Shown: positions 1 to 64,000 of the stretch, piece by piece | Layout of the letters: every line of letters begins with the position of its first letter | How positions within the stretch are numbered: the first letter of the stretch is position 1 | NCBI GenBank assembly: GCA_964393485.1 | Contig: CAYMTW010000002.1 | Location: 9,140 to 73,139, forward strand | From: an uncultured Melioribacter sp. | Lineage (GTDB): Bacteria; Bacteroidota; Ignavibacteria; Kapaibacteriales; Kapaibacteriaceae | Direction of reading: 5' to 3' | Length of the DNA: 64,000 nt | Made by a program: the position numbers and the translations under genes | The notes under the pieces: model-generated | What the model saw: only the letters and a program-made list of their open reading frames with translations | The model's database searches: none | Told to the model about the DNA's origin: nothing

Positions 1-123
1 CGGGTGTTGAAGCGCTTGAGCTCCTCGCCCTGCGCCGAATAGTACATGGCCCCGTCGGTAAGCGTGCCATCGACGTCCATGATCACCATCTTGATACCGG
101 ATGCTCGTTCGTGATTGGTCATA
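1..123 (-). CDS. HAD-superfamily phosphatase, N-terminal fragment (KdsC-like 3-deoxy-D-manno-octulosonate-8-phosphate phosphatase). The 5' end is in the window and the gene runs off the left edge.
   Basis: The reverse-complement translation begins MTNHERASGIKMVIMDVDGTLTDG..., carrying the HAD motif I, DxDGT. The ATG is the complement of 121-123. The gene is divergent from prmA. Confidence 0.5.
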
Positions 124-201
124 CAGGGGGCTCTGCGATTATTGGAATTGCCGTGATGCTTCGCGGCGTAGTTTCGCACTGCAAAAGTACAGCGAGAGGT
201 C

Positions 202-1053
202 ATGCCCGCACGATATGTCATGCTTACAATTAGCGTTCACGACGAGGACGCCGACCTTGCCATCGGAGTCCTGAGCGGCTACCCGATCGTGGGTATTGAA
301 CAAGGTCAGGATACGCTCACGGCGTGCTTCGAGCAGAACGACTGGCAGGCGGACTTCGTCGATGCGGTCAGTTCTGAACTGTCGGCCATGAACGTCCGCA
401 TCCATGGCACGCATGTTCAGGTGCTCGAGGACCGCAACTGGAACGCCGAGTGGGAAGCCAGTATTGATCCGGTCGTGGTCAATGATCGGATCGTGATCGT
501 GCCCGAATGGCGCACAGATGAGTTCGAGCAGCCACTTCGCCTGGTGATCACACCCAAGATGTCCTTCGGGACGGGGCACCATGCGACAACGCGTATGATG
601 TGCCGACTTCTTGAGCGCTACGTCTCACACGGCAGCTCATGGATCGACGTTGGTACGGGCACGGGTGTGCTAGCGATCCTGGCGGCGCTGCTCGGTGCTG
701 AGCACGTCTATGCCTTTGACAATGACGAATGGTCGTTCGTGAACAGCCAGGAAAACATCGTCCGAAACAAGGTCCAAGAACAGGTGCGTCTTGAACATGC
801 CGATCTGCATGCTGTGACGCTCCCGCGCTGCTCTGGTCTGGCTGCGAACCTCTACCGTCACCTTGTTATTCCCTACTCCTCGGCATTTGTCAGTGCCGTC
901 GAACCAGGTGGCATTATCCTCCTGTCGGGTATTCTGCGTTATGATGCCGATGAAGTCTGCGCCCCGTTCCTTGAACTCGGATGTACGATCGAGGAACTTC
1001 TCACAGAGACCGAATGGTGTGCCATCGCACTGCGAACCCGGAGTGTTTCGTGA
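202..1053 (+). CDS. prmA: Ribosomal protein L11 methyltransferase
   Basis: A 283-aa ORF with the PrmA core KMSFGTGHHATTRMMCRLLE and the SAM-binding stretch IDVGTGTGVLAI. Confidence 0.85.
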   Translation: MPARYVMLTISVHDEDADLAIGVLSGYPIVGIEQGQDTLTACFEQNDWQADFVDAVSSELSAMNVRIHGTHVQVLEDRNWNAEWEASIDPVVVNDRIVIVPEWRTDEFEQPLRLVITPKMSFGTGHHATTRMMCRLLERYVSHGSSWIDVGTGTGVLAILAALLGAEHVYAFDNDEWSFVNSQENIVRNKVQEQVRLEHADLHAVTLPRCSGLAANLYRHLVIPYSSAFVSAVEPGGIILLSGILRYDADEVCAPFLELGCTIEELLTETEWCAIALRTRSVS

Positions 1054-1203
1054 GCGAATCTGAACCAACCGGAACAGAACGTCGTACGCCGATCGCACCG
1101 ATCGTGTTGGGGTGCGTCTTTGGTGCGATCCTGATCAGTATGGTGCTCAACGGTGGCATGTGCGAGCGTTACAACCGCAAGATGGAGCGTCAGAAAATGA
1201 TGC

Positions 1204-4200
1204 GTGAATATTTCGAATCTCAACGTCGTCGGTAAGGGGCTACCCGGGAAAGCGAAGACAAAACCAGTGCGACAGATCATCAACGGATACGGACCGATCC
1301 TCAAAGCAGCGACAGCCTCATCGGTCGTCATCGACTGCGCACGACGTCTGACGGATGTCGGCACTGCATCGGTCAAAACTCTGACCGGCTCCGCACGCTC
1401 GGTCCTGGTGGCGTCGCTCTGGACCATGGGCTCGGTGCCCGTGGTGGTGGTGGTTGCTGACGATGCTGATGTTGATGGATTTGTCCATGACCTGGCCGTG
1501 CTGGTTGGCGCCGATGCCGTCATCGGAATCCATGGAGCCCAGCGTCAGAGTGCGCTGGCCGCCGGCGGGATGGTCCACCATGAGCAAATGGATGCACTTG
1601 GGACGATGCACGAGGCGGGTCGGTTCCTGGTCGTCTGCTCGGCTTCGGCGCTTGGGCTCAAGGCCCCCGCTGCAGGCGAGGTGCGAGCCTCTACGCTGAC
1701 GGTCAAACGCGGACAGCAACTGCCCTATGAGGATACGGTCACGGCGCTCTTGATGGCGGGCTTCGAGCGCACGGACTACGTCTCCAAGCCCGGACAAGTT
1801 GCCCTGCGCGGGGGGATCGTCGATGTGTTTCCCTCAGGATGGGAAAGCCCCCTTCGTATCGAGTTCTGGGGCGATAGTGTAGAATCCATCCGCGAGTTTG
1901 AGCCTCTTTCACAGCGCAGCATCCGTGAGCATGCCGAGGTGACGTTCCTTGCCAGGATGTACCACCAAGATGATGAGTCACTGCAGGCATCGATCCTGGA
2001 TCATCTTCCATCTAACTCGCTGATGGTCGTTGATTCCCCCGAGGCAGTTGATGCTGAAATGCATGCTCGCGAACTTGAACATCAACGCACGGTCTTGACA
2101 TCGTGGTCGATGCTGCTCAAGATCAACCCTTTGGGCGACGCCGACGTCAGTACGCGATCACAGGCACAACCCTCGATGGGTGCCTCGGTCGAACAGCTGC
2201 TGCGCGCAGGGGCTGCCTGTCAGACACGTGGCATCATGCCGTATGTCTGTGCCGATGGAGAGCAGAACGTCCGACGGCTGCGTGATCTGTGTGAGAGCAT
2301 CCTTGAACAGGTCGAAGCCGAAGACCCGGCCTCGGGCGACCTCCTGGTGGGAGCCCTGAACGGTATGTCTTGGATCTCTGCTGCACTGAGCTCGGGGTTC
2401 ATCTGGGATGATGTTGCGCTCGCCTGCTTTACAGAGCACCAGGTCTTTGGACGTCAGCGTGCACAGAAGCGCCAGCGCCGCTCCGAGACTGGATTCTCGG
2501 TGCGCGAGCTGCAGCAGATGCAGATCGGAGATATTCTCGTCCATGAAGACAAGGGGCTTGGCAAATACCAGGGTCTGCATACGATCGTCATCAACGGTTC
2601 ATCGCAGGAATGCGTCAAGCTGGAGTTTGCCGGTGGCGATCACCTGTACGTCCACCTGAACTACGTTCATAAGCTTTCGAAGTACGCCAGCGAAGAGGGA
2701 GCCCTACCAAAGCTCTCCAAGCTCGGCAGCATTGAATGGGAACGCAAAAAGGCTCGTGCGAAAAAGCGTATCAAGGATATCGCACGCGACCTTATCAAGC
2801 TCTATGCCGCCCGCAAGGCCCAACCAGGCTTTGCCTATCCGGCCGACAGTATCTGGCAGAATGAGTTTGAGGCCTCGTTTCAGTACGAAGACACACCCGA
2901 TCAGGCTCGTGCTACGTCCGAGGTCAAGTTCGATATGGAATCTCCGACGCCGATGGATCGCCTGGTCTGCGGCGACGTCGGCTTCGGGAAGACCGAGGTG
3001 GCCGTGCGTGCAGCCTTCAAAGCTGCTCAATCAGGCAAGCAGGTGGCCGTGCTCGTGCCAACCACGATCCTGGCCGAGCAACACGGTGTAACCTTTCGCG
3101 ATAGGCTCCGGCGCTATCCCGTTCGCATTGATGTGCTCTCGCGGTTCCGCTCGCGACAAGAGCAGAAAGAGATCCTTCAACGCATTGCTGAAGGGTCAGC
3201 CGACATCGTCGTTGGTACGCACAGGCTGCTGAGCAAGGATGTTGTCTTCAAGGACCTGGGACTCCTGGTCATTGATGAAGAGCATCGCTTCGGCGTGGCA
3301 GCCAAGGAGAAACTCCGTCAACTGCGCACCACCGTCGACACGCTTACACTGACAGCTACACCGATCCCACGGACACTGAACTTCTCGCTCATGGGCGCGC
3401 GCGACTTGTCGGTGATCGAAACTCCCCCTCGAAACCGGCTGCCGGTGCGCACCGAGATCGTCGAATGGGATGATGGTCTTCTGCGTGAAGCGCTCCTACG
3501 TGAGCTCGAGCGCGGCGGACAGTGTTTTGTCGTGACCGACCGCATCAAGGACATCGAAAAATTATCCTTGAAGATCAAGATGCTTGTGCCGGCGCTTCGA
3601 GTGGCTGTGGCACATGGTCAGATGGAAGCAGATGCTCTTGAAGACGTTATGGACGGCTTCCTCGAGCGAAAGTTCGATGTCCTCATTGCCACGAAGATCA
3701 TCGAGTCCGGTCTTGATATCCCGAACGCCAACACAATGATCGTCGAGCATTCCGACAACTTCGGTCTTGCCGAACTCTATCAGCTTCGTGGTCGAGTTGG
3801 ACGTTCCAATACGCAGGCATACTGCTACCTGCTCATTCCGCCCCCTCACACTCTCTCACGGATGGCTTTGCGCCGCCTGCAGGCCCTGGAAGAGTACACC
3901 GATCTTGGTTCGGGATTCAAGCTGGCCATGAGAGATCTCGAGATCCGAGGTGCGGGGAACCTTTTAGGGGGCGAGCAGAGCGGCTTTATTCTCGAAATGG
4001 GATTCGAGCTGTACCAGAAGATCCTCGAGGAGGCCGTTCTTGAACTGCGTCATGAGGAATTCGAAGAGTTGTTCCCGGATGATCATCAGCGTCGCCGAAG
4101 CTACGCTAATCAGGACGTTGCTGTTGAGCTTGACACCGATGCGCTCATCCCTCATGCATTCATCCCAGCAGATACGGATCGCTATGACATTTATCGCAGA

Positions 4201-4593
4201 CTCTACAACGCCACAGAGCAACGTCAGGTGGACGTGGTTTATGACGAGCTGCGCGATCGTTTCGGTGCGTTGCCGACCGAAGTCGAGGAGCTATTGTTTG
4301 CGGTCCGTCTGCGCATCGTGGCCATTCCAACAGGCTTTGTTCGTATCGCTGTGCGCGGCGAGCGTATGATTATCGAGCTACCGCCGGAAGAGCATGCTGC
4401 ATGGTATGACGACGTCTTCCAAAGCGTCATGGCCTTGCTTGCGGGAATGTCTAATTGCCGGCTGGTCCAACATGGTAAGCGTTTGGTGATCGAGGTTATC
4501 CTACCGGATCGACAGGAGGCGCTGTTTGCGCTCGAGCGGTTTGCCGGCCTGATGCGAGCTCCGTCAGTTCATGATCATCAGGAGGACGAATGA
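1204..4593 (+). CDS. mfd: Transcription-repair coupling factor (Mfd). GTG start at 1204.
   Basis: A 1129-aa ORF with a superfamily-2 helicase Walker A ([19 protein letters not shown]) and a DEEH box ([10 protein letters not shown]), and the TRCF C-terminal region. The size is typical for Mfd. Confidence 0.9.
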
Positions 4594-5240
4594 CGTCGTT
4601 ACTTGCCATTGAGACCAGCGGAGCCGTCTGTAGTGTCGCAGTGTCAGTCGATGGCGCGCTGCGCACGTCGATCGAGATCATCCGGCCCAACGTCCACGAT
4701 GCCGTCCTGGCGGACCTTGTAAAGCAGGTTTGCCAATGGGCTGACGTTGACGTGTCGAAGCTGAGCATGGTAGCTGTGTCGAGCGGTCCGGGGTCGTTCA
4801 CAGGACTGCGCATTGGGGTGTCGATGGCCAAGGGGCTCTGCGCTGCATCATCGGCAAAGCTTATCAGCGTACCCACGACCACTGCCCTTTTGCATGCGTC
4901 AACGGAAGTAGCACAGCGATCGGGCGCGTCACGCATCGCCTGCATCATTCCATCGCATCAGGACCTGTACTACGTTGCCAGGAGCCCCGTTTCTGATCCG
5001 GCGCACGTTGCACCAGTCGAACTGATTGCTGAATCGAATCTGAAAGATCTTGATGACGGACAGACCCTCTTTGTTGGACCCGGTGCCGATCGGCTTGATT
5101 CGGCGGCGGTGAGCGGCCTGACGCGCACCTCGGCGCGATTCGTGGCCTTTGCAGCATGGCGCCTGTTGGCAGCCGGACATCAACCGGTCGATCCGCTGAC
5201 ATTCGCTCCAGAGTATCATCAGGACTTCCGTCCGCGATAA
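4590..5240 (+). CDS. tsaB: tRNA threonylcarbamoyladenosine (t6A) biosynthesis protein TsaB (YeaZ family)
   Basis: N-terminus LLAIETSGAVCSVAV plus the SGPGSFTGLRIG motif. It has an ATGA overlap with the mfd stop, and GGAGGA sits 3 nt upstream of the ATG. Confidence 0.8.
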   Translation: MTSLLAIETSGAVCSVAVSVDGALRTSIEIIRPNVHDAVLADLVKQVCQWADVDVSKLSMVAVSSGPGSFTGLRIGVSMAKGLCAASSAKLISVPTTTALLHASTEVAQRSGASRIACIIPSHQDLYYVARSPVSDPAHVAPVELIAESNLKDLDDGQTLFVGPGADRLDSAAVSGLTRTSARFVAFAAWRLLAAGHQPVDPLTFAPEYHQDFRPR

Positions 5241-5322
5241 GCATGCACCCCCTCCACAGCCACCATCTCAGCGCATCGTAGTTTTGCAGCGCTCTTCCTT
5301 CACATTGCTCGTAAGCTGACGC

Positions 5323-6621
5323 ATGATCCAACGCTATACCCGGCCCGACATGGGCGCCATCTGGTCTGACGAAAACAAGTATCGCATCTGGCTGGAGATC
5401 GAAATCCTGGCCTGTGAGGCACAGGCCGAACTCGGCGTGATACCAAAGGATGCCGTAGCGGAGATCCGCAGCAAGGCCTCGTTCAATGTTGAGCGGATCC
5501 TCGAGATCGAAGAGATCACCAAGCATGACGTGATCGCGTTCACAACCAACGTTGCTGAATACGTTGGGCCCGCATCGCGGTTTATCCATCTGGGGATGAC
5601 CTCGAGCGATGTGCTCGATACGTGTCTGGCCGTGCAGCTCAAGCAGGCCGGTGTGCTGATCCTCGAGGACCTGCGCGCTTTGCAGTCCATCCTGCGACGT
5701 CGCGCACTGGAGTTCAAGAATACCGTCTGCATCGGACGCTCGCATGGCATTCATGCTGAGCCTACAACCTTCGGGTTGAAGCTTGCCCTCTGGCACGAAG
5801 AATGCCGTCGTAGCATTACGCGGATGGAGCATGCGCTTTCGACTATCAGTGTGGGCATGATCTCGGGTGCTGTGGGCACCTTTGAGCACCTCTCTCCTGC
5901 CGTCGAAGAGTACGTCTGCGAAAAGCTTGGACTGCAGCCGGCTCCGGTGAGCACACAGGTCATCCAACGTGATCGGCATGCCGAGTATCTGACAACGCTA
6001 GCCATCATTGGTGCGTTTCTCGAGAAGATCGCCGTCGAAGTGCGTCACCTACAACGTACGGAGGTCCTCGAAGCGGAAGAGTACTTCTCTCCGGGCCAGA
6101 AGGGCTCGTCGGCTATGCCCCACAAGCGAAATCCAATTGTCAGCGAGCGCATCTGCGGCCTGGCACGCTTGCTGCGCGGCAACGCCATGGCGGCCATTGA
6201 GAATAATGCCCTTTGGCATGAGCGCGACATCTCGCACAGCTCTGTCGAACGGGTGATCTGTCCGGATTCGACCATCACCATCGACTACATGCTGCACCTT
6301 GCAACGGGACTTGTGGATCGACTGGTGGTCTACCCGGATAACATGCAGCGTAACCTTGAGCTTACCAGCGGATTGCCCTACTCGCAATCCGTGATGCTGG
6401 CCCTTGTGCGAAAGGGTATCACGCGTGAGGATGCCTACCGCATGGTGCAGCGCAATGCCATGCGGACCTGGGAGACACGTCTGCCGCTGCGTCAGACGCT
6501 TGCCGAGGATGACGAGCTGATGGCACAAATGTCAGCAGACGAACTCGATGCCATCTTTGATCCTAACCGCATGCTTAAGAACGTCGATACGATTTTCCAT
6601 CGGTGTGGGCTGAGTGAATGA
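5323..6621 (+). CDS. purB: Adenylosuccinate lyase
   Basis: A 432-aa ORF beginning [41 protein letters not shown], with the fumarate-lyase signature region [11 protein letters not shown]. Confidence 0.9.
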
Positions 6622-8120
6622 CACGCCGACTTGTGGTGGTCTCAGCCGCGATTGTCGCAGCTGTGGGTATCGGACAGCTCGTGGCAAACGTCGAAGATGA
6701 AGGAAAGCTTCTGGCTGAACGCTACTGTGCATCGTGCCACCGTATGCCGCTTCCAGAACATCTCGACAGATCCACGTGGCTGACAAAGGTCTTTCCGATG
6801 ATGCGCGAGTATCTGGGACTCGACACCAAGACAGACCGCGAGCTTCTGCCCCATGATCTGCAGGCAATGTATCCATCGACACCGTCGATGACTGAGGATG
6901 AGTGGTTCAAGATTGCAAACTGGTACGTTGATCATGCACCGGACACTCTGCCAGCTGCGCCAGACGTGGCGATCGAAGGAGAATCCCCGCTGTTCAGGCC
7001 TCTTCGCATCGCTTCCGAGGACGTCAATCCGATGACGATCATGGTGCGCTTCGATACGGTCTCGCAGAGGATCGTTACGTCTGACGCACTATTGGGGAAG
7101 TTGTCCATTTACGGCGTCACAGGCACACTGCAGAAGACCATCGATGTTGGTGGACCCGTGAGCTCGGTCGCGCTTCGTGGTTCTACGTGGTATGTGACCG
7201 ATATGGGCAAGCTGCTGCCACACGATTCTGCGGTGGGCGGTCTCGTGACAATCACGTGGAACGGCGATCAGTTCACAACAACGCGGATCATCGACTCGTT
7301 ACGTCGGCCGACGCACGTCAGCGTTGATGACCTCAATGGAGATGGCCGAGACGACCTGTTGGTGTGTGAATATGGAAACCTTCTCGGACGCCTCGGCTGG
7401 TTTGAGAAAACCGCACGGCGTTGGAGATATCATGAATTGGTCTCGCAGCCCGGTGCGATTCGCACGGAGATCCGAGATGTTAACGGCGACGGTCGGAAGG
7501 ATATCATCGTCCTCATGGCCCAGGCTCGTGAGGGACTTTTTGTTCACGTCAATCGTGGCAAGGGGCGTTTTGAGATCCAAGAACTTCTGACCTTTCCCCC
7601 AAGCTACGGTTCGTCTTCATTCGGCTTTGCCGATGTCGATTCCGATGGACGTGATGAGCTTTTGGTGACCACGGGAGATAACGGCGATTATCTCATGCCA
7701 CCCTACAAGCCCTATCACGGGGTGTACGTATGCTCGCTGGATAAGTCGGGTCGAGTGATTCAGAAGGAGCTCCGTCGGCTTGATGGAGCATATGGCGCAA
7801 TGGTGCGTGATTTTGATTTAGATGGACAGCAGGATCTTCTGGCGTACAGCTACTTTCCGAGACTTGAGCGTGGATCTCACGACTTCATCCGTCTCGAGAC
7901 GTCGGCCTTTACACAGCGCATGAAAACATGGACGCTGCCCATGGCCGACCAGGGGCGCTGGTTGCCGAGCGACCTAGCCGATGTTGACGGTGACGGTGAC
8001 GTCGATGTTGTGCTCGGCAATGTGTCGATCGGTCCCGGACGCATCACCGATGATCAGTCAGCCGGATGGCGTGAAGGACGCCTCAGAGCGCTCATTCTCG
8101 TAAACACGACGCGCGACTAG
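6618..8120 (+). CDS. Exported cytochrome-c-motif / FG-GAP (VCBS-like) repeat protein
   Basis: N-terminal hydrophobic segment, then the CASCH (CxxCH) haem-binding motif. At least four calcium-binding-type FG-GAP repeat cores follow ([49 protein letters not shown]). ATGA overlap with purB. Confidence 0.6.
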
Positions 8121-10195
8121 AGTCCGGATGCTCGCTGAAGCCACAGTGGCACCGTGAGGAGCGATGCATCGCTGATAAAGACCACAAGGACAAGACCGTC
8201 AATGTCTGGATCGATCGTGAATGTAAGCCCCCTGCCATCGATCGCACGGTAGTGAGCAAGGGGGCGACCCAGCACATCGCTGATGACAACCTCATCGGAC
8301 ATGGTTGTGATCGAGCGACCTTTCATGCTGAAAGTAGGTGTGTCGGAAAACATGCGCCGGCGTCCTGCTTGCATGCACAACCCGTCGAGCGTGAATTGCC
8401 CGTGTCGTCGTTGCACAGTTATCGAAGCATCTGTTAGTCGAACGCTGTCAATGCTCAGCTGCACGGATGCTGAGTCACCAAGCACCGCCCGCAGCTGATC
8501 GCGTCGATACGTGCTGGTGGCCATAGTCAGCCTGAATGGAAACTGCATACGGGTTCGTCCACGGCTTACCGTCGAGGGAGCGCCCAAGGGCATGAGGACA
8601 TTCGGGTGCGTCGAGACATAGGCGACACCCTCGATCGTGCGCGTTGGAGTTGATGTCGATCGAACATTCAAGTAGATGTCTACACTATCGCCAGGACGTG
8701 CTCGTACTTCGCCAATGCTGACGATCAGAGCCGGTGATGACGGTATCACACGCACATAGATACTGTCGATCCGAGAACACCCATCATCGCCCGTCAGAAG
8801 TGCGCGATACCATCTTCCGGTCTCCACCGGGTGTGTTTGGAGTGAATCTCCAATGACGGTCCCGACGTCGTCTAGCCACTGTGTGCGGATAGCCCCTTCG
8901 GACCAAAGTGTTGCGTGTGAGCCAAACGCTATGACAGTGTCAGAGCTATGCAGGAGCATTCGATTAATGCGTCCTTCAACCGGCTTCCACGGCGAAATGG
9001 ATGACGTCAACGTGCCATCGGCCCCTGGCTCGGCACCGTGACGTATGATGCTATCTGAGGAGAACTGTGTGTGGGCATCGCCGGCCGATCCGCCCGTTCG
9101 TTCCACACGAACCGCTGCAGGCAATGGAACTGTTGAGACGACGCTGCCGCCTCCCCCACCGCCACCCGGACCGCAGACAAAGAGCGTTGAATGGGTCGAG
9201 CCGCCATGTCCACCCCGCACGCTGATGAGTCCGGCGCCCTCAATGCTCATGGCATCGATCATGATAACCCCTGCACCGCCCCCTCCGCCACCGGCGTCAT
9301 GGCCAGCATCGTGGCCGTTGGTTCCATCTGCGCTGATGGCGCTTGAACGAGCTAGGCGAAGATGACGAGCTCGGATGATGATTGCGCCGCCACCGCGTCC
9401 ACCACGTCCAGCATCCAGGTCATTTCCATGACCGGATGCTCCTGATGAGCCAAAGATGATTCGTCTACCATCATCGGGTGGACGTCCGGACAGTCCTGTT
9501 GATGCGCCTGCGTTGGCAAAGGCCGTTGAAGATCTTCCGCCCCCTCCACCATTTCCTATCGAAGCTCCTCCCGCACCGCCAGAGTTATGCGGCACTCCGG
9601 CGGGGGTCGCATCAAGCCATGACAACGCGAGGTCTGTGCGTTGTGCGCTGGTGCATGCACCAGCGCCAGCCCCCGGACTGTGCCTGATGCGCATGCTTGC
9701 TTCCGGCGAGATCGTGTCGCCTGTGTTCCACGCCCGCAAGGGCTGGAAATACCCCATGCCAGTTGCCGTTACCGACGCATCGATGGTCAGCGTATCGTCC
9801 GACCAGATGGCAACGATGCCGCCATCATAGCCGTCCCATGGTTGCGGCACGATGCGCTGGTCGATGATCCCTGCACGGGGCTCCATAGCCCGAGTGACCT
9901 GCAGATGTTCTGGCCAAACAATGTCGTCCGGGAGTCTGAATCGAAAGTAAAGTCGGTTGCCAATAATCGTGTCGATGACATTCCACGACCATGAACCGAC
10001 TGCGTGCGGATCGTCGGTGGTACGATGCTGACACACGGGAACGTGCACAACAACTCGATTCTGGGACTGAAAGAGTTCCGGCCGTCGAACGCGCAGAGAG
10101 GAGGTGCACGCATCGGCATCCCATGCCCAGGAACTGCGCACGATTACAGGTGAATCCTCTGCCGTGAGAAGTGTCAGAAGGAGTAGCAGCGCCAT
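8117..10195 (-). CDS. Secreted glycine-rich repeat protein, cluster member 4 of 4. It is the most distal gene of the minus-strand cluster and may carry a C-terminal sorting-like beta domain.
   Basis: A 692-aa ORF with a hydrophobic N-terminus (MALLLLLTLLTA) and a Trp-rich N-domain. Long poly-Gly runs follow (GGGGGRSS, GHDAGHDAGGGGGGAG, GPGGGGGGGS). Its start overlaps the upstream gene by 22 nt. No competing ORF on either strand exceeds 130 aa. Confidence 0.55.
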   Translation of the reverse strand: MALLLLLTLLTAEDSPVIVRSSWAWDADACTSSLRVRRPELFQSQNRVVVHVPVCQHRTTDDPHAVGSWSWNVIDTIIGNRLYFRFRLPDDIVWPEHLQVTRAMEPRAGIIDQRIVPQPWDGYDGGIVAIWSDDTLTIDASVTATGMGYFQPLRAWNTGDTISPEASMRIRHSPGAGAGACTSAQRTDLALSWLDATPAGVPHNSGGAGGASIGNGGGGGRSSTAFANAGASTGLSGRPPDDGRRIIFGSSGASGHGNDLDAGRGGRGGGAIIIRARHLRLARSSAISADGTNGHDAGHDAGGGGGGAGVIMIDAMSIEGAGLISVRGGHGGSTHSTLFVCGPGGGGGGGSVVSTVPLPAAVRVERTGGSAGDAHTQFSSDSIIRHGAEPGADGTLTSSISPWKPVEGRINRMLLHSSDTVIAFGSHATLWSEGAIRTQWLDDVGTVIGDSLQTHPVETGRWYRALLTGDDGCSRIDSIYVRVIPSSPALIVSIGEVRARPGDSVDIYLNVRSTSTPTRTIEGVAYVSTHPNVLMPLGAPSTVSRGRTRMQFPFRLTMATSTYRRDQLRAVLGDSASVQLSIDSVRLTDASITVQRRHGQFTLDGLCMQAGRRRMFSDTPTFSMKGRSITTMSDEVVISDVLGRPLAHYRAIDGRGLTFTIDPDIDGLVLVVFISDASLLTVPLWLQRASGL

Positions 10196-11613
10196 CGCTG
10201 GATCTCCTGATCGTACCAGAGTTCGATCATGTCATCGATCTCCAGTGTGAGCGTCTGTCCATTCTTGATTCGAATGCGGTCGGCCGCATCGGCTGCAGGG
10301 TGTTCATGAACGAGCTCGACGTGGCCCTGCGTTACGAGAAGTGTTAGGACTCGATCAGATGCATCCGAACGGATGCCACTGATGGTACTACCGCTGGCGT
10401 CACCGACAAGTCTGACAACCGTTCCACCGGCAATGGTCAGTAGCGTGGCCTCCCCAGGGGGAAGCTGCATGTTGGGTGTTGGATTGAGGGCCAGTCCGCT
10501 AAGACGCGTCATGCCGCTGGACATGAAGTGATGCGCAAAGGTCCGATTACGTGTGATCACATCGCGAAATGTCGATGTCTGAAATGGTATCGGTAGCAGA
10601 GGACGAACGCCTCCCAGGATCACATCGCCACCCGCACACAATAGGGCGATCTGACCTGTGTCGGTGAGGAACCCGCCACCAATTGCCACCGTCACTCCAG
10701 AAGATGCAGCACTGGCAGTCCCGTAGACGCCGAGCGTAGTTCCGGCGTTTGCCGTCGCGGTGTTCTCGCCACGTCCGAACACACCTACCGAGAATGTTTG
10801 CGTACCTCCGATTCCACCACGCTGCACAGAGCCAAGCACTCCGGTGATCGTGTCAGCCGCGATGCCAGAGTTTGTAGCGGCGTGACCCCGTACGCCGATG
10901 CGCTCTGCAATTGGCAGCGTTTCATAGGTCGATGACTGCGAAACTCCGAGCATGCCCATGCCACCGGTATTGGCCCTGGCGATAACACCAACGTGTTGTG
11001 CGCCCGAGGCCACAACCTCGATCCCGCGCCGTGGCGGAGTGGTTCCTCCAATATCGAGCGCAACGCCGCTGCCGGAGGTGAGAGCGTTGTAGCGAATTCC
11101 CGTTCCTCCCGTGATGTCGATGCCTGTGCCTAAGCTTGGCCGGCCGGACCCTGCTGGTCCGCCGAGGCGCACTCCTGTTCCCAATCCGTTTGATTGACTA
11201 GACAGGACGATCCCGGCATCGTTGATTCCGGAGGCTCCGATGTCGCGTACGAGCAACCCCGTGCTCGCTGTCGTTGCGTCGAGTGAGATCGTCAGCCCCC
11301 TGCCGCCCTGCCCAGCGATCGATCCAATGCGCATCAGCTCCAGCGGAGCTGCGCCGATACCCAGACCAATGGTGACCGGACCGAGGAGCCAGGTATTCCC
11401 GGACTGACCGATCTCGAGTGCACGCGTCTGTGACGCCCCCGTTACGATGCGCAGCGGGAGTGCATTTGACGAGCGATTGGAGATAACCAGCGGCAATGGT
11501 GAGGCATTGTCGATGCGACTGGTGGTAAGCATCTGTGCGTTGATGTGCGGAGCAAACACAGCAAGCCAGGGTGCCAGCCACAACAGGACGGCATGAGGGA
11601 GACGATGAAGCAT
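10174..11613 (-). CDS. Secreted glycine/threonine-rich beta-helix-like repeat protein, cluster member 3 of 4
   Basis: A 479-aa ORF with a clear signal peptide (MLHRLPHAVLLWLAPWLAVFAPHINAQ). The body is long degenerate G/S/T/A-rich repeats (GxGxxxGxxG... IGASGINDAGIVL, GTGIDITGGTGIRYNAL). It has a C-terminal tail related to the neighbouring genes. Confidence 0.55.
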   Translation of the reverse strand: MLHRLPHAVLLWLAPWLAVFAPHINAQMLTTSRIDNASPLPLVISNRSSNALPLRIVTGASQTRALEIGQSGNTWLLGPVTIGLGIGAAPLELMRIGSIAGQGGRGLTISLDATTASTGLLVRDIGASGINDAGIVLSSQSNGLGTGVRLGGPAGSGRPSLGTGIDITGGTGIRYNALTSGSGVALDIGGTTPPRRGIEVVASGAQHVGVIARANTGGMGMLGVSQSSTYETLPIAERIGVRGHAATNSGIAADTITGVLGSVQRGGIGGTQTFSVGVFGRGENTATANAGTTLGVYGTASAASSGVTVAIGGGFLTDTGQIALLCAGGDVILGGVRPLLPIPFQTSTFRDVITRNRTFAHHFMSSGMTRLSGLALNPTPNMQLPPGEATLLTIAGGTVVRLVGDASGSTISGIRSDASDRVLTLLVTQGHVELVHEHPAADAADRIRIKNGQTLTLEIDDMIELWYDQEIQRWRCYSF

Positions 11614-11629
11614 GGTTGTATCAGGGGGC

Positions 11630-12529
11630 TTACATCGGTGGGAGGATCATCCACGCAATGCGATCGGTTGCCGCAAGGGGTGTCGACGTCTCGACGGTGA
11701 AGGTATCGGCTGCAGCGTCCACCGTCGTCACGGATAGTGAGATCGTCGTACCAGCTGCGTTGATCATTGTGACGATCGGAATCGCACCGGTGGGAATGTC
11801 TGCTCCAGCGGTGATCGTGTGTATGTGGTTGCCAGGCGTTGGGATAAAGAGTCCACGTGCAACTTCGGCGATCGCACTGCGCCAGCTCATCACTCCAGTA
11901 GTCGTTGATGACAGTACCATGCCTGCCGCAGCGGGGGCCTGCTCGGGAAGCGTGTAGGTAACATCCCCTGCCTGCGTGGACGCTCGAAAGGCCGTGTAGT
12001 TTGTTCCGGATGCACTTGGTTCAGCAAATCGAAGCTCAGTGGCTGCTCCTGTGTTTGACAGAAGGATCGTACGGGCAAGATCGATCGGAGCTTTGGGTGC
12101 TGAGGTGCCGAATCCGATCCAGCCCTGGCTGGGGCCAGCCACCCCGACTACGCGTATTGCCTCAGTGGCGTTGGCAGCGATGACAAGGTCCTGAGCGTTT
12201 CTTGTGCCCAGATATTGCTGTCCTGGCGCGATACCTCCGGAACGTACATCCGATCCGGACAAACTCCAGAAGTCGGTGGTACTCCAGCCAAGTGCAGCCG
12301 TGCTGCCGGTCACCGACTGGATTGTCATAACCTGTCCCGACTCGCCGATCGTGGTGGGCAACATGAGTGAATAAGACGTCACTCCGGTGGAGGGAATCGT
12401 TAGTCCGATGGTCGAAGGCTGAGCGTTGCGCAGTTGTAGCGTTCCGGTCGTGAGACTTTGTGCCTGCAGGTGAAGTGAAAGTGCCTCCAGTGTCATGATG
12501 GACAAAAGGAGGTGAATCAATGGGCGCAT
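11630..12529 (-). CDS. Secreted repeat protein, cluster member 2 of 4. Start placed at the internal ATG that begins the signal peptide; the leftmost alternative start is 12586.
   Basis: Signal peptide MRPLIHLLLSIMTLEALSLHLQAQ followed by S/T/G-rich beta-strand-like repeats. The C-terminal tail ...TDRIAWMILPPM parallels ...DERIEWSITP of the upstream gene. Confidence 0.5.
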   Translation of the reverse strand: MRPLIHLLLSIMTLEALSLHLQAQSLTTGTLQLRNAQPSTIGLTIPSTGVTSYSLMLPTTIGESGQVMTIQSVTGSTAALGWSTTDFWSLSGSDVRSGGIAPGQQYLGTRNAQDLVIAANATEAIRVVGVAGPSQGWIGFGTSAPKAPIDLARTILLSNTGAATELRFAEPSASGTNYTAFRASTQAGDVTYTLPEQAPAAAGMVLSSTTTGVMSWRSAIAEVARGLFIPTPGNHIHTITAGADIPTGAIPIVTMINAAGTTISLSVTTVDAAADTFTVETSTPLAATDRIAWMILPPM

Positions 12530-12567
12530 AGAAACCTCGACGTATAGGTGAATGAAATGAAGGGTTA

Positions 12568-13314
12568 TCAGGGAGTAATGGACCATTCGATACGCTCATC
12601 CGGCAACAGCGGCGCTGATACTGTGAAGATGAGCTCGTTACTACCGGTATCTATATCAAGCTGCACCGCAAGCGTCGTTGTGGGCGAGACACTGCGAAAG
12701 GTTACGCGCGCAGTGGTCGTCAGTACCGTCGATGGTCGAACCCGGTAGGTGGCCGCGAGCCCATCTCCGGCTATACTGCCGCGCTCGGGGGCAAGCGGAG
12801 CCGCCGAAATCGTAAGCGTCGTGCCATCACGCTGCACACGGATGCCGTTGGAACCACGCAGTGACACGGGCCCCGAGAGCTCATTGAGCGACGTCACCAA
12901 CCCGGTCGCTCTCGGGTCAAGCCGTGCGGCGACATCTGCATAACCGGCATGTAGTGCTGATGTCAGAGGTATGATCTCTTGGCGCGGCTTGCGCTCGCTC
13001 TCGCTTTCCAGCGTCAGGCCGATGAAGGCCCGGACCCCTCGCAGCATCGTGTCGGCAAGTGCTACGGTGCGACCAAGCACGATCTCACTGCGTCCAGCAA
13101 TAATCTCGGCAACAACCGATTCCTCCCAAAGAGGAGCGGTAGTGAAGGGATCATCGTACCAGCGAACGACGAGTCGATGCAGACCGTCATCTGGTACGGG
13201 GCTGCCAAACACTGCCGTCACAGTCACCTGCAGTGGCGCTTGAGCTCGGCATGTCAGATGTGCAAGACACACGCTGACAAGAAGGATCATCTGTTGTATC
13301 GAAGACGTTGTCAT
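12568..13314 (-). CDS. Secreted protein, cluster member 1 of 4 (first gene)
   Basis: A 248-aa ORF with a signal peptide (MILLVSVCLAHLTCRAQA) and a C-terminal ...LPDERIEWSITP tail shared with cluster member 2. Confidence 0.5.
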   Translation of the reverse strand: MTTSSIQQMILLVSVCLAHLTCRAQAPLQVTVTAVFGSPVPDDGLHRLVVRWYDDPFTTAPLWEESVVAEIIAGRSEIVLGRTVALADTMLRGVRAFIGLTLESESERKPRQEIIPLTSALHAGYADVAARLDPRATGLVTSLNELSGPVSLRGSNGIRVQRDGTTLTISAAPLAPERGSIAGDGLAATYRVRPSTVLTTTARVTFRSVSPTTTLAVQLDIDTGSNELIFTVSAPLLPDERIEWSITP

Positions 13315-13332
13315 ACGTCCTCGAGCAGATTT

Positions 13333-13677
13333 TCAGGAAAAACGTGACGCGCTTCGAGAAAAAAAGTTGACGAGCACCATGGACAGGGCTGTGATCACAA
13401 GTCCACCGACCTCACGTTCAATCTCGCCATCCCACCAATGACCGCTTGTCTGAAGGGACAGCATAAAAGCCCATAGACCGTATCCAAATGAGAGGAGCAA
13501 TGAAAGGCTGCGGATGATCCTGGTCACTGAGCGAATCATGCTACCAAGGCAAACAAACGCGGCCAGGCCATAGGCCATAATCCAGATGCCAGCATCGACG
13601 TCGTTGAACTGCACTGAAACGAACAGGCAGAATATCACGGCCAGACAGACACTGATGACATTGGAGATTCGATTCAT
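13333..13677 (-). CDS. Small integral membrane protein (3-4 predicted TM helices)
   Basis: A 114-aa ORF of hydrophobic helices (VISVCLAVIFCLFVSV, IWIMAYGLAAFVCLGSMI, LVITALSMVLVNFF). ATGA overlap with the gene upstream of it. Confidence 0.4.
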   Translation of the reverse strand: MNRISNVISVCLAVIFCLFVSVQFNDVDAGIWIMAYGLAAFVCLGSMIRSVTRIIRSLSLLLSFGYGLWAFMLSLQTSGHWWDGEIEREVGGLVITALSMVLVNFFSRSASRFS

Positions 13678-13985
13678 TTGAAGGCAACTAGAATGATCAA
13701 TGAAACAGCACCGGCAAGGGCCAGTATGTCATGCCTCCTCGATGCGCGTGGGCGCGTCAGCGGCAGTAGCACCAGTACAGAAGCCAAGGGGATATGGAGT
13801 AGCGCAGGAGTTTGCTCGATGTTCCATAGGAAGGCCAGACACGTGCATCCGAACAGCACATGATGCCAGCGTCCGAAAGAGCGCTGACGATATCGGGCAA
13901 CAAGGCCAAGGAGCATCGCTGCACCATACAGCACGATAAGGGTCAGAAGTGATTCATGCACCGCCGGCATCTCAGAGAAGCCCAC
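13674..13985 (-). CDS. Small integral membrane protein (about 3 TM helices)
   Basis: A 103-aa ORF (LLTLIVLYGAAMLLGLVA, VLFGCTCLAFLW, LASVLVLLPL). It is same-strand as, and adjacent to, the secreted-protein cluster. Confidence 0.4.
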   Translation of the reverse strand: MGFSEMPAVHESLLTLIVLYGAAMLLGLVARYRQRSFGRWHHVLFGCTCLAFLWNIEQTPALLHIPLASVLVLLPLTRPRASRRHDILALAGAVSLIILVAFK

Positions 13986-14460
13986 GATCGAGGGAATCGC
14001 GATAGAATCGGCGGAACATGTTGACGTCCGACAGGATCATTGCCAACCGTCGGCTATTTGCCGAGTCAGCGGATGCACGTCCTTCTGTTCTGCGAGAGAG
14101 CATCAGGCGCGTGGCTGAGCTTCGCACCCATTGATACTCGCTGGCCGACATCGTAAAGCGATTCAGCATGCGCACGAGTTGAGCATCAATCTCACGCTGC
14201 GGAGCATTTCCCAACGCCATGGAGTCGAGTTGGCGAGATATCTCATGCAGCACCATGATCTGTGATGGACGCAACAGACCATCGGTCGGAGGTAGATAGT
14301 TTTCTTTGTTGACGATCTGTGATCGCAGGCCGGGATCCTTCTGACGGATGATCCCGAGGCTCATCTGGGCTTCAAAGAGGAGCCCCCTGACAAAGAGAAA
14401 CAGGTACGTGCCACCTGCAACGACCAAGACCGCGACGGTGATATGGAACAGTCTTCGCAT
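13972..14460 (-). CDS. Membrane-anchored hypothetical protein
   Basis: A 162-aa ORF with a single N-terminal TM helix (HITVAVLVVAGGTYLFLFV) followed by a soluble domain. I recognise no family. Confidence 0.35.
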   Translation of the reverse strand: MRRLFHITVAVLVVAGGTYLFLFVRGLLFEAQMSLGIIRQKDPGLRSQIVNKENYLPPTDGLLRPSQIMVLHEISRQLDSMALGNAPQREIDAQLVRMLNRFTMSASEYQWVRSSATRLMLSRRTEGRASADSANSRRLAMILSDVNMFRRFYRDSLDRGLL

Positions 14461-14473
14461 ATCTGAGGACCGT

Positions 14474-15469
14474 TCAGGACTCTACCGCAGAGGACTCTTC
14501 AAACAGGGCTTCAACAAATGCCACACTGTCGAAGGTCTGAAGGTCATCGATCCGCTCACCGACGCCAATGTAGCGCACTGGGATGCTCATATTATCGGCG
14601 ATGGCGATCACTGCCCCGCCCTTGGCCGTACCATCGAGCTTAGTTAAAACAATTCCCGTGATCGGTGCGACCTTGGTGAACTCCTTGGCCTGCTGCAGCG
14701 CGTTCTGGCCGGTAGTGGCATCAAGCGCAAGGAAGATGTCATGGGGCGCGTTGGGATGGATCTTCTTCATGACCCGACCGATCTTCTCGAGTTCCTGCAT
14801 CAGTCCCTGCTTGTTATGCAAGCGTCCCGCCGTGTCAATGATCACAACATCCGTCGAGCGTGCCTTGGCTGCTGTGAGCGTATCATACGCCACGGCTGCT
14901 GGGTCTGCCCCATGTTGTTGTTGCACGATATCCACTCCGGCTCGTTGGGCCCAGACTTCAAGCTGTTCGTTGGCAGCTGCCCGGAAGGTATCAGCCGCTC
15001 CAATGAGCACAGACTTACCGGCACGCTTATAGTTATGAGCCAGCTTGCCGATGGTTGTTGTCTTACCCACGCCGTTGACGCCGATCAGCATGATGACATG
15101 GGGCTTATCAGTCTCGTCAATGGAAAACGTAGCATCAGCGGCCGCTGTCGGTGACTCCAGTAGGAGCGACGCGATTTCGTCTTTCAGCAGCTCTACGATG
15201 GCGTCAGAGTTCGTGACGTTGTCGTTGCGTACGCGCTGCTTGAGGCGTGCAATGATCTTCTCGCTGGTAGCCACGCCAATATCTGCTGTGATGAGGATCT
15301 CTTCGATCTCGCCCAGGAGAGCATCATCTATCGTACGGCCGCTTAGGAGCGCGCGGAGCTTGCCCACAAAGGACGACCGTGTCTTGGAAAGTCCTTCCTT
15401 TAGTCGATCGAAGGAAAGAGCGTCGGCGACCCCGGTGAGTCGTTGCTTGATCTTATCGAAGAATCCCAT
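14474..15469 (-). CDS. ftsY: Signal recognition particle receptor FtsY. Start set at the internal MGFFDKIKQ; the ORF track extends to 15535.
   Basis: Canonical FtsY N-terminus MGFFDKIKQRLTG and the SRP-GTPase G1 motif LIGVNGVGKTTTIGKLA. The NG domain and DTAGR motif are present. Confidence 0.85.
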   Translation of the reverse strand: MGFFDKIKQRLTGVADALSFDRLKEGLSKTRSSFVGKLRALLSGRTIDDALLGEIEEILITADIGVATSEKIIARLKQRVRNDNVTNSDAIVELLKDEIASLLLESPTAAADATFSIDETDKPHVIMLIGVNGVGKTTTIGKLAHNYKRAGKSVLIGAADTFRAAANEQLEVWAQRAGVDIVQQQHGADPAAVAYDTLTAAKARSTDVVIIDTAGRLHNKQGLMQELEKIGRVMKKIHPNAPHDIFLALDATTGQNALQQAKEFTKVAPITGIVLTKLDGTAKGGAVIAIADNMSIPVRYIGVGERIDDLQTFDSVAFVEALFEESSAVES

Positions 15470-15989
15470 ACATCCTTTTGCCGTATTGCCACAAAGATAC
15501 CGCCATGGCAGCTGTGGATAGAGCCATGAGAGCACTAACCGCCGGGTGGGTCGAGGTGATGAGCAATGAGAGAATACCGCTAAGGGCTATACTGGTCACG
15601 GCAATCTTTCCGCTCATCAGTGACGGAAGCACAAGCTTATGCCGGAGCTTGAGCCACCATCCGAAACCAAGGATGATGACATCCCGGGCGATGATCACCG
15701 AGGCGAACCAGCCAGGTATGATCTGCTTGTAGAGCATGACCAGCATCACAGCACCGACAAGAATCTTGTCGGCAATAGGATCGATGATCATCCCCCACTC
15801 ACTGACGGTTCCCGTGCGTCGTGCAACAAACCCATCGAGCCAGTCGGTGATCGCTGCGGCGATACACCACCTGAACGCCGTTACGTTTTCTCCAGCAAGC
15901 AGCAGATAAACGATCGGGATCGTCATCACACCGCGCAGAGCGGAGATCAGATTCGATGCCGTAAAAATGGTCTTCAGTGGTGTCTTCAT
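15453..15989 (-). CDS. pgsA: CDP-diacylglycerol--glycerol-3-phosphate 3-phosphatidyltransferase (CDP-alcohol phosphatidyltransferase family)
   Basis: The start is at the internal MKTPLKTIF. The CDP-OH phosphotransferase signature DxxDGxxAR...G...D.xxD is present (DWLDGFVARRTGTVSEWGMIIDPIADK). The ORF track's 283-aa N-terminal extension would overlap the symporter gene and is rejected. Confidence 0.75.
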   Translation of the reverse strand: MKTPLKTIFTASNLISALRGVMTIPIVYLLLAGENVTAFRWCIAAAITDWLDGFVARRTGTVSEWGMIIDPIADKILVGAVMLVMLYKQIIPGWFASVIIARDVIILGFGWWLKLRHKLVLPSLMSGKIAVTSIALSGILSLLITSTHPAVSALMALSTAAMAVSLWQYGKRMYGILR

Positions 15990-17323
15990 GATCGGTATGT
16001 ACCCTTGAGCCAGAGAGCGCTGTGCAACATTAGCGATGTTCCGATTCCGACGAGTGCTGGTTGCGCTGTTTGCGAGATCAATGCCCAGGTAGCGACGGTC
16101 GCCGGGACGAGGATTGCAATGAGAATCGTTGACGTGAAGTGGGGCGCATGGCGCGTATGGCTCAGTACTGTGGGCACGAGCAGTGCGCTGACAACGATCG
16201 ATGCAGCTCCGAAGATCAGATCGATGATGCTTGGTACCGCTATGGCGATCAGAGCTCCGAGTATAATCGTCAGAGCAAGTCCTAATCGGTAGCGTCCGCC
16301 CCATGCGGTGATCTCGGGACGCAATGCCGGTAGAACATCATCAGCAAGGGTCGTTGCACTAGCAAGGGCATAACCGTTGAGCGTTGACGATACAGCTGCA
16401 ATGATCCCAGCCAGTACAAGCCCCCTGCCCCATGGGGGCAGGATGATCTGAGAGAGTGCGAGATAGGATGTTGAAATGTCGGATGAAGCCACGTGCTGCG
16501 CGGCAGCAAGACCGCAGAGGAGTTGCAGGACGTCGAACACCACCCAGCAGGCTACACTCCAGAGAATGGCCCTGCGGGCTATGGATTCGTTTCTGGCCGA
16601 GGCCGTGCGCACATAGATCGTTGGATCGATAAACGTCTGCATGGCAATGATCCACCAGCTGGCAATTCCGGCCCAACCGAGAGTTCCGGGAACGTTCAGC
16701 AGTTCAGTACGGAGAAGTGAACCATCAGTGTGGGACTGTCCTGGATAGGTCATGGCGGCAACGGTCAGCACCAGCATCCCTCCGTACATGAGGACGACTT
16801 GAATGACATTCGCATAGGCATCGCTGCGCAACCCTCCGACGGCCACATAGGCAACCGAGATAACCGTACCGACAAGGATGGCAGAGGTAAGGGGCATGCC
16901 CGTCAGATGAACGAGAACGTAGCCGAGCATGAGCTGATAGGATGCCGGGACCGTGATCACAAGGAGCAGAGCTGCTGCCAGGCGACGCGCTGCAGGACCA
17001 TGAACGTGGCCGAGTTGTTCCGGGATGGAGGCCGCCATGCCTGAGCGAATCCGTCGTGAAAGCCAACCAGCATAGGCAACGGCCACGAGGTAATATGGCA
17101 CGCCAAAACACAGGATGAAGACAACACCATAGCGCATCACAAACTCACCGGAGGCGAGCACGGCCCCATACCACGTCGCTACGAGCGTGGCTACCAGCAA
17201 TGGAAGACTCATCGAACGTTCTGCTAGCAGGAAGTCAGACCGCCCCTTGCGGCTGCCAACGGCACCGGCGATGTGGACGGCCACGAGACTGCCGATCACA
17301 ATCATGATTTCGGTAACGTTCAT
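15986..17323 (-). CDS. Sodium:solute symporter family transporter
   Basis: A 445-aa polytopic membrane protein with about 12-13 TM helices. It has an SSF-like N-terminus (GRSDFLLAERSMSLPLLVATLVATWYGAVLASGEF). Confidence 0.65.
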   Translation of the reverse strand: MNVTEIMIVIGSLVAVHIAGAVGSRKGRSDFLLAERSMSLPLLVATLVATWYGAVLASGEFVMRYGVVFILCFGVPYYLVAVAYAGWLSRRIRSGMAASIPEQLGHVHGPAARRLAAALLLVITVPASYQLMLGYVLVHLTGMPLTSAILVGTVISVAYVAVGGLRSDAYANVIQVVLMYGGMLVLTVAAMTYPGQSHTDGSLLRTELLNVPGTLGWAGIASWWIIAMQTFIDPTIYVRTASARNESIARRAILWSVACWVVFDVLQLLCGLAAAQHVASSDISTSYLALSQIILPPWGRGLVLAGIIAAVSSTLNGYALASATTLADDVLPALRPEITAWGGRYRLGLALTIILGALIAIAVPSIIDLIFGAASIVVSALLVPTVLSHTRHAPHFTSTILIAILVPATVATWALISQTAQPALVGIGTSLMLHSALWLKGTYRS

Positions 17324-17970
17324 CAGCCGACCGCTCCGGAATCATCAGGGTCCGTCGTAATGATCCGATTGAGAAAACTCTGTCGATGCTCGGAGCACGG
17401 CCCATGCTTGCGCAGCGCATCGCGGTGATATTGCGTCCCATACCCTTTGTGTTGGGCAAAGCCGTAGGCAGGATGCCGTGGGTGCAGCTGATCTCGCAGC
17501 ACGGTATCGCGAGCGGTCTTTGCCAGAATCGAAGCTGCCGCGATGGAGAAACTGGTAGCGTCGCCCCCAATGACCGTTGTGTGGTCGATCGTGTGAGATT
17601 TGAAACGGTTGCCATCGATCACCAAATGGCATGAATCCTTTGCTCGGGCAAGTTTAGCGTAACAAAGGTCAACCGCCTCGTGCATTGCTTCGAAGGTTGC
17701 CTGTAGGATGTTGATCTCATCGATGATGGATGCCGGTCGCATGCCGATGGCCCATGCCAAGGCGCTTTGTCGAATCTCTTCAGCCAGGCGTTCACGGAGC
17801 TCCGGTCTTACTTTCTTGGAATCGTTGATTCCGTCTGGAATCTGATCGGGATGCAGAACCACGGCAGCTGCCACCACGGGGCCTGCCAGGGCCCCACGTC
17901 CGGCCTCATCTACACCGATGGTAACAAGCCCCCTGTCAAGGAGTGCATATTCTGCGTCGAATGAAATCAC
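17323..17970 (-). CDS. rnhB: Ribonuclease HII
   Basis: A 215-aa ORF. The GVDEAGRGALAGPVVAAAVVL catalytic motif is diagnostic of RNase HII. Confidence 0.85.
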   Translation of the reverse strand: MISFDAEYALLDRGLVTIGVDEAGRGALAGPVVAAAVVLHPDQIPDGINDSKKVRPELRERLAEEIRQSALAWAIGMRPASIIDEINILQATFEAMHEAVDLCYAKLARAKDSCHLVIDGNRFKSHTIDHTTVIGGDATSFSIAAASILAKTARDTVLRDQLHPRHPAYGFAQHKGYGTQYHRDALRKHGPCSEHRQSFLNRIITTDPDDSGAVG

Positions 17971-18000
17971 GGCGCAAAACTACATCCGACACCTGCAAGC

Positions 18001-18732
18001 CTACTGCTGGCCGATGAATCCGAGGAACTCGGCGCGCAGAACCTTATTGGATGCAAGCTCTCCGCGCATCACCGACGTAACCATGACGCTACTATCATGA
18101 GCTTCAACGCCGCGGGCGATCATGCAGTAATGACGTGAGGAGATCACCACACCCAGGGCGATAGGATCGAGGATCTCAGTGAGAAAGTCGGCGATCTGTT
18201 CGCCAAGTTCTTCCTGGATCTGCCCGCGTCGGGAGAACCATTCAACGATGCGGGTGAACTTTGACAAGCCAATGACCTTGTCACGTGGCACGTAGCCAAT
18301 GGCGCACGTTCCGTTGATCGGCTGCCAGTGATGCGAGCATACGCTCATGACCTTGATTCCCTTGGAGATAACCAGCTCATCCACATTCTGCCGGTTCGGG
18401 AACACCGTGATCTTCGGGGCTCCTGAGTATCTACCGGCAAAGAGCTCTGTAACCCACATCCGTGCCAGGCGGAACGGACTGTCGGTGCTGTTGGGGTCAT
18501 TCCGGTCAATGCGCAGTACGTCAAAGATCTCAGAGAATTTCTGTTCGAGTCGCGCGATCATCTCCGCGCGCTCCTCTTCTGAAAGAGGCATTGATCCATT
18601 GGCATCGAAAAGGGGCTTCCCTGTGCTGCTGACCGTCGGATACAGGCTGCCGGTTTTCAGAAGGTGATGTTCTAGTTCTGCATCGTCGAGGTCAAGCAGA
18701 GCCTGACGCTTGTTTCCGTTGGTGGCGTTCAT
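18001..18732 (-). CDS. folE: GTP cyclohydrolase I
   Basis: A 243-aa ORF with the FolE core (MSVCSHHWQPINGTCAIGYVP, SSRHYCMIARGV) and the zinc-binding Cys/His pattern. Confidence 0.85.
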   Translation of the reverse strand: MNATNGNKRQALLDLDDAELEHHLLKTGSLYPTVSSTGKPLFDANGSMPLSEEERAEMIARLEQKFSEIFDVLRIDRNDPNSTDSPFRLARMWVTELFAGRYSGAPKITVFPNRQNVDELVISKGIKVMSVCSHHWQPINGTCAIGYVPRDKVIGLSKFTRIVEWFSRRGQIQEELGEQIADFLTEILDPIALGVVISSRHYCMIARGVEAHDSSVMVTSVMRGELASNKVLRAEFLGFIGQQ

Positions 18733-19196
18733 TGGTGAACCTCCAGATGGGATGTCGCGGCGGCGAGGTCATATATCGGAATCGAGACCGGTGCGCCGAA
18801 ATATTCGGCCATGTTCTGTTCGGATTCGTACACCTTGATGCAATGAAGCTCTCCTGATGGCAGCCGTCCATCTAGCTGCTGCCAGAACAAAACGCATAGA
18901 TTTTCGACCGTTGGAATAAAGCCCCGGAGAAAATCGACGTCATAGTTGAGGTGCTTGTGATCTACCTTGTCGATGATCAGCTCATCGAGCAGATCCTTCA
19001 GACGCTTGAGATCGATCACATAACCCGTTAGTGGGTCGGGAAGCCCTTTGACCGTGACCTCCATGACATAGTTATGACCGTGACCCAGCGGGTTGTTACA
19101 CTTGTCAAATACCGCTTCGTTTCGTTCGTCCGAAAACGTCGGATTGTAGAGCCTATGGGCGGCTGAAAACGCGGCTTTGCGTGTGACATAGATCAT
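18729..19196 (-). CDS. queD: 6-carboxy-5,6,7,8-tetrahydropterin synthase / 6-pyruvoyl-tetrahydropterin synthase family
   Basis: A 155-aa ORF with the PTPS signature (AAHRLYNP, CNNPLGHGHNY). It overlaps folE by 4 nt, forming a pterin operon. Confidence 0.8.
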   Translation of the reverse strand: MIYVTRKAAFSAAHRLYNPTFSDERNEAVFDKCNNPLGHGHNYVMEVTVKGLPDPLTGYVIDLKRLKDLLDELIIDKVDHKHLNYDVDFLRGFIPTVENLCVLFWQQLDGRLPSGELHCIKVYESEQNMAEYFGAPVSIPIYDLAAATSHLEVHQ

Positions 19197-19327
19197 GTCG
19201 GACCTCGGAATTGTGCAGATGGAGGAACGTTGGACGGAGGAGAAAACCCTCTTGGGCGCGGAATGGTTCCGCTGATGTGATGGGCCACAGGCGCTCGAGG
19301 ACGACAGATGTTGGATATTTGCAGGGA

Positions 19328-20104
19328 ATGAACATGCAATCTACGATCAGAATAGGGCTCATCGGGAACGGAAGGGGCATGAGACTTCTTGCTTTCCTGG
19401 CATTGGTGTGCGTTTCTTCCGCGTCTCTGCCAGCGGCAACAGAACCGGCGTTGGGTTCCCTTCTTAACCCGCGGCAGGCTATGAGGGCTACAGGTACGGT
19501 CTCGGTTCAGGGGGCGATGAGCATCAGCGGAGTTCCATTCGATGCCACGCTGCATTCCGATACGATCGTCGTGAACACGGGATCTCCATTCGGGATGAAA
19601 ACCAGCAGCGTCTATGCCCGCGCCGACACGTTTGTTGTTCTGAATTACCTGACTCGTCAGGCAATCGATGGGGACCCCCAGTCGGACAAGCTCTCGGGCA
19701 TGTTGCCTATTCCACTTGGCATCAACGACATCCGGAGTCTTGTGCGGGGAGTACCTCCGGGTGACCTCGCGTCGTTCGTGTTCCAGGCACGACGTCAGGA
19801 CGGCAGTCTACTCTTCCGCAGGCGCGATACGGCCACGGTTGAATTTGCCTTGGTTGATTCAGTCTCGCGCACCTTACGGCAGTATCAGCGTAAGGAGGCC
19901 GGCGGTCGAACGCTTCTGAACGTCACCTATGGCAGCTATCGTTCTTCGGGTGACGTCATGGTCCCCTACGGGGTCGATGTGACGGCTAATGATGAAGCCC
20001 AGAAGGTGCAGTTCCGTTTTGACGACGTGCAACTGGTAGCACCGACAGAGCCACTTCGCCCTTTGCCTATCCCGTCATCGTTCACGCGGGTGACGCTGAA
20101 CTGA
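19328..20104 (+). CDS. Secreted hypothetical protein (possibly LolA-fold / DUF4292-like)
   Basis: The signal peptide MRLLAFLALVCVSSASLPA lies just downstream of the chosen ATG; 19379 is an alternative start. Its stop overlaps the lptD-like start by 1 nt. The family assignment is weak. Confidence 0.4.
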   Translation: MNMQSTIRIGLIGNGRGMRLLAFLALVCVSSASLPAATEPALGSLLNPRQAMRATGTVSVQGAMSISGVPFDATLHSDTIVVNTGSPFGMKTSSVYARADTFVVLNYLTRQAIDGDPQSDKLSGMLPIPLGINDIRSLVRGVPPGDLASFVFQARRQDGSLLFRRRDTATVEFALVDSVSRTLRQYQRKEAGGRTLLNVTYGSYRSSGDVMVPYGVDVTANDEAQKVQFRFDDVQLVAPTEPLRPLPIPSSFTRVTLN

Positions 20105-22632
20105 TGGTCACTCGCGGACGCATCGTCGCTATGTTCGTCCTGGTCGCCGCTTTCGCGGTCGCTCGGTCGGCAGCTCAGGACACGTCCCGCGTCAGTCTGC
20201 AGCAGGATCAGGAATCAACCGACACCGTCGTCATTTTCACCGCTCGAGACAGCGCCCATCTGCGCGTCAACGACCGCACGCTGACCCTGCGCGGTAACGC
20301 TCGCGTGGATATGCGCGAGCAGCGTCTTGAGTCAAGTCTGATTATCATCGACTTCAACGCCGGTATCATGCGTGCCCAGGGCGCTCGTGATTCGACCGGC
20401 GCGATCACGGGCTTCCCGATGTTTCGTGATGCTGGAACAGAGTATGCTGGAAAGAGCATGGTGTACAACTTTCAGACCCGAAAGGGGCGAGTGGAGTTCG
20501 GCGAAACGGCCATAGACGGCGGGTACTACTATGGCAGTGCTATCAAACGGGTGGATGAAACAACTGCCTTCATCAATGGTGGGTGTTACACCACGTGCGA
20601 CGCTCCCCACCCGCATTTCTACTTTACATCGCCGAAGATGAAAGTTGTGGCCAATGACAAGATCTTTCTTGATCCGCTGATCTGGTATGTGGATGACGTT
20701 CCGGTCTTTGCCCTGCCACTGGGGATGTACTTCCCCATTGAGCGCGGACGCCGCTCGGGTATCATCGTACCCTCGCCGGTTGTAACGGCCGACCGTGGCG
20801 TGGTGCTGCAGAATCTTGGGTACTACTTCGCGATCAGTGACATTGTGGATGCCGAGATTACGACGGATCTGACCACCAAAGGGGGCTTCACGCTGTTCGG
20901 AAGGGGCCAGTATGTCGTGCAGGATCGCATGCGTGGAAACGCCGAGGTCCAATTCGGATACACACGCTTTTCCGTGACCCAGCCATACAACATGAATCTG
21001 GGTTTTCGACTTTCCCATTCACAGCAGCTGCGTCCTGGTGAGAGCCTTGTCGCAGATGTATTCTATGGCACGCAGCGATTGCTTCAGAATACCTCGCTCA
21101 ATCCCAATGACCGCGTCCGGCAAAACGCCCGCAGCAACGTATCCTACCAGCGCACATTCTACAATGGCATGACGTTCAATGCGGCGTACTCGAGCGATCA
21201 GAATCTGGTCAACGGATCCGTCACCCACAGCCCAAGTGTCAACTTCAGTATTCCGCAGTTGCAGCCCTTTGCGGGCGTTGCCACGGCTGATTCGTGGTTG
21301 TCCGAAGTGCAGTTCTCCTACCGGGCTACCGGACGCTACACGGCCAGTTCTTTGCGCAGCACCGACACAGGTGCGTTCACCGTCAGTGAATCATCCGTGA
21401 TCGAACACCGTCCGTCGATGACACTCACTCCGAAGCTTGGCTACCTGATCGTTGCCCCTTCTCTGAGCTACTCGGAGAATTGGTACTTCCAGCGCTTCAC
21501 CCAAGGTGTGAGGTCATCCGACAGCACCCTGGAAACACGCCGTGAGGGTGGTTTTTTCCGGGAGTACACCTACGGAGTCGGAGTGAACGTTTCGACGTTT
21601 CTCTACGGTCTGGCCTATCCAAAGGTCTTGGGTATTCAGGCAATCCGTCACACCCTGCAGCCGAGCATTGGTGTAACGTATGTGCCGAATCAGTCGGATA
21701 CGTCGTTGGGGTTCTTCGGGCAGTACACCAGTCCGGTGACGGGTCAGACCATCTCCTATCCTCGGTTTGGCTCCGGCTCTGGTCTGGCGTCACGTCAGAC
21801 ACAGATGCTGGTAACAGGTTCGTTTCTGAACCGGGTATCGATTAAGACAATGGATGGAGATACTGTTGGCAAGCCATTGGAAATCTTCACACTTGCATTG
21901 AATACTTCTTACAACTTGGCGGCTGATTCACTGGGGCTTGCACCGGTGTTTTTCAATTTTCGAACGCCGATGCTCGATGCTCTGGAGTTCAATCTAAGCG
22001 GAACGCTCAACGCCTACGATCAGGTTTTGGCGTCCGACCCGGCCACCGGACGTCAGACCTGGCGCGACGTGAGCACGAGTGTGATGGCTGCCGGCAAGGG
22101 GCTCGCCCGTCTGACCAATCTCAACCTGCAGATGGGTTCGCGGTTTTCCTCGCAAGGGGTCAGCCCTACGCGAACAAATGGTCAGGGGGCAGATAGCAGC
22201 GTCCCCTCGAATGACCTTCGGTCGCGGTTTGATAGTCGGCTGAATGCCGAACAGGAACGATCGGACATCTACGGTGACATGACTCCCGGCTGGTCACCCC
22301 TTGCCATTCCGTGGGAAGTATCGGGTCAGATAGTCTATAGCTACTCGAGACCCAATCCGGACGCTGCGTTTCAGTCTCTCAATGCCGTGATTCGGGGGTC
22401 CTTTTCCCTGACGCCCACAACGCGTGTGGGCATCTCCGGATCCGTCGATCTACTCAACGGTGAGGTCCTGAACCCGATCATTGACATCAGCAAACAGATC
22501 CATTGCTGGTACCTGACGCTCAACTGGGTGCCGCTGGGATTCAACCGGGGCTTCTTCCTGCGCTTTGGGGCTACTGCCCCGCAGCTCCGGGATCTGGTCA
22601 TTCCTAAACAATCGACGCCGTTGTATCGGTAG
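20104..22632 (+). CDS. OstA/LptD-like outer-membrane LPS-assembly protein
   Basis: An 842-aa ORF with a signal peptide and an N-terminal OstA-like beta-jellyroll region (TLTLRGNARVDMREQRLESSLIIIDFNAGIMRAQG). A long beta-rich C-terminal region consistent with a large barrel follows. Confidence 0.55.
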   Translation: MVTRGRIVAMFVLVAAFAVARSAAQDTSRVSLQQDQESTDTVVIFTARDSAHLRVNDRTLTLRGNARVDMREQRLESSLIIIDFNAGIMRAQGARDSTGAITGFPMFRDAGTEYAGKSMVYNFQTRKGRVEFGETAIDGGYYYGSAIKRVDETTAFINGGCYTTCDAPHPHFYFTSPKMKVVANDKIFLDPLIWYVDDVPVFALPLGMYFPIERGRRSGIIVPSPVVTADRGVVLQNLGYYFAISDIVDAEITTDLTTKGGFTLFGRGQYVVQDRMRGNAEVQFGYTRFSVTQPYNMNLGFRLSHSQQLRPGESLVADVFYGTQRLLQNTSLNPNDRVRQNARSNVSYQRTFYNGMTFNAAYSSDQNLVNGSVTHSPSVNFSIPQLQPFAGVATADSWLSEVQFSYRATGRYTASSLRSTDTGAFTVSESSVIEHRPSMTLTPKLGYLIVAPSLSYSENWYFQRFTQGVRSSDSTLETRREGGFFREYTYGVGVNVSTFLYGLAYPKVLGIQAIRHTLQPSIGVTYVPNQSDTSLGFFGQYTSPVTGQTISYPRFGSGSGLASRQTQMLVTGSFLNRVSIKTMDGDTVGKPLEIFTLALNTSYNLAADSLGLAPVFFNFRTPMLDALEFNLSGTLNAYDQVLASDPATGRQTWRDVSTSVMAAGKGLARLTNLNLQMGSRFSSQGVSPTRTNGQGADSSVPSNDLRSRFDSRLNAEQERSDIYGDMTPGWSPLAIPWEVSGQIVYSYSRPNPDAAFQSLNAVIRGSFSLTPTTRVGISGSVDLLNGEVLNPIIDISKQIHCWYLTLNWVPLGFNRGFFLRFGATAPQLRDLVIPKQSTPLYR

Positions 22633-22653
22633 TCGACTCCGTAACTTGCAGTC

Positions 22654-24486
22654 ATGTGTGGAATCGTAGGATACATCGGCACAAAGCCGGCATCGCCGCT
22701 GATCGTCAGCGGCCTGAAGCGTCTTGAATACCGCGGATACGACTCGGCCGGAATCTGCTGCATCACTCCTGATGGCCTTGGCATTGCCAAGAAGGCCGGA
22801 CGGGTTGTTGACCTCGAGCGTGCGGTCGATGTGCATGCCCTAGAGGGTACGGTGGGTGTTGGCCATACCCGCTGGGCAACGCACGGCGTGCCCAACGACG
22901 CCAATGCGCACCCTCATACGGACATGAGCGGGTCCATTGCCCTAGTCCATAACGGGATCATCGAGAACTATCTGACGATCAAAAAGAAGCTGCTCAGCGC
23001 CGGATATACGTTCCGTTCGGACACGGACAGCGAAGTGCTCGCCGTGTTCATCGGCATGCTCTACGAGACGCTCAACGACCTGGAACTGGCAGTCCGTACG
23101 GCACTTGCCGAGGTTGAGGGCACCTTCGGAATTGTCGTTGTCAGCACGCACGCCCCGGACATGGTGATCGCGGCGCGTCGAGGAAGCCCCCTGATTCTGG
23201 GCATCGGAAACGGCGAGTATCTCGTTGCATCTGACGCCTCGGCCGTCATCTCCCATACCCGTCAGGTTGTGTACCTGCAGGAGAACGAGATGGCGATCCT
23301 GCGCAGGGACGGTTTTGCCACAAAGACCATCGAGAACGTTGACACTCGTAGCGTCGTCGAGGAGATCGCCTTTGAACTTGAGCAGATTGAACGCGGTGGC
23401 TTTGAGCACTTCATGCTCAAAGAGATCTACGAACAGCCCATCACGTTCCGTGATGGCTTTCGTGGACGTTTGCGCGCCGATGATGGCACCGTTCGTCTGG
23501 GTGGCCTTGCCAGCGTGGCCGACAAGCTTCGTGCGGCACCGCGCATCATCATAACAGCCTGTGGCACTTCATGGCATGCCGGGCTTGTGGGTGAGTATCT
23601 CATCGAGACGCTTGCTCGTGTTCCTGTTGAAGTCGAGTACGCAAGCGAGTTCCGATATCGTAATCCCATCATCAATCCGGACGATGTGGTCATTGCTATT
23701 TCCCAGAGCGGAGAAACTGCCGACACGCTTGCGGCCATTCGTGAGGCAAAGCTCAAGGGGGCGACGGTCATTGGAATGGTCAATGTTGTGGGCAGCACGA
23801 TCGCTCGGGAAACAGATGCCGGTGTGTATCTGCACGCTGGACCCGAGATTGGTGTGGCTTCGACCAAGGCCTTTACCTCGCAGCTCTGCGTTCTGACCCA
23901 GTTTGCTCTGTACCTGGGACGGATGAAGAACCTCTCAGCAGAGCAGGGCAAGGCAATTGCTGACGAACTAGAGCTGATCCCTGAACACATTACTCGCATT
24001 CTCGACGATGTAGAGCCCATCCGAAAGATTGCACGTCAATATGCTGGAGCATCGAACTTCCTCTACCTCGGACGGGGCGTCAACTTCCCTGCCGCCCTCG
24101 AGGGAGCGCTCAAGCTCAAGGAGATCTCGTACATTCATGCCGAGGGGTATCCTGCGGCAGAGATGAAGCATGGTCCGATTGCTTTGATCGACGAAAACAT
24201 GCCGGTGGTGTTCATTGCACCGAAGGACGAGATCTACGAGAAGGTCCGATCGAATATCGAGGAGGTGCGGGCACGGAACGGTCAGGTGATCGCTATTGCC
24301 GATCAGGACGATGACCGTATCGCCGATGTAGCAACACACGTGATTCGCGTTCCCCGAACACTGCCAATGCTAACGCCGATCCTGACGTCGATTCCACTCC
24401 AGCTCTTGGCGTACTTCATCGCCGTCGAACGCGGCTGCAATGTGGATATGCCCCGCAACCTGGCCAAGAGCGTCACGGTGGAGTGA
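22654..24486 (+). CDS. glmS: Glutamine--fructose-6-phosphate aminotransferase (isomerising)
   Basis: A 610-aa ORF beginning MCGIVGYIG (N-terminal nucleophile Cys) with two SIS domains. It ends with the characteristic ...VTVE. Confidence 0.9.
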   Translation: MCGIVGYIGTKPASPLIVSGLKRLEYRGYDSAGICCITPDGLGIAKKAGRVVDLERAVDVHALEGTVGVGHTRWATHGVPNDANAHPHTDMSGSIALVHNGIIENYLTIKKKLLSAGYTFRSDTDSEVLAVFIGMLYETLNDLELAVRTALAEVEGTFGIVVVSTHAPDMVIAARRGSPLILGIGNGEYLVASDASAVISHTRQVVYLQENEMAILRRDGFATKTIENVDTRSVVEEIAFELEQIERGGFEHFMLKEIYEQPITFRDGFRGRLRADDGTVRLGGLASVADKLRAAPRIIITACGTSWHAGLVGEYLIETLARVPVEVEYASEFRYRNPIINPDDVVIAISQSGETADTLAAIREAKLKGATVIGMVNVVGSTIARETDAGVYLHAGPEIGVASTKAFTSQLCVLTQFALYLGRMKNLSAEQGKAIADELELIPEHITRILDDVEPIRKIARQYAGASNFLYLGRGVNFPAALEGALKLKEISYIHAEGYPAAEMKHGPIALIDENMPVVFIAPKDEIYEKVRSNIEEVRARNGQVIAIADQDDDRIADVATHVIRVPRTLPMLTPILTSIPLQLLAYFIAVERGCNVDMPRNLAKSVTVE

Positions 24487-24492
24487 TCCAAA

Positions 24493-25491
24493 ATGCCAGC
24501 TGCTGCCGAGACGGCCGAATCGATCATTACGGAACTTCACGCCGGTTCTCGCAGGGCTCTTTCGCGCAGTCTGTCGCTGATTGAGAGTACGCTGGAGTCC
24601 GATCGTGAAATCGCCTTTGCTGTCCTGGAACGCTGTGCGGCATCGTCCACCACATCATGGCGCATTGGCTGTACGGGCCCTCCAGGCGTTGGGAAGAGTA
24701 CATTCATTGAGCAACTTGGGCTCCAGTTAACTGACCGCGGCAGACGAGTGGCCGTTTTGGCCGTCGACCCCAGTAGTCGTCGTACGGGCGGAAGTATCCT
24801 TGGCGACAAAGTCCGAATGCCGCTGCTATCGCAGCGTCCGCAGGCCTACATCCGTCCAACACCGTCAAAGGCTGTGCTTGGCGGTGCCGCCCCGAGTACG
24901 CGCGATGCCATCCTTCTGTGTGAAGAGGCTGGCTTTGACACGATCATCATCGAAACCGTCGGCGTTGGCCAAAGCGAGGTCGAGGTTGCCGGCATGGTCG
25001 ATATGTTTCTGCTACTCGCGCTGCCGAATAGTGGAGACGATGTGCAAGGAATCAAGCGTGGGATCATGGAAGCCGCGCATACCATCATCGTCACCAAATC
25101 CGACATCGATCACACTGCCGCTCACCGGGCTGTTGCCACGCTAACGGGCGCACTGAGGTACATGCACCCGCCTTCTAACGACTGGATTACCGCCGTGCTG
25201 TCAGTGAGTAGCCTGTCGGCGGATGGTTTTAATGCCGTCATCAATGGCATTACGGAGTTCTTCGCCCCCGCGCGCTCGCACAGCCTCGAGGTTAGCAGGC
25301 AGCAGCAGCGCGGTGCGTGGTTTGATAGTGTGCTTGCTGGCGAGATTCTGCAGCAGCTGCTTTCGCGTTCGCCCCTTCGCAGTGTCTGTGATGTCGCACG
25401 TGAACAGTGCATTCATGGTCAGGTGGCACCAAGTCTGTCCGTTCATCGTCTGCTGGGCAGAATTCAACTGACCATCACGGAGGATGTATGA
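24493..25491 (+). CDS. meaB: Methylmalonyl-CoA-mutase-associated GTPase MeaB/ArgK family
   Basis: P-loop GCTGPPGVGKSTFIE, plus the G-protein switch and DTVGVGQSE motifs typical of MeaB. Confidence 0.8.
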   Translation: MPAAAETAESIITELHAGSRRALSRSLSLIESTLESDREIAFAVLERCAASSTTSWRIGCTGPPGVGKSTFIEQLGLQLTDRGRRVAVLAVDPSSRRTGGSILGDKVRMPLLSQRPQAYIRPTPSKAVLGGAAPSTRDAILLCEEAGFDTIIIETVGVGQSEVEVAGMVDMFLLLALPNSGDDVQGIKRGIMEAAHTIIVTKSDIDHTAAHRAVATLTGALRYMHPPSNDWITAVLSVSSLSADGFNAVINGITEFFAPARSHSLEVSRQQQRGAWFDSVLAGEILQQLLSRSPLRSVCDVAREQCIHGQVAPSLSVHRLLGRIQLTITEDV

Positions 25492-26693
25492 ATCACTTCC
25501 TGACCGACATGCAGAATGCCGTATCCCAAAGCGATGCCGATGCATGGGTACTGTTCGACATGCGACGCTCAAACGATCTCGCGTGGGATGTCCTGCAGGT
25601 CGATCCCAACGCGCACTGCACCCGACGCTGGATGGTCATCATTCCGGCGCACGGACGACCCGTAAAGATCGCGCATCGGATGGAGCAGCATCCGCTGTCG
25701 CACTTATCCATCGATGCCGAGAACTATGACACGCGGGAGTCGTGGGAGCGTGTCATCGGCCAGCGGCTGGCCCCCTTCAAGCGAGTTGCAATGGAGTACT
25801 CCCCGATGGGGCGCCTTCCGGTGATCAGCCGTGTTGATGCCGGTACCATCGAGCTGATCCGATCCTTTGGTGTGGACGTTGTCAGTTCAGCAGATATGCT
25901 GCAGCAGTTCACCTCGGTGCTTTCACAGGACCAGATCGCTGGGGCATGTGTCGCTGCTGGACAGCTGCGCGAGACCGTCATGGAAGCCTTTGAATTCATT
26001 CGTGGTGCGATCCGGCGTCACGGTCGCGTTTCCGAATTCGACGTACAATCGTTTATCATGTCGGAGTTTTCCCGCAAGGGGCTGATCACGGATTCCGCTC
26101 CTATTGTTGCGATCGGGCCCAATGCGGCGTCTCCGCACTATGCCCCCTCGCGTCTGCGTTCAAGTGATATCGAATCAGACATGGTAGTGCTGATCGACGC
26201 CTGGTGTCGGCACGAATCTGCCGGATCGGTCTTTGCTGACATCACATGGGTAGGCTACACAGCCGAGGTGGTCCCGGATGACGTTGAGGCATCCTTCGGG
26301 ATCATCCGCGCTGGACGCGATGCTGCGCTTGAGCTGGTGCGTCAGCGGTTTGCCTCGGGTGAGCCACTTGCCGGATACGAGGTCGATCGTGCCTGCCGTT
26401 CCGTGATTGACGAGGCGGGCATGGGGCATGCCTTTATCCATCGTACCGGACACAACATCACCACGCAGGTGCATGGTCCGGGTGCCAACATGGATGATTT
26501 CGAAACCCATGATTCGCGGCGTATTCTTCCCGGGACGTCCTTTTCAATCGAGCCTGGTATCTATCTGCCGGATCTGCTTGGCCTGCGCACGGAGATCGAT
26601 GTGATCATCTCTCACGACGGTGACGTTCTCGTGCCGAGTGCACCGATACAGCAGCGGATCATTCCGATCATGTCGAAGGGCGACACGGAATGA
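25488..26693 (+). CDS. M24 family metallopeptidase (Xaa-Pro aminopeptidase-like)
   Basis: The start is set at MNHFLTD, giving an ATGA overlap with meaB. It has the pita-bread fold metal-ligand region (HRTGHNITTQVHGPG) and the C-terminal EPGIY motif. Confidence 0.75.
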   Translation: MNHFLTDMQNAVSQSDADAWVLFDMRRSNDLAWDVLQVDPNAHCTRRWMVIIPAHGRPVKIAHRMEQHPLSHLSIDAENYDTRESWERVIGQRLAPFKRVAMEYSPMGRLPVISRVDAGTIELIRSFGVDVVSSADMLQQFTSVLSQDQIAGACVAAGQLRETVMEAFEFIRGAIRRHGRVSEFDVQSFIMSEFSRKGLITDSAPIVAIGPNAASPHYAPSRLRSSDIESDMVVLIDAWCRHESAGSVFADITWVGYTAEVVPDDVEASFGIIRAGRDAALELVRQRFASGEPLAGYEVDRACRSVIDEAGMGHAFIHRTGHNITTQVHGPGANMDDFETHDSRRILPGTSFSIEPGIYLPDLLGLRTEIDVIISHDGDVLVPSAPIQQRIIPIMSKGDTE

Positions 26694-28519
26694 ACGCACG
26701 CCTGAGGTGTCTGTTCCAGCGATCGACATTGCTAATCGCGGCAATGATACTGTGTTCACTGATCGCGATAGCGACTCCCTTGTCTTCAGCCGATGATTCC
26801 GAAAAGTACCGCATCGCTCAGGCGTATGAGAGAAGCGGCGATCTTCGCAATGCAGCGCGGCTCTACCAGGAGCTCTATGCTGCGCAGAGTTCAAACGACA
26901 TCTACTTTGGCGGAGTTGTCCGGTCCCTATCGGGTCTTGGTCAGTATGCCGCATTGATTCCCATCGTTGAAAAGCATGCGGGTCGAACAGGATCTCCAGC
27001 CCACACGCTTCTTGCCGGGACTCTCCATGCCCGTCAGAATGAACTATCAAAGGCCCGCACCTACTGGGATCGAGCCCGCTCGTTGGCAGATAATGATGAG
27101 TCCTTGCTTGTGCAGTTGGGACGCGATCAGATGGAGCTCTTTCTTCACGCCGACGCGTTGGCGACATTCCTAGCTGCGCGCGAAAAGAATGGTGCGGTGA
27201 CGGCCTACTCGGATGAGATCTTCAAGCTACGTTCCGCCACTGGGGACCTCAACGGTGCTGTTGCAGATGTCCTAGCGGCCTTTACCAGCGATGCTGATGC
27301 CGTCACTGCCGAGCGTCGGCTTAGCACATTGATGTCCTTTGACAAGGGAGCAACGGTCATTGCCGCAGCACTCTCTGAGCTAGCACGTGATGATGTGCGC
27401 AACCTGCGCCTGACGGCGTGGTTCTATCGTGAGACCAAGCGTTGGGGTGATGCCTACGAGATCATTGCGTTGCTCGATACCCGCAGCCCGACTCCAGGCA
27501 GTGAACTTCTCAGTTTTGCCGATGGCGCTCGGGCCTCTGATCAGTATGAAGTTGCGCTTCGAGCCTATGACGAGGTGGCACGCCGGGCCAAGGATGCCAA
27601 CATCAAGATGACGGCAGCGTTCGGTTCCGTGCGCACACTGGAACTACGGCTCCGGGTTTCTGCATCGGTAACAAACGATGAGGCACGGGAGATCATTCGT
27701 CGCTATGATGATATCATCGTCCGCTTTGGTGGCAACCCTCTGGTGGCTGATGCCCTATATTTCAGTGCGCTGCTCCATGACGATGTCCTCGGGGAGATGG
27801 ATCCAGCTCGTGAGCGTCTGACGCGCTTGGTCAACACCTGGAGGTCACTTTCCCGTTCGATCGACGGTGCACTCAAGCTGGCCGACATCTATTTGGCAAT
27901 CGGGCAGGATGAGCGGGCACTCGAGCTTCTTGCTACGGTCGTGAAAGGCCCAACGGGGCTGGTGGCCGACCGTGCTGACATGGCCCGGCTGCGACGTGCT
28001 GACATCTTGTTCTGGAACGGCGAGCTTGATTCGGCTAAGAAGCTGTATCAGCCCCTTGTCGAAGCCAGTGGGTCGATAGCTTCCAACGATGCCCTTGATC
28101 GGATGATGCTTCTCAATCTTGCGCTTGATGACTCGGCGGCGGTGCGCGCCATTGCCCGGGCGGACGGATTCATCGTCAGGCGTCGGCACCTCGAAGCCAT
28201 CCGTGTACTCGATTCGATCATTCCGAAGATAAGAGACAGCGACCTGCGAGATCGATCGCTGTTGATGTGTGCTAGAAGTCGCTTAGTCACTGCGGACAGT
28301 GTTAGCGCGGTTGCACTACTTAAAACGATCATCGACGGCAATCCTGATTCGATCTATGGTGATAGGGCTATGTGGCTCTATGCCGACATCACCGCTAGCC
28401 GAAACGATCCTCAAGGCGCCATTCAGGTTCTTGAAGCGCTTCTTCGTAATTACCCACGTTCAATACTTGTTCCCGAGGCTCGAGAACGGATCCGTCGCCT
28501 TCGTGGCGACGGCCGTTAG
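26690..28519 (+). CDS. Secreted TPR-repeat protein
   Basis: A 609-aa ORF with a signal/TM N-terminus (LLIAAMILCSLIAIATPLSSA) and multiple TPR-like helical repeats (AQAYERSGDLRNAARLYQELYA...). Confidence 0.6.
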   Translation: MNARLRCLFQRSTLLIAAMILCSLIAIATPLSSADDSEKYRIAQAYERSGDLRNAARLYQELYAAQSSNDIYFGGVVRSLSGLGQYAALIPIVEKHAGRTGSPAHTLLAGTLHARQNELSKARTYWDRARSLADNDESLLVQLGRDQMELFLHADALATFLAAREKNGAVTAYSDEIFKLRSATGDLNGAVADVLAAFTSDADAVTAERRLSTLMSFDKGATVIAAALSELARDDVRNLRLTAWFYRETKRWGDAYEIIALLDTRSPTPGSELLSFADGARASDQYEVALRAYDEVARRAKDANIKMTAAFGSVRTLELRLRVSASVTNDEAREIIRRYDDIIVRFGGNPLVADALYFSALLHDDVLGEMDPARERLTRLVNTWRSLSRSIDGALKLADIYLAIGQDERALELLATVVKGPTGLVADRADMARLRRADILFWNGELDSAKKLYQPLVEASGSIASNDALDRMMLLNLALDDSAAVRAIARADGFIVRRRHLEAIRVLDSIIPKIRDSDLRDRSLLMCARSRLVTADSVSAVALLKTIIDGNPDSIYGDRAMWLYADITASRNDPQGAIQVLEALLRNYPRSILVPEARERIRRLRGDGR

Positions 28520-28549
28520 GCCAGCACCACCTTCCTGAAAGATCTGCCC

Positions 28550-30262
28550 ATGGCAACCACCACCTTCGCCCAGCTTCCCTACCGTCGCCCTGACATCGGT
28601 GCGCTATCGGAAAGCGACCAGATACTGATCAGCCGCATCCAGAGAGCGGACTCGGCTTCTGAGATCATTGCCTGCGTCGAGCAGTGGAATCGCTCACGCA
28701 TCGACACCTACACAATGGCGTCGATCGCCGAGGTCAAGTTCACACAGAATGTTGCCGATGCCGATGCGAAGGCTGAAAAGCTTTTCTTCGATGAGAACGG
28801 CCCGTCGCTAACAGAGCTCGACATCAGTGTTGCACGTGCACTGCTTGCCTCACCACATAGCCAGGACGTCGCCGTCCATTTCGGTGAGCTGTTTCTGACG
28901 CGTCTGAGAAACTGGACACTCACGTTTGAACCGTCGATCAAGGATATCCTTGTGCACGAGTCCGAGCTCTGCACGCGGTATAACGAGATCACAGCATCGG
29001 CCAAGATTGAAGTCGATGGTCAGACCTACAATCTCTCAACCATCGGACGTCTTGTCATCGATCCGGACTCGGCAATCAGGCACCGTGCACACCTTGCGAT
29101 GGGAAACTTCCTGCTTGAGCATGCCGAAGAGCTTGATTCAATTTTTGACCAGCTCGTAAAGCTCCGAGCCGAGAAAGCCGAAACACTTGGCTACTCTTCG
29201 TACACTGAATTCAGGTACGTCGAGTTCGGCCGTGTTGACTACACGGCTGACGACGTCGAGAAGTTTCGCGCTCAGGTTCGCCAGCATGTGGTGCCACTAG
29301 CTGCCCGTCTGCGTCAGGCCCAGGGAAAACGACTCGGTATTGAGCGTATGACTACAGCCGACGAAAAGCTGCAGTTCATCGATGGCAATCCGGTAGCCTC
29401 GGGCGATCATGACTGGATCGTCGAGCGTGCCGAAAAAATGTATTCTGAACTCTCGCCGGAAACCAATGAGTTCTTCCGCCTCATGCTCGAGGCCGAGCTG
29501 ATGGACCTAAAGAGTCGTGATAACAAAGCAACCGGCGGATATTGCACAAGCTTCAGCGCCTATGGTCTTCCGTTCATCTTCGCCAACTTCAACCGGACAA
29601 CGCACGATATCGAAGTGTTGACGCACGAGGCTGGACATGCCTTCCAGGCCTACCGCAGCCGTAACCTCAGCGTGCCGGAATACTTCTGGCCTACCGCCGA
29701 GGCCTGTGAGATCCACTCCATGGGCATGGAGTTTCTCACATGGCCCTGGATGGACCTCTTTTTCGAGGACCAGACCGAGAAGTTCAAATTCTATCATCTG
29801 CAGGGGGCTCTTCTCTTCCTACCGTACGGATGTGCGGTGGATCATTTCCAGCACTGGATCTATGCCAACCCGCAGGCCACGCCGGCCGAGCGCAATGCCC
29901 AGTGGAAGGAGATGGAGCGTATGTACATGCCGTGGCGCAACTCCGAGGGCTTTCCGGCTGCTGAGCAGGGCCGGATGTGGCAGTTCCAGCGGCACATCTA
30001 TGAAAGTCCTTTTTATTACATCGACTATGCACTGGCCCAGACCTGCGCTCTGCAGTATTGGAAGTGGTCCGAAGGTGACAGTGCATCAGCGTTCGCGTCG
30101 TATCTGTCGATCTGCGACATCGGTGGCTCGAAGCCATTTCTGGGCATCGTCGAGCACGGACGGCTGACATCTCCGTTCAGCGATGGATGTCTGCAGGACA
30201 TCGTATCCTATGCCTACAGCGTGCTTCAGGAGCGTCACCCCGACTTCATGCTTGGCTACTAA
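28550..30262 (+). CDS. pepF: Oligoendopeptidase F / M3 family metallopeptidase
   Basis: A 570-aa ORF with the zincin motif HEAGHAFQ (HExxH). The length and architecture fit the M3B family. Confidence 0.8.
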   Translation: MATTTFAQLPYRRPDIGALSESDQILISRIQRADSASEIIACVEQWNRSRIDTYTMASIAEVKFTQNVADADAKAEKLFFDENGPSLTELDISVARALLASPHSQDVAVHFGELFLTRLRNWTLTFEPSIKDILVHESELCTRYNEITASAKIEVDGQTYNLSTIGRLVIDPDSAIRHRAHLAMGNFLLEHAEELDSIFDQLVKLRAEKAETLGYSSYTEFRYVEFGRVDYTADDVEKFRAQVRQHVVPLAARLRQAQGKRLGIERMTTADEKLQFIDGNPVASGDHDWIVERAEKMYSELSPETNEFFRLMLEAELMDLKSRDNKATGGYCTSFSAYGLPFIFANFNRTTHDIEVLTHEAGHAFQAYRSRNLSVPEYFWPTAEACEIHSMGMEFLTWPWMDLFFEDQTEKFKFYHLQGALLFLPYGCAVDHFQHWIYANPQATPAERNAQWKEMERMYMPWRNSEGFPAAEQGRMWQFQRHIYESPFYYIDYALAQTCALQYWKWSEGDSASAFASYLSICDIGGSKPFLGIVEHGRLTSPFSDGCLQDIVSYAYSVLQERHPDFMLGY

Positions 30263-30282
30263 TTCATAAAATGCTCCCCCTG

Positions 30283-30327
30283 GCCCCCTGAAACGCCTTT
30301 TTGGGTATGTCAGGGGGCTGTTTTTTT
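30283..30327 (+). terminator. Putative rho-independent terminator after pepF
   Basis: An 8-bp GC stem (GCCCCCTG 30283-30290 pairing with CAGGGGGC 30311-30318) is followed by TGTTTTTTT. The 20-nt loop is long for an intrinsic terminator. Confidence 0.5.
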
Positions 30328-30388
30328 GATAGCTTTGCCGGTATCGCAATTGGCAATTAGTCTCCATTCACATCATGCGGTTTCGCAT

Positions 30389-33300
30389 ATGAACAATTTT
30401 CAACGGTTTTTCGCTTCCGTGCTCTGCAGCCTCGTGCTCGCCACGACGGTCATGCTCGGCCAGTCGCAGCCACTTACCACCTGGTCCTTGAGCAGCGGGA
30501 ACTACACCTTTACAGACTGGCTCAACACCAATCTTGCAGGTTCCTATCCGAATGCCATGGTGTTCCATACGGTCGCCGAAATCGACATGCCGTCCGATGC
30601 GCCTGTCGTTGGTGACTTCAACTGCGCCTATAACCTTACGAGCGGTGCACGCATCAATGGTTTAGGTACGGGTGGACTTGGCTTCATCAACACTGGAACG
30701 ACGCTCTGTAACTGTCAGTTTGTCGGCGCTGCAGTGCTCTCATTGAACACTGTTGGTCGGGCACAGATCGGTGTGACATGGACATCGTCGGTCAACAGCT
30801 CCGGATCGCGCCCTTATGCGCTGCGCTTGCAGTACCGTCTCAGCACGGTTGGTGCATGGATCAACGTGGTCAACAATAACGTTCCTGTAGAATATGTTGC
30901 TCCGCTTAACACGTCGGGGATCGCCACTCAGCGTATCATCACAACGACACTTCCAACAGTCTGCGAGAACCAGCCAACACTCCAACTCCGGTGGGTGTAT
31001 TTCCAGGCGCCGGTGTTTTCTTCGGGAGGTCGTCCGGGTATCACGTTCGATGATCTGACGGTCTCGTCGCAGTCGACAGTCGGAACAGCGACTAATCTCG
31101 CTATCGAGAACATCGTTCCGTCCGTACCTTCACAAAACACTCCATTCGCTCTTCGTGTCCGTGCTGTTGATGCGCTGGGAGCTGCGAAGAACCTCACAAC
31201 CTCGACCACTGTGCAGGTGCAGGTGAACTCAGGAACAGGTTTTCTGACCGGAACAACGGCTGCAACAATCCCTGCCGGCAGCAGCTTTGTTGACCTAACA
31301 AGCTTGTCGTACACAGCTGCTGAAACGGGTGTACAGTTGCGTGCCGTATCAATTTCGGGTCAAATTCTAACTCAGGGCCTCTCACCGGTACTGACCGTTA
31401 ACGGTCCGCCATCATATGCTCTTGTGACTGGTGCGCAGACGACCGGATATGTCAACGTGCCGTTCAATCCGCTAACCGTGACGGTCTATCGTGCCGATAA
31501 CACCGTCGATCAGAATTACGCCTCGAATATCACCATCAGTCGTCTGTCCGGCCCGGGTTTGGTTACGGGCACGACAACTGTCCAGGCATCTGCCGGCGTT
31601 GCCATTTTCAATAACGTGGCTGTGAGTGCAGCAGGTACATACCAGTTGCTTATTTCCGCACCTGGGGTACCATCGATCACGCTGCCATTTGCAACTGCTG
31701 CGACTACGCCAAGCCTCATCACTGATATTGTCCCTCAGTTCATCAACGCGCGCACTGCATCCGGCACGTGTAATTCGTCAGTGTCGGCATTCCCAATCCC
31801 CGTGTATGCTCGTGTAACGTTCACCAATTTGGCACCCAACACCGTGTATCGGTACAACACCGGACTTGCACTCGATCAAGTTGTGACGTCAACCGGTGGC
31901 GGATTCAATGTCCACTACAATGCCAACGACAACTCCTATTTCTACGCCGCTGGAAAGTCATTGACCAATCCTGGTGAGTTTTCTACCTTTTCCACTCTTC
32001 CTGGTCAGACGTCGAAGACGATCTGGATCAACCTTGTTGCTTCGACGAATGCGGCATTTCAAGAGCTGGGAACGGCCTACTGGCGTGTCTCGCTGGCAGA
32101 CAATGATGGAAATCTCATCAATCGTTATCAGCTAACACAAACATCAACGCCACTTCGTACAGGTGCGTTGACGACGCAGGCAACCGGAATCGCAGACGAT
32201 AACTCGCAGTTGACGGAGCGCAATTTCGTTTTGCTGTATGATAATGCTGCTGGCACAGGTCGCCCACTTTCTATCGCTCTCATCCAGCGTCAAAACACCT
32301 TGGTTGCCGGAGCTGAGACATTCTATGCCACCCGGCAGTCACTGCCTACGTCATGGGCCACGTTCATTCCGAATACGCTGGCAACGGGTGTTCGCCGCAT
32401 TGAAGAGCGCGATGCCATCACTGGCAATATTGTAAATGCCATCACCTCAGTTGACGGCCGCTGGAACAATGTTCAGACGAACCCGTCTGATCTTGTCGCC
32501 TATCCTGCCGGTCCAGGTGGATTTTCGGCACCGATCATCATGCAGACCCCGCGCATCACGGTCTCAGCTCCAGTGTTCGGCGACACACTCTGTGCCGGCT
32601 CGACAGCCGTCGCCCGCTTCGTCGCTCGTGGCATGGCCAATGTAGACGTACAGTTCTCATCGAATAACGGAGCTTCATGGCAATCCATGGGCATCGTTCC
32701 TGCCACTTCAACGGCTGTGAACTGGACTGTTCCAGATATTGAGTTTGCAGGTCAGTGCTTTGTTCGCGTCGTCGGTGTGGATCGTCCCGAAATCAGCGCA
32801 ACATCGCAAATGTTTGCCGTCGCTTCGGCCGTTCGCGTTGTCTCACAACCAGACTCACGTAATCTGTGTGTTGGCGATCGCCTATCACTTGTTGCCGTTA
32901 CCGCTGGCGCTGTTCGTAACTACCAGTGGTTCAAGAACGACGTTGCTATCAACGGAGCAAACGGTCCGTTGCTCGTCATTGACCGCGCTCAGTTCAACAC
33001 AGCCGGTGTTTATCGCTGTGAGCTCTGGGGCTTTGGTCAGTGTGGCAACAGCCGTACAAATGACATCCATGTTCGCGTGGCACGCCCAACAGTGATTGTC
33101 AATCAGACACGCAATGCCCCGGTCAAGATCGGTGGTACGGCGTTCCTTACTGTAGAAGCAGAAGTCCCGAACGAAGCCATCTCCTACCAGTGGTACAAGG
33201 GCCAAACGGCTCTTGCCGATAATGGACGCATTGTCGGTACAAGCTCGAATCGTCTCGAGATCCGCGGTGTGACCAGCAACGACCTTGGGACAGATTATTA

Positions 33301-34450
33301 CTGCGTTGTCACAGGTGTTTGTGGTAGTGCCACATCACGTCAAGCACGTATTCTGACGTCGGGCGTGTTTGTTGATTTCGCCTCAAACAACGTCAGCGTT
33401 TGTGATGGTCAGAAGACCGTGATTTCAGGCAACGCCTATGCAAACCCTGCTTCTGGTGCTCTGCGCCTGCAGTGGTGGTACAAGGGTGCACCGCTCGCTG
33501 ACGGAGGCCGTTACAATGGTGTTCAGACAAACACTCTGACCATTGATCCTGCAACGACGCAGGACGTTGGTGAGTACACGCTTTATGCTGAGCTTGCTGA
33601 TAACAGCAACGTCAATTCAAGCGGAGCTGTGAATCTTGTTGTTGGTGGCGGAACGACGATCACCACACAGCCGGTTAGCACAACCGTCTGCGAAGGCGCT
33701 TCGTTTACCCTCTCGGTTGCTGTTGCCGGCACGGGCACTGCGACGTACCAGTGGACCTTTGACGGAAGTGATCTGGCTGGACAGAATTCTCCTGCGCTGA
33801 CGCTCAGTGCTACAAAGGCTCGTGGCGGTTCGTATGCTGTGCGCATCGTCACGTCCTGCGGAACAGTCACGTCAAACAGCGCAACGATTACTGTTCGCGA
33901 TGCAACCAAGATCACCCAGCAGCCACCAGCAACGGTTGCTGCAACGGTTGGACAGCCACTGAACATCACACTCTCAGCTACAGGATCTGGCACGGTTCAG
34001 TATCAGTGGTTCAAGGATGGAACGTCACTTGCGGGTGAAGTCACTCCAGCCTACGCCAAGGCAGCCTACGCGCTGACAGACGCCGGTAAGTACTGGTGCC
34101 GTGTCCGCTCTGAGTGCGGCGACGTATTCTCGGATACGACCACGGTAACAACCCGTCCGGGTGTTGTTGGTGTGGATGACGAAGACGCTGTGGTTGCCGG
34201 CTATTCGGTTTCGCCGAATCCTGGTTCAGAAGCTATGAGCGCTCGTCTGGTTCTTGCTGCACCTTCGAATGTCGTGATGACGCTTGTCAACCTTACCGGC
34301 GAAACGGTTATCGCGATCGCTGATGCCCGCCTTGCTGCCGGTGAGTATGCCCTGCCGTTCAGCGTTGCGGACCTTGCCGCTGGCTCGTATCAGCTCATCG
34401 CGATGATCAACGGTCAGGCTCAGACTCGTACCGTCGTCGTGGTCAAGTAA
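30389..34450 (+). CDS. Giant secreted cell-surface protein with tandem Ig-like domains and a C-terminal Por/T9SS sorting domain
   Basis: The ATG at 30389 begins MNNFQRFFASVLCSLVLATTVMLGQ (signal peptide). At least five I-set-like Ig repeats with the YQW[FY]K...G.Y.C core occur at about 90-aa spacing. The final ~80 aa (SVSPNPGSEAMSARLVLAAP...GSYQLIAMINGQAQTRTVVVVK) match the T9SS C-terminal-domain pattern. Confidence 0.65.
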   Translation: MNNFQRFFASVLCSLVLATTVMLGQSQPLTTWSLSSGNYTFTDWLNTNLAGSYPNAMVFHTVAEIDMPSDAPVVGDFNCAYNLTSGARINGLGTGGLGFINTGTTLCNCQFVGAAVLSLNTVGRAQIGVTWTSSVNSSGSRPYALRLQYRLSTVGAWINVVNNNVPVEYVAPLNTSGIATQRIITTTLPTVCENQPTLQLRWVYFQAPVFSSGGRPGITFDDLTVSSQSTVGTATNLAIENIVPSVPSQNTPFALRVRAVDALGAAKNLTTSTTVQVQVNSGTGFLTGTTAATIPAGSSFVDLTSLSYTAAETGVQLRAVSISGQILTQGLSPVLTVNGPPSYALVTGAQTTGYVNVPFNPLTVTVYRADNTVDQNYASNITISRLSGPGLVTGTTTVQASAGVAIFNNVAVSAAGTYQLLISAPGVPSITLPFATAATTPSLITDIVPQFINARTASGTCNSSVSAFPIPVYARVTFTNLAPNTVYRYNTGLALDQVVTSTGGGFNVHYNANDNSYFYAAGKSLTNPGEFSTFSTLPGQTSKTIWINLVASTNAAFQELGTAYWRVSLADNDGNLINRYQLTQTSTPLRTGALTTQATGIADDNSQLTERNFVLLYDNAAGTGRPLSIALIQRQNTLVAGAETFYATRQSLPTSWATFIPNTLATGVRRIEERDAITGNIVNAITSVDGRWNNVQTNPSDLVAYPAGPGGFSAPIIMQTPRITVSAPVFGDTLCAGSTAVARFVARGMANVDVQFSSNNGASWQSMGIVPATSTAVNWTVPDIEFAGQCFVRVVGVDRPEISATSQMFAVASAVRVVSQPDSRNLCVGDRLSLVAVTAGAVRNYQWFKNDVAINGANGPLLVIDRAQFNTAGVYRCELWGFGQCGNSRTNDIHVRVARPTVIVNQTRNAPVKIGGTAFLTVEAEVPNEAISYQWYKGQTALADNGRIVGTSSNRLEIRGVTSNDLGTDYYCVVTGVCGSATSRQARILTSGVFVDFASNNVSVCDGQKTVISGNAYANPASGALRLQWWYKGAPLADGGRYNGVQTNTLTIDPATTQDVGEYTLYAELADNSNVNSSGAVNLVVGGGTTITTQPVSTTVCEGASFTLSVAVAGTGTATYQWTFDGSDLAGQNSPALTLSATKARGGSYAVRIVTSCGTVTSNSATITVRDATKITQQPPATVAATVGQPLNITLSATGSGTVQYQWFKDGTSLAGEVTPAYAKAAYALTDAGKYWCRVRSECGDVFSDTTTVTTRPGVVGVDDEDAVVAGYSVSPNPGSEAMSARLVLAAPSNVVMTLVNLTGETVIAIADARLAAGEYALPFSVADLAAGSYQLIAMINGQAQTRTVVVVK

Positions 34451-34493
34451 GCCTTTCCGGCTGTAAGGCCGTCGAAATAGTCTGCGAAACAAG

Positions 34494-34527
34494 AAAAGGG
34501 GTATGCGAAACCGCATGCCCCTTTTTC
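34494..34527 (+). terminator. Rho-independent terminator between the two giant cargo genes
   Basis: A 10-bp stem (GGGGTATGCG pairing with CGCATGCCCC, one G-U pair) with a 4-nt loop (AAAC), flanked by an A-tract upstream and TTTTT downstream. Confidence 0.8.
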
Positions 34528-34561
34528 GTAGAATCGCACCATTCACGCATCCAAGACTTCT

Positions 34562-37500
34562 ATGATCAATTCGCTACGTTCCCTGCTGATCGTCTGCATC
34601 AGCGTGGTTGTCTTCATCCCCTCGCATGCGCAGGAAATGGTCGTCAGCGAGTATCTGAACATGGTCGATCCAACGCTTGAGTGGACCGAGCTCCTTGTAG
34701 TAGCGGATAATCTGAACGCCGTGGGTTGGATCGTTACCGACAATAATACTGGACAGATCACACGTCAGGGTGGACCTCAATTCAAGGACGTTCCGCTGTG
34801 GCGGAATCTTCGGGCCGGAACGATCATAGTTCTTTGGCACCGTGCTTTTCCCGCGGGTTATGTGCAGGACGAAGATCCTGCCGATGGATATCTTGAACTG
34901 TCGGCCCGTGATGCCCGGTACTTTACGACGTATATGTTTGCCCCGGGTGTTGACAATGACATGAACATCAATCAGACGGGTGAGCTCGTTGAACTAATGA
35001 GATCAGATCTGACCCATGTTCACGCGCTTGGCTTCAACAAGCCCACGGGACCGTCATATAACAACATACCGATGCCGAAAGTCAATGTAGACTCGGCAAA
35101 CATCTCCAATTCACGATCTGTACGTGTGTCTGGTCGTACACTCGGGGCCTATGGATTTGGTGTCACGAAGGATTCCGCGGTTGTCGGCTTCAATGATTCG
35201 CGTGGTCTTCCCAACCGTTGGGATCTGCCAAGGACGGCTATCGGACTTGTGAACATCAATCATTGGTTCTGGCGCGAGACTCGTGAGCCCAAGTGGTCAG
35301 GGGCACCCGCGATCAGTCTTCTTTCACAGTCGGCAAATAGCAACACGATCGAATGGACGGCGCTGGATGATCCGAATCCACAGGATTCGACCACCGGCTA
35401 TCTCATCCTGAGAGATACACTCGGGTTCGCAGGCTTCCCGTCTGGCGTGATCCGAGACGGTGCTACGATTGCCAAAGGGGCCAGGATCGGCACCTCGACC
35501 GTGATCGATATCAGGCCCACGAAGCTTGGTCGGCGCCTGGTGGACTCAACAAACATCCTGTGTGGAATGACCTATACCTACCGGGTCTATGGGTACCGCT
35601 ATCGTCGCGATGACCTGCTGTCGGTCACCGATGACACCACAGCCCGTGGACGTCAATACACGGACGGACGCTGGTGTGAGTCGGCGCCCATCACCAAGAG
35701 TAACCCCACCAAGCCCCTTATTCAGGCATCGCGCCTGCAGATCTGTCCCGGGGACACAGTCACCCTTACAACGACCACCACCAACGCCGTTCTGTATGAA
35801 TGGACTGTCAATGGGCTCTCCGTGCCCGTTGGCGGCACGACACGAATTGTGGTCAGAGCTACCGGTGAATACCGCCTTGTCATCAAGGGGGCTGACGGAT
35901 GTTCTGCAATGTCAGATCCTGTTGTCATTTCAGCTCTGCCAGCGCCGTCGGTGGAGATCACACCGACGGGCCTGCAAACGATCTGTCCAGGTGACAGTGT
36001 CAAGATCACGGCCATCACATCGGCGGCTTCGTATGAATGGCTACGAGATGGTGTTGCCATTCCGGGAGCAACGCAGAACACCTACGTTGCGAGACTCGAG
36101 GGCGACTATCAGGTCCGGATCGCAACTGCGGCGGGCTGTCCCGGCATCTCCGCAGCACTGCGCCTGCGGCATCAGAACGTCAAGGCACGGATGTCTCCGA
36201 ATCTAGTGGACTTCGGCACTATTGGACAGTGCAGAGCCGACACCACGGTTGACGTTGAGATCATCAATGAAGGTCTGGCTACGATCACGGTTACCAATGC
36301 GACATTCCCTCCGGGATTTGCCCTAGTCTCGCCGCCACCCGGTTTTCAGGTTGCTGCGGGCAAGCGTCAGTCGGTGCGGCTGGTGTTCTCACCATCCGGG
36401 CCGGGCACGGCCTCCGGAGCAGCATCGTTTCTTGTGCAGCCGTGTTCGACACCGATCCCTTTTACAGTTCGCGGGCAACGCACGGCCGTCTCCGTGGCCT
36501 TGAACAAACCAGGGGTCGACTTTGGCACCTACACGGCATGCCCGACCGGAAACATCCGACCAGATTCATCATTCTGCGTAACGAATTCCGGCACTGAGGC
36601 CATTGTCATCGGAGTTCCGCGGGTGGATCCGCCGTTCTATCTCCTGACGGACTTCCCCAAGCCGGTCACGATCGCGCCGGGTGCGAACTTTTGCATCAGT
36701 ATCATGTATCGCCCCTTGGGAGCGGACCTTGATCGTGGTGTCATTCAGACCATTGGATTCCCCTACTCATCGGCCTCATGTCAGGACACGTTACGTGCAC
36801 GCGTGCAGGGGGCTTCGTATCGTCCAGTACTCGTTGCCGACGAACCGAGCGTTGATGTGGGTGTTGTGCTTACCTGTGCAAAGCGTGTCGATACGGTTGT
36901 CAGTCTGACAAATCAGTCGTTGGTACCAGTCACGGTGTCGAACATCGTGGGTCAAGACGTCACCTACACTGGTGGAACTGTGACGATTCCGGCGAAGACG
37001 TCGAGGCTTTTTTCGATCAGTCTGACGCCATCAGTCGCAACAGGTGCGTTCTCGATCATCGCCAAGGCCGTGCTGCTGCCCTGCAACGATTCGGTACCCG
37101 TCCAGTTTGATGGAGTGATGCTCAATGCCTCGTACACACAGGATCGCGACGAGATCGACTTCGGAACGATCCTGCTGTGTGAGCGAAGCTCCGCTTCGGC
37201 ATCGTTTTCGATCTCAGCACGAGGACTCTCAGGTCTGCGCTCTCGACTGACGTCGATCTCGGTCAGAAGTCCGTTTGTGGTTTCGGTCACCGCCGGACAA
37301 AGCTTCCGCGACTCACTGCGTGTCAATGTCACGTTTACGCCACCTGGGCAGGGGGCATTCATAGACACCATCATCTATTCCATCGATCCGTGCTCGGTGG
37401 CGAGGAACGTCATTGTGCGGGGTGTTGCCGTCGATCCGAAGCGGTCAACATCGATCACCAGCACCGACTTTGGAATGGTCACCGCCGGCAGCTCCGCCCA

Positions 37501-38452
37501 GCGTATGGTGACGGTCACCAACACGGGTACAGCCGACGTGGTTTTGGAAGCTTTGGAGGGCGTTACAGCCCCATTCAGGATCGCAACGCAGCGTCCAGCA
37601 TTGCCCGCGCGTCTCACTCCTGGTCAGAAAGCCGAGATCGACATCGAGTACGTGTTTGCCGACTATGACCGCCGTGATACCATCCGAATGGTCAGTCGCA
37701 CGTCAGGAAGTTGCCCCGACACCACCACAGAAGTGCTTACGGGATCGACGGTCGCGAAAGGCACCGTAACGGGCCTTTCCATTGTGGCACCGATCGATGC
37801 TCGGGCCTTTGCCGGTGAGGCGGTAACGCTGCCGTTTACGCTAACCTCCATTGCTCCGCTGGACTCGCTCGATCTTCGACAGATGACGATCGACCTGGCC
37901 TACGATCCGCGCCTGATGCGTCCTGACGCGGTTACCTCGGGTCTGCCCGGCGCATCGGCATCCATCCAGGAGCTCGTGCCCGGCCGTGCAACTGTTACCA
38001 TCACCTCAACACGTCCGATCGTGGCAGTGAATCCTTTCTTTAGCCTTCGTGCCCGGACCTATGTTGCTGAGCCGGACGTGACGATTCTTGATGTAGATAC
38101 GGCCATTGCCCAGGGGACGATTATCACTGGTCGTGATGGACAGCTGACGGTTCTGCGGGAGTGTGATATCACTGCCGGCTCCGTGTCGATTAAGCGTCCT
38201 GTTGTCTTCCGTGTGCTACGTCAGGATAACAGCGTGCTGCAGATCGAGTTCTCATCAGTGACGTCTGATCTCGTCGATATCATGGTGGCCTCACTGACCG
38301 GTCACGTCACGACCATGCAGGTCAAGCCGTCGTTGGCCGATGAGCTGCATCGCCTTGACGTTTCGATCGATGACTTGCCATCTGGCGCCTATGTGTTACA
38401 CTATCAGCATGGCCGGCACGCACGGTCTATTCCGTTCACGATTGTCCGCTAA
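34562..38452 (+). CDS. Giant secreted protein carrying a lamin-tail-like domain, Ig-like domains, ASH/choice-of-anchor-D-like repeats and a T9SS C-terminal sorting domain
   Basis: Signal peptide MINSLRSLLIVCISVVVFIPSHAQ. The N-terminal segment is LTD-like (EWTELLVVADNLNAVGW). Two Ig-like units follow (LYEWTVNG, SYEWLRDG). At least five repeats follow of the form [VI]DFGT...C....V.I.N.G...[VI] (ASH-like). The C-terminal ~80 aa (VLQIEFSSVTSDLVDIMVASLTGHV...GAYVLHYQHG) is T9SS-CTD-like. Confidence 0.65.
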   Translation: MINSLRSLLIVCISVVVFIPSHAQEMVVSEYLNMVDPTLEWTELLVVADNLNAVGWIVTDNNTGQITRQGGPQFKDVPLWRNLRAGTIIVLWHRAFPAGYVQDEDPADGYLELSARDARYFTTYMFAPGVDNDMNINQTGELVELMRSDLTHVHALGFNKPTGPSYNNIPMPKVNVDSANISNSRSVRVSGRTLGAYGFGVTKDSAVVGFNDSRGLPNRWDLPRTAIGLVNINHWFWRETREPKWSGAPAISLLSQSANSNTIEWTALDDPNPQDSTTGYLILRDTLGFAGFPSGVIRDGATIAKGARIGTSTVIDIRPTKLGRRLVDSTNILCGMTYTYRVYGYRYRRDDLLSVTDDTTARGRQYTDGRWCESAPITKSNPTKPLIQASRLQICPGDTVTLTTTTTNAVLYEWTVNGLSVPVGGTTRIVVRATGEYRLVIKGADGCSAMSDPVVISALPAPSVEITPTGLQTICPGDSVKITAITSAASYEWLRDGVAIPGATQNTYVARLEGDYQVRIATAAGCPGISAALRLRHQNVKARMSPNLVDFGTIGQCRADTTVDVEIINEGLATITVTNATFPPGFALVSPPPGFQVAAGKRQSVRLVFSPSGPGTASGAASFLVQPCSTPIPFTVRGQRTAVSVALNKPGVDFGTYTACPTGNIRPDSSFCVTNSGTEAIVIGVPRVDPPFYLLTDFPKPVTIAPGANFCISIMYRPLGADLDRGVIQTIGFPYSSASCQDTLRARVQGASYRPVLVADEPSVDVGVVLTCAKRVDTVVSLTNQSLVPVTVSNIVGQDVTYTGGTVTIPAKTSRLFSISLTPSVATGAFSIIAKAVLLPCNDSVPVQFDGVMLNASYTQDRDEIDFGTILLCERSSASASFSISARGLSGLRSRLTSISVRSPFVVSVTAGQSFRDSLRVNVTFTPPGQGAFIDTIIYSIDPCSVARNVIVRGVAVDPKRSTSITSTDFGMVTAGSSAQRMVTVTNTGTADVVLEALEGVTAPFRIATQRPALPARLTPGQKAEIDIEYVFADYDRRDTIRMVSRTSGSCPDTTTEVLTGSTVAKGTVTGLSIVAPIDARAFAGEAVTLPFTLTSIAPLDSLDLRQMTIDLAYDPRLMRPDAVTSGLPGASASIQELVPGRATVTITSTRPIVAVNPFFSLRARTYVAEPDVTILDVDTAIAQGTIITGRDGQLTVLRECDITAGSVSIKRPVVFRVLRQDNSVLQIEFSSVTSDLVDIMVASLTGHVTTMQVKPSLADELHRLDVSIDDLPSGAYVLHYQHGRHARSIPFTIVR

Positions 38453-38497
38453 GGTGTCGATCGAGCCTGGCAGACCACACCAACCATCGAGGAAGTT

Positions 38498-39481
38498 TTG
38501 AAGGTTCTTGTCACCGGTGCTACCGGATTCGTCGGAAGTCACGTCGTTGATTCGTTGCTTGAGCAGGGGCACACTGTCTTCTACATCGCGCGATCGACGT
38601 CTACCATGCGCTGGCTTGAAGGCAAAGACGTAACACGCGTTGATGGATCCCTTTTCGATGTTGAATCACTTCGGCATGCTGTATCTGGCATGGATGTGGT
38701 GATTCACGTCGCTGGCCTTACGGCGGCCAAGAACGAGCAGGAGTTTCATCGCGGAAACTTCGAGGCAACGCGCAATCTCCTTGATGCCGTGCGCGCATAC
38801 AATCCCGGGCTTTGCAGGTTCCTCCATGTGTCATCACTTGCAGTGGTGGGTCCGTCGGCTTCGATCGATGCACCGGTTGATGAGACCTCGCCGCTGCGGC
38901 CGATAACGGCCTATGGCCGCACGAAGAAGCTCGCCGAAGATGCCGTACGTCAGGCAATCGATATCCCCTCGACCATCGTCCGTCCTCCGGCTGTTTATGG
39001 ACCTCGTGACGAAGCGATCCTTACATTTTTTCAAACAGTTGGCAAGGGGCTGGCAACCTACATTGGTTTTGGCCACAAGAGCGTCAGTCTGGTCCACGTG
39101 CGCGATCTGGCCCGTGGGATCGTCATGGCCGCCATGGACGAACGCGCCGTCGGCCAGACCTACTTCATCTCTTCGGATGAGTTCTATACCTGGCCGCAGA
39201 TTGCCGCCATGACCGGCGCGGTCATGGGCAAGCGTCGCTTGATCCCGATCCGACTTCCCCACATTGCCGTGCTATTCATCGCTGGCATTTCGGGGTTCTT
39301 TGGCAAGCTCTCCGGAAAGCCCCCTGTCCTTGATTTCGAAAAGGGGCGAGACCTGATCCAGGAGTACTGGATCTGCAGCACGCAGAAGGCCCGCAACGAG
39401 ATTGGCTATAAGCAGCAGGTGTCCTTGCAGGAAGGCATCAGCGAAACTGTTTCCTGGTATCGTCAGCAGCGCTGGCTATGA
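38498..39481 (+). CDS. NAD-dependent epimerase/dehydratase family protein (extended SDR). TTG start.
   Basis: The N-terminal Rossmann motif MKVLVTGATGFVGSHVV is present. GAGG lies 5 nt upstream of the TTG. The catalytic YxxxK region is present. Confidence 0.75.
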   Translation: MKVLVTGATGFVGSHVVDSLLEQGHTVFYIARSTSTMRWLEGKDVTRVDGSLFDVESLRHAVSGMDVVIHVAGLTAAKNEQEFHRGNFEATRNLLDAVRAYNPGLCRFLHVSSLAVVGPSASIDAPVDETSPLRPITAYGRTKKLAEDAVRQAIDIPSTIVRPPAVYGPRDEAILTFFQTVGKGLATYIGFGHKSVSLVHVRDLARGIVMAAMDERAVGQTYFISSDEFYTWPQIAAMTGAVMGKRRLIPIRLPHIAVLFIAGISGFFGKLSGKPPVLDFEKGRDLIQEYWICSTQKARNEIGYKQQVSLQEGISETVSWYRQQRWL

Positions 39482-42009
39482 TCCGTCGGTTGCTCGTCAG
39501 CCTTACCGGTGCCTCGGCAGCGGTCGTCGTTATCGGCGTGGTGATCCTGGCCTTCGCCATCATGCTCGCCACCCGCAGTCATCCGGTTCCGTACCAGGAG
39601 ACCACAGCCACGGTGCGCGATAGTGTTCGCGTATATCGCAACTCGTTCGGCATTCCGCACATCGTGGGCCGTTCGATGCACGATGTACTGTTCGCTCAGG
39701 GCTACACGCATGCTCAGGACCGGCTTTGGCAGATGGACTTTTTGAGGCGCTCGGCAACGGGACATACGGCCGAGATCTTCGGTCCTGAGGGTGTTCAGCT
39801 CGATGCGTTCATGCGGACTATCAATATTGCCGCCGTGGCTCAGGCGCAGCGTCGCTCGCTCAGCCGCACAGCAGTGCAGATCCTAGAAGCGTACTGCCGA
39901 GGTGTCAACGCCTACATCGAGGAAAACGCCGACAATCTTCCATTTGAGTTCGATGCACTGGGATACAAACCCAAACCGTGGACTCCGGAGGACTGTCTCA
40001 TTCTTGGACGGGCGATGGCCTTTGAACTCAGTCTAGGCTTCTGGTCGGACATCACCTATGCGCAGATCCGTCATCAGCGTGGAAGCTCGTATGTGGGCGA
40101 CTATGTGCCCCGTGACGAGCGCGGACCATACGTGTTGGACACAGCCGAGGGGCGTGCACCATCGGGTCTGCTCTCTGTCCATGGTCGGGGCTCGGCCGAC
40201 CTTCCATTTGCAGACCTGGCCGGTCTGCGCCAGAACCTGTATCACGTGCGCGAGCGCCTTGGCCTGCGCGGAGCCGGCTTCGGCAGCAACTGCTGGGTGA
40301 TGAAGACACCGCACGGTGGGACCATTGTGGCCAATGACCCGCACCTGAGCGCATCTGCGCCCGCAAAGTGGTACCAGATACACCTTACTGCACCAGGACT
40401 CAACGTTCTCGGGCTGAGTATCCCCGGCATGCCCCTTGTCCTTTCGGGACGGAATGACCAGCTGGCATGGGGCTTTACCAACGCAATGATCGATGACGTT
40501 GATTACGTCGTTGAACGGTGTGATTCGACCAATCCCGAGAACTATTACCTCGATGCCAGCGGTGTGCGTCGCAAGTTCACGTTTGTGGCTGATACGATCC
40601 GAGTAGCCGGTCACAGCGACACGATCATCAGTATCCGTTCGACGAAGACCTCACGGGTAATCTCCGATCACCACCTCATGCGTAACCCGACGGTGATCTT
40701 CGATTTCCCGCGAGTTGCATCCACGTCTTACGTCTTTCCGGAGCGGAACAAAAGGCAGCCAACGTGCATGACCTTCCGTTGGGCAGCAACCTATCCGAGT
40801 GATGAGATCACCGCGATGTATCGCATAAACACTGCAAAAAGTCTCGATCAGGTCCTGCGTGCCCTCGAAGGCTGGGGGGCTCCGGCGCTGAGCTTCTCCA
40901 TTGGCAGTGCCGGCGGGTCGATGGCCAGCATTGTGGCCGGACATCTTCCGGTGCGTGGCACGGCCGATCCGCACCTGCCCATCGCCTCGTGGGACCAGGG
41001 GGCTGATTGGTCGGGAGTTGTCTCACTGACCACGCTTGGACGGGTTGTTAATCCAGCTCGAGGATGGCTGGCAACGGCCAATAATAGGCTCTCACCATCC
41101 CCTACGTATGTTGGATCGCTCTTCGAGCCCCCTTCACGTATCGAACGGATCAATGAGCTGATGAGACTCTACCGAACGCCGTCGGTTCGGGATGTCCAGA
41201 TGATGCAACTCGACGTGGTCTCGCCCTATGCCAAGGATGTTCTGCGCCGCGTGATCCCTGTTCTCACCAGAGGCATCAGGAAACTCTCCAGCGATGAACG
41301 ACGGGCCCTGGCCATCCTTCAGGCATGGGATGCCGGCCATACTCCGCTTGACAACGCAGCGTCGATCTTCTCGGTCTTCCTCGACCGTTTAGTGTGGTCC
41401 ACCTTCGAAGATGAGCTTGGACAGCAGCTCTACTTTGACTGGACCCTTGTGCCGAATATCGCTCTGCGTCGCGTTGATGAACTCCTTGATATGCCTGAGC
41501 ACAGGCTCTGGGATGATGTTCGGACTGTTTCAGAGGTCGAGACCATGCCGTGGATCGTTCTGCGGGCATTTCATGCCGCCATCGTCGATCTTCGTGCTCA
41601 CTTTGAGGTCCCTCCGGAAGGGGGCGCCTGGGCCTTCGGGAAGATCCATTCGGTTACCTTTCCCCACATCTTCGGACGAAACGAACTGATGCGCCCGACG
41701 ATGAATCTTGGGCCCTTTGATGTCGGTGGTAGTCAGACGACGATTAACAACACGCAGTGGAAGTTCACGACCAGCCGTCCGCATGATGTGGTCCTGCCGA
41801 CAACGGTGGTGGCCAGCATGCGCGTGATCTCGTCGCTCGCCGACTCGGTACAGTATACCGTCATTCCGGGTGGTTCGTCGGGTCAGCCCCTTGAAGCGCA
41901 TTACTCCGATCAGGTGCAGCTCTGGCTCAAGGGCGGATACGTCAAGCTTCCTGTCTCACCCATTCCAGATGTCTCGTTCCGATTGTACCATGTCTATCGA
42001 CCGCGATAG
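39478..42009 (+). CDS. Penicillin-acylase family Ntn-hydrolase (possibly an acyl-homoserine-lactone / beta-lactam acylase)
   Basis: An 843-aa ORF with an N-terminal TM/signal and the alpha-subunit motif (FAQGYTHAQDRLWQMD). The predicted beta-subunit begins with the nucleophile Ser (GFG-SNCWVM). ATGA overlap with the epimerase. Confidence 0.75.
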   Translation: MIRRLLVSLTGASAAVVVIGVVILAFAIMLATRSHPVPYQETTATVRDSVRVYRNSFGIPHIVGRSMHDVLFAQGYTHAQDRLWQMDFLRRSATGHTAEIFGPEGVQLDAFMRTINIAAVAQAQRRSLSRTAVQILEAYCRGVNAYIEENADNLPFEFDALGYKPKPWTPEDCLILGRAMAFELSLGFWSDITYAQIRHQRGSSYVGDYVPRDERGPYVLDTAEGRAPSGLLSVHGRGSADLPFADLAGLRQNLYHVRERLGLRGAGFGSNCWVMKTPHGGTIVANDPHLSASAPAKWYQIHLTAPGLNVLGLSIPGMPLVLSGRNDQLAWGFTNAMIDDVDYVVERCDSTNPENYYLDASGVRRKFTFVADTIRVAGHSDTIISIRSTKTSRVISDHHLMRNPTVIFDFPRVASTSYVFPERNKRQPTCMTFRWAATYPSDEITAMYRINTAKSLDQVLRALEGWGAPALSFSIGSAGGSMASIVAGHLPVRGTADPHLPIASWDQGADWSGVVSLTTLGRVVNPARGWLATANNRLSPSPTYVGSLFEPPSRIERINELMRLYRTPSVRDVQMMQLDVVSPYAKDVLRRVIPVLTRGIRKLSSDERRALAILQAWDAGHTPLDNAASIFSVFLDRLVWSTFEDELGQQLYFDWTLVPNIALRRVDELLDMPEHRLWDDVRTVSEVETMPWIVLRAFHAAIVDLRAHFEVPPEGGAWAFGKIHSVTFPHIFGRNELMRPTMNLGPFDVGGSQTTINNTQWKFTTSRPHDVVLPTTVVASMRVISSLADSVQYTVIPGGSSGQPLEAHYSDQVQLWLKGGYVKLPVSPIPDVSFRLYHVYRPR

Positions 42010-42062
42010 GATGTGGTTGCGTATTTTGTCCGACTTCTCTTCACTCATTGTTCCCAAGCGCC

Positions 42063-43544
42063 ATGTCCGTTTCCATCTCCGTTGCCTCGCGTCAGAGCGT
42101 GAAAGCCGACGCTCTGGTTGTCTTCATCCCACAGTCTGAGCGGCAGTTCTCGCAGCACGAAAAGGCCCTTACCACGGCCATCCCGCATCTGACGCCACTC
42201 TTTGAGTCTAAGGATTTCACTGGCAAGAGTTTGCAGACGGCTCTTGGCTACTGCGGTTCCGCAGCCGCCACGGCGCGGATCGTGCTCACCGGTCTCGGTG
42301 AGACCAAGTCCATCAGCCTTGAAACGCTTCGCCGCGCAGCCGCTGCGGCTGCCAAGCGTGCCGCATCGGCCGGCTGCCAGCACCTTGCCATTGAGGTGCA
42401 GACAATCAACGGACTTGATGCCGCCTCATGTGCCCAGGCGATCGTCGAGGGGGCACTGCTGAGCCAGTATGCATTCGACAAGTACAAGACCATCAACGCC
42501 GGTAACAGCAAGAAGGTCAAGAAGATCACGCTCGTGACCGAAAAGACGAATCAGAAGGCAGTCGCCAAGGGTGCTGATGCCGGAATGATCATCGTCGATG
42601 GCGTCAACCTGGCACGCGATCTGGCCAATGCGCCGAACAATGAGATCTATCCAGAGACCCTTGCCCAGCGCGCACAAGAAGTTGGACGCAAGGCTGGATT
42701 CAAGACCACGGTGCTCGACAAGAAGAAGATCGAAGATCTCAAAATGGGTGGCCTTCTTGGTGTCAACCAGGGAAGTGTGCGCCCGCCGGTCTTCATCGTC
42801 ATGGAGTACATGAAGGGCCCCAAGACCGAAAAGCCCCTTGTCCTGGTTGGCAAGGGTGTGACCTTTGACACTGGTGGCATTTCGATCAAGCCCGCCGCTG
42901 GTATGAGCGATATGAAGAGCGACATGCACGGTGCAGCGACGGTCATCGGCACCATGCAGACCATCGCCCGCCTTGGAATCAAGCGCAACGTCGTTGGCAT
43001 TGTTCCGGCTACGGAAAATATGCCGAGCGGAACAGCCCTCGTTCCGGGTGATATCATCACCTTCATGAACGGTAAGACCGCCGAGATCGACAATACCGAT
43101 GCCGAAGGTCGCCTGATCCTTGCCGATGCGCTCTGCTATGCTGACCGATACAAGCCAAGCTCAGTGATCGACCTGGCTACGCTCACTGGCGCCATTGTCA
43201 TTGCCCTTGGCAATGTTACCACTGGCATGATGGGCACCGACGCAAAGATGATGAACCGCCTGCGTGCGGCCGCCACTCGGACGCATGAGTACGTGGGCGA
43301 ACTACCGCTGTACCAGGAGTACGAAGAACTGATCTCCAGCGACTACGCCGACATCAAGAACTCCGGTGGACGCAGTGCCGGATCGATCACGGCAGCCCTC
43401 TTTCTGAAGCACTTTGTGAGTTATCCGTGGGTTCACCTCGACATCGCCGGTACGGCGATCCAGCCAAAGGCCTCGCACTACACATGCAAGGGCGGCTCGG
43501 GCGTTGGGGTGCGTCTGCTAACGGATATGCTCCGCCACTCCTAA
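42063..43544 (+). CDS. pepA: Leucyl aminopeptidase (M17). ATG start at 42063; a TTG alternative lies at 42048.
   Basis: M17 signature NTDAEGRL together with VGKGVTFDTGGISIKP. Confidence 0.85.
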   Translation: MSVSISVASRQSVKADALVVFIPQSERQFSQHEKALTTAIPHLTPLFESKDFTGKSLQTALGYCGSAAATARIVLTGLGETKSISLETLRRAAAAAAKRAASAGCQHLAIEVQTINGLDAASCAQAIVEGALLSQYAFDKYKTINAGNSKKVKKITLVTEKTNQKAVAKGADAGMIIVDGVNLARDLANAPNNEIYPETLAQRAQEVGRKAGFKTTVLDKKKIEDLKMGGLLGVNQGSVRPPVFIVMEYMKGPKTEKPLVLVGKGVTFDTGGISIKPAAGMSDMKSDMHGAATVIGTMQTIARLGIKRNVVGIVPATENMPSGTALVPGDIITFMNGKTAEIDNTDAEGRLILADALCYADRYKPSSVIDLATLTGAIVIALGNVTTGMMGTDAKMMNRLRAAATRTHEYVGELPLYQEYEELISSDYADIKNSGGRSAGSITAALFLKHFVSYPWVHLDIAGTAIQPKASHYTCKGGSGVGVRLLTDMLRHS

Positions 43545-43556
43545 CCGGATCACCTC

Positions 43557-44126
43557 TTGTCGGTTAACGAAACGACGGATCTGCGCCGGGAGTTTGAGGC
43601 CGAAGCCATGCCACATATGTCGGCATTGTATTCGTTTGCCCTTCGGTTGACGCGCGATGCCGATGACGCGGCAGACCTTGTGCAGGATACCTTCCTGAAA
43701 GCATTTCGTTTCTTTGACAAATTCGAACGCGGAACTAACTGCAAAGCCTGGTTGTTCCGAATTCTGAAGAATTCGTACATCAATACGTTCCGGAAGTCCT
43801 CCAAGGCGCCAGACACTGTTGAGTACGACGTCATTGAAGACTTTTACGAGACCATTCGCGACAGCTCTGTTGAGACGTCAGTTGTCGAAGAGCAGGTCTT
43901 TCACAATGCTCTCGATGATGAAGTGGCAAAGGCTGTCGATTCTCTTCCAGAAGAGTTTCGCACGGTCGTGATTTTGTGTGACATTGAAGGTTTCACTTAC
44001 GAGGAGATCGCCGAGTTCATCGATTGTCCGATCGGGACAGTCCGTTCACGTCTGCACCGTGCACGCAAGCTCTTAGCCGCTCAATTAGCTACCTACGCCA
44101 AGGAAAGGGGCTTTTCCGTTGAGTAA
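43557..44126 (+). CDS. ECF-type RNA polymerase sigma-70 factor
   Basis: Region 2 (DLVQDTFLKAFRFFDKF...AWLFRILKN) and the region 4 helix-turn-helix (YEEIAEFIDCPIGTVRSRLHRARKLL). TTG start at 43557; an ATG alternative lies at 43605. Confidence 0.8.
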   Translation: MSVNETTDLRREFEAEAMPHMSALYSFALRLTRDADDAADLVQDTFLKAFRFFDKFERGTNCKAWLFRILKNSYINTFRKSSKAPDTVEYDVIEDFYETIRDSSVETSVVEEQVFHNALDDEVAKAVDSLPEEFRTVVILCDIEGFTYEEIAEFIDCPIGTVRSRLHRARKLLAAQLATYAKERGFSVE

Positions 44127-44174
44127 CAGAGCTGATGCAGACGAAGGCGTACACCGATACTGCGGGGGACGTTT

Positions 44175-44999
44175 ATGAATAATTCTCATCAATCCTACGA
44201 CTGGGTTTCCGGTCTATTGGACGGAAGAACAGAGTCCGATGTACAGGAGAGTCATCTCTCGTCAGATCATCGCGCCAGGCGCGAATCTGAAATCGTCGGA
44301 GCTCTCCGGTCCACTCTTCACGACCGCCGAAGCGCCCTGCGTACGCAGGTCCCGCCATCACTCGAGCGGTCCATTCGCATGGCCATTGCCAGTGAAGCGG
44401 CAGCCCTTCAGCGTCCGTCGCTGGTCGAGCGACTGCGGCAGGCCTGGGCTTCACTCGCTGCTCGTCCTGCACTTGCCGGTCTGACGTTGACAGGCATCGC
44501 GGCCGCAGCCTTCATGACAGTGTTTGTCATGCGCTCTGGACCCGATATGCCGTCGAACTTGACCGATGCGGCACTTGCCGTCTATGGACAGGTGACCGCT
44601 CCAGAGGCACAGATTGAACTGCGCTCTTCGGATCGCGACGGTCTGCGCGCTTTTTTTGCCGAGCGCGGTGTTGCATTCAACGTCTTTTTCCCAGATGTGG
44701 ACGCTGAACTCATTGGTGGAAGCGTTCGCACGATCAACGGCCGTGAATTTCCGATTCTCGTGTACGCAGCTGCTGGTCATGTTATGTCTCTGTTGGAAGT
44801 TGACGAGGCATCGATCGGTGCTCGCACGGTTTCAATGGACTCTCAGGCATCGGAAGATGTGTCGCATAGCCGCTGGCACTGGGCTTCATCCGAAGACAAA
44901 ACGTTGTTTGTCTGGAAAAGCAATAGTATCATGTGCTCGGTCGTCTCTGACCTGGCTGTCGATGAAGTGTCCGCGTTGTTCAGACTTGAGGCTCTCTAA
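44175..44999 (+). CDS. Putative membrane-spanning anti-sigma factor
   Basis: It lies immediately downstream of the ECF sigma. A single TM helix (LAGLTLTGIAAAAFMTVFVM) splits a cytoplasmic N-domain from an extracytoplasmic C-domain. The call rests on position, not motif. Confidence 0.45.
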   Translation: MNNSHQSYDWVSGLLDGRTESDVQESHLSSDHRARRESEIVGALRSTLHDRRSALRTQVPPSLERSIRMAIASEAAALQRPSLVERLRQAWASLAARPALAGLTLTGIAAAAFMTVFVMRSGPDMPSNLTDAALAVYGQVTAPEAQIELRSSDRDGLRAFFAERGVAFNVFFPDVDAELIGGSVRTINGREFPILVYAAAGHVMSLLEVDEASIGARTVSMDSQASEDVSHSRWHWASSEDKTLFVWKSNSIMCSVVSDLAVDEVSALFRLEAL

Positions 45000-45002
45000 C
45001 CC

Positions 45003-45572
45003 ATGAAACGTATCCTTGCCGTACTGGCTGTCCTTGTGACGATTGGTGTTTCGCTGTTCGCGTTGAGCGGCAGTGGCGCCGGATCTGCAGACTCTGCTCG
45101 TGTGAACGCAACGTCGGTCTATTCCGTCAACAGTGTGACGTCGCGATCCCCTGGCAAGGCTGTGGATTTTACGTGGACTGATGCCGCTGGACGTGAAAAC
45201 ACCTTCAGCACGGTCACAGCTGGCAAGGTTGTTCTTCTGAACGTTTGGGCCACGTGGTGTCCACCGTGCCGCCGCGAGATTCCCGATCTGGTGAAGATCA
45301 GCGACGAGATGGCAGCGAAAGGTGTGATGGTGATCGGTGTTTCGATCGATGACAAGCAGGACGCAGTAAAGCTTGTCCGCACGTATGCCGAGAAGAACAA
45401 TGTGACCTACCTCAATCTCGTCGATGCGCAGAAGGAGATCGCCGAGTCGTATGGGAGCATCCAGGCCATCCCGACCACCTTCATCATCGACCGTCAAGGC
45501 GCCGTCGTGCAGCGTATCGTTGGTTCACAAAGCAAAGAAGCGTTCGTTGCAGCGATCCAGAAGGCGATGTGA
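45003..45572 (+). CDS. TlpA/ResA-like periplasmic thiol:disulfide oxidoreductase
   Basis: Signal peptide plus the thioredoxin-fold active site WATWCPPCRREIPDL (CxxC). Confidence 0.75.
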   Translation: MKRILAVLAVLVTIGVSLFALSGSGAGSADSARVNATSVYSVNSVTSRSPGKAVDFTWTDAAGRENTFSTVTAGKVVLLNVWATWCPPCRREIPDLVKISDEMAAKGVMVIGVSIDDKQDAVKLVRTYAEKNNVTYLNLVDAQKEIAESYGSIQAIPTTFIIDRQGAVVQRIVGSQSKEAFVAAIQKAM

Positions 45573-45598
45573 TCCTCCCCCTCTCCCTGCTCCACTGC

Positions 45599-46897
45599 CT
45601 ACCACACTTGAATGATCATTGACGGCTCCCGCACAGCGGGGGCCGTTGTTGTTTTGATGAGGTTCGAAAGTTCGTCGCACAGCCGCCGGCACTGGCCGAT
45701 TGTTGAAGCATGAACGGTTGCAAGGGGCTGTCCAGACTCCACGCTCGCACCGGCTGGCTGGTGGATCACAACGCCAACAGCGTGATCGATCGAGTCGCTC
45801 TCACGTTCGCGTCCCGCCCCGGCTGTCCCCAAGATCGTCGCCACGGCTCTTGCATCGATCGCATCGACCATTCCATTGGACGTAGCGTGCAGGACCTGTG
45901 TGGGAAGGTTCCCGTAGTAGTCCAAGCTGGCGGACCAGTCGCCCCCTTGACGGCGAAGCATCTCGTGAAAGATCACATGCGCCTGACCGCTTTTCCATGC
46001 CCGCACGACGCGCTCGCGTGCTGTTTCTGCCGTGATGGTCTGGTCGGCCAGCATGATCATCAGCGCCACGAGTTCAAGGGTCACCTCGGCGAGGTCTCTC
46101 TGTACAAATCCCGCAAGAGCGGCATCGGTTTCGACCATTTCCACCCAGTTACCGACGGCGCGGCCAAGGGGCTGACTCATGCGAGTAAAGACAAATCGCA
46201 CTGGCAGGCCGATATGGTCACAGACGCTTTTCATTGATCGTGCCAGTTCTTCGGCCGCGGCCAGGTCGGGCAGAAACGCTGCCGAGCCAACCTTCAAATC
46301 CATGACAAGGCCGTCGAGGCCTTCGGCGATCTTCTTGCTCAGGATCGAGGCCGTGATGAGCCCCGTATTCTCGACCGTTCCGGTCACGTCTCGAAGGGCA
46401 TACATGATGCGGTCGGCCGGCACCAGCGTTGGCGTCTGTCCGGCCATGAACAGGTGGTGCTCGTCAATGAGCCCGCTCATCTGCTCGAGCGAGAGCGCGG
46501 TGCTGAGCCCCCTGACGCTTTCGAGCTTGTCCAGCGTGCCACCGGTGTGCCCGAGTCCACGACCGCTGATCATCGGCACGTCCAGGCCGCAGGCCACGGC
46601 CAGCGGGGCAAGCAGCAGTGATACTTTGTCACCGACGCCACCGGTTGAATGCTTGTCAATGCGTGGCCGGTCTGAACGTCCGCGCTCAAGCACCGTGCCC
46701 GAGTGTGCCATTGACATGGTCAGTGCGGCCGTTTCCTGCGAAGAAAGCCCCCTCGTGCAGGCGGCCATCAGAAACGCGGCAACCTGGGCCGGTGAGGCCT
46801 GACCATCGACGGTGCGACGCACAAACTCGGTGACTTCCTCGTCTGACCACATCCCACCGTCACGCTTTATCCGAAGGAGTTCTTTGGTGCTCTTCAT
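45599..46897 (-). CDS. deoA: Thymidine / pyrimidine-nucleoside phosphorylase
   Basis: The start is at the internal MKSTKELLRIKRDGG. The glycosyltransferase family 3 motif KHSTGGVGDKVSLLLAPLAVACG is present. Confidence 0.85.
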   Translation of the reverse strand: MKSTKELLRIKRDGGMWSDEEVTEFVRRTVDGQASPAQVAAFLMAACTRGLSSQETAALTMSMAHSGTVLERGRSDRPRIDKHSTGGVGDKVSLLLAPLAVACGLDVPMISGRGLGHTGGTLDKLESVRGLSTALSLEQMSGLIDEHHLFMAGQTPTLVPADRIMYALRDVTGTVENTGLITASILSKKIAEGLDGLVMDLKVGSAAFLPDLAAAEELARSMKSVCDHIGLPVRFVFTRMSQPLGRAVGNWVEMVETDAALAGFVQRDLAEVTLELVALMIMLADQTITAETARERVVRAWKSGQAHVIFHEMLRRQGGDWSASLDYYGNLPTQVLHATSNGMVDAIDARAVATILGTAGAGRERESDSIDHAVGVVIHQPAGASVESGQPLATVHASTIGQCRRLCDELSNLIKTTTAPAVREPSMIIQVW

Positions 46898-46908
46898 AGA
46901 TTCGCAGA

Positions 46909-47679
46909 ATGATTGACAAGCTCGAGCGCGCAACCTCCAAACTACGAAAAGCGATCCGCGAGTTGCACCGCGCCGAGGTCCGTGACCAGTGTGCAGAGTT
47001 CCTTGTTGAAGGCCCTCATGCCTGCCAGGAGTTGCTCACGGCAGGACTGCTTCCGCATGTGGTGGTTGTTACTGAGCACATTCCAGAGGACGTTCTTACC
47101 CTGGTGCTTGAGGCGCAGCAACGCGGCGCTGAGGTCGTTCGGACGTCTCCTTCAGAGCTCGAGCGTCTCGTTACCACCCGCACCGCTCAGGGAATCGTCA
47201 TGGTGATGCCACAGTTTTCCGAGCACGCTCCTGCCGGAAGGATCATCGCCCTGGACGGCGTAAGCGATCCGGGTAATGTAGGCACGATCATCCGCACAGC
47301 TGTCTGGTTCGGCTGCACGGATGTGATTCTATCGCATGACTGCGCCGACGTCTACAACCCCAAGGTCGTGCGCTCGACGGCTGGTGCTTTGGCGTCGGTG
47401 AACATTATCCGCCGTGCGCGTCTGGCCGAGCTACTTGCGTCCATGCCCGAGGTTGAGCCCCTTGCCGCTGTTGCCGAAGGGGGCGTGACGCCAAAGGACC
47501 TCAGGTGCCCTCAGCGCTGGTGCCTGGTGATCGGCTCCGAGGCTCATGGCATCTCGCAGCCGGTGCATGACCTTGTCCGACACCGCCTGACGGTTCCGCG
47601 CGTAGGCAGTGGCGTCGAATCGCTCAATGCCGCCGTGGCGGCATCGATCTTACTGTACGAATTGGCGGGTCGAGGATGA
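46909..47679 (+). CDS. TrmH/SpoU family RNA 2'-O-methyltransferase
   Basis: SPOUT motifs (LDGVSDPGNVGTIIRTAVWFG, LVIGSEAHGIS, VESLNAAVA). Confidence 0.75.
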   Translation: MIDKLERATSKLRKAIRELHRAEVRDQCAEFLVEGPHACQELLTAGLLPHVVVVTEHIPEDVLTLVLEAQQRGAEVVRTSPSELERLVTTRTAQGIVMVMPQFSEHAPAGRIIALDGVSDPGNVGTIIRTAVWFGCTDVILSHDCADVYNPKVVRSTAGALASVNIIRRARLAELLASMPEVEPLAAVAEGGVTPKDLRCPQRWCLVIGSEAHGISQPVHDLVRHRLTVPRVGSGVESLNAAVAASILLYELAGRG

Positions 47680-48764
47680 AGCTCTACACCCCCGGACCTG
47701 TGCCTGTGCCTGATCGTATCATGCAGGCGGCTGCAGCGCCGATGATCCACCACCAGAGTGATGAGTTCCGTCAAATCCTGGCACGCACGCGATCAAACCT
47801 GCAGGCGATCATCGGAACCGAGGGTACCGTTGCCCTGCTTGCCGGCAGCTCCATGACGGCCATTGACAGTATCACGGCCGGCATGGTGCGTTCGGGCGAT
47901 ACGGTGCTCGTGGTGCGCCATGGACGGTTTGGAGACCGCCTTGCGGATTGTGCGGCCATTCGAGGTGCACGGGTTGAATCACTCGCCGCCCCCTGGGGAG
48001 AGACCATCTCCATCGAGCAGTTCGAGGCGCGCATTATGGAGGTGCTCGCGGGTGGACCTCTCAGGGCTGTCTGGATGGTCCATAGCGAAACATCCACGGG
48101 AGTGTCTCTAGACGTCGAGCGCCTGGCTGCGGTCCTTCACCATCACGCACCCGAGACGCTGCTGCTCGTCGATGGCGTCACGTCCGTGGCCGTCCAGAGG
48201 CTGTTCATGGACGCCTGGAAGATCGATGCCGTCGTCACTGGCACGCAAAAGGGCCTTATGTCTCCTCCCGGTCTTGGCATCGTTGCCATGAGTCGACGTC
48301 TGGAAGACGCTGTTCGCACTACGCCTTCTCATTTGTATTCCAATGACTTGCAACGAGTACTTGATGCACATGAGAAGGGGCTGATGCTTTGGACTCCTCC
48401 GGTATCGATCGTGCGGGCGCTTGACGTTGCCTGCCAGATGATCCTGGAAGAAGGCCTCGAGCGCGTCTGGACACGTCATGATGAGCTTCATCGGTACGTT
48501 ACCTCCGAGGCGTTACGTCGTGGGTTTACGCTCTTTGGTCAGGGCACCTCGCGAGCTCTGGTAGCGGTTGCGCGCGATGGTGTTTCTGAACTGCGCCGCG
48601 AGCTCAAGAGTCGGTGCTCGATGCATGTGGCTGACGGTCAGGACGCCCTTTCGGGCGCGATCATGCGCATCGGGATCTGCGGGTCATATACACTCGAGGA
48701 CATGCGCGAGCTCTTTGCGGCCATTGACCTTGTCGAACCACCACCCCATGGGAGTGAAGATTGA
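47676..48764 (+). CDS. Class V aminotransferase (serine-pyruvate / alanine-glyoxylate aminotransferase-like)
   Basis: N-terminus MKLYTPGPVPVPDRIMQA and the PLP-lysine region (VVTGTQKGLMSPPG). Confidence 0.75.
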   Translation: MKLYTPGPVPVPDRIMQAAAAPMIHHQSDEFRQILARTRSNLQAIIGTEGTVALLAGSSMTAIDSITAGMVRSGDTVLVVRHGRFGDRLADCAAIRGARVESLAAPWGETISIEQFEARIMEVLAGGPLRAVWMVHSETSTGVSLDVERLAAVLHHHAPETLLLVDGVTSVAVQRLFMDAWKIDAVVTGTQKGLMSPPGLGIVAMSRRLEDAVRTTPSHLYSNDLQRVLDAHEKGLMLWTPPVSIVRALDVACQMILEEGLERVWTRHDELHRYVTSEALRRGFTLFGQGTSRALVAVARDGVSELRRELKSRCSMHVADGQDALSGAIMRIGICGSYTLEDMRELFAAIDLVEPPPHGSED

Positions 48765-49999
48765 ACAACCGCATCGTGATCGCTTCGGGTAACCGCCATA
48801 AGATCGCCGAGCTTCAGGAGTTGTTTGCAAGCAATGGTCTGCACGACGTTGAACTGGTTGCCATGACGGACCTGGTTGGCGCGGTGGAGATCGAGGAAAC
48901 GGGGCAGACCTTTGAGGAAAATGCATTCATCAAGGCGCACGCTATTCATGTGCTGACGGGGCTGCCCGTGCTGGCCGACGATAGCGGACTGTGTGTGGAC
49001 GTCCTGGGCGGAGCTCCGGGGGTGCGTTCGGCACGTTATGCCGGAGAAGGAGCCAGCGATGCCGACAACCGCGAAGCCGTGCGGCGCGACATGCAGCAGG
49101 CCGGAACGGAACACTCCGCCGGTTGCTTTGTCTGTGTGCTTTGGTACATCGATGATCAGCGCTCGTTCGGCATCGAAGGCATCGTCAACGGTACGGTCCG
49201 CACGCTTGAGCAAGGCGATCAGGGCTTTGGATATGATTCCATGTTCACACCCGAGGGATCCTCACTCAGCTATGGTCAGACGTCATCCCAGGAGAAAGCC
49301 CGCACAAGCCATCGTGCTCGTGCCAGCGCGCAGATGGTGCGTCGTCTTGCAGCGTTGCGGCATGATGAGCCCCCTGCCGATGAGATCGAACATGCGATAC
49401 ACATTGACGATCTCTGCCGGCTATCGGTGGCCGTGGTCCGGCAGGATACGTCCCTGGTGCGCTCGATCGCCGATCGTGCCGCCGATGCCATGCAGGCGCG
49501 ACGCGTAACCGAAGCCCTCCTGCAGTCGTATGTGTTTGCGGGCTTTCCGGCAGCCCTCGATGCCCTTGGATGCGTAGCCGAGTGCTGGAAGGCAAAGGGG
49601 CTTGCCAGCACCGATGGATCTGAAGACTATTCCGTCGACGAGTTCCGGCGTCGGGGCGAAGAGCTCTGCCGCAGCATCTATGGCTCTGTCTATGAGAAGA
49701 TGATGGATCGCTTTGAGAGTATCTCGCCCTCAATGCGATCATGGATGATCATCGAGTGCTACGGCAAGACGCTAAGCCGCGATGGTCTGACTTCTCTTGA
49801 GCGTGAACTCTGCATCGTCTGCATGCTTGCTGCCCTCGAGCGTCCGGCGCAGCTCTACTCGCACGTGCGTGGTGCACTGGCCGTTGGCGCTGACGTCGAT
49901 CGGCTTCGTAGCTGCGAACATATCGTGACCGAACTCTGCGGAACTCATGTTGCGCAGACGCTCGCTGCGACAATCACCTCGCTTGTGTCTGATCGTTGA
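48761..49999 (+). CDS. Fusion protein: non-canonical purine NTP pyrophosphatase (RdgB/Ham1) N-domain plus a carboxymuconolactone-decarboxylase (AhpD-like) C-domain. TTG start.
   Basis: The N-terminus MNNRIVIASGNRHKIAEL...FEENAFIKA...LADDSGLCVDVLGGAPGVRSARYAG...GFGYDSMF matches Ham1. The C-terminal ~190 aa (LLQSYVFAGFP...ELCIVCMLAALERPAQLYSHVRGALAVGAD) is CMD-like. TTGA overlap with the upstream gene. Confidence 0.6.
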   Translation: MNNRIVIASGNRHKIAELQELFASNGLHDVELVAMTDLVGAVEIEETGQTFEENAFIKAHAIHVLTGLPVLADDSGLCVDVLGGAPGVRSARYAGEGASDADNREAVRRDMQQAGTEHSAGCFVCVLWYIDDQRSFGIEGIVNGTVRTLEQGDQGFGYDSMFTPEGSSLSYGQTSSQEKARTSHRARASAQMVRRLAALRHDEPPADEIEHAIHIDDLCRLSVAVVRQDTSLVRSIADRAADAMQARRVTEALLQSYVFAGFPAALDALGCVAECWKAKGLASTDGSEDYSVDEFRRRGEELCRSIYGSVYEKMMDRFESISPSMRSWMIIECYGKTLSRDGLTSLERELCIVCMLAALERPAQLYSHVRGALAVGADVDRLRSCEHIVTELCGTHVAQTLAATITSLVSDR

Positions 50000-50016
50000 A
50001 CGCGGCCCGTTGACGC

Positions 50017-50916
50017 TTAACTACCGGCGTACTTCAACAGAAAGCTGCGCTGCTTGACGAGTGAGGCTGAGCCCCACACGCCCAGTCCTCCGTTGATGTT
50101 GCCCAGGCGGTAATCGTACGAACTGCGCCTGCCCCCTCCGACAAGGTAGAACCACTCGAGGAAGGCCTCATCGGGTGCGTACACGCGCAGCTCGTGCTGA
50201 CCGTACCAGCGGAACACACCCCAGACCGTCTGCGATGTCGTAAATGGCGTAGCACCAAGCGTGGTGCGTTCGTTGGCGATGAGCGTGCCTGAGCGGTCAA
50301 AGAAGTCGGGCTTGGGACGCACAGTACGTTCGTTCGTATCCGCTGTCAGCGGGTTGAGATACTCTCCATATCCAGCCGTATCGAGGCACGTCAGGCCGAT
50401 GATGTACAGCTGTGTCTTTGCAACCGGAGTCCAGGACACCAGAAGTGAATCGTCGACGGCCGTCAGGAGTGAGTCTGGGTGCGGGAACTGGATCCATGTG
50501 CGTGGCGTGGTCGTCCACGAGAACGTCTCTGGCGTGCGCGTCGAAGCCGTGAGCGTTGCTCCGCGTGCCTGAACCACGACGCTGTAGAGGACGTTCGGGA
50601 GCACTCGGTACGTTGTATCGACAGCACGCCATGTGCCACCTCGGTCATCGGGGACATACTCCATCGGCACATCGATCCCGTCGGCTGTCACAGCGATCTT
50701 TGCCTCTGGTAGTGCCGCCCTCGAAAACGAAAATGTATCTGTTACTGGAAGGGTGCGAAGGATACGCACATCCTGAAGGGGCTCGCCCACAAGGAGCAGG
50801 CCCTCGAGCATGATCTCTTCCGTGTAGTCGGTAGGTACGGGGTCTTCGCACCCTACGAACAGCAGGCCGGTAATGATGAAGAGTGAAGACAGCAGCAGGC
50901 GATACGGGGGCTTCAT
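50017..50916 (-). CDS. DUF4249-like lipoprotein encoded downstream of the TonB-dependent receptor
   Basis: Lipoprotein signal with a lipobox (LLFVGC) in [26 protein letters not shown]. Its start codon overlaps the receptor stop. The pairing of a CarbopepD_reg TonB receptor with a DUF4249 lipoprotein is typical of the Bacteroidetes/Chlorobi group. Confidence 0.5.
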   Translation of the reverse strand: MKPPYRLLLSSLFIITGLLFVGCEDPVPTDYTEEIMLEGLLLVGEPLQDVRILRTLPVTDTFSFSRAALPEAKIAVTADGIDVPMEYVPDDRGGTWRAVDTTYRVLPNVLYSVVVQARGATLTASTRTPETFSWTTTPRTWIQFPHPDSLLTAVDDSLLVSWTPVAKTQLYIIGLTCLDTAGYGEYLNPLTADTNERTVRPKPDFFDRSGTLIANERTTLGATPFTTSQTVWGVFRWYGQHELRVYAPDEAFLEWFYLVGGGRRSSYDYRLGNINGGLGVWGSASLVKQRSFLLKYAGS

Positions 50917-53261
50917 CAGAACTTCAGCTCCAGTGAGATCGTAGGGAGAATGGGCAAAAGCCGCACGTCGCGTGCCGTTGGGATTCCTTCGGTTGTCAGG
51001 AAGGACCTGAACCAGATGTCACGACGCGAGTACACGTTGTAGATGTCAAGGAACAGCCGGCACGGCAGGCCGAACATCGTCGTGTTGTAGTTGACGTTAA
51101 GGTTGAGCTGATGCGAGTTCGGCAGGCGCAGGCCCCAGCGCTGCGAAGGGTTGACCATCACCACGCCCCCTTCCCATCCCGGCATGCGTCCGGCAAGGGT
51201 CGATGTTGCTCCGGTGTAGGACTGCCCGGACTGGAACATAAACGACGAGCCGATCTCCCAGTCCTCGTTGATCTTGTACATGGCCGTGATCTTCAGGTCA
51301 TGCCGACGGTCAAACTTCGGTCGGAACCAGTTGCCCAGATTCACGCTGTCGAAGCGCGAGTACACAAAACCAAGGGCATAGCCGATCCATCCCGTGAGGC
51401 GTCCTGAGCGCTTCTGCAGAAAGAACTCAGCGCCATAGGTGTAGCCGTTGCCGACGTAGAAGATATCTGCCACCTGCACTTCACGTCCACGATTACCCTG
51501 CTGCAGCTCATTGATGTTCGCAAGGTTCTTGTAGTACACGTCAACATTGATATCATAACCGTCATACGGACGTGATTCCATCGACAGGACGTAATGATCG
51601 GCCCGTCCCGGCGGCACGGAGCGGTCCGACGGAAGCCAGGTGTCGAAGAACGAGAAGTCCGGTGCCGAAGCAAGACGCAGGTACTGGTGGTAGATGCCCC
51701 AAGCGGCTTTGAGTGCAACGTCTTCCGTGAGCTGATATCGTACGGCAAGGCGTGGGTCCATGAGCCATTGCTCGCTCGAGGTCCAGTAGCTGGCGCGCAT
51801 GCCCCCTTGCAGGGTGATCTCGTCGGTCATATTCCACGTTGTCTGCGCATACATCGCCTGCGTGTTATCCCAGATCTCAAGGCCGATGGTATCGCGGATG
51901 ACGGTGTTGTTCTGTGCCGACTGTTCAAAGAGCTGGATGTATTCGAAATTGTAGATGTTGCCTTCGTATCCACCCTTGACGCTGAAGGTCTCGCCGGCAA
52001 ACCATTCGAGCTCGACCTTTGTCGTGTAGTCGATGATGCTGTTATTGACGGCAAAGGCAATTCCCGAGTTCTTTCCGTCAAAGCTATTGTCGTAGCGGCT
52101 TGCGCTAACAGTGACCGTAGTAAAGAGTGTCGGATCGAAGATGTGCGACCATCGTGCCGAGGTTGCGCGGTTACCGATACGCACGCCAAAGTCCAGGCCC
52201 GGCTGTGAAAAGCCCAGGTTGTCACGCGTCATGAACCCGCTGATCGAAACCTTATCGTCTTCGCCCAGATTCTGGGTGATCTTGGCGTTGAGGTCATAGA
52301 AATTGAAGGTCGGAAAGGGCGATGACGGATCTTCCGGGACAAGTCCCAGCACGAGATCAAGGTATGTGCGACGTCCACCGAGGAAGAACGACCCGTTACC
52401 GAGCGGACCCTGCACCGAAGCGCGAGAGGAAATCAATCCAAGGCCGACGAGCCCTTCGACATGATCGCGGTTACCGTCCTTCTGGGTGATGTTGAGCACT
52501 GCCGACATGCGTCCGCCGAACTCGGCCGGGAAGCCCCCTTTGATGAGATCAACATCCTTGATGGCATCGTTGTTGAATGCCGAGATGAAGCCGAATAGGT
52601 GCGTCGGGTTGTATACCGTCATGCCGTCGAGCAACACGAGGTTCTGGTCCGGCGAGCCGCCGCGAATGAACAACCCAGAAGAGATCTGCGACGACGTCAG
52701 AACGCCCGGCAGCATCTGCAGGGCCCGAAACACGTCGGCCTCGCCGCCGATGCGCAGCTGACTGAGCTGTTCGATCGGAATGTTCACACGCGAGATCGAG
52801 ATCTGTCGCTTGTCTTCCTGACGATCCGCCGTGACCGTGACCTCGCGGGCCTTGGACGTATCGGAGCTAAGTTCGACGCGCAGTTTCAATGCGCCTGCTG
52901 CCACAACGCTCAGAGGAACTTCTTTGCGCTTGTAGCCGACATACGTCACAATGAGCGTCTGCTCGCCGGGCGGAATGTTCGAGATCGAGAAGAAACCTAA
53001 CTTGTTCGTGTAGGCTCCGAGTTTGGTTCCCTTCACCGAGACTGTCGCACCGATAAGGGGCTCTTTGGTCACCGCATCCTGGACGAATCCTGATACGTTG
53101 CCTTTGGTCTTGTCAGCTGGTTCGATGCGCGAACCACCAGCGGCACGCAGCGTACCGGCAATGACAAAAAGTAATGCGAAGACGAAGTGGAGTTTTTTCA
53201 CAGGCGTGCAGATGACGAACGTTTGCAACGAATGTTGCGTTAACGCCCCCACTACGTCCAA
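50916..53261 (-). CDS. TonB-dependent outer-membrane receptor with an N-terminal carboxypeptidase-regulatory-like domain
   Basis: CarbopepD_reg ([37 protein letters not shown]), a plug, and a beta-barrel ending with the C-terminal Phe (...SLELKF). An alternative GTG start at 53201 ([16 protein letters not shown]) would give a more conventional signal peptide. Confidence 0.8.
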
Positions 53262-53328
53262 CGGGGCGAAAAGGTTCCGTTACGTAGTTTTGCACCGCAG
53301 CATTATCCATTCGAGACGACACACCACC

Positions 53329-53676
53329 ATGGCCATCTACATCACCAGCGATTGCATCAATTGCGGCGCTTGCGAACCGGAATGCCCCAATACAGCTATT
53401 TACGAAGCCGGCGCAGAGTGGGAACTTGCCGGTACGCGGCATCAGGACAGTACGTCTCCGGGTGGCTTCAAGGGCGAGTTCTTCTCCGGTGAGTTCTACT
53501 TCATCGTTCCCGACAAGTGCACCGAATGCAAGGGCTTCCATGATGAGCCGCAGTGCGCTGCAGTGTGCCCTGTTGACTGTTGCCTTCCGGATCCGAACAA
53601 CGTTGAGACGGAAGAGCAACTTCTGTCGAAGAAGGACTATCTCGACTCGATCGACACGATCCGCCTGCGCTCGTAA
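53329..53676 (+). CDS. 4Fe-4S ferredoxin
   Basis: The start is at the internal [20 protein letters not shown] (CxxCxxCxxxCP cluster I). A second Cys cluster follows ([21 protein letters not shown]). The upstream extension in the ORF track is rejected. Confidence 0.75.
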
Positions 53677-53679
53677 ACC

Positions 53680-55146
53680 ATGTTTGCGGAGATCCACGTT
53701 GAGCGCGGACGCATTCGAGCCGTGCTACCCTGCCTGACGGGAACGATCATCCGTACCGAGACCGACACGTTCACCTATCCGGGCGGCCATGTCTATCCGG
53801 GGCTGGTTGACAACCATGCGCACATTGTGCTGCTCGGCGAGCAGCTGACATTCACGGACTTGAGCTCTGTCGATGGACCTGCAGCTCTACTAACTGCACT
53901 TGCCGACTCATCCCCCATCGATGGATGGCTGCGCGCCACGGGCTGGAACGAAGAGTTCTGGTCTGAACGTCGCCTGCCCTTGCGTGCCGAGCTTGATGCC
54001 ATCACCGGCGACGTGCCCCTTCTTGCCATGCGCGTGGATTCTCACTCGGCACTGGTCAACACGGCCGCCCTCATGCATGCGGGTATCGATCCGACAACGG
54101 CGCCAGAGCTACTGATCGATGACGACCTCGAGCCCGTGTGGGCTGCTCTGCCAGCCCCTTCCCAGGAAACGCTCCGTCAGATGATCGAGCGCGCAACGGC
54201 CGAATGTGCGCGCCATGGTCTTACGGAGATCCACGATCTGCATGTGTTTGAACCCTGGTTGGAGGTCTTCCGCACGATGGCCGAATCCGGACGCCTACCA
54301 GTGCGCGTGCAGTCGTTTGTTGGCGGTCAGACCCGGCAGTGGCAGTACCTCGGACAGCTTCCGGCAGGGGGCGAGCTGTTGCGCGTGTGCGGCGTAAAGC
54401 TCTTTGCTGACGGTGCGCTGGGCTCGCGCGGGGCGCTGCTCTCAGCCCCTTACAGCGATGATTCTACCACGCACGGACGCTGCCTTCTCAGCGCCCGGGA
54501 TATGACCGATATGATAACCGAGATCGTCCAGGCTGGCTGGCCCTGCGTGGCCATTCATGCCATTGGCGACGAAGCCGTGCACAACGTGATCGATGCCTAC
54601 GAAGCCGTGCGCGCACTGCCAGAGGCTGATGATGTGATCTTTCGTCTTGAGCACGCGCAGATCGTGCGCGATGAGGATGTGCCGCGCATCGCTCGTAGCC
54701 GCATCATGGCCTGCGTGCAGCCGACGCATTGCATCAGTGACGCTTCCATGGCCGAGCGTCGGCTTGGTACCGAACGGATCAACTGGTCGTATCGGTGGCG
54801 TTCGCTTCTTGACGCGGGCGTGCACATCGGTGGCGGCTCGGACTTTCCAATCGAATCACCTGATCCGTTAGCGGGCATTGCGGCCTTTAGTGCCCGTGTT
54901 CCCCGTGGACATCACAATGCCTGGCAGGCACACGAGCGCATCACCAGAGCAGAGGCAGTCGATGCTTTTACCTACGGGGCTCATGTGACCTCGGGCATGG
55001 AGTATCGCCGCGGACGTATCGACGTGGGGTATGACGCCGACCTGACGATTCTCGATGTTGATCTACTGGATGAAAGCGCTAGCGCTAACTCGTCCGATCA
55101 TGTCATGGCCACCTTTGTCGCCGGCGTGCGGCGCTTCGAGCGGTGA
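53680..55146 (+). CDS. Amidohydrolase-family metal-dependent hydrolase (Amidohydro_3 / YtcJ-like)
   Basis: The N-terminal metal-ligand motif is YPGLVDNHAHIV (HxH). A TIM-barrel hydrolase pattern with downstream His/Asp ligands follows. It starts 4 nt after the ferredoxin stop. Confidence 0.7.
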   Translation: MFAEIHVERGRIRAVLPCLTGTIIRTETDTFTYPGGHVYPGLVDNHAHIVLLGEQLTFTDLSSVDGPAALLTALADSSPIDGWLRATGWNEEFWSERRLPLRAELDAITGDVPLLAMRVDSHSALVNTAALMHAGIDPTTAPELLIDDDLEPVWAALPAPSQETLRQMIERATAECARHGLTEIHDLHVFEPWLEVFRTMAESGRLPVRVQSFVGGQTRQWQYLGQLPAGGELLRVCGVKLFADGALGSRGALLSAPYSDDSTTHGRCLLSARDMTDMITEIVQAGWPCVAIHAIGDEAVHNVIDAYEAVRALPEADDVIFRLEHAQIVRDEDVPRIARSRIMACVQPTHCISDASMAERRLGTERINWSYRWRSLLDAGVHIGGGSDFPIESPDPLAGIAAFSARVPRGHHNAWQAHERITRAEAVDAFTYGAHVTSGMEYRRGRIDVGYDADLTILDVDLLDESASANSSDHVMATFVAGVRRFER

Positions 55147-56336
55147 GACCAGATCTGCAGCGTCGGTTCAACTCGGGCGTCAGCCCCGAGAGTCATGCGG
55201 CGCTGATCACCGATCTCGAGAGTCAACTTGGCCTGAAGATCGAATTCCGGATCTGCGAGATGCCGATCTTCATCTCTGGCGAGCTTGCCGGCGAGATGTC
55301 ACGGGCGGCGCAGGAGCTTGTCGAAGAGTGTCTCAGCTCCGAGAACAGAGTCCGCTCGGCTTCAACGCTGCAGCAACGCTACACCGTGCCAAACGAGTCC
55401 ACGCGTCCCCTCTTCAGCGTTGTGGACTTTGCCGTCACGATGGACGAGCACGGAGTTTACCTTCCGAGGCTTATCGAACTGCAGGGGTTTCCGTCGCTCT
55501 TTGGCTATCAGCAGCTTCTGGCCGAGTCGTTCATTGGCCACTATCATCTTGACGCCGTCACGCCGTTTCTCTCTGGTATCGACAAGGCACGCTATACAGA
55601 GCTTCTTGCTACGTCGATCTTCGGATCGCATGACCCGGCCGAGGTGGCTCTGGTGGAGATCGACCCGGACACGCAGAAGACACGTCCGGACTTTGTTGCC
55701 ATGGAAAGGCTCATCGGCCTGCAGAGCGTGAACATCCGCAATGTGGTACGTGATGGCAAGGGGCTTGCCTTTACCGACTCGAGCGGACGTCTTCGTCCGC
55801 TGAAGCGGATCTTCAACCGCGCCATCATCGACGAGCTTGATGACCTGGGTGTTGAGCTGAACTTTTCCTGGAACGACGAGCTCGATGTCGAATGGGCTGG
55901 ACATCCCAACTGGTATTTCCGCATCAGCAAGTTTCTGCTCCCCTACCTGAAGCATCCCACCGTTCCGCGCAGCATTGTCGTTGCCGAGCGTCATGCCTGG
56001 AACGAGGACGTACTTCAGCGCTCGGTACTCAAGCCGCTCTACGCCTTTGCGGGCAAGGGCGTCAATGTTGCGCCAACGATGGCCGACATCGAGGCGATCC
56101 CCCACGAAGAGCTCTCGGAGTGGATCCTGCAGGAGCGCGTGCACTACGCCCCCTGCGTGCCCACGCCCGAAGGTGACAACTTCGTCGAGATCCGCATCAT
56201 GCTCATCTGGCCTGATACCGAGACGCGTCCGGTGCCGGTGATGACGCTGGCACGCACCGGGCGCGGCGCGCTCATGGGAGCACGCTACAACGTGATTCAG
56301 TGGACTGGCAGCTCGGGGTGTCTAATCGCCCCGTAA
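55143..56336 (+). CDS. Hypothetical protein, possibly an ATP-grasp-fold amide ligase. GTG start.
   Basis: The 397-aa ORF has no family I can name. The segment VLKPLYAFAGKGVNV resembles the ATP-grasp phosphate-binding loop (KP..GS.G.GV). GTGA overlap with the amidohydrolase stop. The ATP-grasp assignment is tentative. Confidence 0.35.
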   Translation: MRPDLQRRFNSGVSPESHAALITDLESQLGLKIEFRICEMPIFISGELAGEMSRAAQELVEECLSSENRVRSASTLQQRYTVPNESTRPLFSVVDFAVTMDEHGVYLPRLIELQGFPSLFGYQQLLAESFIGHYHLDAVTPFLSGIDKARYTELLATSIFGSHDPAEVALVEIDPDTQKTRPDFVAMERLIGLQSVNIRNVVRDGKGLAFTDSSGRLRPLKRIFNRAIIDELDDLGVELNFSWNDELDVEWAGHPNWYFRISKFLLPYLKHPTVPRSIVVAERHAWNEDVLQRSVLKPLYAFAGKGVNVAPTMADIEAIPHEELSEWILQERVHYAPCVPTPEGDNFVEIRIMLIWPDTETRPVPVMTLARTGRGALMGARYNVIQWTGSSGCLIAP

Positions 56337-56357
56337 CTATCGTTGCAAACTGGCGCG

Positions 56358-58264
56358 TTACTGAGCCAGCAGGGCTTCGATGCGAGTGGTGGCCTCTTCG
56401 AGGAACTGTTCCTCGGGGTGCAGGCCCACTTCCTTGAACTGAATGCGTCCGTCCTTGCCGATGTAAAACTTGGTAGGAATACCCGTGACGCCAAACTTGC
56501 GCACCACGCTGTCGTCCTTGTCCATGAACATCGGAAACGTCAGACTGGTGTTCTTGGCCAGAAAGTCCTTGACGGTCTTGACGCGGTCTTCGCTACGTTC
56601 CCAGACGTTGACAACGGCAATGACCACGTTCGGGTCATTCTTGTAGCGTTCGTAGAGCTTCTGCAGCGACGGAAACGACTGTCGGCACGGTCCGCACCAG
56701 GTGGCCCAGTAGTCGATGATCACGACCTTGCCCTTCCAGTCCGAGATATTCACTGGTGTTCCGTCAAGAAGCGTGAACGTACCATCGATCCCCGGCTGAT
56801 TGAGAAACTCCTGTTGCACACGCTTTGCCATGGCCTTGCGTCCCGACGCACGCAGCTTGGACTCATCTGAAGCGATCTGCGCGCTGTCCTTACCCTGCTG
56901 CTGCTGAATGCTGCGGTAGGCATTGACGATGCCTTGTGACGAGTGTCCGGCAATAATGGCCCTGCGGGTCAGATCGAGAGCTTTATCGGATTTGCCGTTG
57001 GAGCGGTACAGATCGATCAGCATCTCCTGACAATTCTTGTCGGCATCATCACCGGCGATCTCCACACTTTGCTCGAGTGCAGCGATGGCTGCATCGGCGC
57101 GACCGTTGACGCGCTCGATCGCCCCCTTGATGAACATGAGCAGTGAGCGAGCGATGCGCTGCTCTTCGTTCCATTCCGACGGACCGACGTTGCGCGGACG
57201 TCGTGCAGGATCTTCGGCGGCCTTCATACCCACGTCGATCAGGCGGATAGCCTGCGGACGCAGCGTGTCGTTGCCGCCGATGAAGTTGGCCGCCTGGTGA
57301 TACGTCATGGCCGAGGCCGTTGGGTTGTTGTCGAGGAAGGAGATCAGCAGACGAAGCGCCCCTTGCTGGCTTGCAGCCCGCAGCACCGCGTCGGTGATGT
57401 TCTGGCGTGCACTGCTGGCGGGATACTTCTTCAGGTGATCGACAACGCCGGAGATGAACTCTTCCAGACTCTTGGCCTGACTGATCTGTTCGAGCTGATA
57501 CTGTTCGGCAGCGATCGAATTCGGGAACCGCCGTGCGGCGTCTTCCATCACCCGCGAAGCTTCTTCGCCTTTGCTCTGCGCAGCATAGGCCTGAGAGATA
57601 GCGATGGCTTCAACGGGCGATGAGATCTGCATGACCGATGAGGTCAGCTCTCGGTACTTGCCCGTTGCCTCGTGCTCTTCGAGCTCACCGACGGCTTTGG
57701 CGATCATAATGTAGTTGATCTGCGCTACGGCACTTTTCGGGTACAGACGCGATTCGGTGTTAAGCAGGTCGAGAGCTTCGTTGAGGTCTTCCTTCATGCG
57801 GCACGGGGCTGGCAGCTGTCCGAAGCGGGCCATGGCGGCCTTGAGGTTTGCCCCCTCAACGTGGCGCGTGCCATCCGAGGTGACGAGGAATTCCCAAAAC
57901 AGGTCGTTGTTACGGTCATAGGTGCGTCCGTTACCGACCTTGACGATGCCATAGACCACGTCACGGCGCAGCTCGAGTGATCCCGTCCAGCGTCCCGACT
58001 TCTTGCTCAGGGGAATCTCCGCGGCCTGCGGGGCCTCGGCTTCACTTGTGAACAGATACACCACCGCATGCGGATCACCCGCATCGATCATGTCGGCGTC
58101 ACGCTCCTGGGGCGTGTACTCGATGGTGATCGCCTGGCCGACCTTTGGGCTCATCGGCAGCAGCGTCACGGTTCCAGCAAGAGCGGACGTGGCCGTAGCG
58201 GCTGCCATCAGCAGCACCATGGTGAGTTTGCGCACGGAGAATGTCTTTCGGAGATCGAACATAG
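56358..58264 (-). CDS. TPR-repeat / thioredoxin-fold (TlpA-like) fusion protein, exported
   Basis: The start is at the internal MFDLRKTF, followed by a signal peptide (LTMVLLMAAATATSALA) and TPR-like helical repeats. The C-terminal thioredoxin domain carries WATWCGPCRQSFP (CxxC). Confidence 0.7.
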
Positions 58265-58300
58265 GTCCAATGGGAATGTGATTTGGATGACCCTCGGCGC

Positions 58301-59029
58301 CTAGCGCACAAGTCCGTAGCCGCCATCGACCACGATAGTCTGTCCGGTGATATAGTCCGAACAACGCGCAAAATACCGCACGGCGTCGACAACGTCAGAG
58401 GCCTGACCGTGCCGTTTCATGGGAATGCGCCCCGTATCGACGAGTGAGGCGTCCGAATCTTGCGCCTCAAGGGGCTGAGCAATCGCCCCGGGCGCTACAA
58501 TGTTCACAGTGATCATCGGGGCAAGACTGCGCGCCAGCGAGTGCGCCAGCGTTGCCTGGGCTGCCTTGCTGGTGTTATACGCTGCGCGGTCGCGCCAGAT
58601 CTCGCGGGCGCCCAGCGAGCCGATCACCACGATGCGTCCTGTCCTCTGCGCCGCGCGGCACTGTTGCTGGTATGCCCGCGCAATGGTTAGCAGCGGCAGA
58701 GTGTTCACGCGCATGGCGCCAAGCAGATCATCCTCATCAAGCTCGTCCACGGGCGTTGCCGCAGGAAACACCCCGACGTTATAGACGACCACATCGGCCG
58801 CACCGAGTTCGTCGCAGAGTCCGTTCATGGACGCCGTCAGTTCATCGGGAATGGTCACATCGCACCGGCGCATCGTACAGCGCACTGTGGTCAGTGACGA
58901 GCGCAGCTCGGTTGCCTGATCGGCCGAGCTGTGATAGGTCAGGCCGACGTCGTAGCCATCGGAGGCAAGCCCCCTGACAATGGCCGCACCGATGCGTCGG
59001 GCCCCGCCGATGACGATCGCTACCGGCAT
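58301..59029 (-). CDS. Short-chain dehydrogenase/reductase, pteridine-reductase (FolM/PTR1)-like
   Basis: The N-terminus VAIVIGGARRIGAAIV carries the GGxRRIG variant of the SDR cofactor motif typical of pteridine reductases. The YxxxK active site (YNTSKAA) is present. It is adjacent to ygfZ. Confidence 0.55.
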   Translation of the reverse strand: MPVAIVIGGARRIGAAIVRGLASDGYDVGLTYHSSADQATELRSSLTTVRCTMRRCDVTIPDELTASMNGLCDELGAADVVVYNVGVFPAATPVDELDEDDLLGAMRVNTLPLLTIARAYQQQCRAAQRTGRIVVIGSLGAREIWRDRAAYNTSKAAQATLAHSLARSLAPMITVNIVAPGAIAQPLEAQDSDASLVDTGRIPMKRHGQASDVVDAVRYFARCSDYITGQTIVVDGGYGLVR

Positions 59030-60033
59030 GAGGCATCCGTCATTGGCGGCAGAACCAGCTCGCAGCGCACGGCCGCGCCGTCATGGACCACGTCGATGTG
59101 TGTGCCGGCATGGGCGTACTCGCCACGCACGTAGCCCAGGGCGTAGAAGCTCGTGCCGTCAAGACCCGCGATCACGCTGGTGATGAGTCCCACGGCCGCG
59201 CCTTCGGCCATCACCGGGTCGTCCTGTGTCAGCGGCAGGGGGCTTACAAACCCCATGATGCGCTGCTTGACCTTGTTGTAGGAATCCAGGCGGGCCACCA
59301 CTTCCTGGCCGATATAACAGCCCTTGGTAAACGACGTTAGGTGCAGGAGTCCGGCCTCGAGCGGGTTGTAGGAGAGCGTCCACTCGTGTCCGCGCCGGCC
59401 CATGCCGGCCAGCACGCGGATCGCCTCAACATCCTCGTCGCTCAATTGCGGAAGTTCGTCGGCTGATGCCAGCAGGTGCACGCGCAGAGCATCAATGGCC
59501 TCAGGGCTGCCAAGGATCCAGAAGGACACTTCGGCCGGCGATGGCAGGCGAACGATGCGCAGTTCGCCCTGCGGGGTCTCGAGCGTGGTCCACTGGGCAA
59601 TGGTAAAGGCCGAGACATCGATCTCAGTAAGCTGGGCGACGATGTCGGCCGCGCGTGGACCCAGCACCTCGACGGCATCGAACTCCGAGGAGCGATCACG
59701 CAGGCGAACATCGTCCATGATAACGTACTTTCGTACCCACTGGATGATCTCCGAAGCGGCCTCTGGCGAGCCCAGCAGAAGCGTCGAGGCGTCGTCCTGC
59801 AGGAGCGTCACAACGTCGATGATGCGGGCCTTATCGGTCAGCAGCACCGTCTGGCGTCCGCTGCCGGAGGGCATCGAGCGCAGGTCGTTCGTGGTCAGGC
59901 GGTGCAGCAGATCCACGCGGTCCGCCCCGGTCAGGTCAATGACCGTAAGTCCGGACCGGTTGGCCCAGGCCGCATGGTTCAGGCATGACTGCCGTCGGCG
60001 TCGGATGTCGTCGATCGTCACTGTCGGTATCAT
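59020..60033 (-). CDS. ygfZ: Folate-binding Fe-S cluster repair/assembly protein YgfZ (GcvT-like fold)
   Basis: A 337-aa ORF with a GcvT-like N-domain (VIDLTGADRVDLLHRLTTNDL) and the C-terminal KGCYIGQE motif characteristic of YgfZ. Confidence 0.7.
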   Translation of the reverse strand: MIPTVTIDDIRRRRQSCLNHAAWANRSGLTVIDLTGADRVDLLHRLTTNDLRSMPSGSGRQTVLLTDKARIIDVVTLLQDDASTLLLGSPEAASEIIQWVRKYVIMDDVRLRDRSSEFDAVEVLGPRAADIVAQLTEIDVSAFTIAQWTTLETPQGELRIVRLPSPAEVSFWILGSPEAIDALRVHLLASADELPQLSDEDVEAIRVLAGMGRRGHEWTLSYNPLEAGLLHLTSFTKGCYIGQEVVARLDSYNKVKQRIMGFVSPLPLTQDDPVMAEGAAVGLITSVIAGLDGTSFYALGYVRGEYAHAGTHIDVVHDGAAVRCELVLPPMTDASCR

Positions 60034-60070
60034 TTTCTCACTTGTAAAACGCCCGCAAACCTACGAAACC

Positions 60071-62029
60071 ATGATCGTCCTTGCCGTCCTGATTCTGCTG
60101 CTCGCCCCATGCGCCGATGCTGCTGCCCAGCGCGTGCCGTATCGCGTTCATCTGCGGGATAAGGGGCCCGGAGAATTCCGCCCCGGAACGCCGCTCTACG
60201 ACAGCATTGCACGCGAGTATCACCCGCAGGCTCTTTCGCGCCGCAGCACTGCCGGCATGGCGCCTGTGCTGGACAGTCTGGATCGCCCCCTGCACGGGCA
60301 GTATGTGGACCAGATCCGGGCTATCAGCGACAGCGTGCTAACGTCGAATCCGTGGTTCAATTACATCGTCGTGGGATTGGACTCAAATCAACTTCAACGC
60401 GCGCGTCAGCTGGACTTTGTGCGCTCGGTCAGCCCCTGCCGCAGCGTTTCCTATGTTCTTGGTCAACCTGAGGACTGCACTCCCCCGCCGGACGAGCTTT
60501 CGACGCCGATGCTCGAGGTCGGCAACGTCAATCGCATGCATGACCTGGGCGTGTATGGTCAGGGGGCTCGCATCGGCGTCATCGACAACGGCTTTCGCTG
60601 GCGCAGCATGCGCGCTCTGGGGCATCTGAGCGTTGAGAAAGAGTATGACTTCATCTATCGACGTCCGGTAACGTCCAACCAGGACAACGACCCCGGCGCG
60701 CAGGATCACCACGGAAGTCTGATCATGTCCGTGGCTGCGGCCTGGCACACGGACTCGGTCATGGGCGTGGCACCGTTTGCCACCTATCTGCTAGCCAAGA
60801 CCGAGGACATGCGCTATGAGCGCCGGATCGAAGAGGACCTGTATGTCGAAGCGCTCTGGTGGCTCGAGAAAAACGGCGTGGATATCTCGTCGTCGTCGCT
60901 TGGCTATCGCACCTTCGACAGTACCGACGAGTCGACGCCGTACGAGCTGCTCGACGGACGCACGACGTTTCCGGCACGGGCAATCAACGTCGCCACATCC
61001 CGGGGCATGATCTGCGTAACGGCGGCCGGCAACGAGGGCCCGAAGGGGCGTTCAATTTCTACTCCCGGCGACGCCGACAGTGCCGTGACCGTGGGGGCGA
61101 TCTCGCTTGACGGAACCACGGCCTGGCCTGCCTCCTCGTGGGGGCCGACAGCATCGGGACGTCAGAAGCCGGACTTCTCGGCTCCGGGCATGCGCGTACC
61201 GTCGCAGTTTGTTGATGGCAGTATCATCCGGGCCAGCGGCACCTCTCTAGCTACCCCGTTTGTTGCCGCTCAGTTCGGCCTGCTGCGTCAGTTGTATCCG
61301 GCGCTGCCGGCGAGCATCATCCGTGATGCCATGCGCCGTGCCTCGGTCTATGCCGACGCGCCCGATTCCGTGCTGGGTCATGGTGCGGTGGACATCGTCA
61401 CGGCGGCCTGCCTGCTGGGCCCGAAGATCACCGAGCCGGCCGTGGTCACGGTCGAGGGAAAGACCGTCATTCTTGCGCCCATCTTCTCCACTGATGTGCT
61501 CGAGCCCGAGCTGCAGATGTCATCGCCGGACAGCACAAGAAGTACCGTCATCATTGGACGTCGCATTGTGGGTCAGTTTTACATGTTTGAGCTTGACGAA
61601 CGGGTGTTTGACGCCGGTAAGGCGCGCTATCGCATCATCGCCATGCAGAAGGGCGGCAGCATGGACGTCTATCCTCCGGTCGGCCATGCAGACGTCACCC
61701 AGCGCGGCGTTTCGGTGCCCTGCGGCATGCGTCTGCCGTCGGTACTTGTATCTGTTGCCGACGACCGACCGCGGCATTCCTTGCCTGTTGTCACGGGTGC
61801 GCCACTGGCCACGGGTGCGCGTGAGCTTGCCGTGTCGGGCCTTGTGCAGGCCCCCTACCGCCTGCGTCTCATCCATATTGTGACGGGTCAGGTCATCGAG
61901 GCCGACCTTCTCGGACACGATGAACGCCGGACCTCCGTCATGGCGCCTTCGGGTCTGACCTCCGGAGCATGGATCCTTGAATGCCGGACGCCGGACGCGC
62001 TTGTGCACCTGCCATTTGTGGTGATCTAA
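60071..62029 (+). CDS. Secreted subtilisin-family (S8) serine peptidase
   Basis: The start is at MIVLAVLILLLAPCADAAAQ (signal). Catalytic triad motifs are present: Asp (IGVIDNGF), His (HHGSLIMS), Ser (GTSLATPFVAAQ). The ORF track's 875-aa ORF from 59402 is an antisense run-on and is rejected. The C-terminal ~100 aa form a beta-rich domain that could be a sorting tag. Confidence 0.8.
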   Translation: MIVLAVLILLLAPCADAAAQRVPYRVHLRDKGPGEFRPGTPLYDSIAREYHPQALSRRSTAGMAPVLDSLDRPLHGQYVDQIRAISDSVLTSNPWFNYIVVGLDSNQLQRARQLDFVRSVSPCRSVSYVLGQPEDCTPPPDELSTPMLEVGNVNRMHDLGVYGQGARIGVIDNGFRWRSMRALGHLSVEKEYDFIYRRPVTSNQDNDPGAQDHHGSLIMSVAAAWHTDSVMGVAPFATYLLAKTEDMRYERRIEEDLYVEALWWLEKNGVDISSSSLGYRTFDSTDESTPYELLDGRTTFPARAINVATSRGMICVTAAGNEGPKGRSISTPGDADSAVTVGAISLDGTTAWPASSWGPTASGRQKPDFSAPGMRVPSQFVDGSIIRASGTSLATPFVAAQFGLLRQLYPALPASIIRDAMRRASVYADAPDSVLGHGAVDIVTAACLLGPKITEPAVVTVEGKTVILAPIFSTDVLEPELQMSSPDSTRSTVIIGRRIVGQFYMFELDERVFDAGKARYRIIAMQKGGSMDVYPPVGHADVTQRGVSVPCGMRLPSVLVSVADDRPRHSLPVVTGAPLATGARELAVSGLVQAPYRLRLIHIVTGQVIEADLLGHDERRTSVMAPSGLTSGAWILECRTPDALVHLPFVVI

Positions 62030-62032
62030 CGC

Positions 62033-62665
62033 ATGAACATTCTTCTTACCGGTGCCCGCGGCGAACTGGGCAGCGTGGTGCATTCTGTGTTGCTCGAGAA
62101 GGGGGCCGATGTTGTTGCAGCGGATCGCGACAGTGTTGACCTGACCAACCACGAGGAGTGTCAGCGCTACATCTCGGCCCATTGCGGGCACATCACGGGC
62201 GTGGTGCATCTTGTGGGCGGCATCCGTGCCGGAGAGCCCATTGCCACGACCCCGGCCGAAGACGCCGATGTGATGATGCAGCTCAACTACACCACCACCT
62301 TCAACGTGCTGCGTGCGGCCATGCCTGTGCTGATCGCCAACGGTGGCGGCTCGATCGTCACCATCGGCGCGCGGGCCGTGCTGCACCCCGTGGCACGCCG
62401 GGCCGCCTATGCGGCTGCCAAGGCTGCCGTGGTCTCTCTCACTCTTTCGGCCGCCGAGGAGGGTCGCGTGCATGGCGTGCGGGCCAACTGCATCATTCCG
62501 GACGTCATCCGCACTTCGGCCAACCTTACCTGGGGCACGCCTGAGGAGATCGCCACTTGGGTCAGACCCGAGGAGATCGCCAGCGCTATCGCCGAGCTCT
62601 TGCAGGTCGAGTGCGCCATCACCGGCACCGTGATCCCGATGCTGCAAACCTCGCGGAGGCGGTGA
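62033..62665 (+). CDS. Short-chain dehydrogenase/reductase family protein (short, 210 aa)
   Basis: N-terminus MNILLTGARGELGSVV (TGxxGxxG), plus YAAAKAAV (YxxxK). It starts 4 nt after the S8 stop. Confidence 0.6.
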   Translation: MNILLTGARGELGSVVHSVLLEKGADVVAADRDSVDLTNHEECQRYISAHCGHITGVVHLVGGIRAGEPIATTPAEDADVMMQLNYTTTFNVLRAAMPVLIANGGGSIVTIGARAVLHPVARRAAYAAAKAAVVSLTLSAAEEGRVHGVRANCIIPDVIRTSANLTWGTPEEIATWVRPEEIASAIAELLQVECAITGTVIPMLQTSRRR

Positions 62666-63999
62666 TGCAGGGCAACGTACGTTCCACCTTCAGTTTTCTG
62701 CTGCACTACTACCGTCCGTACCGCTGGCAGATGTTTCTTGCACTGCTGTTCATGATCCCCAGTAGCGGCGTAAGTCTGCTGTTCCCTGCTCTAACGGGGC
62801 GCATCATTGACCAGATCCTCGAGCACAGTCAGCCCTCGACGCTGATGTCCACCGGGGGCTTCTTCCTTGCCATGCTTACCGGTCAGGCCATTGTGGGCTA
62901 TGTGGTGTCGGTTACGATGTCCCGCACGACCGAACGGGTGATCTCGACGCTTCGCTCGGACCTGTTTCAGCACATTATCCGCCTGCCCCTTTCCAAGATG
63001 TCGGGACACCGCATTGGCGAGCTCTCTTCGCGCATCTCCAGCGACATGACGCAGATCCAGGAGACGTTTTCGTTTTCGCTTCTGCAGCTGGTGCGCCAGA
63101 GCATCTTCCTGGTTGGCTCGATCGTTCTGATCCTTGCCACCAGTGTACGCCTGACCATTCCGATCATCGTTGGCATGCCCATCATTGTTGGGGCGGCCGT
63201 GCTAATCGGACGTCGGCTGCGCAAGCTCAGCACGCGCACGCAGGATGCCCTTGCAAAGACCTCGACCATTGTCGAGGAGGCCCTGCAGAGTATCTCTGCC
63301 GTCAAGTCCTACGTGCAGGAGCAGCAGGAGATCACGCGCTACACCTCGGCCTTGTCGGAGAACGTGCGCCTTGCCATTCAGGGGGCTCGCCTGCGCGCGG
63401 CCTTTGTAACGTTTATTATCTTCGTCGTCTTTGGCGGCATCGCTGCGGTGATCCTGTATGGGGCTCGTCTTGTGGAATCGGGCGACCTGCGCATGGGCGA
63501 ACTGCTGTCGTTTCTGATGTATGCGATGTTCGTTGGCGGCGCACTCGGCTCATTCGCCGAGCTCTACGGTCAGATCCAGAAGTCGCTTGGTGCGGCCGTG
63601 CGCATTCGGGAGATCCTTTCCGAGCCGGACGAAGAAGTGGGCGCCGACGCGCCCGAGGTGCGTCTTGGAGCGATCCAGCTTGACGGCGTGTCGTTCCGTT
63701 ATCCGGACCGTCAGGACGCGCTGGTGGTCAACAACATCAGCATTGAGATCCGCCGTGGCGAGCGCGTGGCATTTGTCGGCGAGAGCGGATCGGGCAAGTC
63801 CACCACGGCTGCGCTGCTGCAGCGGTTGTACGACCCAACCGACGGAAGCATTCTGTACGACGGTCAGCCGGCTTCGAACTACACCAAGGCCCAGGTGCGT
63901 CGCAGCATCGGCGTGGTTCCGCAGGACATCGTCCTGTTTGGCGGCACCATTGAGGAGAACATCCGCTATGGACGTCCTGGAGCTTCGTTCGACGACGTG
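62665..63999 (+). CDS. ABC transporter permease/ATP-binding protein (MsbA-like exporter). The 3' end is outside the window.
   Basis: A six-helix TMD (FSFLLHYYRPYRWQMFLALLFMIPSSG...) is followed by the NBD Walker A GESGSGKSTTAALLQRLYDP. The start overlaps the SDR stop by 1 nt, with GGAGG 5 nt upstream. Confidence 0.8.
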   Translation, partial: MQGNVRSTFSFLLHYYRPYRWQMFLALLFMIPSSGVSLLFPALTGRIIDQILEHSQPSTLMSTGGFFLAMLTGQAIVGYVVSVTMSRTTERVISTLRSDLFQHIIRLPLSKMSGHRIGELSSRISSDMTQIQETFSFSLLQLVRQSIFLVGSIVLILATSVRLTIPIIVGMPIIVGAAVLIGRRLRKLSTRTQDALAKTSTIVEEALQSISAVKSYVQEQQEITRYTSALSENVRLAIQGARLRAAFVTFIIFVVFGGIAAVILYGARLVESGDLRMGELLSFLMYAMFVGGALGSFAELYGQIQKSLGAAVRIREILSEPDEEVGADAPEVRLGAIQLDGVSFRYPDRQDALVVNNISIEIRRGERVAFVGESGSGKSTTAALLQRLYDPTDGSILYDGQPASNYTKAQVRRSIGVVPQDIVLFGGTIEENIRYGRPGASFDDV

Positions 64000-64000
64000 C

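Follow-up and report, generated by a model that had tools for sequence, protein, structure and literature searches.

A four-gene block conserved across Kapabacteria that may encode an uncharacterised cell-surface fibre or adhesin

AgmC of Myxococcus xanthus, whose N-terminal domain is represented by NCBIfam NF047640 (a profile named "adventurous gliding motility protein AgmC"), reportedly owes its assignment to gliding to a 2003 transposon screen. T9SS adhesins are typically single large cargo proteins, and T9SS cargo such as P. gingivalis RgpB ends in a sorting domain (CTD; PF18962 or TIGR04183). Phage and tailocin fibres are assembled in the cytoplasm. The cellular, Bacteroidota-like proteins P0161, P0197 and P0212 carry PTL_trimer (PF26696) and occur in non-phage contexts, some of them adjoining Por_Secre_tail proteins. 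Here we describe a locus from an uncultured Melioribacter sp., contained in a 64-kb stretch of DNA (the window), whose products have features in common with several of these systems. We see a roughly even chance that it specifies a cell-envelope fibre/adhesin set drawn from the modular toolkit of phage fibres and tailspikes and of Bacteroidota surface proteins; in all likelihood its products represent a fibre or adhesin of the cell surface that has yet to be characterised, and not a wholly unknown protein family. The genes concerned are the following.

13333 to 13677, minus strand: TMEM220-family small membrane protein (Pfam PF15071, E 1e-13), 18 nt upstream of A
12568 to 13314, minus strand: gene A, 248 aa (ORF; alignment of 21 orthologs)
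11630 to 12529, minus strand: gene B, 299 aa (longest ORF reaches 12586; signal peptide LQA/QS, the slash marking cleavage)
10174 to 11613, minus strand: gene C, 479 aa (signal peptide INA/QM, glycine-rich centre, C-terminal beta-sandwich)
8117 to 10195, minus strand: gene D, 692 aa, multidomain, 100% identical to P0038

The first-pass annotation had described four consecutive, tightly packed or overlapping minus-strand genes free of competing ORFs. The genes are real, orthologs of all four being found in the same order in related loci, and the packing is tight, with gaps of 16 nt (B-C) to about 38 nt (A-B) and a 22 nt overlap where D starts inside the end of C; the remark on competing ORFs was loose, since overlapping ORFs of up to 145 aa occur on either strand, which a GC content of 58% leads one to expect. 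The longest ORF of B (11630-12586) would give 318 aa, and its true start at 12529 yields a 299-aa protein that is 100% identical to database protein P0090. Judged in all related loci whose length takes in the four genes, the order and position of A-B-C-D are kept in 28/28 of the Kapabacteria-type genome loci recovered, and the block recurs in three metagenome loci. The orthologs range from 25 to 90% identity with their order unchanged, and order, spacing and C/D overlap are strictly kept in some 30 genomes, even where identity has dropped to 25-40%. The block lies between the ftsY side and a convergent FG-GAP gene and purB, and its GC content is that of its surroundings. From these comparisons, A-D most likely form a chromosomally fixed, lineage-wide operon of Kapabacteria. 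B is the best conserved protein, with a mean column identity of 61% (some 80 ortholog clusters of Kapabacteria type); the value falls through C (49%; 24 sequences aligned) and A (44%) to D (32%; 23 orthologs aligned, with variable inserts).

The proteins had been regarded as mutually related, which proved correct for A and B only, on account of a C-terminal domain that they have in common.

12571 to 12825, minus strand: C-terminal domain of A, about 85 aa (residues 164-248), with a homologue at the C-terminal end of B
11639 to 11899, minus strand: C-terminal domain of B, homologous with the preceding A domain
11861 to 12271, minus strand: fibre module in the centre of B (W-L-G ... YLGT ... IG-GT-P ... 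ELRFAEPSA ... TYTLP ... SW)

In A this domain follows a signal peptide, an N-terminal beta domain and a region with a conserved VTG-VTS-NE-G motif. The last residues are DERIEWSITP in A and TDRIAWMILPPM in B, and the common tail, already noticed at first pass, reflects homology over about 85 aa: hhalign comparison of the two families gave a probability of 96.3% (E 1.7e-9), and the A-family HMM matches essentially all B orthologs (E 1e-5 to 1e-10). No relation of this domain to T9SS CTDs or to the C-terminus of C was detected; the DRIRI...ELW ending of C, thought to be akin to the same tail, fell short of significance (E 0.07-0.5). Profile-profile comparison gave no significant match for C-D, A-C, A-D or B-D, and the B-C match was limited to the signal peptide and N-terminus (37%). 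The idea of a single duplicated and diversified family of four was therefore rejected, since the common domain is confined to A and B, and C and D lack any significant relation to these or to each other. Self-comparisons gave no significant internal repeats in the four proteins, and the label "glycine-rich" suits C (15% Gly) and D (13%), not A (6%) or B (8%).

Restricted relatedness of this kind would suit four surface adhesins or S-layer-like coat proteins that act independently, are merely co-transcribed and build no heteromeric fibre. So would the occurrence of D-like proteins elsewhere as stand-alone genes and the composition of A-D, all with strikingly little Lys and much T/S/A/G, a trait of many surface proteins. 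Strict retention of order, spacing and C/D overlap at such low identities nevertheless speaks against this explanation, as does the recurrence of the modules as single-chain fusions, and Pfam and NCBIfam scans returned no SLH or other S-layer-type domains. The S-layer suggestion of the first-pass annotation has no specific support. We consider four independent proteins rather improbable.

A fibre or adhesin set is suggested instead by the company that the modules keep in other proteins. The central module of B aligns with the PTL_trimer protein P0161 (hhalign probability 99.4%) and with P0170, which combines Peptidase_S74 and Por_Secre_tail (96.7%), and is also present in P0166, a Gly_rich_2 protein of a phage-like contig; in tail-fibre-like proteins this core module sits upstream of Peptidase_S74 (PF13884). 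C comprises two regions of this kind.

10459 to 11316, minus strand: glycine-rich module in the centre of C (about residues 100-385), which larger proteins elsewhere contain internally
10177 to 10488, minus strand: C-terminal beta-sandwich of C, about 100 aa, ending LWYDQEIQRWR, equivalent to PF25692 Phage_depo_C

In an exhaustive profile search the central module of C was matched by P0197-P0206, P0211 and P0217 at E 1e-43 to 1e-67, P0197 being a PTL_trimer protein of cellular context, and the modules of C together drew 4136 relatives at E<=1e-3. The C-terminal domain is a widespread repeat, hundreds of proteins having 2-8 copies of it, and the stretches that it matches coincide with PF25692 matches in P0207, P0200, P0209, P0315 and P0316; by way of these multi-copy relatives, profile evidence places it with the domain that Pfam names Phage_depo_C. 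The cellular PTL_trimer proteins P0161, P0197 and P0212 have B-type modules, C-type modules or both (E 1e-22 to 1e-67), but as single long chains fusing what Kapabacteria split over separate genes. B and C modules are likewise fused in P0248, P0279, P0315 and P0316 in addition to P0212, and C and D modules in P0223 and P0284, these fusions occurring in phage or cellular proteins. Compared at this level, A-D are mosaics of widespread modules from phage tail fibre/depolymerase and Bacteroidota surface proteins. The first-pass view that none belongs to a recognisable family stands as regards direct Pfam and PHROGs matches for A-C (the Pfam copy searched was one without PF26696, within which these negatives hold; A also had no direct NCBIfam match), and falls for D, which matches NF047640, and for B and C in deeper searches.

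The same homology to phage tail fibre and depolymerase proteins could mean that A-D are domesticated tail-fibre genes serving a phage-tail-like particle, be it a tailocin or a contractile injection system, whose genes lie elsewhere in the genome, or a decayed prophage remnant. Three relatives (P0166, P0196 and P0284) have phage-like gene strings around them, and the best Foldseek matches of C are phage tailspike and fibre proteins, albeit weak ones (best E 4e-3). Unlike phage and tailocin fibres with their cytoplasmic assembly, however, A-C bear conserved Sec signal peptides and D has a CTD-like end; A-D have no direct Pfam match and no Peptidase_S74 chaperone domain; the ftsY-purB position is fixed lineage-wide, and GC content does not set the block apart. 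Neither the window nor the flanks of the 31 loci contain phage sheath, tube, baseplate, portal or lysis genes, as the first-pass annotation had stated for the neighbourhood, and a tblastn search of 50,697 phage genomes with C and D gave no match. The modules are thus of tail-fibre type, while the locus is chromosomal, lineage-wide, signal-peptide-bearing and free of phage genes, and we judge a phage-derived apparatus or remnant very unlikely.

The regions of D, the probable T9SS cargo of the proposed fibre or adhesin set, are as follows.

9080 to 10006, minus strand: region of D of AgmC_N type (residues 64-372), consisting of a beta-rich N-domain and a glycine-rich domain with poly-Gly blocks
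8387 to 8731, minus strand: cohesin-like beta-sandwich of D (residues ~489-603), preceded by an Ig-like domain (~405-483)
8120 to 8338, minus strand: C-terminal seven-strand domain of D, about 70 aa, similar to the type A sorting domains (CTDs) of T9SS

Residues 64-372 align with profile positions 103-412 of 412 of NF047640 (AgmC_N; E 1.5e-36) and are of the same beta-rich and poly-glycine type as the AgmC domain. The profile is matched by 23/23 D orthologs (best 2.6e-59), and one ortholog matches Pfam Gly_rich_2 (PF21722) at 3.7e-5. D scores 126 bits, however, far under the 275-bit equivalog cut-off, comes from a different phylum and differs from AgmC in its C-terminal half, with its Ig-like, cohesin-like and CTD-like domains. 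Distant homologs of D come from Bacteroidota and carry PKD, CHU_C and Por_Secre_tail domains; the occurrence of D-type glycine-rich domains alongside Por_Secre_tail or CHU_C supports the likeness of D to T9SS cargo. The cohesin-like domain shares 13-23% identity with cellulosomal cohesin modules, Pfam Cohesin matches 1/23 orthologs at E 0.07, and no dockerin partner was identified, A-C having nothing dockerin-like; the nine-strand jelly-roll is a common fold. D has the poly-Gly blocks and, in its AF2 model (mean pLDDT 81.6), the beta-rich C-terminus noted at first pass, and the likeness of that end to a T9SS sorting domain was borne out: strands at 622-625, 628-631, 635-639, 645-650, 657-660, 667-674 and 679-686 fit the seven-strand 3+4 sandwich described for CTDs (PMC11285876), hhalign against nine Pfam-verified CTDs gave a probability of 92.6% (E 4.6e-7), and a PDB profile search returned weak matches to the RgpB CTD 5hfs (E 0.015) and to 8glj_D (E 0.28). 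Curated models nonetheless miss it (PF18962 0/23 orthologs; TIGR04183 1/23, at 0.0069), a mini-CTD HMM matches two orthologs at 1e-6 and D of this genome only at E 0.7, and four orthologs (L019, L022, L024 and L027) have a shortened C-terminus. By the same mini-CTD test another protein of the window (30326-34450) has a clear CTD, which suggests that this organism uses T9SS.

The signal peptides ascribed to all four proteins are evident in A, B and C, which have hydrophobic N-termini and a conserved Ala-Gln Sec cleavage site (RA/QA, LQA/QS and INA/QM, respectively); the glutamine never varies in A or in B (Q25) and hardly ever in C (Q27). This site matches the Q-rule for signal peptidase I substrates of Bacteroidetes (PMC5837995). 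The N-terminus of D is atypical in this genome (MALLLLLTLLTAEDS, lacking a basic n-region) and becomes a classical signal peptide in distant orthologs. In contrast to T9SS adhesins, A, B and C have no T9SS-like CTD, and neither a lipobox nor any further feature known to direct proteins to the outer membrane was found in them. It might accordingly be proposed that the operon is common to all four while D alone is surface-located, A-C forming a periplasmic or outer-membrane-proximal structure or acting as folding or assembly factors for D, and the housekeeping neighbourhood of the block, beside ftsY and small membrane proteins, would agree with this. Against it, wherever else the B and C modules occur, it is in extracellular proteins (fibres, tailspikes or surface proteins), some with Por_Secre_tail or Peptidase_S74, and the fusion of C-type and D-type glycine-rich domains in single proteins argues for one compartment. 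We hold a periplasmic location of A-C to be unlikely, but their surface exposure is a tentative prediction, as their C-termini are unlike T9SS CTDs.

Taken together, these observations sustain the earlier description of a co-oriented, tightly coupled block whose products are exported, rich in beta structure and of a fibre or adhesin kind. In the fibre or adhesin set that we envisage, D, a probable T9SS cargo, would owe its export to its C-terminal domain and be presented on the cell surface, and A, B and C would fold as trimeric fibre-like proteins and associate with one another or with D. The trimeric fold is suggested by module homology to trimeric fibre proteins and by the AF2 model of C (mean pLDDT 58; residues 139-306 below 50, residues 380-479 about 90); it would account for the failure of monomeric AF2 on the centre of this protein. 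The C-terminal domain common to A and B may serve as a docking or assembly module, and the Phage_depo_C-like sandwich of C as a distal ligand-binding tip. B, as the most conserved protein, could be the structural core, and D, as the most variable, with gain and loss of domains, the exposed and fast-evolving part. Attachment to surfaces, polymers or other cells is a likely role on these sequence grounds, and the set possibly takes part in surface-associated motility.

Of the small membrane proteins named as companions of the block, the TMEM220-family protein is a frequent, non-obligatory one: its gene stands beside A in 17 loci and is absent from nine, and it keeps with A-D where other genes intervene between it and ftsY.

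Four consecutive genes on the minus strand, designated A to D, encode the proteins under study; they are listed here with the cohesin-like domain of the last product:

12568-13314, minus strand: gene A, an open reading frame of 248 aa
11630-12529, minus strand: gene B, 299 aa, its start at 12529 set by identity to the database protein P0090 (the longest open reading frame spans 11630-12586)
10174-11613, minus strand: gene C, an open reading frame of 479 aa
8117-10195, minus strand: gene D, an open reading frame of 692 aa
Residues ~489-603 of D, minus strand: cohesin-like domain, compared with cohesin (PF00963)

Intergenic gaps of 16-38 nt and a 22-nt overlap between C and D bear out the tightly packed or overlapping minus-strand cluster described in the first-pass annotation. 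Equally close and on the same strand upstream are ftsY and the genes for a 162-aa protein, a 103-aa membrane protein and a TMEM220-family protein; downstream of D, and convergent with it, lie the gene for an FG-GAP/cytochrome-c-like protein and then purB. The FG-GAP gene (6618-8120, plus strand), whose stop codon overlaps that of D (8117-8120), is the convergent neighbour of D in most of the loci recovered; its 500-aa product combines FG-GAP/VCBS repeats with a cytochrome-c-like CxxCH motif at the N-terminus. The GC content of the four genes is that of their surroundings, and a scan for promoters and terminators returned counts no higher than those of shuffled controls. The four proteins carry no annotation beyond hypothetical, and our search of the literature found nothing on them. 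Elsewhere on the minus strand, the longest open reading frame of a CDP-alcohol phosphatidyltransferase gene (15453-16304) overlaps the upstream open reading frame of an SSF-family transporter (15986-17323) by ~320 nt; the true start of the former is probably further downstream, as in three related loci (L001-L003) where the product has ~176 aa.

An initial search with C retrieved homologs restricted to MAGs labelled Candidatus Kapabacteria or Ignavibacteria. From the contigs of distant homologs and a scan of one genome per species, we assembled 31 loci (L001-L031), and in every one of sufficient length the order A-B-C-D was identical, at identities to the window proteins down to 25-40%. The flanks recur as well: ftsY, the 162-aa protein gene and a small membrane protein gene, with or without TMEM220, on one side, and the convergent FG-GAP gene and purB on the other. 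TMEM220 lies next to A in 17 loci and is absent from 9, such that of the proposed conservation of the four genes together with small membrane protein genes upstream, the four-gene part holds throughout and the TMEM220 part does not. In some genomes, exemplified by L001 (2132-6473), the small membrane protein gene on the ftsY side is separated from TMEM220-A-B-C-D by an insertion of two genes for TPR-guanylate cyclases and one for an aldo-keto reductase, and this insertion marks the start of the conserved block; wherever genes are inserted, TMEM220 remains beside A-D, and ftsY keeps the other gene for a small membrane protein. The variability of TMEM220 and the shared order of the four genes across the loci indicate that the conserved unit is A-B-C-D, held lineage-wide in a housekeeping position. 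Such a distribution rules out chance open reading frames and makes a prophage very unlikely.

The four proteins had been described as mutually related. BLASTP among them gave only marginal, composition-driven matches, and relatedness was therefore judged from family alignments built from the loci and compared profile against profile. A and B have a C-terminal domain of ~85 residues in common (probability 96.3%, E 1.7e-9), and practically all B orthologs are picked up by the A-family HMM (1e-5 to 1e-10); the shared tail of the two proteins noted at first pass is thus true homology. No relation was found in the C-D, A-C, A-D and B-D comparisons, and the match between B and C was limited to the signal peptide and first residues, at 37% probability. 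Since all pairs except A-B stayed at or below 37%, the idea of one duplicated family is rejected, and mutual relatedness survives for A and B alone. The C-terminal motif of C (DRIRI...ELWYD..RW), previously likened to the A/B tail, gave no significant similarity to it even with a 247-instance alignment of the C-terminal domain of C, and self-comparison of the four proteins detected no significant internal repeats, at odds with bodies built of degenerate repeats. The A/B domain was also considered as a cryptic sorting domain (CTD) of the type IX secretion system (T9SS), or as kin of the C-terminus of C or D; both options were rejected by comparison. A link of the SVPYAL and VTS-NE-G motifs of A to other Bacteroidota fibre proteins, of which they may be typical, found no support in the sequences compared. 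The description of the set as glycine-rich applies to C (15% Gly) and D (13%) but not to A (6%) or B (8%). All four proteins are extremely poor in lysine, which makes up 0.2-0.4% of their residues (1 each in A, B and C, 2 in D) where the window averages 2.5%; arginine is normal, and the orthologs in the 31 loci are lysine-poor too, averaging 0.5-1.0%. Some other window proteins are as lysine-poor, making this a tendency rather than a unique mark.

As regards export, the N-termini of A, B and C are hydrophobic and followed by a conserved Ala-Gln (...CRA|QA in A, ...LQA|QS in B and ...INA|QM in C), the Gln at the cleavage site being invariant or nearly so across orthologs. This is the pattern of the Bacteroidetes Q-rule for signal peptidase I substrates (PMC5837995, PMC10653852). 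The N-terminus of D in this genome, MALLLLLTLLTAEDS, is an atypical signal, so that the assignment of signal peptides to all four proteins stands for A-C and less clearly for the window copy of D; distant D orthologs carry classical signal peptides, several of them ending in Gln.

D, the most variable of the four (mean column identity 32% among orthologs), had been thought to belong to no recognisable family; a family scan, on the contrary, matched its residues 64-372 to the NCBIfam model NF047640, the N-terminal domain of the adventurous gliding protein AgmC (E 1.5e-36). The same model matches all 23 D orthologs, at best with 2.6e-59. At 126.3 bits, D falls far below the curated equivalog cut-off of 275 bits; judged from these profile matches, the domain is homologous to that of AgmC but D is not an AgmC equivalog. 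Pfam Gly_rich_2 (PF21722) recognised one of the 23 orthologs (3.7e-5) and gave no match to the window D at E<=1. Distant homologs of the AgmC_N-type domain are Bacteroidota proteins with PKD, CHU_C or Por_Secre_tail domains. In the AF2 model of D (mean pLDDT 81.6), a beta-rich N-domain is followed by a glycine-rich region, confidently placed, largely devoid of regular secondary structure and with two long hairpins; then come an Ig-like domain, a nine-strand sandwich and, at 622-686, a seven-strand domain. Among the orthologs, those in L026 (6542-9016, 824 aa) and L030 (2789-5734, 981 aa) have extra Ig-like inserts, those in L019, L022, L024 and L027 (599-619 aa) are without the Ig-like domain and shortened at the C-terminus, and that in L017 (9298-11257) is broken into two open reading frames by a frameshift or an assembly error.

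The beta-rich C-terminal segment of D comprises its final 73 residues (620-692), the placement of a T9SS type A CTD, which measures ~70-100 aa. T9SS CTDs are seven-strand (3+4) Ig-like beta-sandwiches (PMC11285876), and the last domain of D is predicted to agree with them in strand number as well as C-terminal position, its model showing exactly seven strands at pLDDT ~80-85, a count of strands rather than a topology. Aligned with nine Pfam-verified CTDs, the D C-terminus scored an hhalign probability of 92.6% (E 4.6e-7); two D orthologs match a mini-HMM built from these nine at 1e-6, and the D-family profile gave weak matches in the PDB to three solved CTDs, that of RgpB (5hfs, E 0.015) and two others, with 8glj at E 0.28. 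PF18962 matched none of the 23 D orthologs at E<=1 and TIGR04183 only one (E 0.0069). The loose resemblance to a sorting domain seen at first pass is thus strengthened by the alignment and the seven strands, while the curated models miss it. Other window proteins that evidently end in a CTD also miss PF18962. Ig-like repeats of the Ig_3/I-set and HYDIN/ASH types occur in the giant secreted products of two tandem plus-strand genes, 30326-34450 (1374 aa) and 34562-38452 (1296 aa). By the mini-HMM (E 7e-9) and hhalign (96%) the former clearly ends in a CTD, yet PF18962 recognises neither at E<=1e-3. These findings suggest that the CTDs of this lineage are divergent and that the organism uses T9SS-type sorting, and D is a probable T9SS cargo on the combined profile and model evidence. 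An 875-aa S8 subtilase (59402-62029, plus strand) has a C-terminus that looks CTD-like by eye and scores weakly against the CTD profile.

Direct Pfam and PHROGs scans of A-C returned no match, and neither did PDB sequence-profile searches with the three families return a meaningful one, in keeping with the lack of a recognisable family reported for them; deeper profile searches with B and C nevertheless found relatives of their modules. B, the most conserved of the four (mean column identity 61%), retrieved ~80 ortholog clusters and then distant matches with Peptidase_S74, Gly_rich_2, Mtd_N, Por_Secre_tail or PTL_trimer domains. Its central module aligns with P0161 (99.4% probability) and P0170 (96.7%) in hhalign and, on this basis, corresponds to the shaft region of tail-fibre-like proteins. 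With Peptidase_S74 fibres (P0167, P0170, P0179) B has only this module in common, for it has no Pfam match and thus lacks their C-terminal S74 (PF13884) chaperone. An exhaustive search with C yielded 4136 proteins at E<=1e-3, of which 460 reached E<=1e-10. Its centre (~residues 100-385) recurs as a discrete module within larger proteins (E 1e-43 to 1e-67), and its last ~95 residues are a widespread repeat domain present elsewhere in 2-8 copies per protein, with hundreds of multi-copy relatives. These C-terminal matches coincide with Pfam PF25692 (Phage_depo_C, the phage depolymerase C-terminal beta-sandwich) in P0207 (202-274 versus 203-267), P0200 (440-526 versus 442-522) and P0209 (639-724 versus 644-722), though C itself gives no direct match to that model at E<=1. 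The monomer model of C has a glycine-rich centre at pLDDT 30-40 and confident last 100 residues; Foldseek matches were weak, none at E<=1e-3, and were led by phage tailspikes, a Mu-type fibre-chaperone complex and T4 fibre proteins.

When the four family HMMs were run on all retrieved proteins, B and C modules were found in one chain in P0212, P0248, P0279, P0315 and P0316, and a C-type C-terminal domain with a D-type glycine-rich domain in P0223 and P0284. The genes of some relatives belong to phage-like strings (P0166, with an SU10 adaptor and a lysozyme alongside; P0196; P0284, by two pectate-lyase-fold proteins and an M23 peptidase), those of others to ordinary cellular neighbourhoods, some by Por_Secre_tail proteins (P0161, P0197, P0212). 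These fusions and dual settings argue that B, C and D are built from a common toolkit, used in phage tail fibres and cellular surface proteins alike, which in turn provides independent evidence for the four genes working together. That A-D are merely independent adhesins, in which case they would be ordinary hypothetical surface proteins, is for us the less likely reading, even with homology confined to A and B. In L040 (6252-13201), P0212, whose fused B- and C-modules are accompanied by PTL_trimer, has as its neighbour a gene that extends beyond the end of the locus; its product, 3903 aa or longer, may be a giant surface protein.

A viral-contig scan returned one relative of the B module and none of C. 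Phage structural and lysis genes are absent from the 64-kb window and the flanks of the 31 loci, and phage genomes searched by tblastn with C and D gave no match. Together with the conserved signal peptides and fixed chromosomal position, this led us to reject a functional phage tail fibre or prophage gene; a prophage or tailocin was likewise rejected as the main reading, and a prophage remnant is effectively excluded. A role as fibre donors for a tailocin encoded elsewhere would account for the tail-fibre-type modules, and we consider it less likely given the export signals of A-C.

The best-supported interpretation is that A-D are a cellular, Sec-exported fibre or adhesin set of tail-fibre-type modules, fixed in the Kapabacteria chromosome; the arrangement, with four separate genes of which three have no CTD, is new, the kinds of module known. 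A-C may fold as trimeric fibres, D would be exported via the T9SS, and the four could physically associate and serve in surface attachment. A periplasmic role for A-C is a serious rival, as the main weakness of the fibre reading is that A-C have no recognisable route across the outer membrane; on the other side stand the cellular surface proteins among users of the toolkit. A bolder version of the fibre reading, to which we give little credence, is a heteromeric Kapabacteria surface appendage of phage-tail-fibre-derived parts, in which CTD-less trimeric A, B and C would dock on the CTD-bearing D (for instance through the A/B C-terminal domain and the cohesin-like module of D) and be exported pre-assembled by T9SS 'piggy-back', the lineage-universal fibre perhaps serving gliding or adhesion as an organelle akin to the myxobacterial AgmC system. 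If the fibre reading is right, it would raise the question of whether CTD-less partners can be exported alongside a CTD-bearing protein, offer a clean case of a Sec/T9SS-exported envelope structure of the cell that has taken over phage tail-fibre modules for good, and join AgmC_N/Gly_rich_2, Phage_depo_C, PTL_trimer and the A/B C-terminal domain in one functional toolkit. It would also give an uncultured Bacteroidota-related class a lineage-universal surface structure; Kapabacteria are common in bioreactors, lakes and sediments.

Six loci (L004, L011, L015, L017, L019 and L022) with perfect Kapabacteria-type synteny and 40-91% identity are yet titled Patescibacteria, Chitinophaga pinensis, Didemnitutus, Hyphomicrobiales or Bradyrhizobiaceae in GenBank, probably through errors of MAG binning or labelling.

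Follow-up and report, generated by a model that had tools for sequence, protein, structure and literature searches.

The open reading frame at 34562..38452 on the + strand of the analysed window, a stretch of 64,000 nucleotides, starts with ATG and encodes the 1296-aa protein already described there; judged from its sequence, this is a large secreted string of beta-sandwich domains with a terminal type IX secretion (T9SS) tag. The order of its modules is a signal peptide, a head of ~360 aa, two Ig-like domains, five choice-of-anchor-D/ASH domains, a cohesin-like domain and a T9SS type A C-terminal domain (CTD), which bears out the preliminary description of a cargo built of several domains and ending in one of T9SS type. 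Comparison with its relatives further identifies the protein as an ordinary member of an uncharacterised family that is found lineage-wide in Kapabacteria and Ignavibacteria and is essentially single-copy. The explanation favoured here, at a probability of about 0.55, is that the protein is a C-terminally anchored T9SS cargo of fixed length that displays a conserved head and acts with the product of the gene upstream as a two-component surface coat or fibril. All features given below lie on the + strand.

Relatives were found in 181 species-level genomes, all of them MAGs of Kapabacteria- or Ignavibacteria-like bacteria, and of the 80 loci retained, 79 come from assemblies with a single copy. 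The ~120 full-length orthologues listed have 1281–1336 aa and identities from 92% down to 23%, and all display the same architecture. A profile of the head collects 245 clusters at E <= 1e-30, nearly all of which are ~1300 aa long and carry the head at the N-terminus. A short paralogue made up of head and CTD only is present at L075:1548-2948.

The Sec signal peptide (aa 1–23, 34562..34630), judged by eye, consists of MINSLRSLLIVCISVVVFIPSHA before QE, so that its end reads PSHA-QE, and predicted cleavage after SHA would expose Gln24, which is invariant across 43 orthologues and agrees with the Q-rule reported for Ignavibacterium album (PMC5837995). The first part of the head (aa 24–245, 34631..35296) combines an LTD-like beta-sandwich core (aa ~24–160) with a conserved extension and is the best-conserved segment of the protein, having many invariant residues and a mean identity of 49% to the orthologues, from which identity declines along the chain to 21% in the CTD. 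The second part (aa 246–381, 35297..35704) is an FN3-like sandwich according to AF2, Foldseek and Pfam fn3 matches in two orthologues; it had been overlooked in the preliminary description, and it contains Cys334, which is invariant and apparently unpaired. The AF2 model of the head has a pLDDT of 86.8 and a pTM of 0.86, and the top 50 Foldseek matches of this two-domain model are to tandem FN3 domains at low TM. The earlier assignment of a lamin-tail (LTD) domain could not be upheld. Pfam LTD (PF00932) has no match in the protein at E <= 1, and in orthologous heads its matches (7 of 21, best E 1.8e-6) all remain under the gathering score, the best orthologue, P0100, reaching 26.3 bits versus 34.3 over aa 19–154. 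Searching the PDB with the head profile returned no lamin chains, and hhalign of the head against the lamin A tail, a typed-in sequence that was verified, gave a probability of 0.3%, so that neither these sequence searches nor the fold search with the two-domain model linked the head to solved lamin tails.

The two Ig-like units noted earlier are present at aa 382–455 and 456–542 (35705..36187) and are of the Ig_7, CHU_C-associated type. Pfam Ig_7 matches the protein itself at E 9.5e-4 and 20 of 38 orthologues, a pair of invariant cysteines is present in each unit (395/447 and 475/526), and in the comparison of the family profile with the PDB the Ig pair (aa 368–533) matches GhpA 9flp and 9ncf. 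These are followed by five choice-of-anchor-D/ASH/HYDIN-VesB-type domains (36188..37747) bounded at aa 543–645, 646–752, 753–856, 857–950 and 951–1062. Where at least five repeats had been claimed there are exactly five, each detected by an HMM built from repeat 1 with i-E <= 2e-7, and they are positionally orthologous among family members; repeats 1–4 have conserved Cys pairs (557/628, 660/740, 772/841 and 873/944). The proposed resemblance to ASH and choice-of-anchor-D domains, which together with HYDIN-VesB and DUF1573 are PapD-like Ig-fold modules, is confirmed by four models over their curated cut-offs: NCBIfam choice_anch_D (NF012200) in four stretches with 67.3 bits versus 45, and, versus the Pfam gathering thresholds, HYDIN_VesB (PF22544) with 45.4 versus 25.5, ASH (PF15780) with 36.2 versus 27 and DUF1573 (PF07610) with 33.7 versus 26.1. 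Nevertheless, such copies are not the bacterial rarity they had been taken for, given that the best match is the NCBI bacterial choice-of-anchor D model and the architecture is common to all ~120 full-length orthologues listed; the domain also occurs in other proteins of related loci. The family profile does match the Hydin (7sqc), FAP47 and FAP65 chains of ciliary structures, but the likeness to ciliary ASH proteins is one of domain fold only, and the form found here is distinguished from ASH-type proteins by the conserved disulfides in repeats 1–4 and by its prediction as an extracellular bacterial stalk.

A cohesin-like domain, likewise overlooked before, occupies aa ~1063–1205 (37748..38176) and is flanked by invariant Cys1051 and Cys1201. 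It resembles the cohesins of cellulosomal scaffoldins in both fold and sequence profile: the family profile matches the PDB cohesins 2vn5 and 1g1k at E 5e-8, Pfam Cohesin (PF00963) scores 37.4 and 36.4 bits in orthologues versus a gathering score of 24.1, and the AF2 model, with pLDDT > 90, matches cohesins in Foldseek at E 4e-8 with TM 0.67–0.73. We know of no cellulosome in this organism, and neither the window nor the annotated related loci showed a protein with a dockerin.

The protein ends in a flexible linker and the CTD (aa ~1216–1296; 38177..38452 including linker and stop codon). The AF2 model places a 7-strand sandwich at aa 1216–1294 (pLDDT 80–86) after a disordered linker, and a 7-strand (3+4) beta-sandwich is the fold expected of a type A CTD (PMC11285876). 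Taken alone, the protein stays under every curated threshold, with Por_Secre_tail (PF18962) at 12.2 bits versus 27 and no match to TIGR04183, and to this extent the earlier CTD assignment does not stand; it does stand on the orthologues, the family profile and the structure model. In the same columns Por_Secre_tail reaches 29.0, 31.1 and 31.1 bits in the orthologues P0100, P0118 and P0099, and at E <= 0.01 it matches 13 of 38 family members. In 1.6 Mb of related DNA an HMM of the family CTD matches the C-termini of at least nine unrelated ORF clusters, three of which pass TIGR04183, the NCBI model of T9SS type A. The CTD is thus a sorting module common to unrelated proteins of the lineage, because it recurs C-terminally in these unrelated families and several of these copies exceed curated type A thresholds. 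It has an invariant Gly, G1247, and a G-x-Y motif (G1275, Y1277), and its last residue is basic. The protein shares with the type A cargos of Bacteroidota and other FCB phyla a Sec signal peptide, a beta-sandwich body and a 7-strand CTD of ~80 aa placed last in the chain, behind a flexible linker, and differs from them in a CTD too divergent for the curated thresholds. No T9SS core genes (PorK/L/M/N, Sov/SprA, PorU, PorV) were found among the scanned ORFs of the window. The T9SS is considered probably or possibly present in Ignavibacteriota (PMC11285876), and for Kapabacteria and Ignavibacteria it is inferred from genomes only, in contrast to the experimentally studied systems elsewhere.

The pairing with a second CTD-bearing Ig-repeat protein, suggested previously, is borne out. 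The upstream ORF (30326..34450) has 1374 aa, with the true start probably at the Met at 30386, which gives a gene at 30386..34450 and a protein of ~1354 aa. This partner contains five Ig_3 stretches (Pfam E 6e-34), its N-terminal ~800 aa are uniformly conserved without a family match, and its C-terminus (aa 1300–1373) matches the family-derived CTD HMM at 9e-17; no homology between it and the head described above was found. In 49 of 72 dereplicated loci the partner gene is the immediate upstream neighbour, in the same orientation, and these loci show eight different downstream contexts. It is not adjacent in one sub-clade (L009, L056, L058, L063-65, L079-80) or in the most distant members (L002, L007), which indicates that the family does not strictly need the partner. 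Downstream, a gene for an NAD-dependent epimerase/dehydratase (38498..39481) begins 46 nt after the target ORF and is probably co-transcribed with it in this lineage; it is the neighbour in 34 of the 49 paired loci, other genes taking its place in the remainder, and is not a conserved partner. The pair is embedded in a housekeeping block (GlmS-MeaB-M24-TPR-M3, the pair, then epimerase-penicillin amidase-M17-ECF sigma) that is collinear among relatives down to 40% protein identity. This collinearity and the essentially single-copy occurrence of the family are at odds with the adhesin island, and the presence/absence polymorphism, anticipated for the gene pair.

The hairpin proposed between the two genes (34494..34527) is real. 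It has the sequence GGGGUAUGCG-AAAC-CGCAUGCCCC followed by U5 and resembles an intrinsic terminator; the folding energy of the intergenic region is -39 kcal/mol, with z -4.3 versus shuffles. At the equivalent place, a hairpin with a U-rich tail recurs in 41–43 of 55 paired loci; its stem sequence varies among them, and it is absent in paired loci where the intergenic gap is <= 34 nt. The gap is -7 to 34 nt in some clades, which implies co-transcription of the pair there. In the window the target ATG follows the hairpin by only ~35 nt, and a consensus promoter scan of this stretch found none. After the target the 45 nt 3' of the stop codon fold no better than shuffles (z -0.27), so that instead of two independently terminated genes bracketed by clean terminators there is a terminator-like hairpin after the upstream gene only.

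A mechanism consistent with these observations can be proposed. Once exported to the periplasm, the beta-sandwich modules would fold, most of them stapled by a conserved disulfide, and the 7-strand CTD would direct the protein to the T9SS translocon, where, by analogy with other type A cargos, it would be cleaved off and the new C-terminus fixed to the cell surface. The cohesin-like domain, the five choice-of-anchor-D domains and the two Ig domains would then form a rod of fixed length presenting the N-terminal head, with its LTD-like sandwich packed on the FN3-like one, as the putative ligand- or partner-binding end. We infer that in Kapabacteria the protein works jointly with the CTD-bearing Ig-repeat protein from the upstream gene, that the hairpin between the genes affects their stoichiometry, probably leaving the upstream protein more abundant, and that the two co-assemble into a surface coat or fibril functionally like that of TfsA and TfsB in Tannerella forsythia. 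A surface-layer or adhesin role, as put forward in the preliminary description, remains the most reasonable guess at function.

The tfsA and tfsB genes are adjacent. Their products are CTD proteins of 133 and 151 kDa, and the S-layer is T9SS-dependent (PMC4175972). TfsA/TfsB and the present pair are alike as two large CTD-bearing proteins, with ~136 and 140 kDa estimated for the pair from residue counts. TfsA and TfsB are glycoproteins in a surface lattice. In the target the Bacteroidetes O-glycosylation sequon D(S/T)(A/I/L/V/M/T) is enriched, with 18 sites versus 6.8 expected, and in this it contrasts with the sequon-poor partner (2 sites). A more specific version of the proposed mechanism, offered tentatively and in our judgement rather doubtful, is a lineage-defining two-component structure of Kapabacteria, an S-layer-like coat or fixed-length fibril exported by the T9SS outside classical Bacteroidota, in which the conserved terminator between the genes would set the stoichiometry and the invariant head, possibly O-glycosylated and with its unpaired invariant cysteine, would make lattice or ligand contacts.

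Kapabacteria and Ignavibacteria occur widely in lakes, bioreactors and hot springs and are essentially uncultured. If the reading of a two-component coat or fibril is right, the family would belong to the core envelope components of both groups. Its constant length and highly conserved head offer a useful handle for T9SS use outside Bacteroidota, for a lineage marker and for cryo-ET and structural work. No general concept is altered, since this is one more modular T9SS cargo whose seemingly surprising features are common.

Alternatively, the protein might be a stand-alone T9SS-secreted binder, either a fibrillar adhesin or released in soluble form, whose adjacency to the partner merely reflects inherited gene order. 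This is possible, if on balance unlikely. It would account for the clades that have family members without the partner, for the strong terminator-like hairpin that splits the genes in the window, and for the head-plus-CTD paralogue, which implies that the head can function alone. However, the partner remains directly upstream while the downstream neighbour varies in eight ways, the short gaps in some clades imply co-transcription, and the CTDs of the two proteins are of one kind. It is improbable that the C-terminal sandwich is a mere structural Ig-like module in a protein that is periplasmic or otherwise exported and not a T9SS substrate. Such a reading draws on the sub-threshold scores of the target and on the lack of T9SS core genes in the window, but is countered by the same module at the C-termini of at least nine unrelated families and by the curated type A thresholds passed in several of these and in orthologues.

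A gliding-motility adhesin of the SprB/RemA kind, carried along the surface by the gliding machinery, would also be a large, repetitive beta-sandwich T9SS cargo, and an ORF at 8117-10195, ~25 kb away, has a sub-threshold match to AgmC_N (adventurous gliding). We consider this quite improbable, as the CTD is of type A (Por_Secre_tail) and not of the type B (CHU_C) of SprB (E 1.2e-5 versus 0.0037 in orthologue P0097), none of the examined loci has a PorP/SprF-like or gld gene alongside, and length is constant at ~1300 aa instead of reaching thousands. Finally, a contact or predation device like GhpA, the grappling hook protein of Aureispira, is suggested by GhpA (9flp) being the best PDB match of the family profile (E 2e-174, 30 stretches). 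This is very improbable: GhpA has no counterpart of the head, the choice-of-anchor-D repeats or the cohesin-like domain, and the match is limited to the Ig pair (aa 368–533), whose Ig_7-type domains recur by the dozen in the 5898 aa of GhpA.

The open reading frame at 34562..38452 on the + strand begins with ATG and encodes a protein of 1296 aa with an apparent Sec signal peptide at its N-terminus (MINSLRSLLIVCISVVVFIPSHA|QE). Its upstream partner, an Ig-repeat protein encoded on the same strand (30326..34450, probable true start Met at 30386), contains five Ig_3 stretches (Pfam, E 6e-34). The anatomy given in the preliminary description is largely right, apart from a downstream terminator that is wrong and a lamin-tail domain (LTD) that is unproven. 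The 1296-aa protein belongs to a well-known kind, of which it is a new and uncharacterised member, and is not surprising in itself; because of its conservation pattern, it is a reasonable target for the study of Kapabacteria envelopes.

The interpretation of the two genes as encoding a pair of T9SS-type surface proteins is right. Taken alone, the C-terminal domain (CTD) of the 1296-aa protein is a weak match, scoring 12.2 bits with Por_Secre_tail relative to a threshold of 27 and giving no match to TIGR04183, but its assignment as a sorting domain is borne out by three independent lines of evidence. The same columns in orthologues score 29.0, 31.1, and 31.1 bits with Por_Secre_tail, above the Pfam threshold; the AF2 model (pLDDT 83.9 overall) places after a disordered linker a seven-strand sandwich at aa 1216-1294, the fold that T9SS CTDs are reported to adopt (PMC11285876); and in ∼1.6 Mb of related DNA, an HMM of the family CTD matches at least nine unrelated ORF clusters, each at its extreme C-terminus. 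Since the same module caps many unrelated secreted proteins, it behaves as a sorting signal. The C-terminus of the partner is matched by this HMM at 9e-17, and three of the matched proteins pass the NCBI 'T9SS type A sorting domain' model. No T9SS core genes were found among the ∼30 window ORFs scanned with Pfam or NCBIfam, and literature searches on T9SS in Kapabacteria or Ignavibacteria yielded general statements only; the system 'may also be present' in Ignavibacteriota (PMC11285876). In a hot-spring-type clade, four consecutive ORFs without family assignment adjoin the family gene (locus L008:13858-18769, - strand). One of the four, an ORF of 777 aa, has only faint matches to PorE (19 bits relative to 600) and PD40, and the PorE match is too weak to use.

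The expectation of at least five ASH or choice-of-anchor-D-like repeats holds, the number being exactly five. NCBIfam choice_anch_D scores 67.3 bits over four stretches of the protein relative to a cut-off of 45, and Pfam HYDIN_VesB_CFA65-like_Ig, ASH, and DUF1573 all exceed their gathering thresholds. HMMs constructed for each repeat position from an alignment of 43 orthologues cross-detect, every repeat's HMM matching the others, and delimit the repeats as aa 543-645, 646-752, 753-856, 857-950, and 951-1062. The nearest match of each repeat is the same position in other species, indicating that the array is old and fixed. The idea that such repeats are unusual for bacteria is mistaken, as choice_anch_D is itself an NCBI bacterial model. 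The two Ig units also stand, at aa 382-542: Ig_7 is below threshold in this copy but matches 20 of 38 orthologues, invariant Cys pairs are present in both units, and the family profile matches Ig pairs of PDB chains, among them GhpA, the hook protein of Aureispira. A cohesin-like domain that had been missed occupies aa ∼1063-1205. Here the family profile matches the PDB cohesins 2vn5 and 1g1k (5e-8), orthologues pass the Pfam Cohesin threshold, the AF2 pLDDT exceeds 90, and Foldseek returns cohesins with E 4e-8 and TM ∼0.72. Repeats 1-4, like the Ig domains, have conserved Cys pairs, and the cohesin-like domain is flanked by Cys1051/Cys1201.

The best-conserved part of the protein is its first ∼360 mature residues, termed the head (aa 24-381), in which dozens of residues are invariant; orthologues are on average 49% identical to the window protein over aa 24-245 and 45% over aa 246-381, compared with 21% over the CTD. 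The AF2 model of the head comprises two sandwiches packed as one rigid unit (pLDDT 86.8, pTM 0.86), and this model together with Foldseek reveals an FN3-like domain, likewise missed previously, at aa ∼246-381. Motifs resembling those of an LTD are discernible by eye in the head (VVSEY...EWTEL...GW and L.AGTIIV), and Pfam LTD matches 7 of 21 orthologous heads, the best at 26 bits relative to 34.3. Pfam finds no LTD in the window head, the head profile matches no lamin chain in the PDB, hhalign of the head with a verified lamin A tail yields a probability of 0.3%, and Foldseek of the head model returns weak tandem-FN3 matches only. Since all of these tests fall short of significance, the head is referred to as 'LTD-like' only and not as the LTD originally assigned. 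Gln24, which the predicted signal-peptide cleavage exposes, is invariant, and this fits the 'Q-rule'; the value of Ignavibacterium album for that rule is among the highest reported (PMC5837995). Also invariant is Cys334 (window 35561-35563), a residue of the FN3-like domain that has no conserved partner cysteine; it may exist as a free thiol or participate in an intermolecular disulfide. All other conserved cysteines are paired within domains.

The second gene of the pair had been described as bracketed by clean terminators, of which the upstream hairpin is real and the downstream terminator is not. The hairpin, GGGGUAUGCG-AAAC-CGCAUGCCCC followed by five U, lies between the two genes at 34494-34527, and the predicted folding energy of the intergenic region is -39 kcal/mol (z -4.3 relative to shuffles). 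After the stop codon of the second gene there is no folding excess over shuffles (z -0.27), and an ORF for an NAD-dependent epimerase starts 46 nt downstream. A strong hairpin with a U-rich tail (-18 to -28 kcal/mol) is found in the gene gap of 41-43 of the 55 paired loci, with stems that vary by lineage (for example GGGGUAUGCG, GGGGAGUAUGC, GGGACGUAUGGUG, GUGGCAGAUUGGCC, and CUGUGGUGCGCC), and in the rest the gap is at most 34 nt and lacks a hairpin. The hairpin in the window is only ∼35 nt from the ATG of the second gene, and a scan of the window for consensus promoters detected none between them. The hexamer TAGAAT at window 34529-34534, directly after the U-run and 28 nt before that ATG, may be a -10 element for the second gene. 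It is kept as GUAGAAUCG in the closest relatives (loci L003, L010-L012, and L017) and not in more distant ones, and because its conservation is thus confined to close relatives, a promoter belonging to the second gene is not claimed. We infer that the two genes are transcribed together and that the hairpin reduces expression of the second, which might alternatively have an independent promoter.

The preliminary description also suggested that the pair forms an island. The neighbourhood is one of housekeeping genes, with LptD, GlmS, MeaB, M24, TPR, and M3 preceding the pair and the epimerase, penicillin amidase, M17, and ECF sigma following it, and relatives whose proteins are 65%, 49%, and 40% identical share this gene order. 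This conserved synteny rules out an island, with support from the unbroken base composition, GC being 0.53-0.59 at the pair versus 0.55-0.60 in the flanks; the family is a core family. The pair itself is a conserved cassette. ORFs of all related loci retrieved were clustered and loci were dereplicated by species, giving 72 evaluable loci. In 49 of these, the first ORF upstream is the partner, in the same orientation, whereas the downstream position is filled by any of eight different genes. The two genes thus stay together where the surrounding synteny is lost, which argues for a functional link. There are exceptions to the pairing: in one sub-clade a TonB-dependent receptor takes the upstream position, and the most distant members have no partner beside them. 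Conservation of the partner is even along its 1319-1439 aa, and a shared head is rejected, as the head HMM reaches at best E 1.8 on the partner cluster. In the clade of locus L057:1385-5713 (also L059, L069, L071, and L088), a third large CTD protein of 1442 aa, composed of IgGFc_binding and choice-of-anchor D domains with a type A CTD, precedes the pair, so that three genes for CTD cargos follow one another.

Among the matches listed in a protein search, ∼120 full-length relatives of 1281-1336 aa range from 92% down to 23% identity and are labelled at source as MAGs of Kapabacteria, Ignavibacteria, or Bacteroidota. When one genome was scanned for each GTDB species, 181 head-encoding stretches were identified; the 80 loci kept represent 79 assemblies, indicating that the gene is essentially single-copy. 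Among the complete or near-complete genomes with the family are CP058732.1 (Kapaibacterium Ch6), BPHK01000001.1, BPHJ01000001.1, OW818676.1, and the MAG containing JBILLF010000017.1, which is the nearest to the window (96%). An exhaustive search of 1.84 billion representatives with the head profile yielded 245 clusters at E <= 1e-30; in nearly all of them the head is N-terminal and the length ∼1300 aa, and a few variants have 540, 1500-1700, or 2400 aa. A short paralogue of 466 aa (L075:1548-2948), located just upstream of a full-length family gene, consists solely of the conserved head and a T9SS type A CTD (TIGR04183, 38.4 bits relative to 23); the exhaustive search places the head in ∼540-aa proteins as well. 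Several gene-bearing MAG records (L010, L015, L028, L042-L047, L049, and L086), most of them also with the partner upstream, carry the titles Patescibacteria, Chitinophaga pinensis, Hyphomicrobiales, Bradyrhizobiaceae, or Chloroflexota, and look like mislabelled bins. Among these, the MAG CAZGHI01 holds two family copies (L044 and L047).

In the proposed mechanism, the protein would be exported by Sec and folded in the periplasm with its conserved Cys pairs, after which the T9SS would recognise the CTD. By analogy with type A cargos, the CTD would then be removed and the protein attached to the cell surface, where a rod of eight sandwich domains would hold out the conserved head. The Bacteroidetes O-glycosylation sequon D(S/T)(A/I/L/V/M/T), which belongs to a system that Kapabacteria may or may not have, is matched 18 times in the protein versus 6.8 expected from composition (z 4.6, reached by 0 of 500 shuffles). 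The sites span aa 177-1181, and no other density in the window is as high; 7-22 occur in orthologues and only 2 in the partner. This enrichment would be consistent with a glycoprotein coat. Functionally, the nearest precedent for the pair, as two large co-encoded CTD proteins, is the S-layer of Tannerella forsythia, whose TfsA and TfsB proteins (133 and 151 kDa) are T9SS-dependent (PMC4175972).

Elsewhere in the window, an ORF for an 875-aa S8 subtilase (59402-62029), in which the family CTD HMM detects no CTD, overlaps an opposite-strand ORF of 337 aa (59020-60033). A block of four ORFs at 8117-13314 (- strand) has almost no family matches; the first, of 692 aa, matches the adventurous-gliding AgmC N-terminal domain below threshold (E 1.5e-36, 126 bits relative to a cut-off of 275) and is also enriched in the sequon (10 versus 3.5 expected). 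At 19211-22632, an ORF of 297 aa directly upstream of and abutting an LptD_2 gene has a weak, below-cut-off match (E 8e-6) to LolB1, an outer-membrane lipoprotein insertase of Flavobacterium.

Follow-up and report, generated by a model that had tools for sequence, protein, structure and literature searches.

Three genes are packed closely on the forward strand of the 64-kb window, by which we mean the whole stretch of Melioribacter DNA that was analysed. These are a ferredoxin gene (53329..53676; 115 residues, stop codon TAA), an Amidohydro_3 gene (53680..55146; 488 residues) and a gene that we assign below to the ATP-grasp family (55143..56336; 397 residues). The gap between the first two genes is 3 nt (ACC), and the GTG start codon of the third, at 55143, overlaps the TGA stop codon of the amidohydrolase gene (55144-55146) as GTGA. 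The use of this GTG was supported by homologues of the 397-residue protein, which aligned from residue 1 with 99–100% coverage. The genes on either side, encoding a TonB-dependent receptor (50916-53261) and a protein with TPR and thioredoxin-like redoxin regions (56358-58364), are both on the reverse strand. These ORF coordinates confirmed the packing described in the first-pass annotation of this DNA.

The three genes share one strand, have minimal or overlapping spacing and keep their order in relatives, and based on these features they most likely form one transcription unit that has been kept together in Kapabacteria-type bacteria. A scan for sigma-70 promoters and intrinsic terminators, whose scope did not extend to Bacteroidota-type promoters, produced nothing above shuffled sequences, and there were no tRNA or Rfam matches in the window.

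Analyses of related loci showed that Kapabacteria-type genomes have preserved the trio while its surroundings differ, with at least two distinct sets of flanking genes. Flanks like those of the window were found in L001, L003, L004, L082, L083 and L089, and unrelated flanks in L088 and L094, a lineage with entirely different flanking genes. The amidohydrolase and ATP-grasp-family genes overlapped by 4 or 11 nt in L082, L083, L088, L089 and L094. Chance adjacency of the three genes was rejected in view of the persistence of the trio after a complete change of flanks, and the idea that the genes travel together was borne out by their synteny in relatives, L088 and L094 included. The ferredoxin-amidohydrolase pair persisted among at least four different sets of flanking genes, and in two of these cases the third gene was absent, which makes the pair the best-conserved link of the trio. 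In a neighbor-joining tree, the 397-residue homologues from the ferredoxin/amidohydrolase context formed two separate clades.

The ferredoxin and the amidohydrolase

The product of the first gene is a 2x[4Fe-4S] ferredoxin of the YfhL/Alvin type, identified by the NCBIfam equivalog NF033683 (99.2 bits, against a cutoff of 86) and by Pfam as a Fer4 dicluster protein. All eight cluster cysteines are present in its translation, in motif I (C9-x2-C12-x2-C15-x3-C19-P, encoded at 53353..53385 on the forward strand) and in the Alvin-type motif II (C64-x2-C67-x8-C76-x3-C80-P, 53518..53568, same strand), which are separated by an insert of about 27 residues. The nearest solved ferredoxins, 2fgo, 1blu and 2zvs, were matched in two stretches, residues 1–27 and 55–103. 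These Alvin-type/YfhL proteins have in common with the window ferredoxin the C-x2-C-x8-C-x3-C-P spacing of motif II and a C-terminal extension, but they lack the insert between the motifs.

The ferredoxin had been described in the first-pass annotation as dedicated to its neighbors, a view that its conservation and its distribution do not support. Across relatives its identity was 75–93%, whereas that of the neighboring genes was only 43–60%, and orthologues with 70–72% identity were found in unrelated contexts, beside Lactamase_B/Rieske or LytR_C/RsfS genes. Based on its YfhL/Alvin type, its high conservation and these unrelated contexts, the ferredoxin is probably a general-purpose electron carrier of the cell. 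Amidohydrolases and ATP-grasp ligases catalyze non-redox reactions and need no electrons.

The second gene encodes a YtcJ-like, metal-dependent Amidohydro_3 protein with a full-length match to Pfam PF07969 (293.7 bits, cutoff 29.7), and Pfam thus upheld the earlier calls for both this protein and the 2x[4Fe-4S] ferredoxin. None of the NCBIfam equivalogs reached its own cutoff against the amidohydrolase. Its nearest solved relatives were the uncharacterised hydrolases 3igh and 3icj (E of about 1e-40), YtcJ-like proteins with the same HxH, Lys, His, His and Asp ligands. The residues D44, H46, H48, K240, H293, H325 and D388 were invariant in 28 orthologues, so that the binuclear-metal ligand set (HxH, the carboxylated-Lys position, His, His and Asp) is complete. 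Judged by these residues, the protein appears to be an active, binuclear-metal amidohydrolase.

Fold and predicted active site of the 397-residue protein

Searches with the single sequence of the 397-residue protein found no match in Pfam, NCBIfam or the sequences of the PDB. The AlphaFold (AF2) model of the protein had a pLDDT of 91.9 and a pTM of 0.91, and a Foldseek comparison of this model to the PDB gave 28 best matches with a probability of 1.00, E values of 3e-13 to 4e-8 and TMq of up to 0.63. All of these 28 matches were 3n6x, YgiC, YjfC, Gss, trypanothione synthetase, eukaryotic glutathione synthetase (GS) or homoglutathione synthetase (hGS), or Cp1B. Beyond them the scores fell off, to E values of at least 0.19, and it was there that the classical ATP-grasp enzyme PurK appeared.

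At the sequence level the protein is at most 17% identical to any characterised enzyme. Comparisons with low-diversity profiles were weak, with no match to a PDB sequence and an hhalign probability of 46%, and improved only when an alignment of 66 diverse family members was used. The profile of these 66 members matched the PDB sequences of YgiC (E 2.3e-4) and 3n6x (E 1.5e-3), and hhalign aligned them to YgiC/YjfC/Gss with 77% probability. The Pfam family GSP_synth (PF03738) did not reach its gathering threshold for the 397-residue protein, with no match even at E values up to 10, and matched 8 of 32 relatives below threshold (best E 0.027). Similarly, CP_ATPgrasp_2 (PF14403) did not reach its gathering threshold, with no match to the protein and weak matches in 2 of the 32 relatives (best E 5e-4).

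Conservation in the 66 representatives, together with alignment to YgiC, identified candidate catalytic residues. A strand pair with D95 and E112-L-Q114 (55425..55484, forward strand, as are all positions below) is predicted to provide Mg2+ ligands; D95 and E112 were invariant, Q114 was conserved in at least 90%, and a global hhalign alignment paired the three with D102, E115 and N117 of YgiC. ATP-phosphate binding is predicted for K263, K297-P298 and the G304-x-G306 loop (55929..56060). Of these residues K263 was invariant and K297-P298, G304 and G306 were at least 90% conserved, and both hmmsearch and hhalign aligned K263 and K297-P298 with K267 and K302-P303 of YgiC. The segment KPLYAFAGKGV, which had been proposed as an ATP-grasp loop, corresponds to residues 297–307, in the stretch where the family is best conserved, and was recognizable as its KP...G.G ATP-binding strand and loop. 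Late in the fold, the 66-representative alignment has an invariant acidic/basic pair, E349-x-R351 (56187..56195), which by analogy to other ATP-grasp enzymes probably includes a third Mg ligand. The motif that is E-x-N in other enzymes is E-x-Q here, Gln114 being a chemically plausible ligand; YgiC/Gss have an Arg (R100) two positions ahead of the Asp, where the 397-residue protein has Val.

Agreement of the modeled fold, the Foldseek matches, the remote sequence matches and the aligned Mg and ATP residues substantiated the earlier suggestion of an ATP-grasp protein. We have high confidence in the predicted ATP-grasp fold and in its placement in the clade of GspS, eukaryotic GS and CP-ATP-grasp proteins. 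The protein is most likely a carboxylate-amine ligase for small-molecule or peptide substrates, ligase activity and substrate class both being predictions.

Three known groups resemble the protein. The GspS family (PF03738), comprising the synthetase domain of E. coli Gss and the YgiC/YjfC peptide-spermidine ligases (2io7, 7uk8 and 7uk6), was a top structural match (E 4e-13, TMq 0.62) and YgiC was the best match of the family in sequence-profile searches. The motifs follow one another in the same order, with an Asp and a Glu-x-Asn/Gln strand preceding two ATP lysines, and by analogy the same acyl-phosphate carboxylate-amine ligase chemistry would be expected. The differences are the low identity, the Gln and Val substitutions, and gene partners and phyla that are not those of the GspS family; unlike Gss and ygiBC/yjfMC, the locus has neither a CHAP amidase fusion nor a DUF1190 neighbor. 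CP_ATPgrasp_2, the circularly permuted ATP-grasp type 2 represented by 3n6x, was the best Foldseek match (E 3.2e-13) and the second sequence-profile match, over the R-I-Y-N-R region, but its members have about 450–480 residues. The usual companions of CP_ATPgrasp_2 are Alpha-E and transglutaminase genes, and neither was found flanking the ligase in 80 species loci, whose clusters were partly Pfam-annotated. A Transglut_core2 gene was observed about 3.4 kb downstream in L082, on the opposite strand.

The third group, eukaryotic GS and homoglutathione synthetase (2hgs, 1m0w and 3kaj) and Cp1B (9cjn), belongs to the same fold clade (E 1e-12 to 5e-9, TMq 0.54–0.63) and consists of small-molecule carboxylate-amine ligases, Cp1B being a fungal E-64 ligase. 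Cp1B, YgiC and hGS have been placed in one group (PMC12568646). However, these enzymes were only 10–13% identical to the 397-residue protein, had no match to it at the sequence level and are about 80 residues longer. We rejected glutathione synthetase proper, as there was no sequence-level match and no GCS2 gene in the window. A RiPP/graspetide system was also rejected, because the structural neighbors are small-molecule ligases and the trio has no room for a precursor ORF.

Gene contexts of the putative ligase family

Clustering at 90% identity divides the family of the 397-residue protein into over 6,800 clusters, annotated only as hypothetical, and its members are common among Acidobacteriota, Ignavibacteriota and Kapabacteria. 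Text searches of the literature for the family, or for an operon with GCS2, M29 and ATP-grasp genes, found nothing relevant. The trio was present in only 5 of the 80 species loci, while in 52 of the 80 the ligase was the last gene of an operon with the fixed order esterase, RimK-like, YbdK/GCS2, M29 and ligase. This five-gene operon, whose GCS2 gene matched NF010039 with 560 bits, was found in Acidobacteriota and Ignavibacteriaceae; its combination of GCS2 and ligase is reminiscent of glutathione synthesis with its two steps. By these counts, the ligase family as such is not characterized by the trio. The proposal of a dedicated module therefore held insofar as Kapabacteria-type genomes retain the trio, and failed for the family at large and for the ferredoxin-amidohydrolase pair, which also occurs without the ligase.

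Unrelated housekeeping genes (sigma factor, ACPS, Obg, MetRS, SDR and CLC channel genes, among others) adjoined the ligase gene in 19 of the 80 loci, as well as in several Kapabacteria-type genomes, which indicates that the ligase may need no dedicated partner. Outside Kapabacteria, a ferredoxin gene never adjoined a ligase-family gene in the 80 species loci. Different amide hydrolases occupied the same upstream slot in other lineages: Acidobacteriota and Ignavibacteriaceae had an M29 peptidase there, and further lineages (L005, L008, L009 and L084/85) an NlpC/P60 protein; in L007 the upstream gene encoded an adenine-deaminase-like Amidohydro_1 protein. Genes for MFS transporters were downstream of the ligase in six loci, and the ligase was fused to an SSF symporter on six contigs, both of which support small-molecule substrates.

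Across all context groups 43 positions were conserved, including every predicted catalytic residue, and the K263/K297 ATP-site region was conserved in all three. Position 381 (56283..56285) depended on context and is a candidate specificity switch: it was Arg in 11 of 11 sequences from the ferredoxin/amidohydrolase context, as in the window protein, and Asp in 52 of 52 from the M29/GCS2 context, which suggests that the two contexts differ in substrate.

Interpretation of the three-gene unit

The reading that we prefer, with a probability of about 0.5, is that the trio is one unit in which an ATP-grasp carboxylate-amine ligase is paired with an amide hydrolase while the ferredoxin is passive. 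MgATP would be held by K263, K297, the G304-x-G306 loop, D95, E112, Q114 and E349 of the 397-residue protein. The ligase would phosphorylate a carboxylate on its substrate, a small peptide or a metabolite derived from an amino acid, and attack of an amine on the resulting acyl phosphate would yield an amide, ADP and Pi. The amidohydrolase, which would be translationally coupled to the ligase, most likely cleaves either the ligase's own amide, as a means of turnover or control, or a precursor amide, so providing the ligase with its substrate. The ferredoxin would share the promoter and not feed the chemistry of either enzyme. We infer the partnership of hydrolase and ligase only from their adjacency, and the passivity of the ferredoxin is likewise inferred. 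A point against this reading is that it treats as passive the very link, between ferredoxin and amidohydrolase, that is best conserved in the trio.

A possible, though less favored, explanation is transcriptional hitch-hiking, with the three genes co-transcribed and functionally unrelated. The true partners of the ligase (RimK-like, YbdK/GCS2, M29 and esterase) would then be encoded elsewhere in the genome, and the ligase would catalyze the final ligation step in a gamma/alpha-glutamyl-type peptide pathway of several steps. The fixed-order operon of 52 of the 80 loci, the conserved positions common to the context groups and the occurrence of the ligase among housekeeping genes are all consistent with this explanation. 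However, homologues of GCS2, M29, RimK-like and esterase genes were not found in the 64-kb window, the trio is retained, its amidohydrolase/ligase overlap included, where the flanking genes have changed completely, and the Arg or Asp at position 381 suggests different substrates.

It is improbable that the 397-residue protein has the ATP-grasp fold and is no amide ligase, being instead a kinase-type enzyme, a nucleotide-binding regulator or a scaffold without activity, comparable to the nematode GS-like effectors. The Gln in place of the canonical Asn and the low identity to characterised enzymes would fit such a role, as would the signal-peptide-like N termini of Elusimicrobia-type homologues, which are odd for an ATP-dependent enzyme. 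Against it, the predicted nucleotide and Mg residues are all invariant or nearly so, even in family members with identity as low as 25%, the structural neighbors of known activity are all carboxylate-amine ligases, and the genes that accompany this family in genomes encode amide ligases, amide hydrolases and transporters. A dedicated redox module in which the ferredoxin supplies electrons to an amidohydrolase and ligase pathway, as its first place in the unit and its constancy beside the amidohydrolase might suggest, is very doubtful and was rejected, since both enzymes belong to classes that use no electrons and the ferredoxin, an above-cutoff YfhL equivalog far more conserved than its neighbors, has close orthologues in unrelated contexts and no counterpart beside the ligase outside Kapabacteria.

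Returning to the paired ligase and hydrolase, we speculate, tentatively, that the 397-residue protein represents an undescribed, widespread family of ATP-grasp ligases that make an amide-linked peptide or peptide-amine metabolite. In soil Acidobacteriota three ligases (RimK-like, YbdK/GCS2 and the 397-residue family) would act with trimming by M29 and the esterase, and in Kapabacteria a version of switched specificity, with R381 in place of D381, would act with a YtcJ-type amidohydrolase. What is gained for the window alone is modest, its three genes being an operon of common enzyme classes that is specific to the lineage. ATP-grasp enzymes are a known kind of enzyme, and the family is so far unnamed. 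A large family of hypothetical proteins, abundant in soil and sediment phyla of poorly known metabolism, thus gains a predicted fold, a probable chemistry and candidate catalytic residues, and a conserved five-gene operon of Acidobacteriota with three amide ligases is brought to light.

Organization of the three genes

The ferredoxin (115 aa, 53329-53676, stop TAA), amidohydrolase (488 aa, 53680-55146, ATG start, stop TGA) and 397-aa protein (55143-56336, GTG start) genes were all on the forward strand, and were flanked by opposite-strand genes, at 50916-53261 for a TonB-dependent receptor and at 56358-58364 for a TPR protein with a thioredoxin-like redoxin. Three bases separated the ferredoxin stop from the amidohydrolase ATG, and the amidohydrolase TGA and the GTG of the third gene shared bases as GTGA, confirming the compact operon of the first-pass annotation with exact coordinates. 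The GTG start is supported by homologues aligning from residue 1 of the 397-aa protein. The convergent stops of this gene and the 668-aa TPR/redoxin gene were 21 bp apart, and no intrinsic terminator was detected between them (56337-56357).

The annotated identities of the first two proteins were also upheld. The ferredoxin is dicluster, scoring 99.2 bits against the NCBIfam YfhL equivalog cutoff of 86, with all eight cluster cysteines present and a second motif of C-x2-C-x8-C-x3-C-P. The amidohydrolase gave a full-length Amidohydro_3 match (293.7 bits), and appears catalytically competent from its sequence, as H46, H48, K240, H293, H325 and D388, the ligand residues, were invariant in 28 orthologues. 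Its nearest solved relatives were two uncharacterised Pyrococcus hydrolases, and it was not near the cutoff of any NCBIfam equivalog.

At 39478-43544, approximately 10-14 kb upstream, the window encodes two further amide hydrolases, an 843-aa member of the penicillin-amidase family and a 498-aa M17 leucyl aminopeptidase, with no evident tie to the three genes. A mechanical 875-aa ORF (59402-62029, forward strand) with a Peptidase_S8 domain at residues 386-661 overlapped a GcvT-like gene (59020-60033, reverse strand); the S8 gene probably begins at about 60.0-60.1 kb, since the S8 proteins of relatives have 667-674 residues.

Family and fold of the 397-aa protein

Searches of Pfam, NCBIfam and PDB sequences with the single 397-aa sequence produced no match. 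The protein is no orphan, however: it was matched by over 6,800 clusters formed at 90% identity, called "hypothetical protein" where a source named them, and an exhaustive profile search found 1,357 representatives of the family at 50% identity. An AlphaFold model made from 32 homologues had a pLDDT of 91.9 and a pTM of 0.91, and its comparison to the PDB with Foldseek identified 28 matches at probability 1.00 (E 3e-13 to 4e-8, TM up to 0.63). These were relatives of glutathionylspermidine synthetase (Gss, YgiC, YjfC and trypanothione synthetase), the CP-ATP-grasp protein 3n6x and the E-64 ligase Cp1B, and eukaryotic glutathione and homoglutathione synthetases with nematode derivatives; all later matches, including the classical ATP-grasp PurK, had E values of at least 0.19. 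Among PDB sequences, a diverse profile (66 members, 25-54% identity) recovered YgiC at an E value of 2.3e-4 and 3n6x at 1.5e-3, and hhalign matched the family to YgiC/YjfC/Gss in the K263-K297 region with 77% probability.

Global alignment paired D95, E112 and Q114 with YgiC D102, E115 and N117, and K263 and K297 with YgiC K267 and K302, residues whose counterparts in Gss would be D318, E330 and N332, which are Mg ligands, and the ATP lysines K498 and K533. The family differs in having Gln at a position where the clade usually has Asn. Across the diverse alignment P41, D95, E112, R226, P255, K263, E349, R351 and R371 were invariant, and E39, Q114, R222, N225, K297, P298, G304 and G306 were at least 90% conserved. 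Together, the model, structure matches, profile and aligned residues indicated that the first-pass annotation had been correct both in proposing an ATP-grasp fold and in pointing to the KPLYAFAGKGV loop (residues 297-307), which holds the conserved K297-P298 and G304/G306. The protein did not fall within Pfam GSP_synth or CP_ATPgrasp_2, and is a separate family inside the GspS/eukaryotic-GS/CP-ATP-grasp clade. This predicted ligase family is new and unnamed, and the kind of enzyme is already known.

Genomic contexts of the putative ligase

Ligase-centred loci were compared from 80 species-level genomes. In 52 of these, from Acidobacteriota and Ignavibacteriaceae, the ligase closed an operon of fixed order, in which it was preceded by an alpha/beta-hydrolase esterase, then a divergent RimK-like ATP-grasp (its TIGR00768 match, E 2e-9, did not reach the cutoff), a carboxylate-amine ligase of the YbdK/GCS2 type (560 bits against NF010039) and an M29-like peptidase. 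This five-gene operon (in loci L016-L080, e.g., L020:1707-7185) was often preceded by the gene for a sigma-54-type regulator and followed by that for a Ser/Thr kinase-TPR protein. Other ligases had a MepS-like NlpC/P60 endopeptidase upstream, with an anion-type MFS transporter downstream in L008 and L009, an adenine-deaminase-like amidohydrolase upstream (L007), or unrelated housekeeping neighbours. The recurring partners, being amide hydrolases, other amide ligases and transporters, suggest that the substrate is a small metabolite, either peptide-like or derived from an amino acid, and not a protein or RNA.

Two unusual architectures were observed among the homologues. Thermochlorobacter-like proteins (P0129/P0391) were 870-aa fusions of a sodium:solute symporter (SSF) and the ligase, on six contigs. 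Elusimicrobia-type homologues (P0124, P0126, P0148 and P0159) had a signal-peptide-like N terminus, which is unexpected in an ATP-dependent enzyme, and were extended by approximately 150 Ala-rich residues with no Pfam match.

The amidohydrolase adjoined the ligase in only five of the 80 loci (L001-L004 and L012). The main alternative to a functional unit is that this adjacency is only transcriptional, and that the functional partners of the ligase are GCS2, RimK-like and M29 proteins encoded at other sites in the genome; we consider this possible, though less likely. No homologues of the Acidobacterial operon partners were found within the 64-kb window. Plain genome synteny, first suggested by the conserved wider neighbourhood of L001-L004, was overturned by amidohydrolase-centred look-ups, in which a 2.16-Mb Kapaibacterium contig (L088) and the related L094 kept the three genes and the 4-nt overlap with all flanking genes different (DNA polymerase III alpha, thioesterase and histidine kinase upstream). 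In a neighbor-joining tree, ligases of the ferredoxin/amidohydrolase context fell into two distinct clades within the Kapabacteria-type branch. As the genes were kept amid changed flanks and in two ligase clades, they are a maintained unit in this lineage, and the expectation that they travel together held within it.

In L088 and L094 a biosynthetic arginine decarboxylase gene of the polyamine pathway was convergent directly downstream of the ligase (L088:8755-10650, L094:3586-5496), which is suggestive because structural relatives of the ligase use spermidine, although the two genes are on opposite strands. A Peptidase_S13 (PBP4-type) gene separated the Ham1p/CMD fusion and DUF4249 genes in three loci (L082, L083 and L089); in the window (48761-50916) these two genes were just 17 bp apart, without it.

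Ferredoxin, substrate and proposed function

Ferredoxin and YtcJ-like amidohydrolase genes were adjacent in at least four flanking contexts (L082, L083, L088-L092 and L094), two of them without the ligase (L090 and L091/92), and the amidohydrolase occurred alone in L093. Identity across loci was 75-93% for the ferredoxin, 43-59% for the amidohydrolase and 46-60% for the ligase. Ferredoxin homologues of 109-116 aa and at least approximately 70% identity were common in Kapabacteria, Ignavibacteria and Chlorobiota, and two orthologues (70% identity or more) were in unrelated contexts: the next genes encoded a metallo-beta-lactamase-fold protein and a Rieske protein in one case, and LytR_C and RsfS in the other. 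To our knowledge, neither the amidohydrolase nor the ATP-grasp ligase class performs redox chemistry. These observations weakened the earlier proposal of a special module with its own ferredoxin, which is probably not dedicated to these genes. The closest solved structures were Alvin-type ferredoxins from P. aeruginosa and A. vinosum and E. coli YfhL; unlike these 82-85-aa relatives, the window ferredoxin has an insert of approximately 27 residues (about 28-54) between its cluster motifs, so they match in two stretches.

Forty-three ligase positions, all the predicted catalytic ones among them, were conserved in every context group, and nine were fixed to different residues in different groups. 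The most striking of these, residue 381, is part of a C-terminal loop rich in Gly; all 11 ligases from the ferredoxin/amidohydrolase context had Arg there, and all 52 from the M29/GCS2 context had Asp. Eukaryotic glutathione and homoglutathione synthetases have a specificity loop at the C-terminus, and by analogy residue 381 may be a specificity switch; perhaps the groups share a chemistry and differ in substrate.

The reading we favor as most likely, with a probability of roughly 0.5, is that the 397-aa protein would be an acyl-phosphate carboxylate-amine ligase paired with a translationally coupled amide hydrolase, and that the ferredoxin would serve as a general carrier transcribed along with them. 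The significance of these findings is moderate, and lies chiefly in how large the ligase family is and in the unexplored three-ligase operon of Acidobacteriota.
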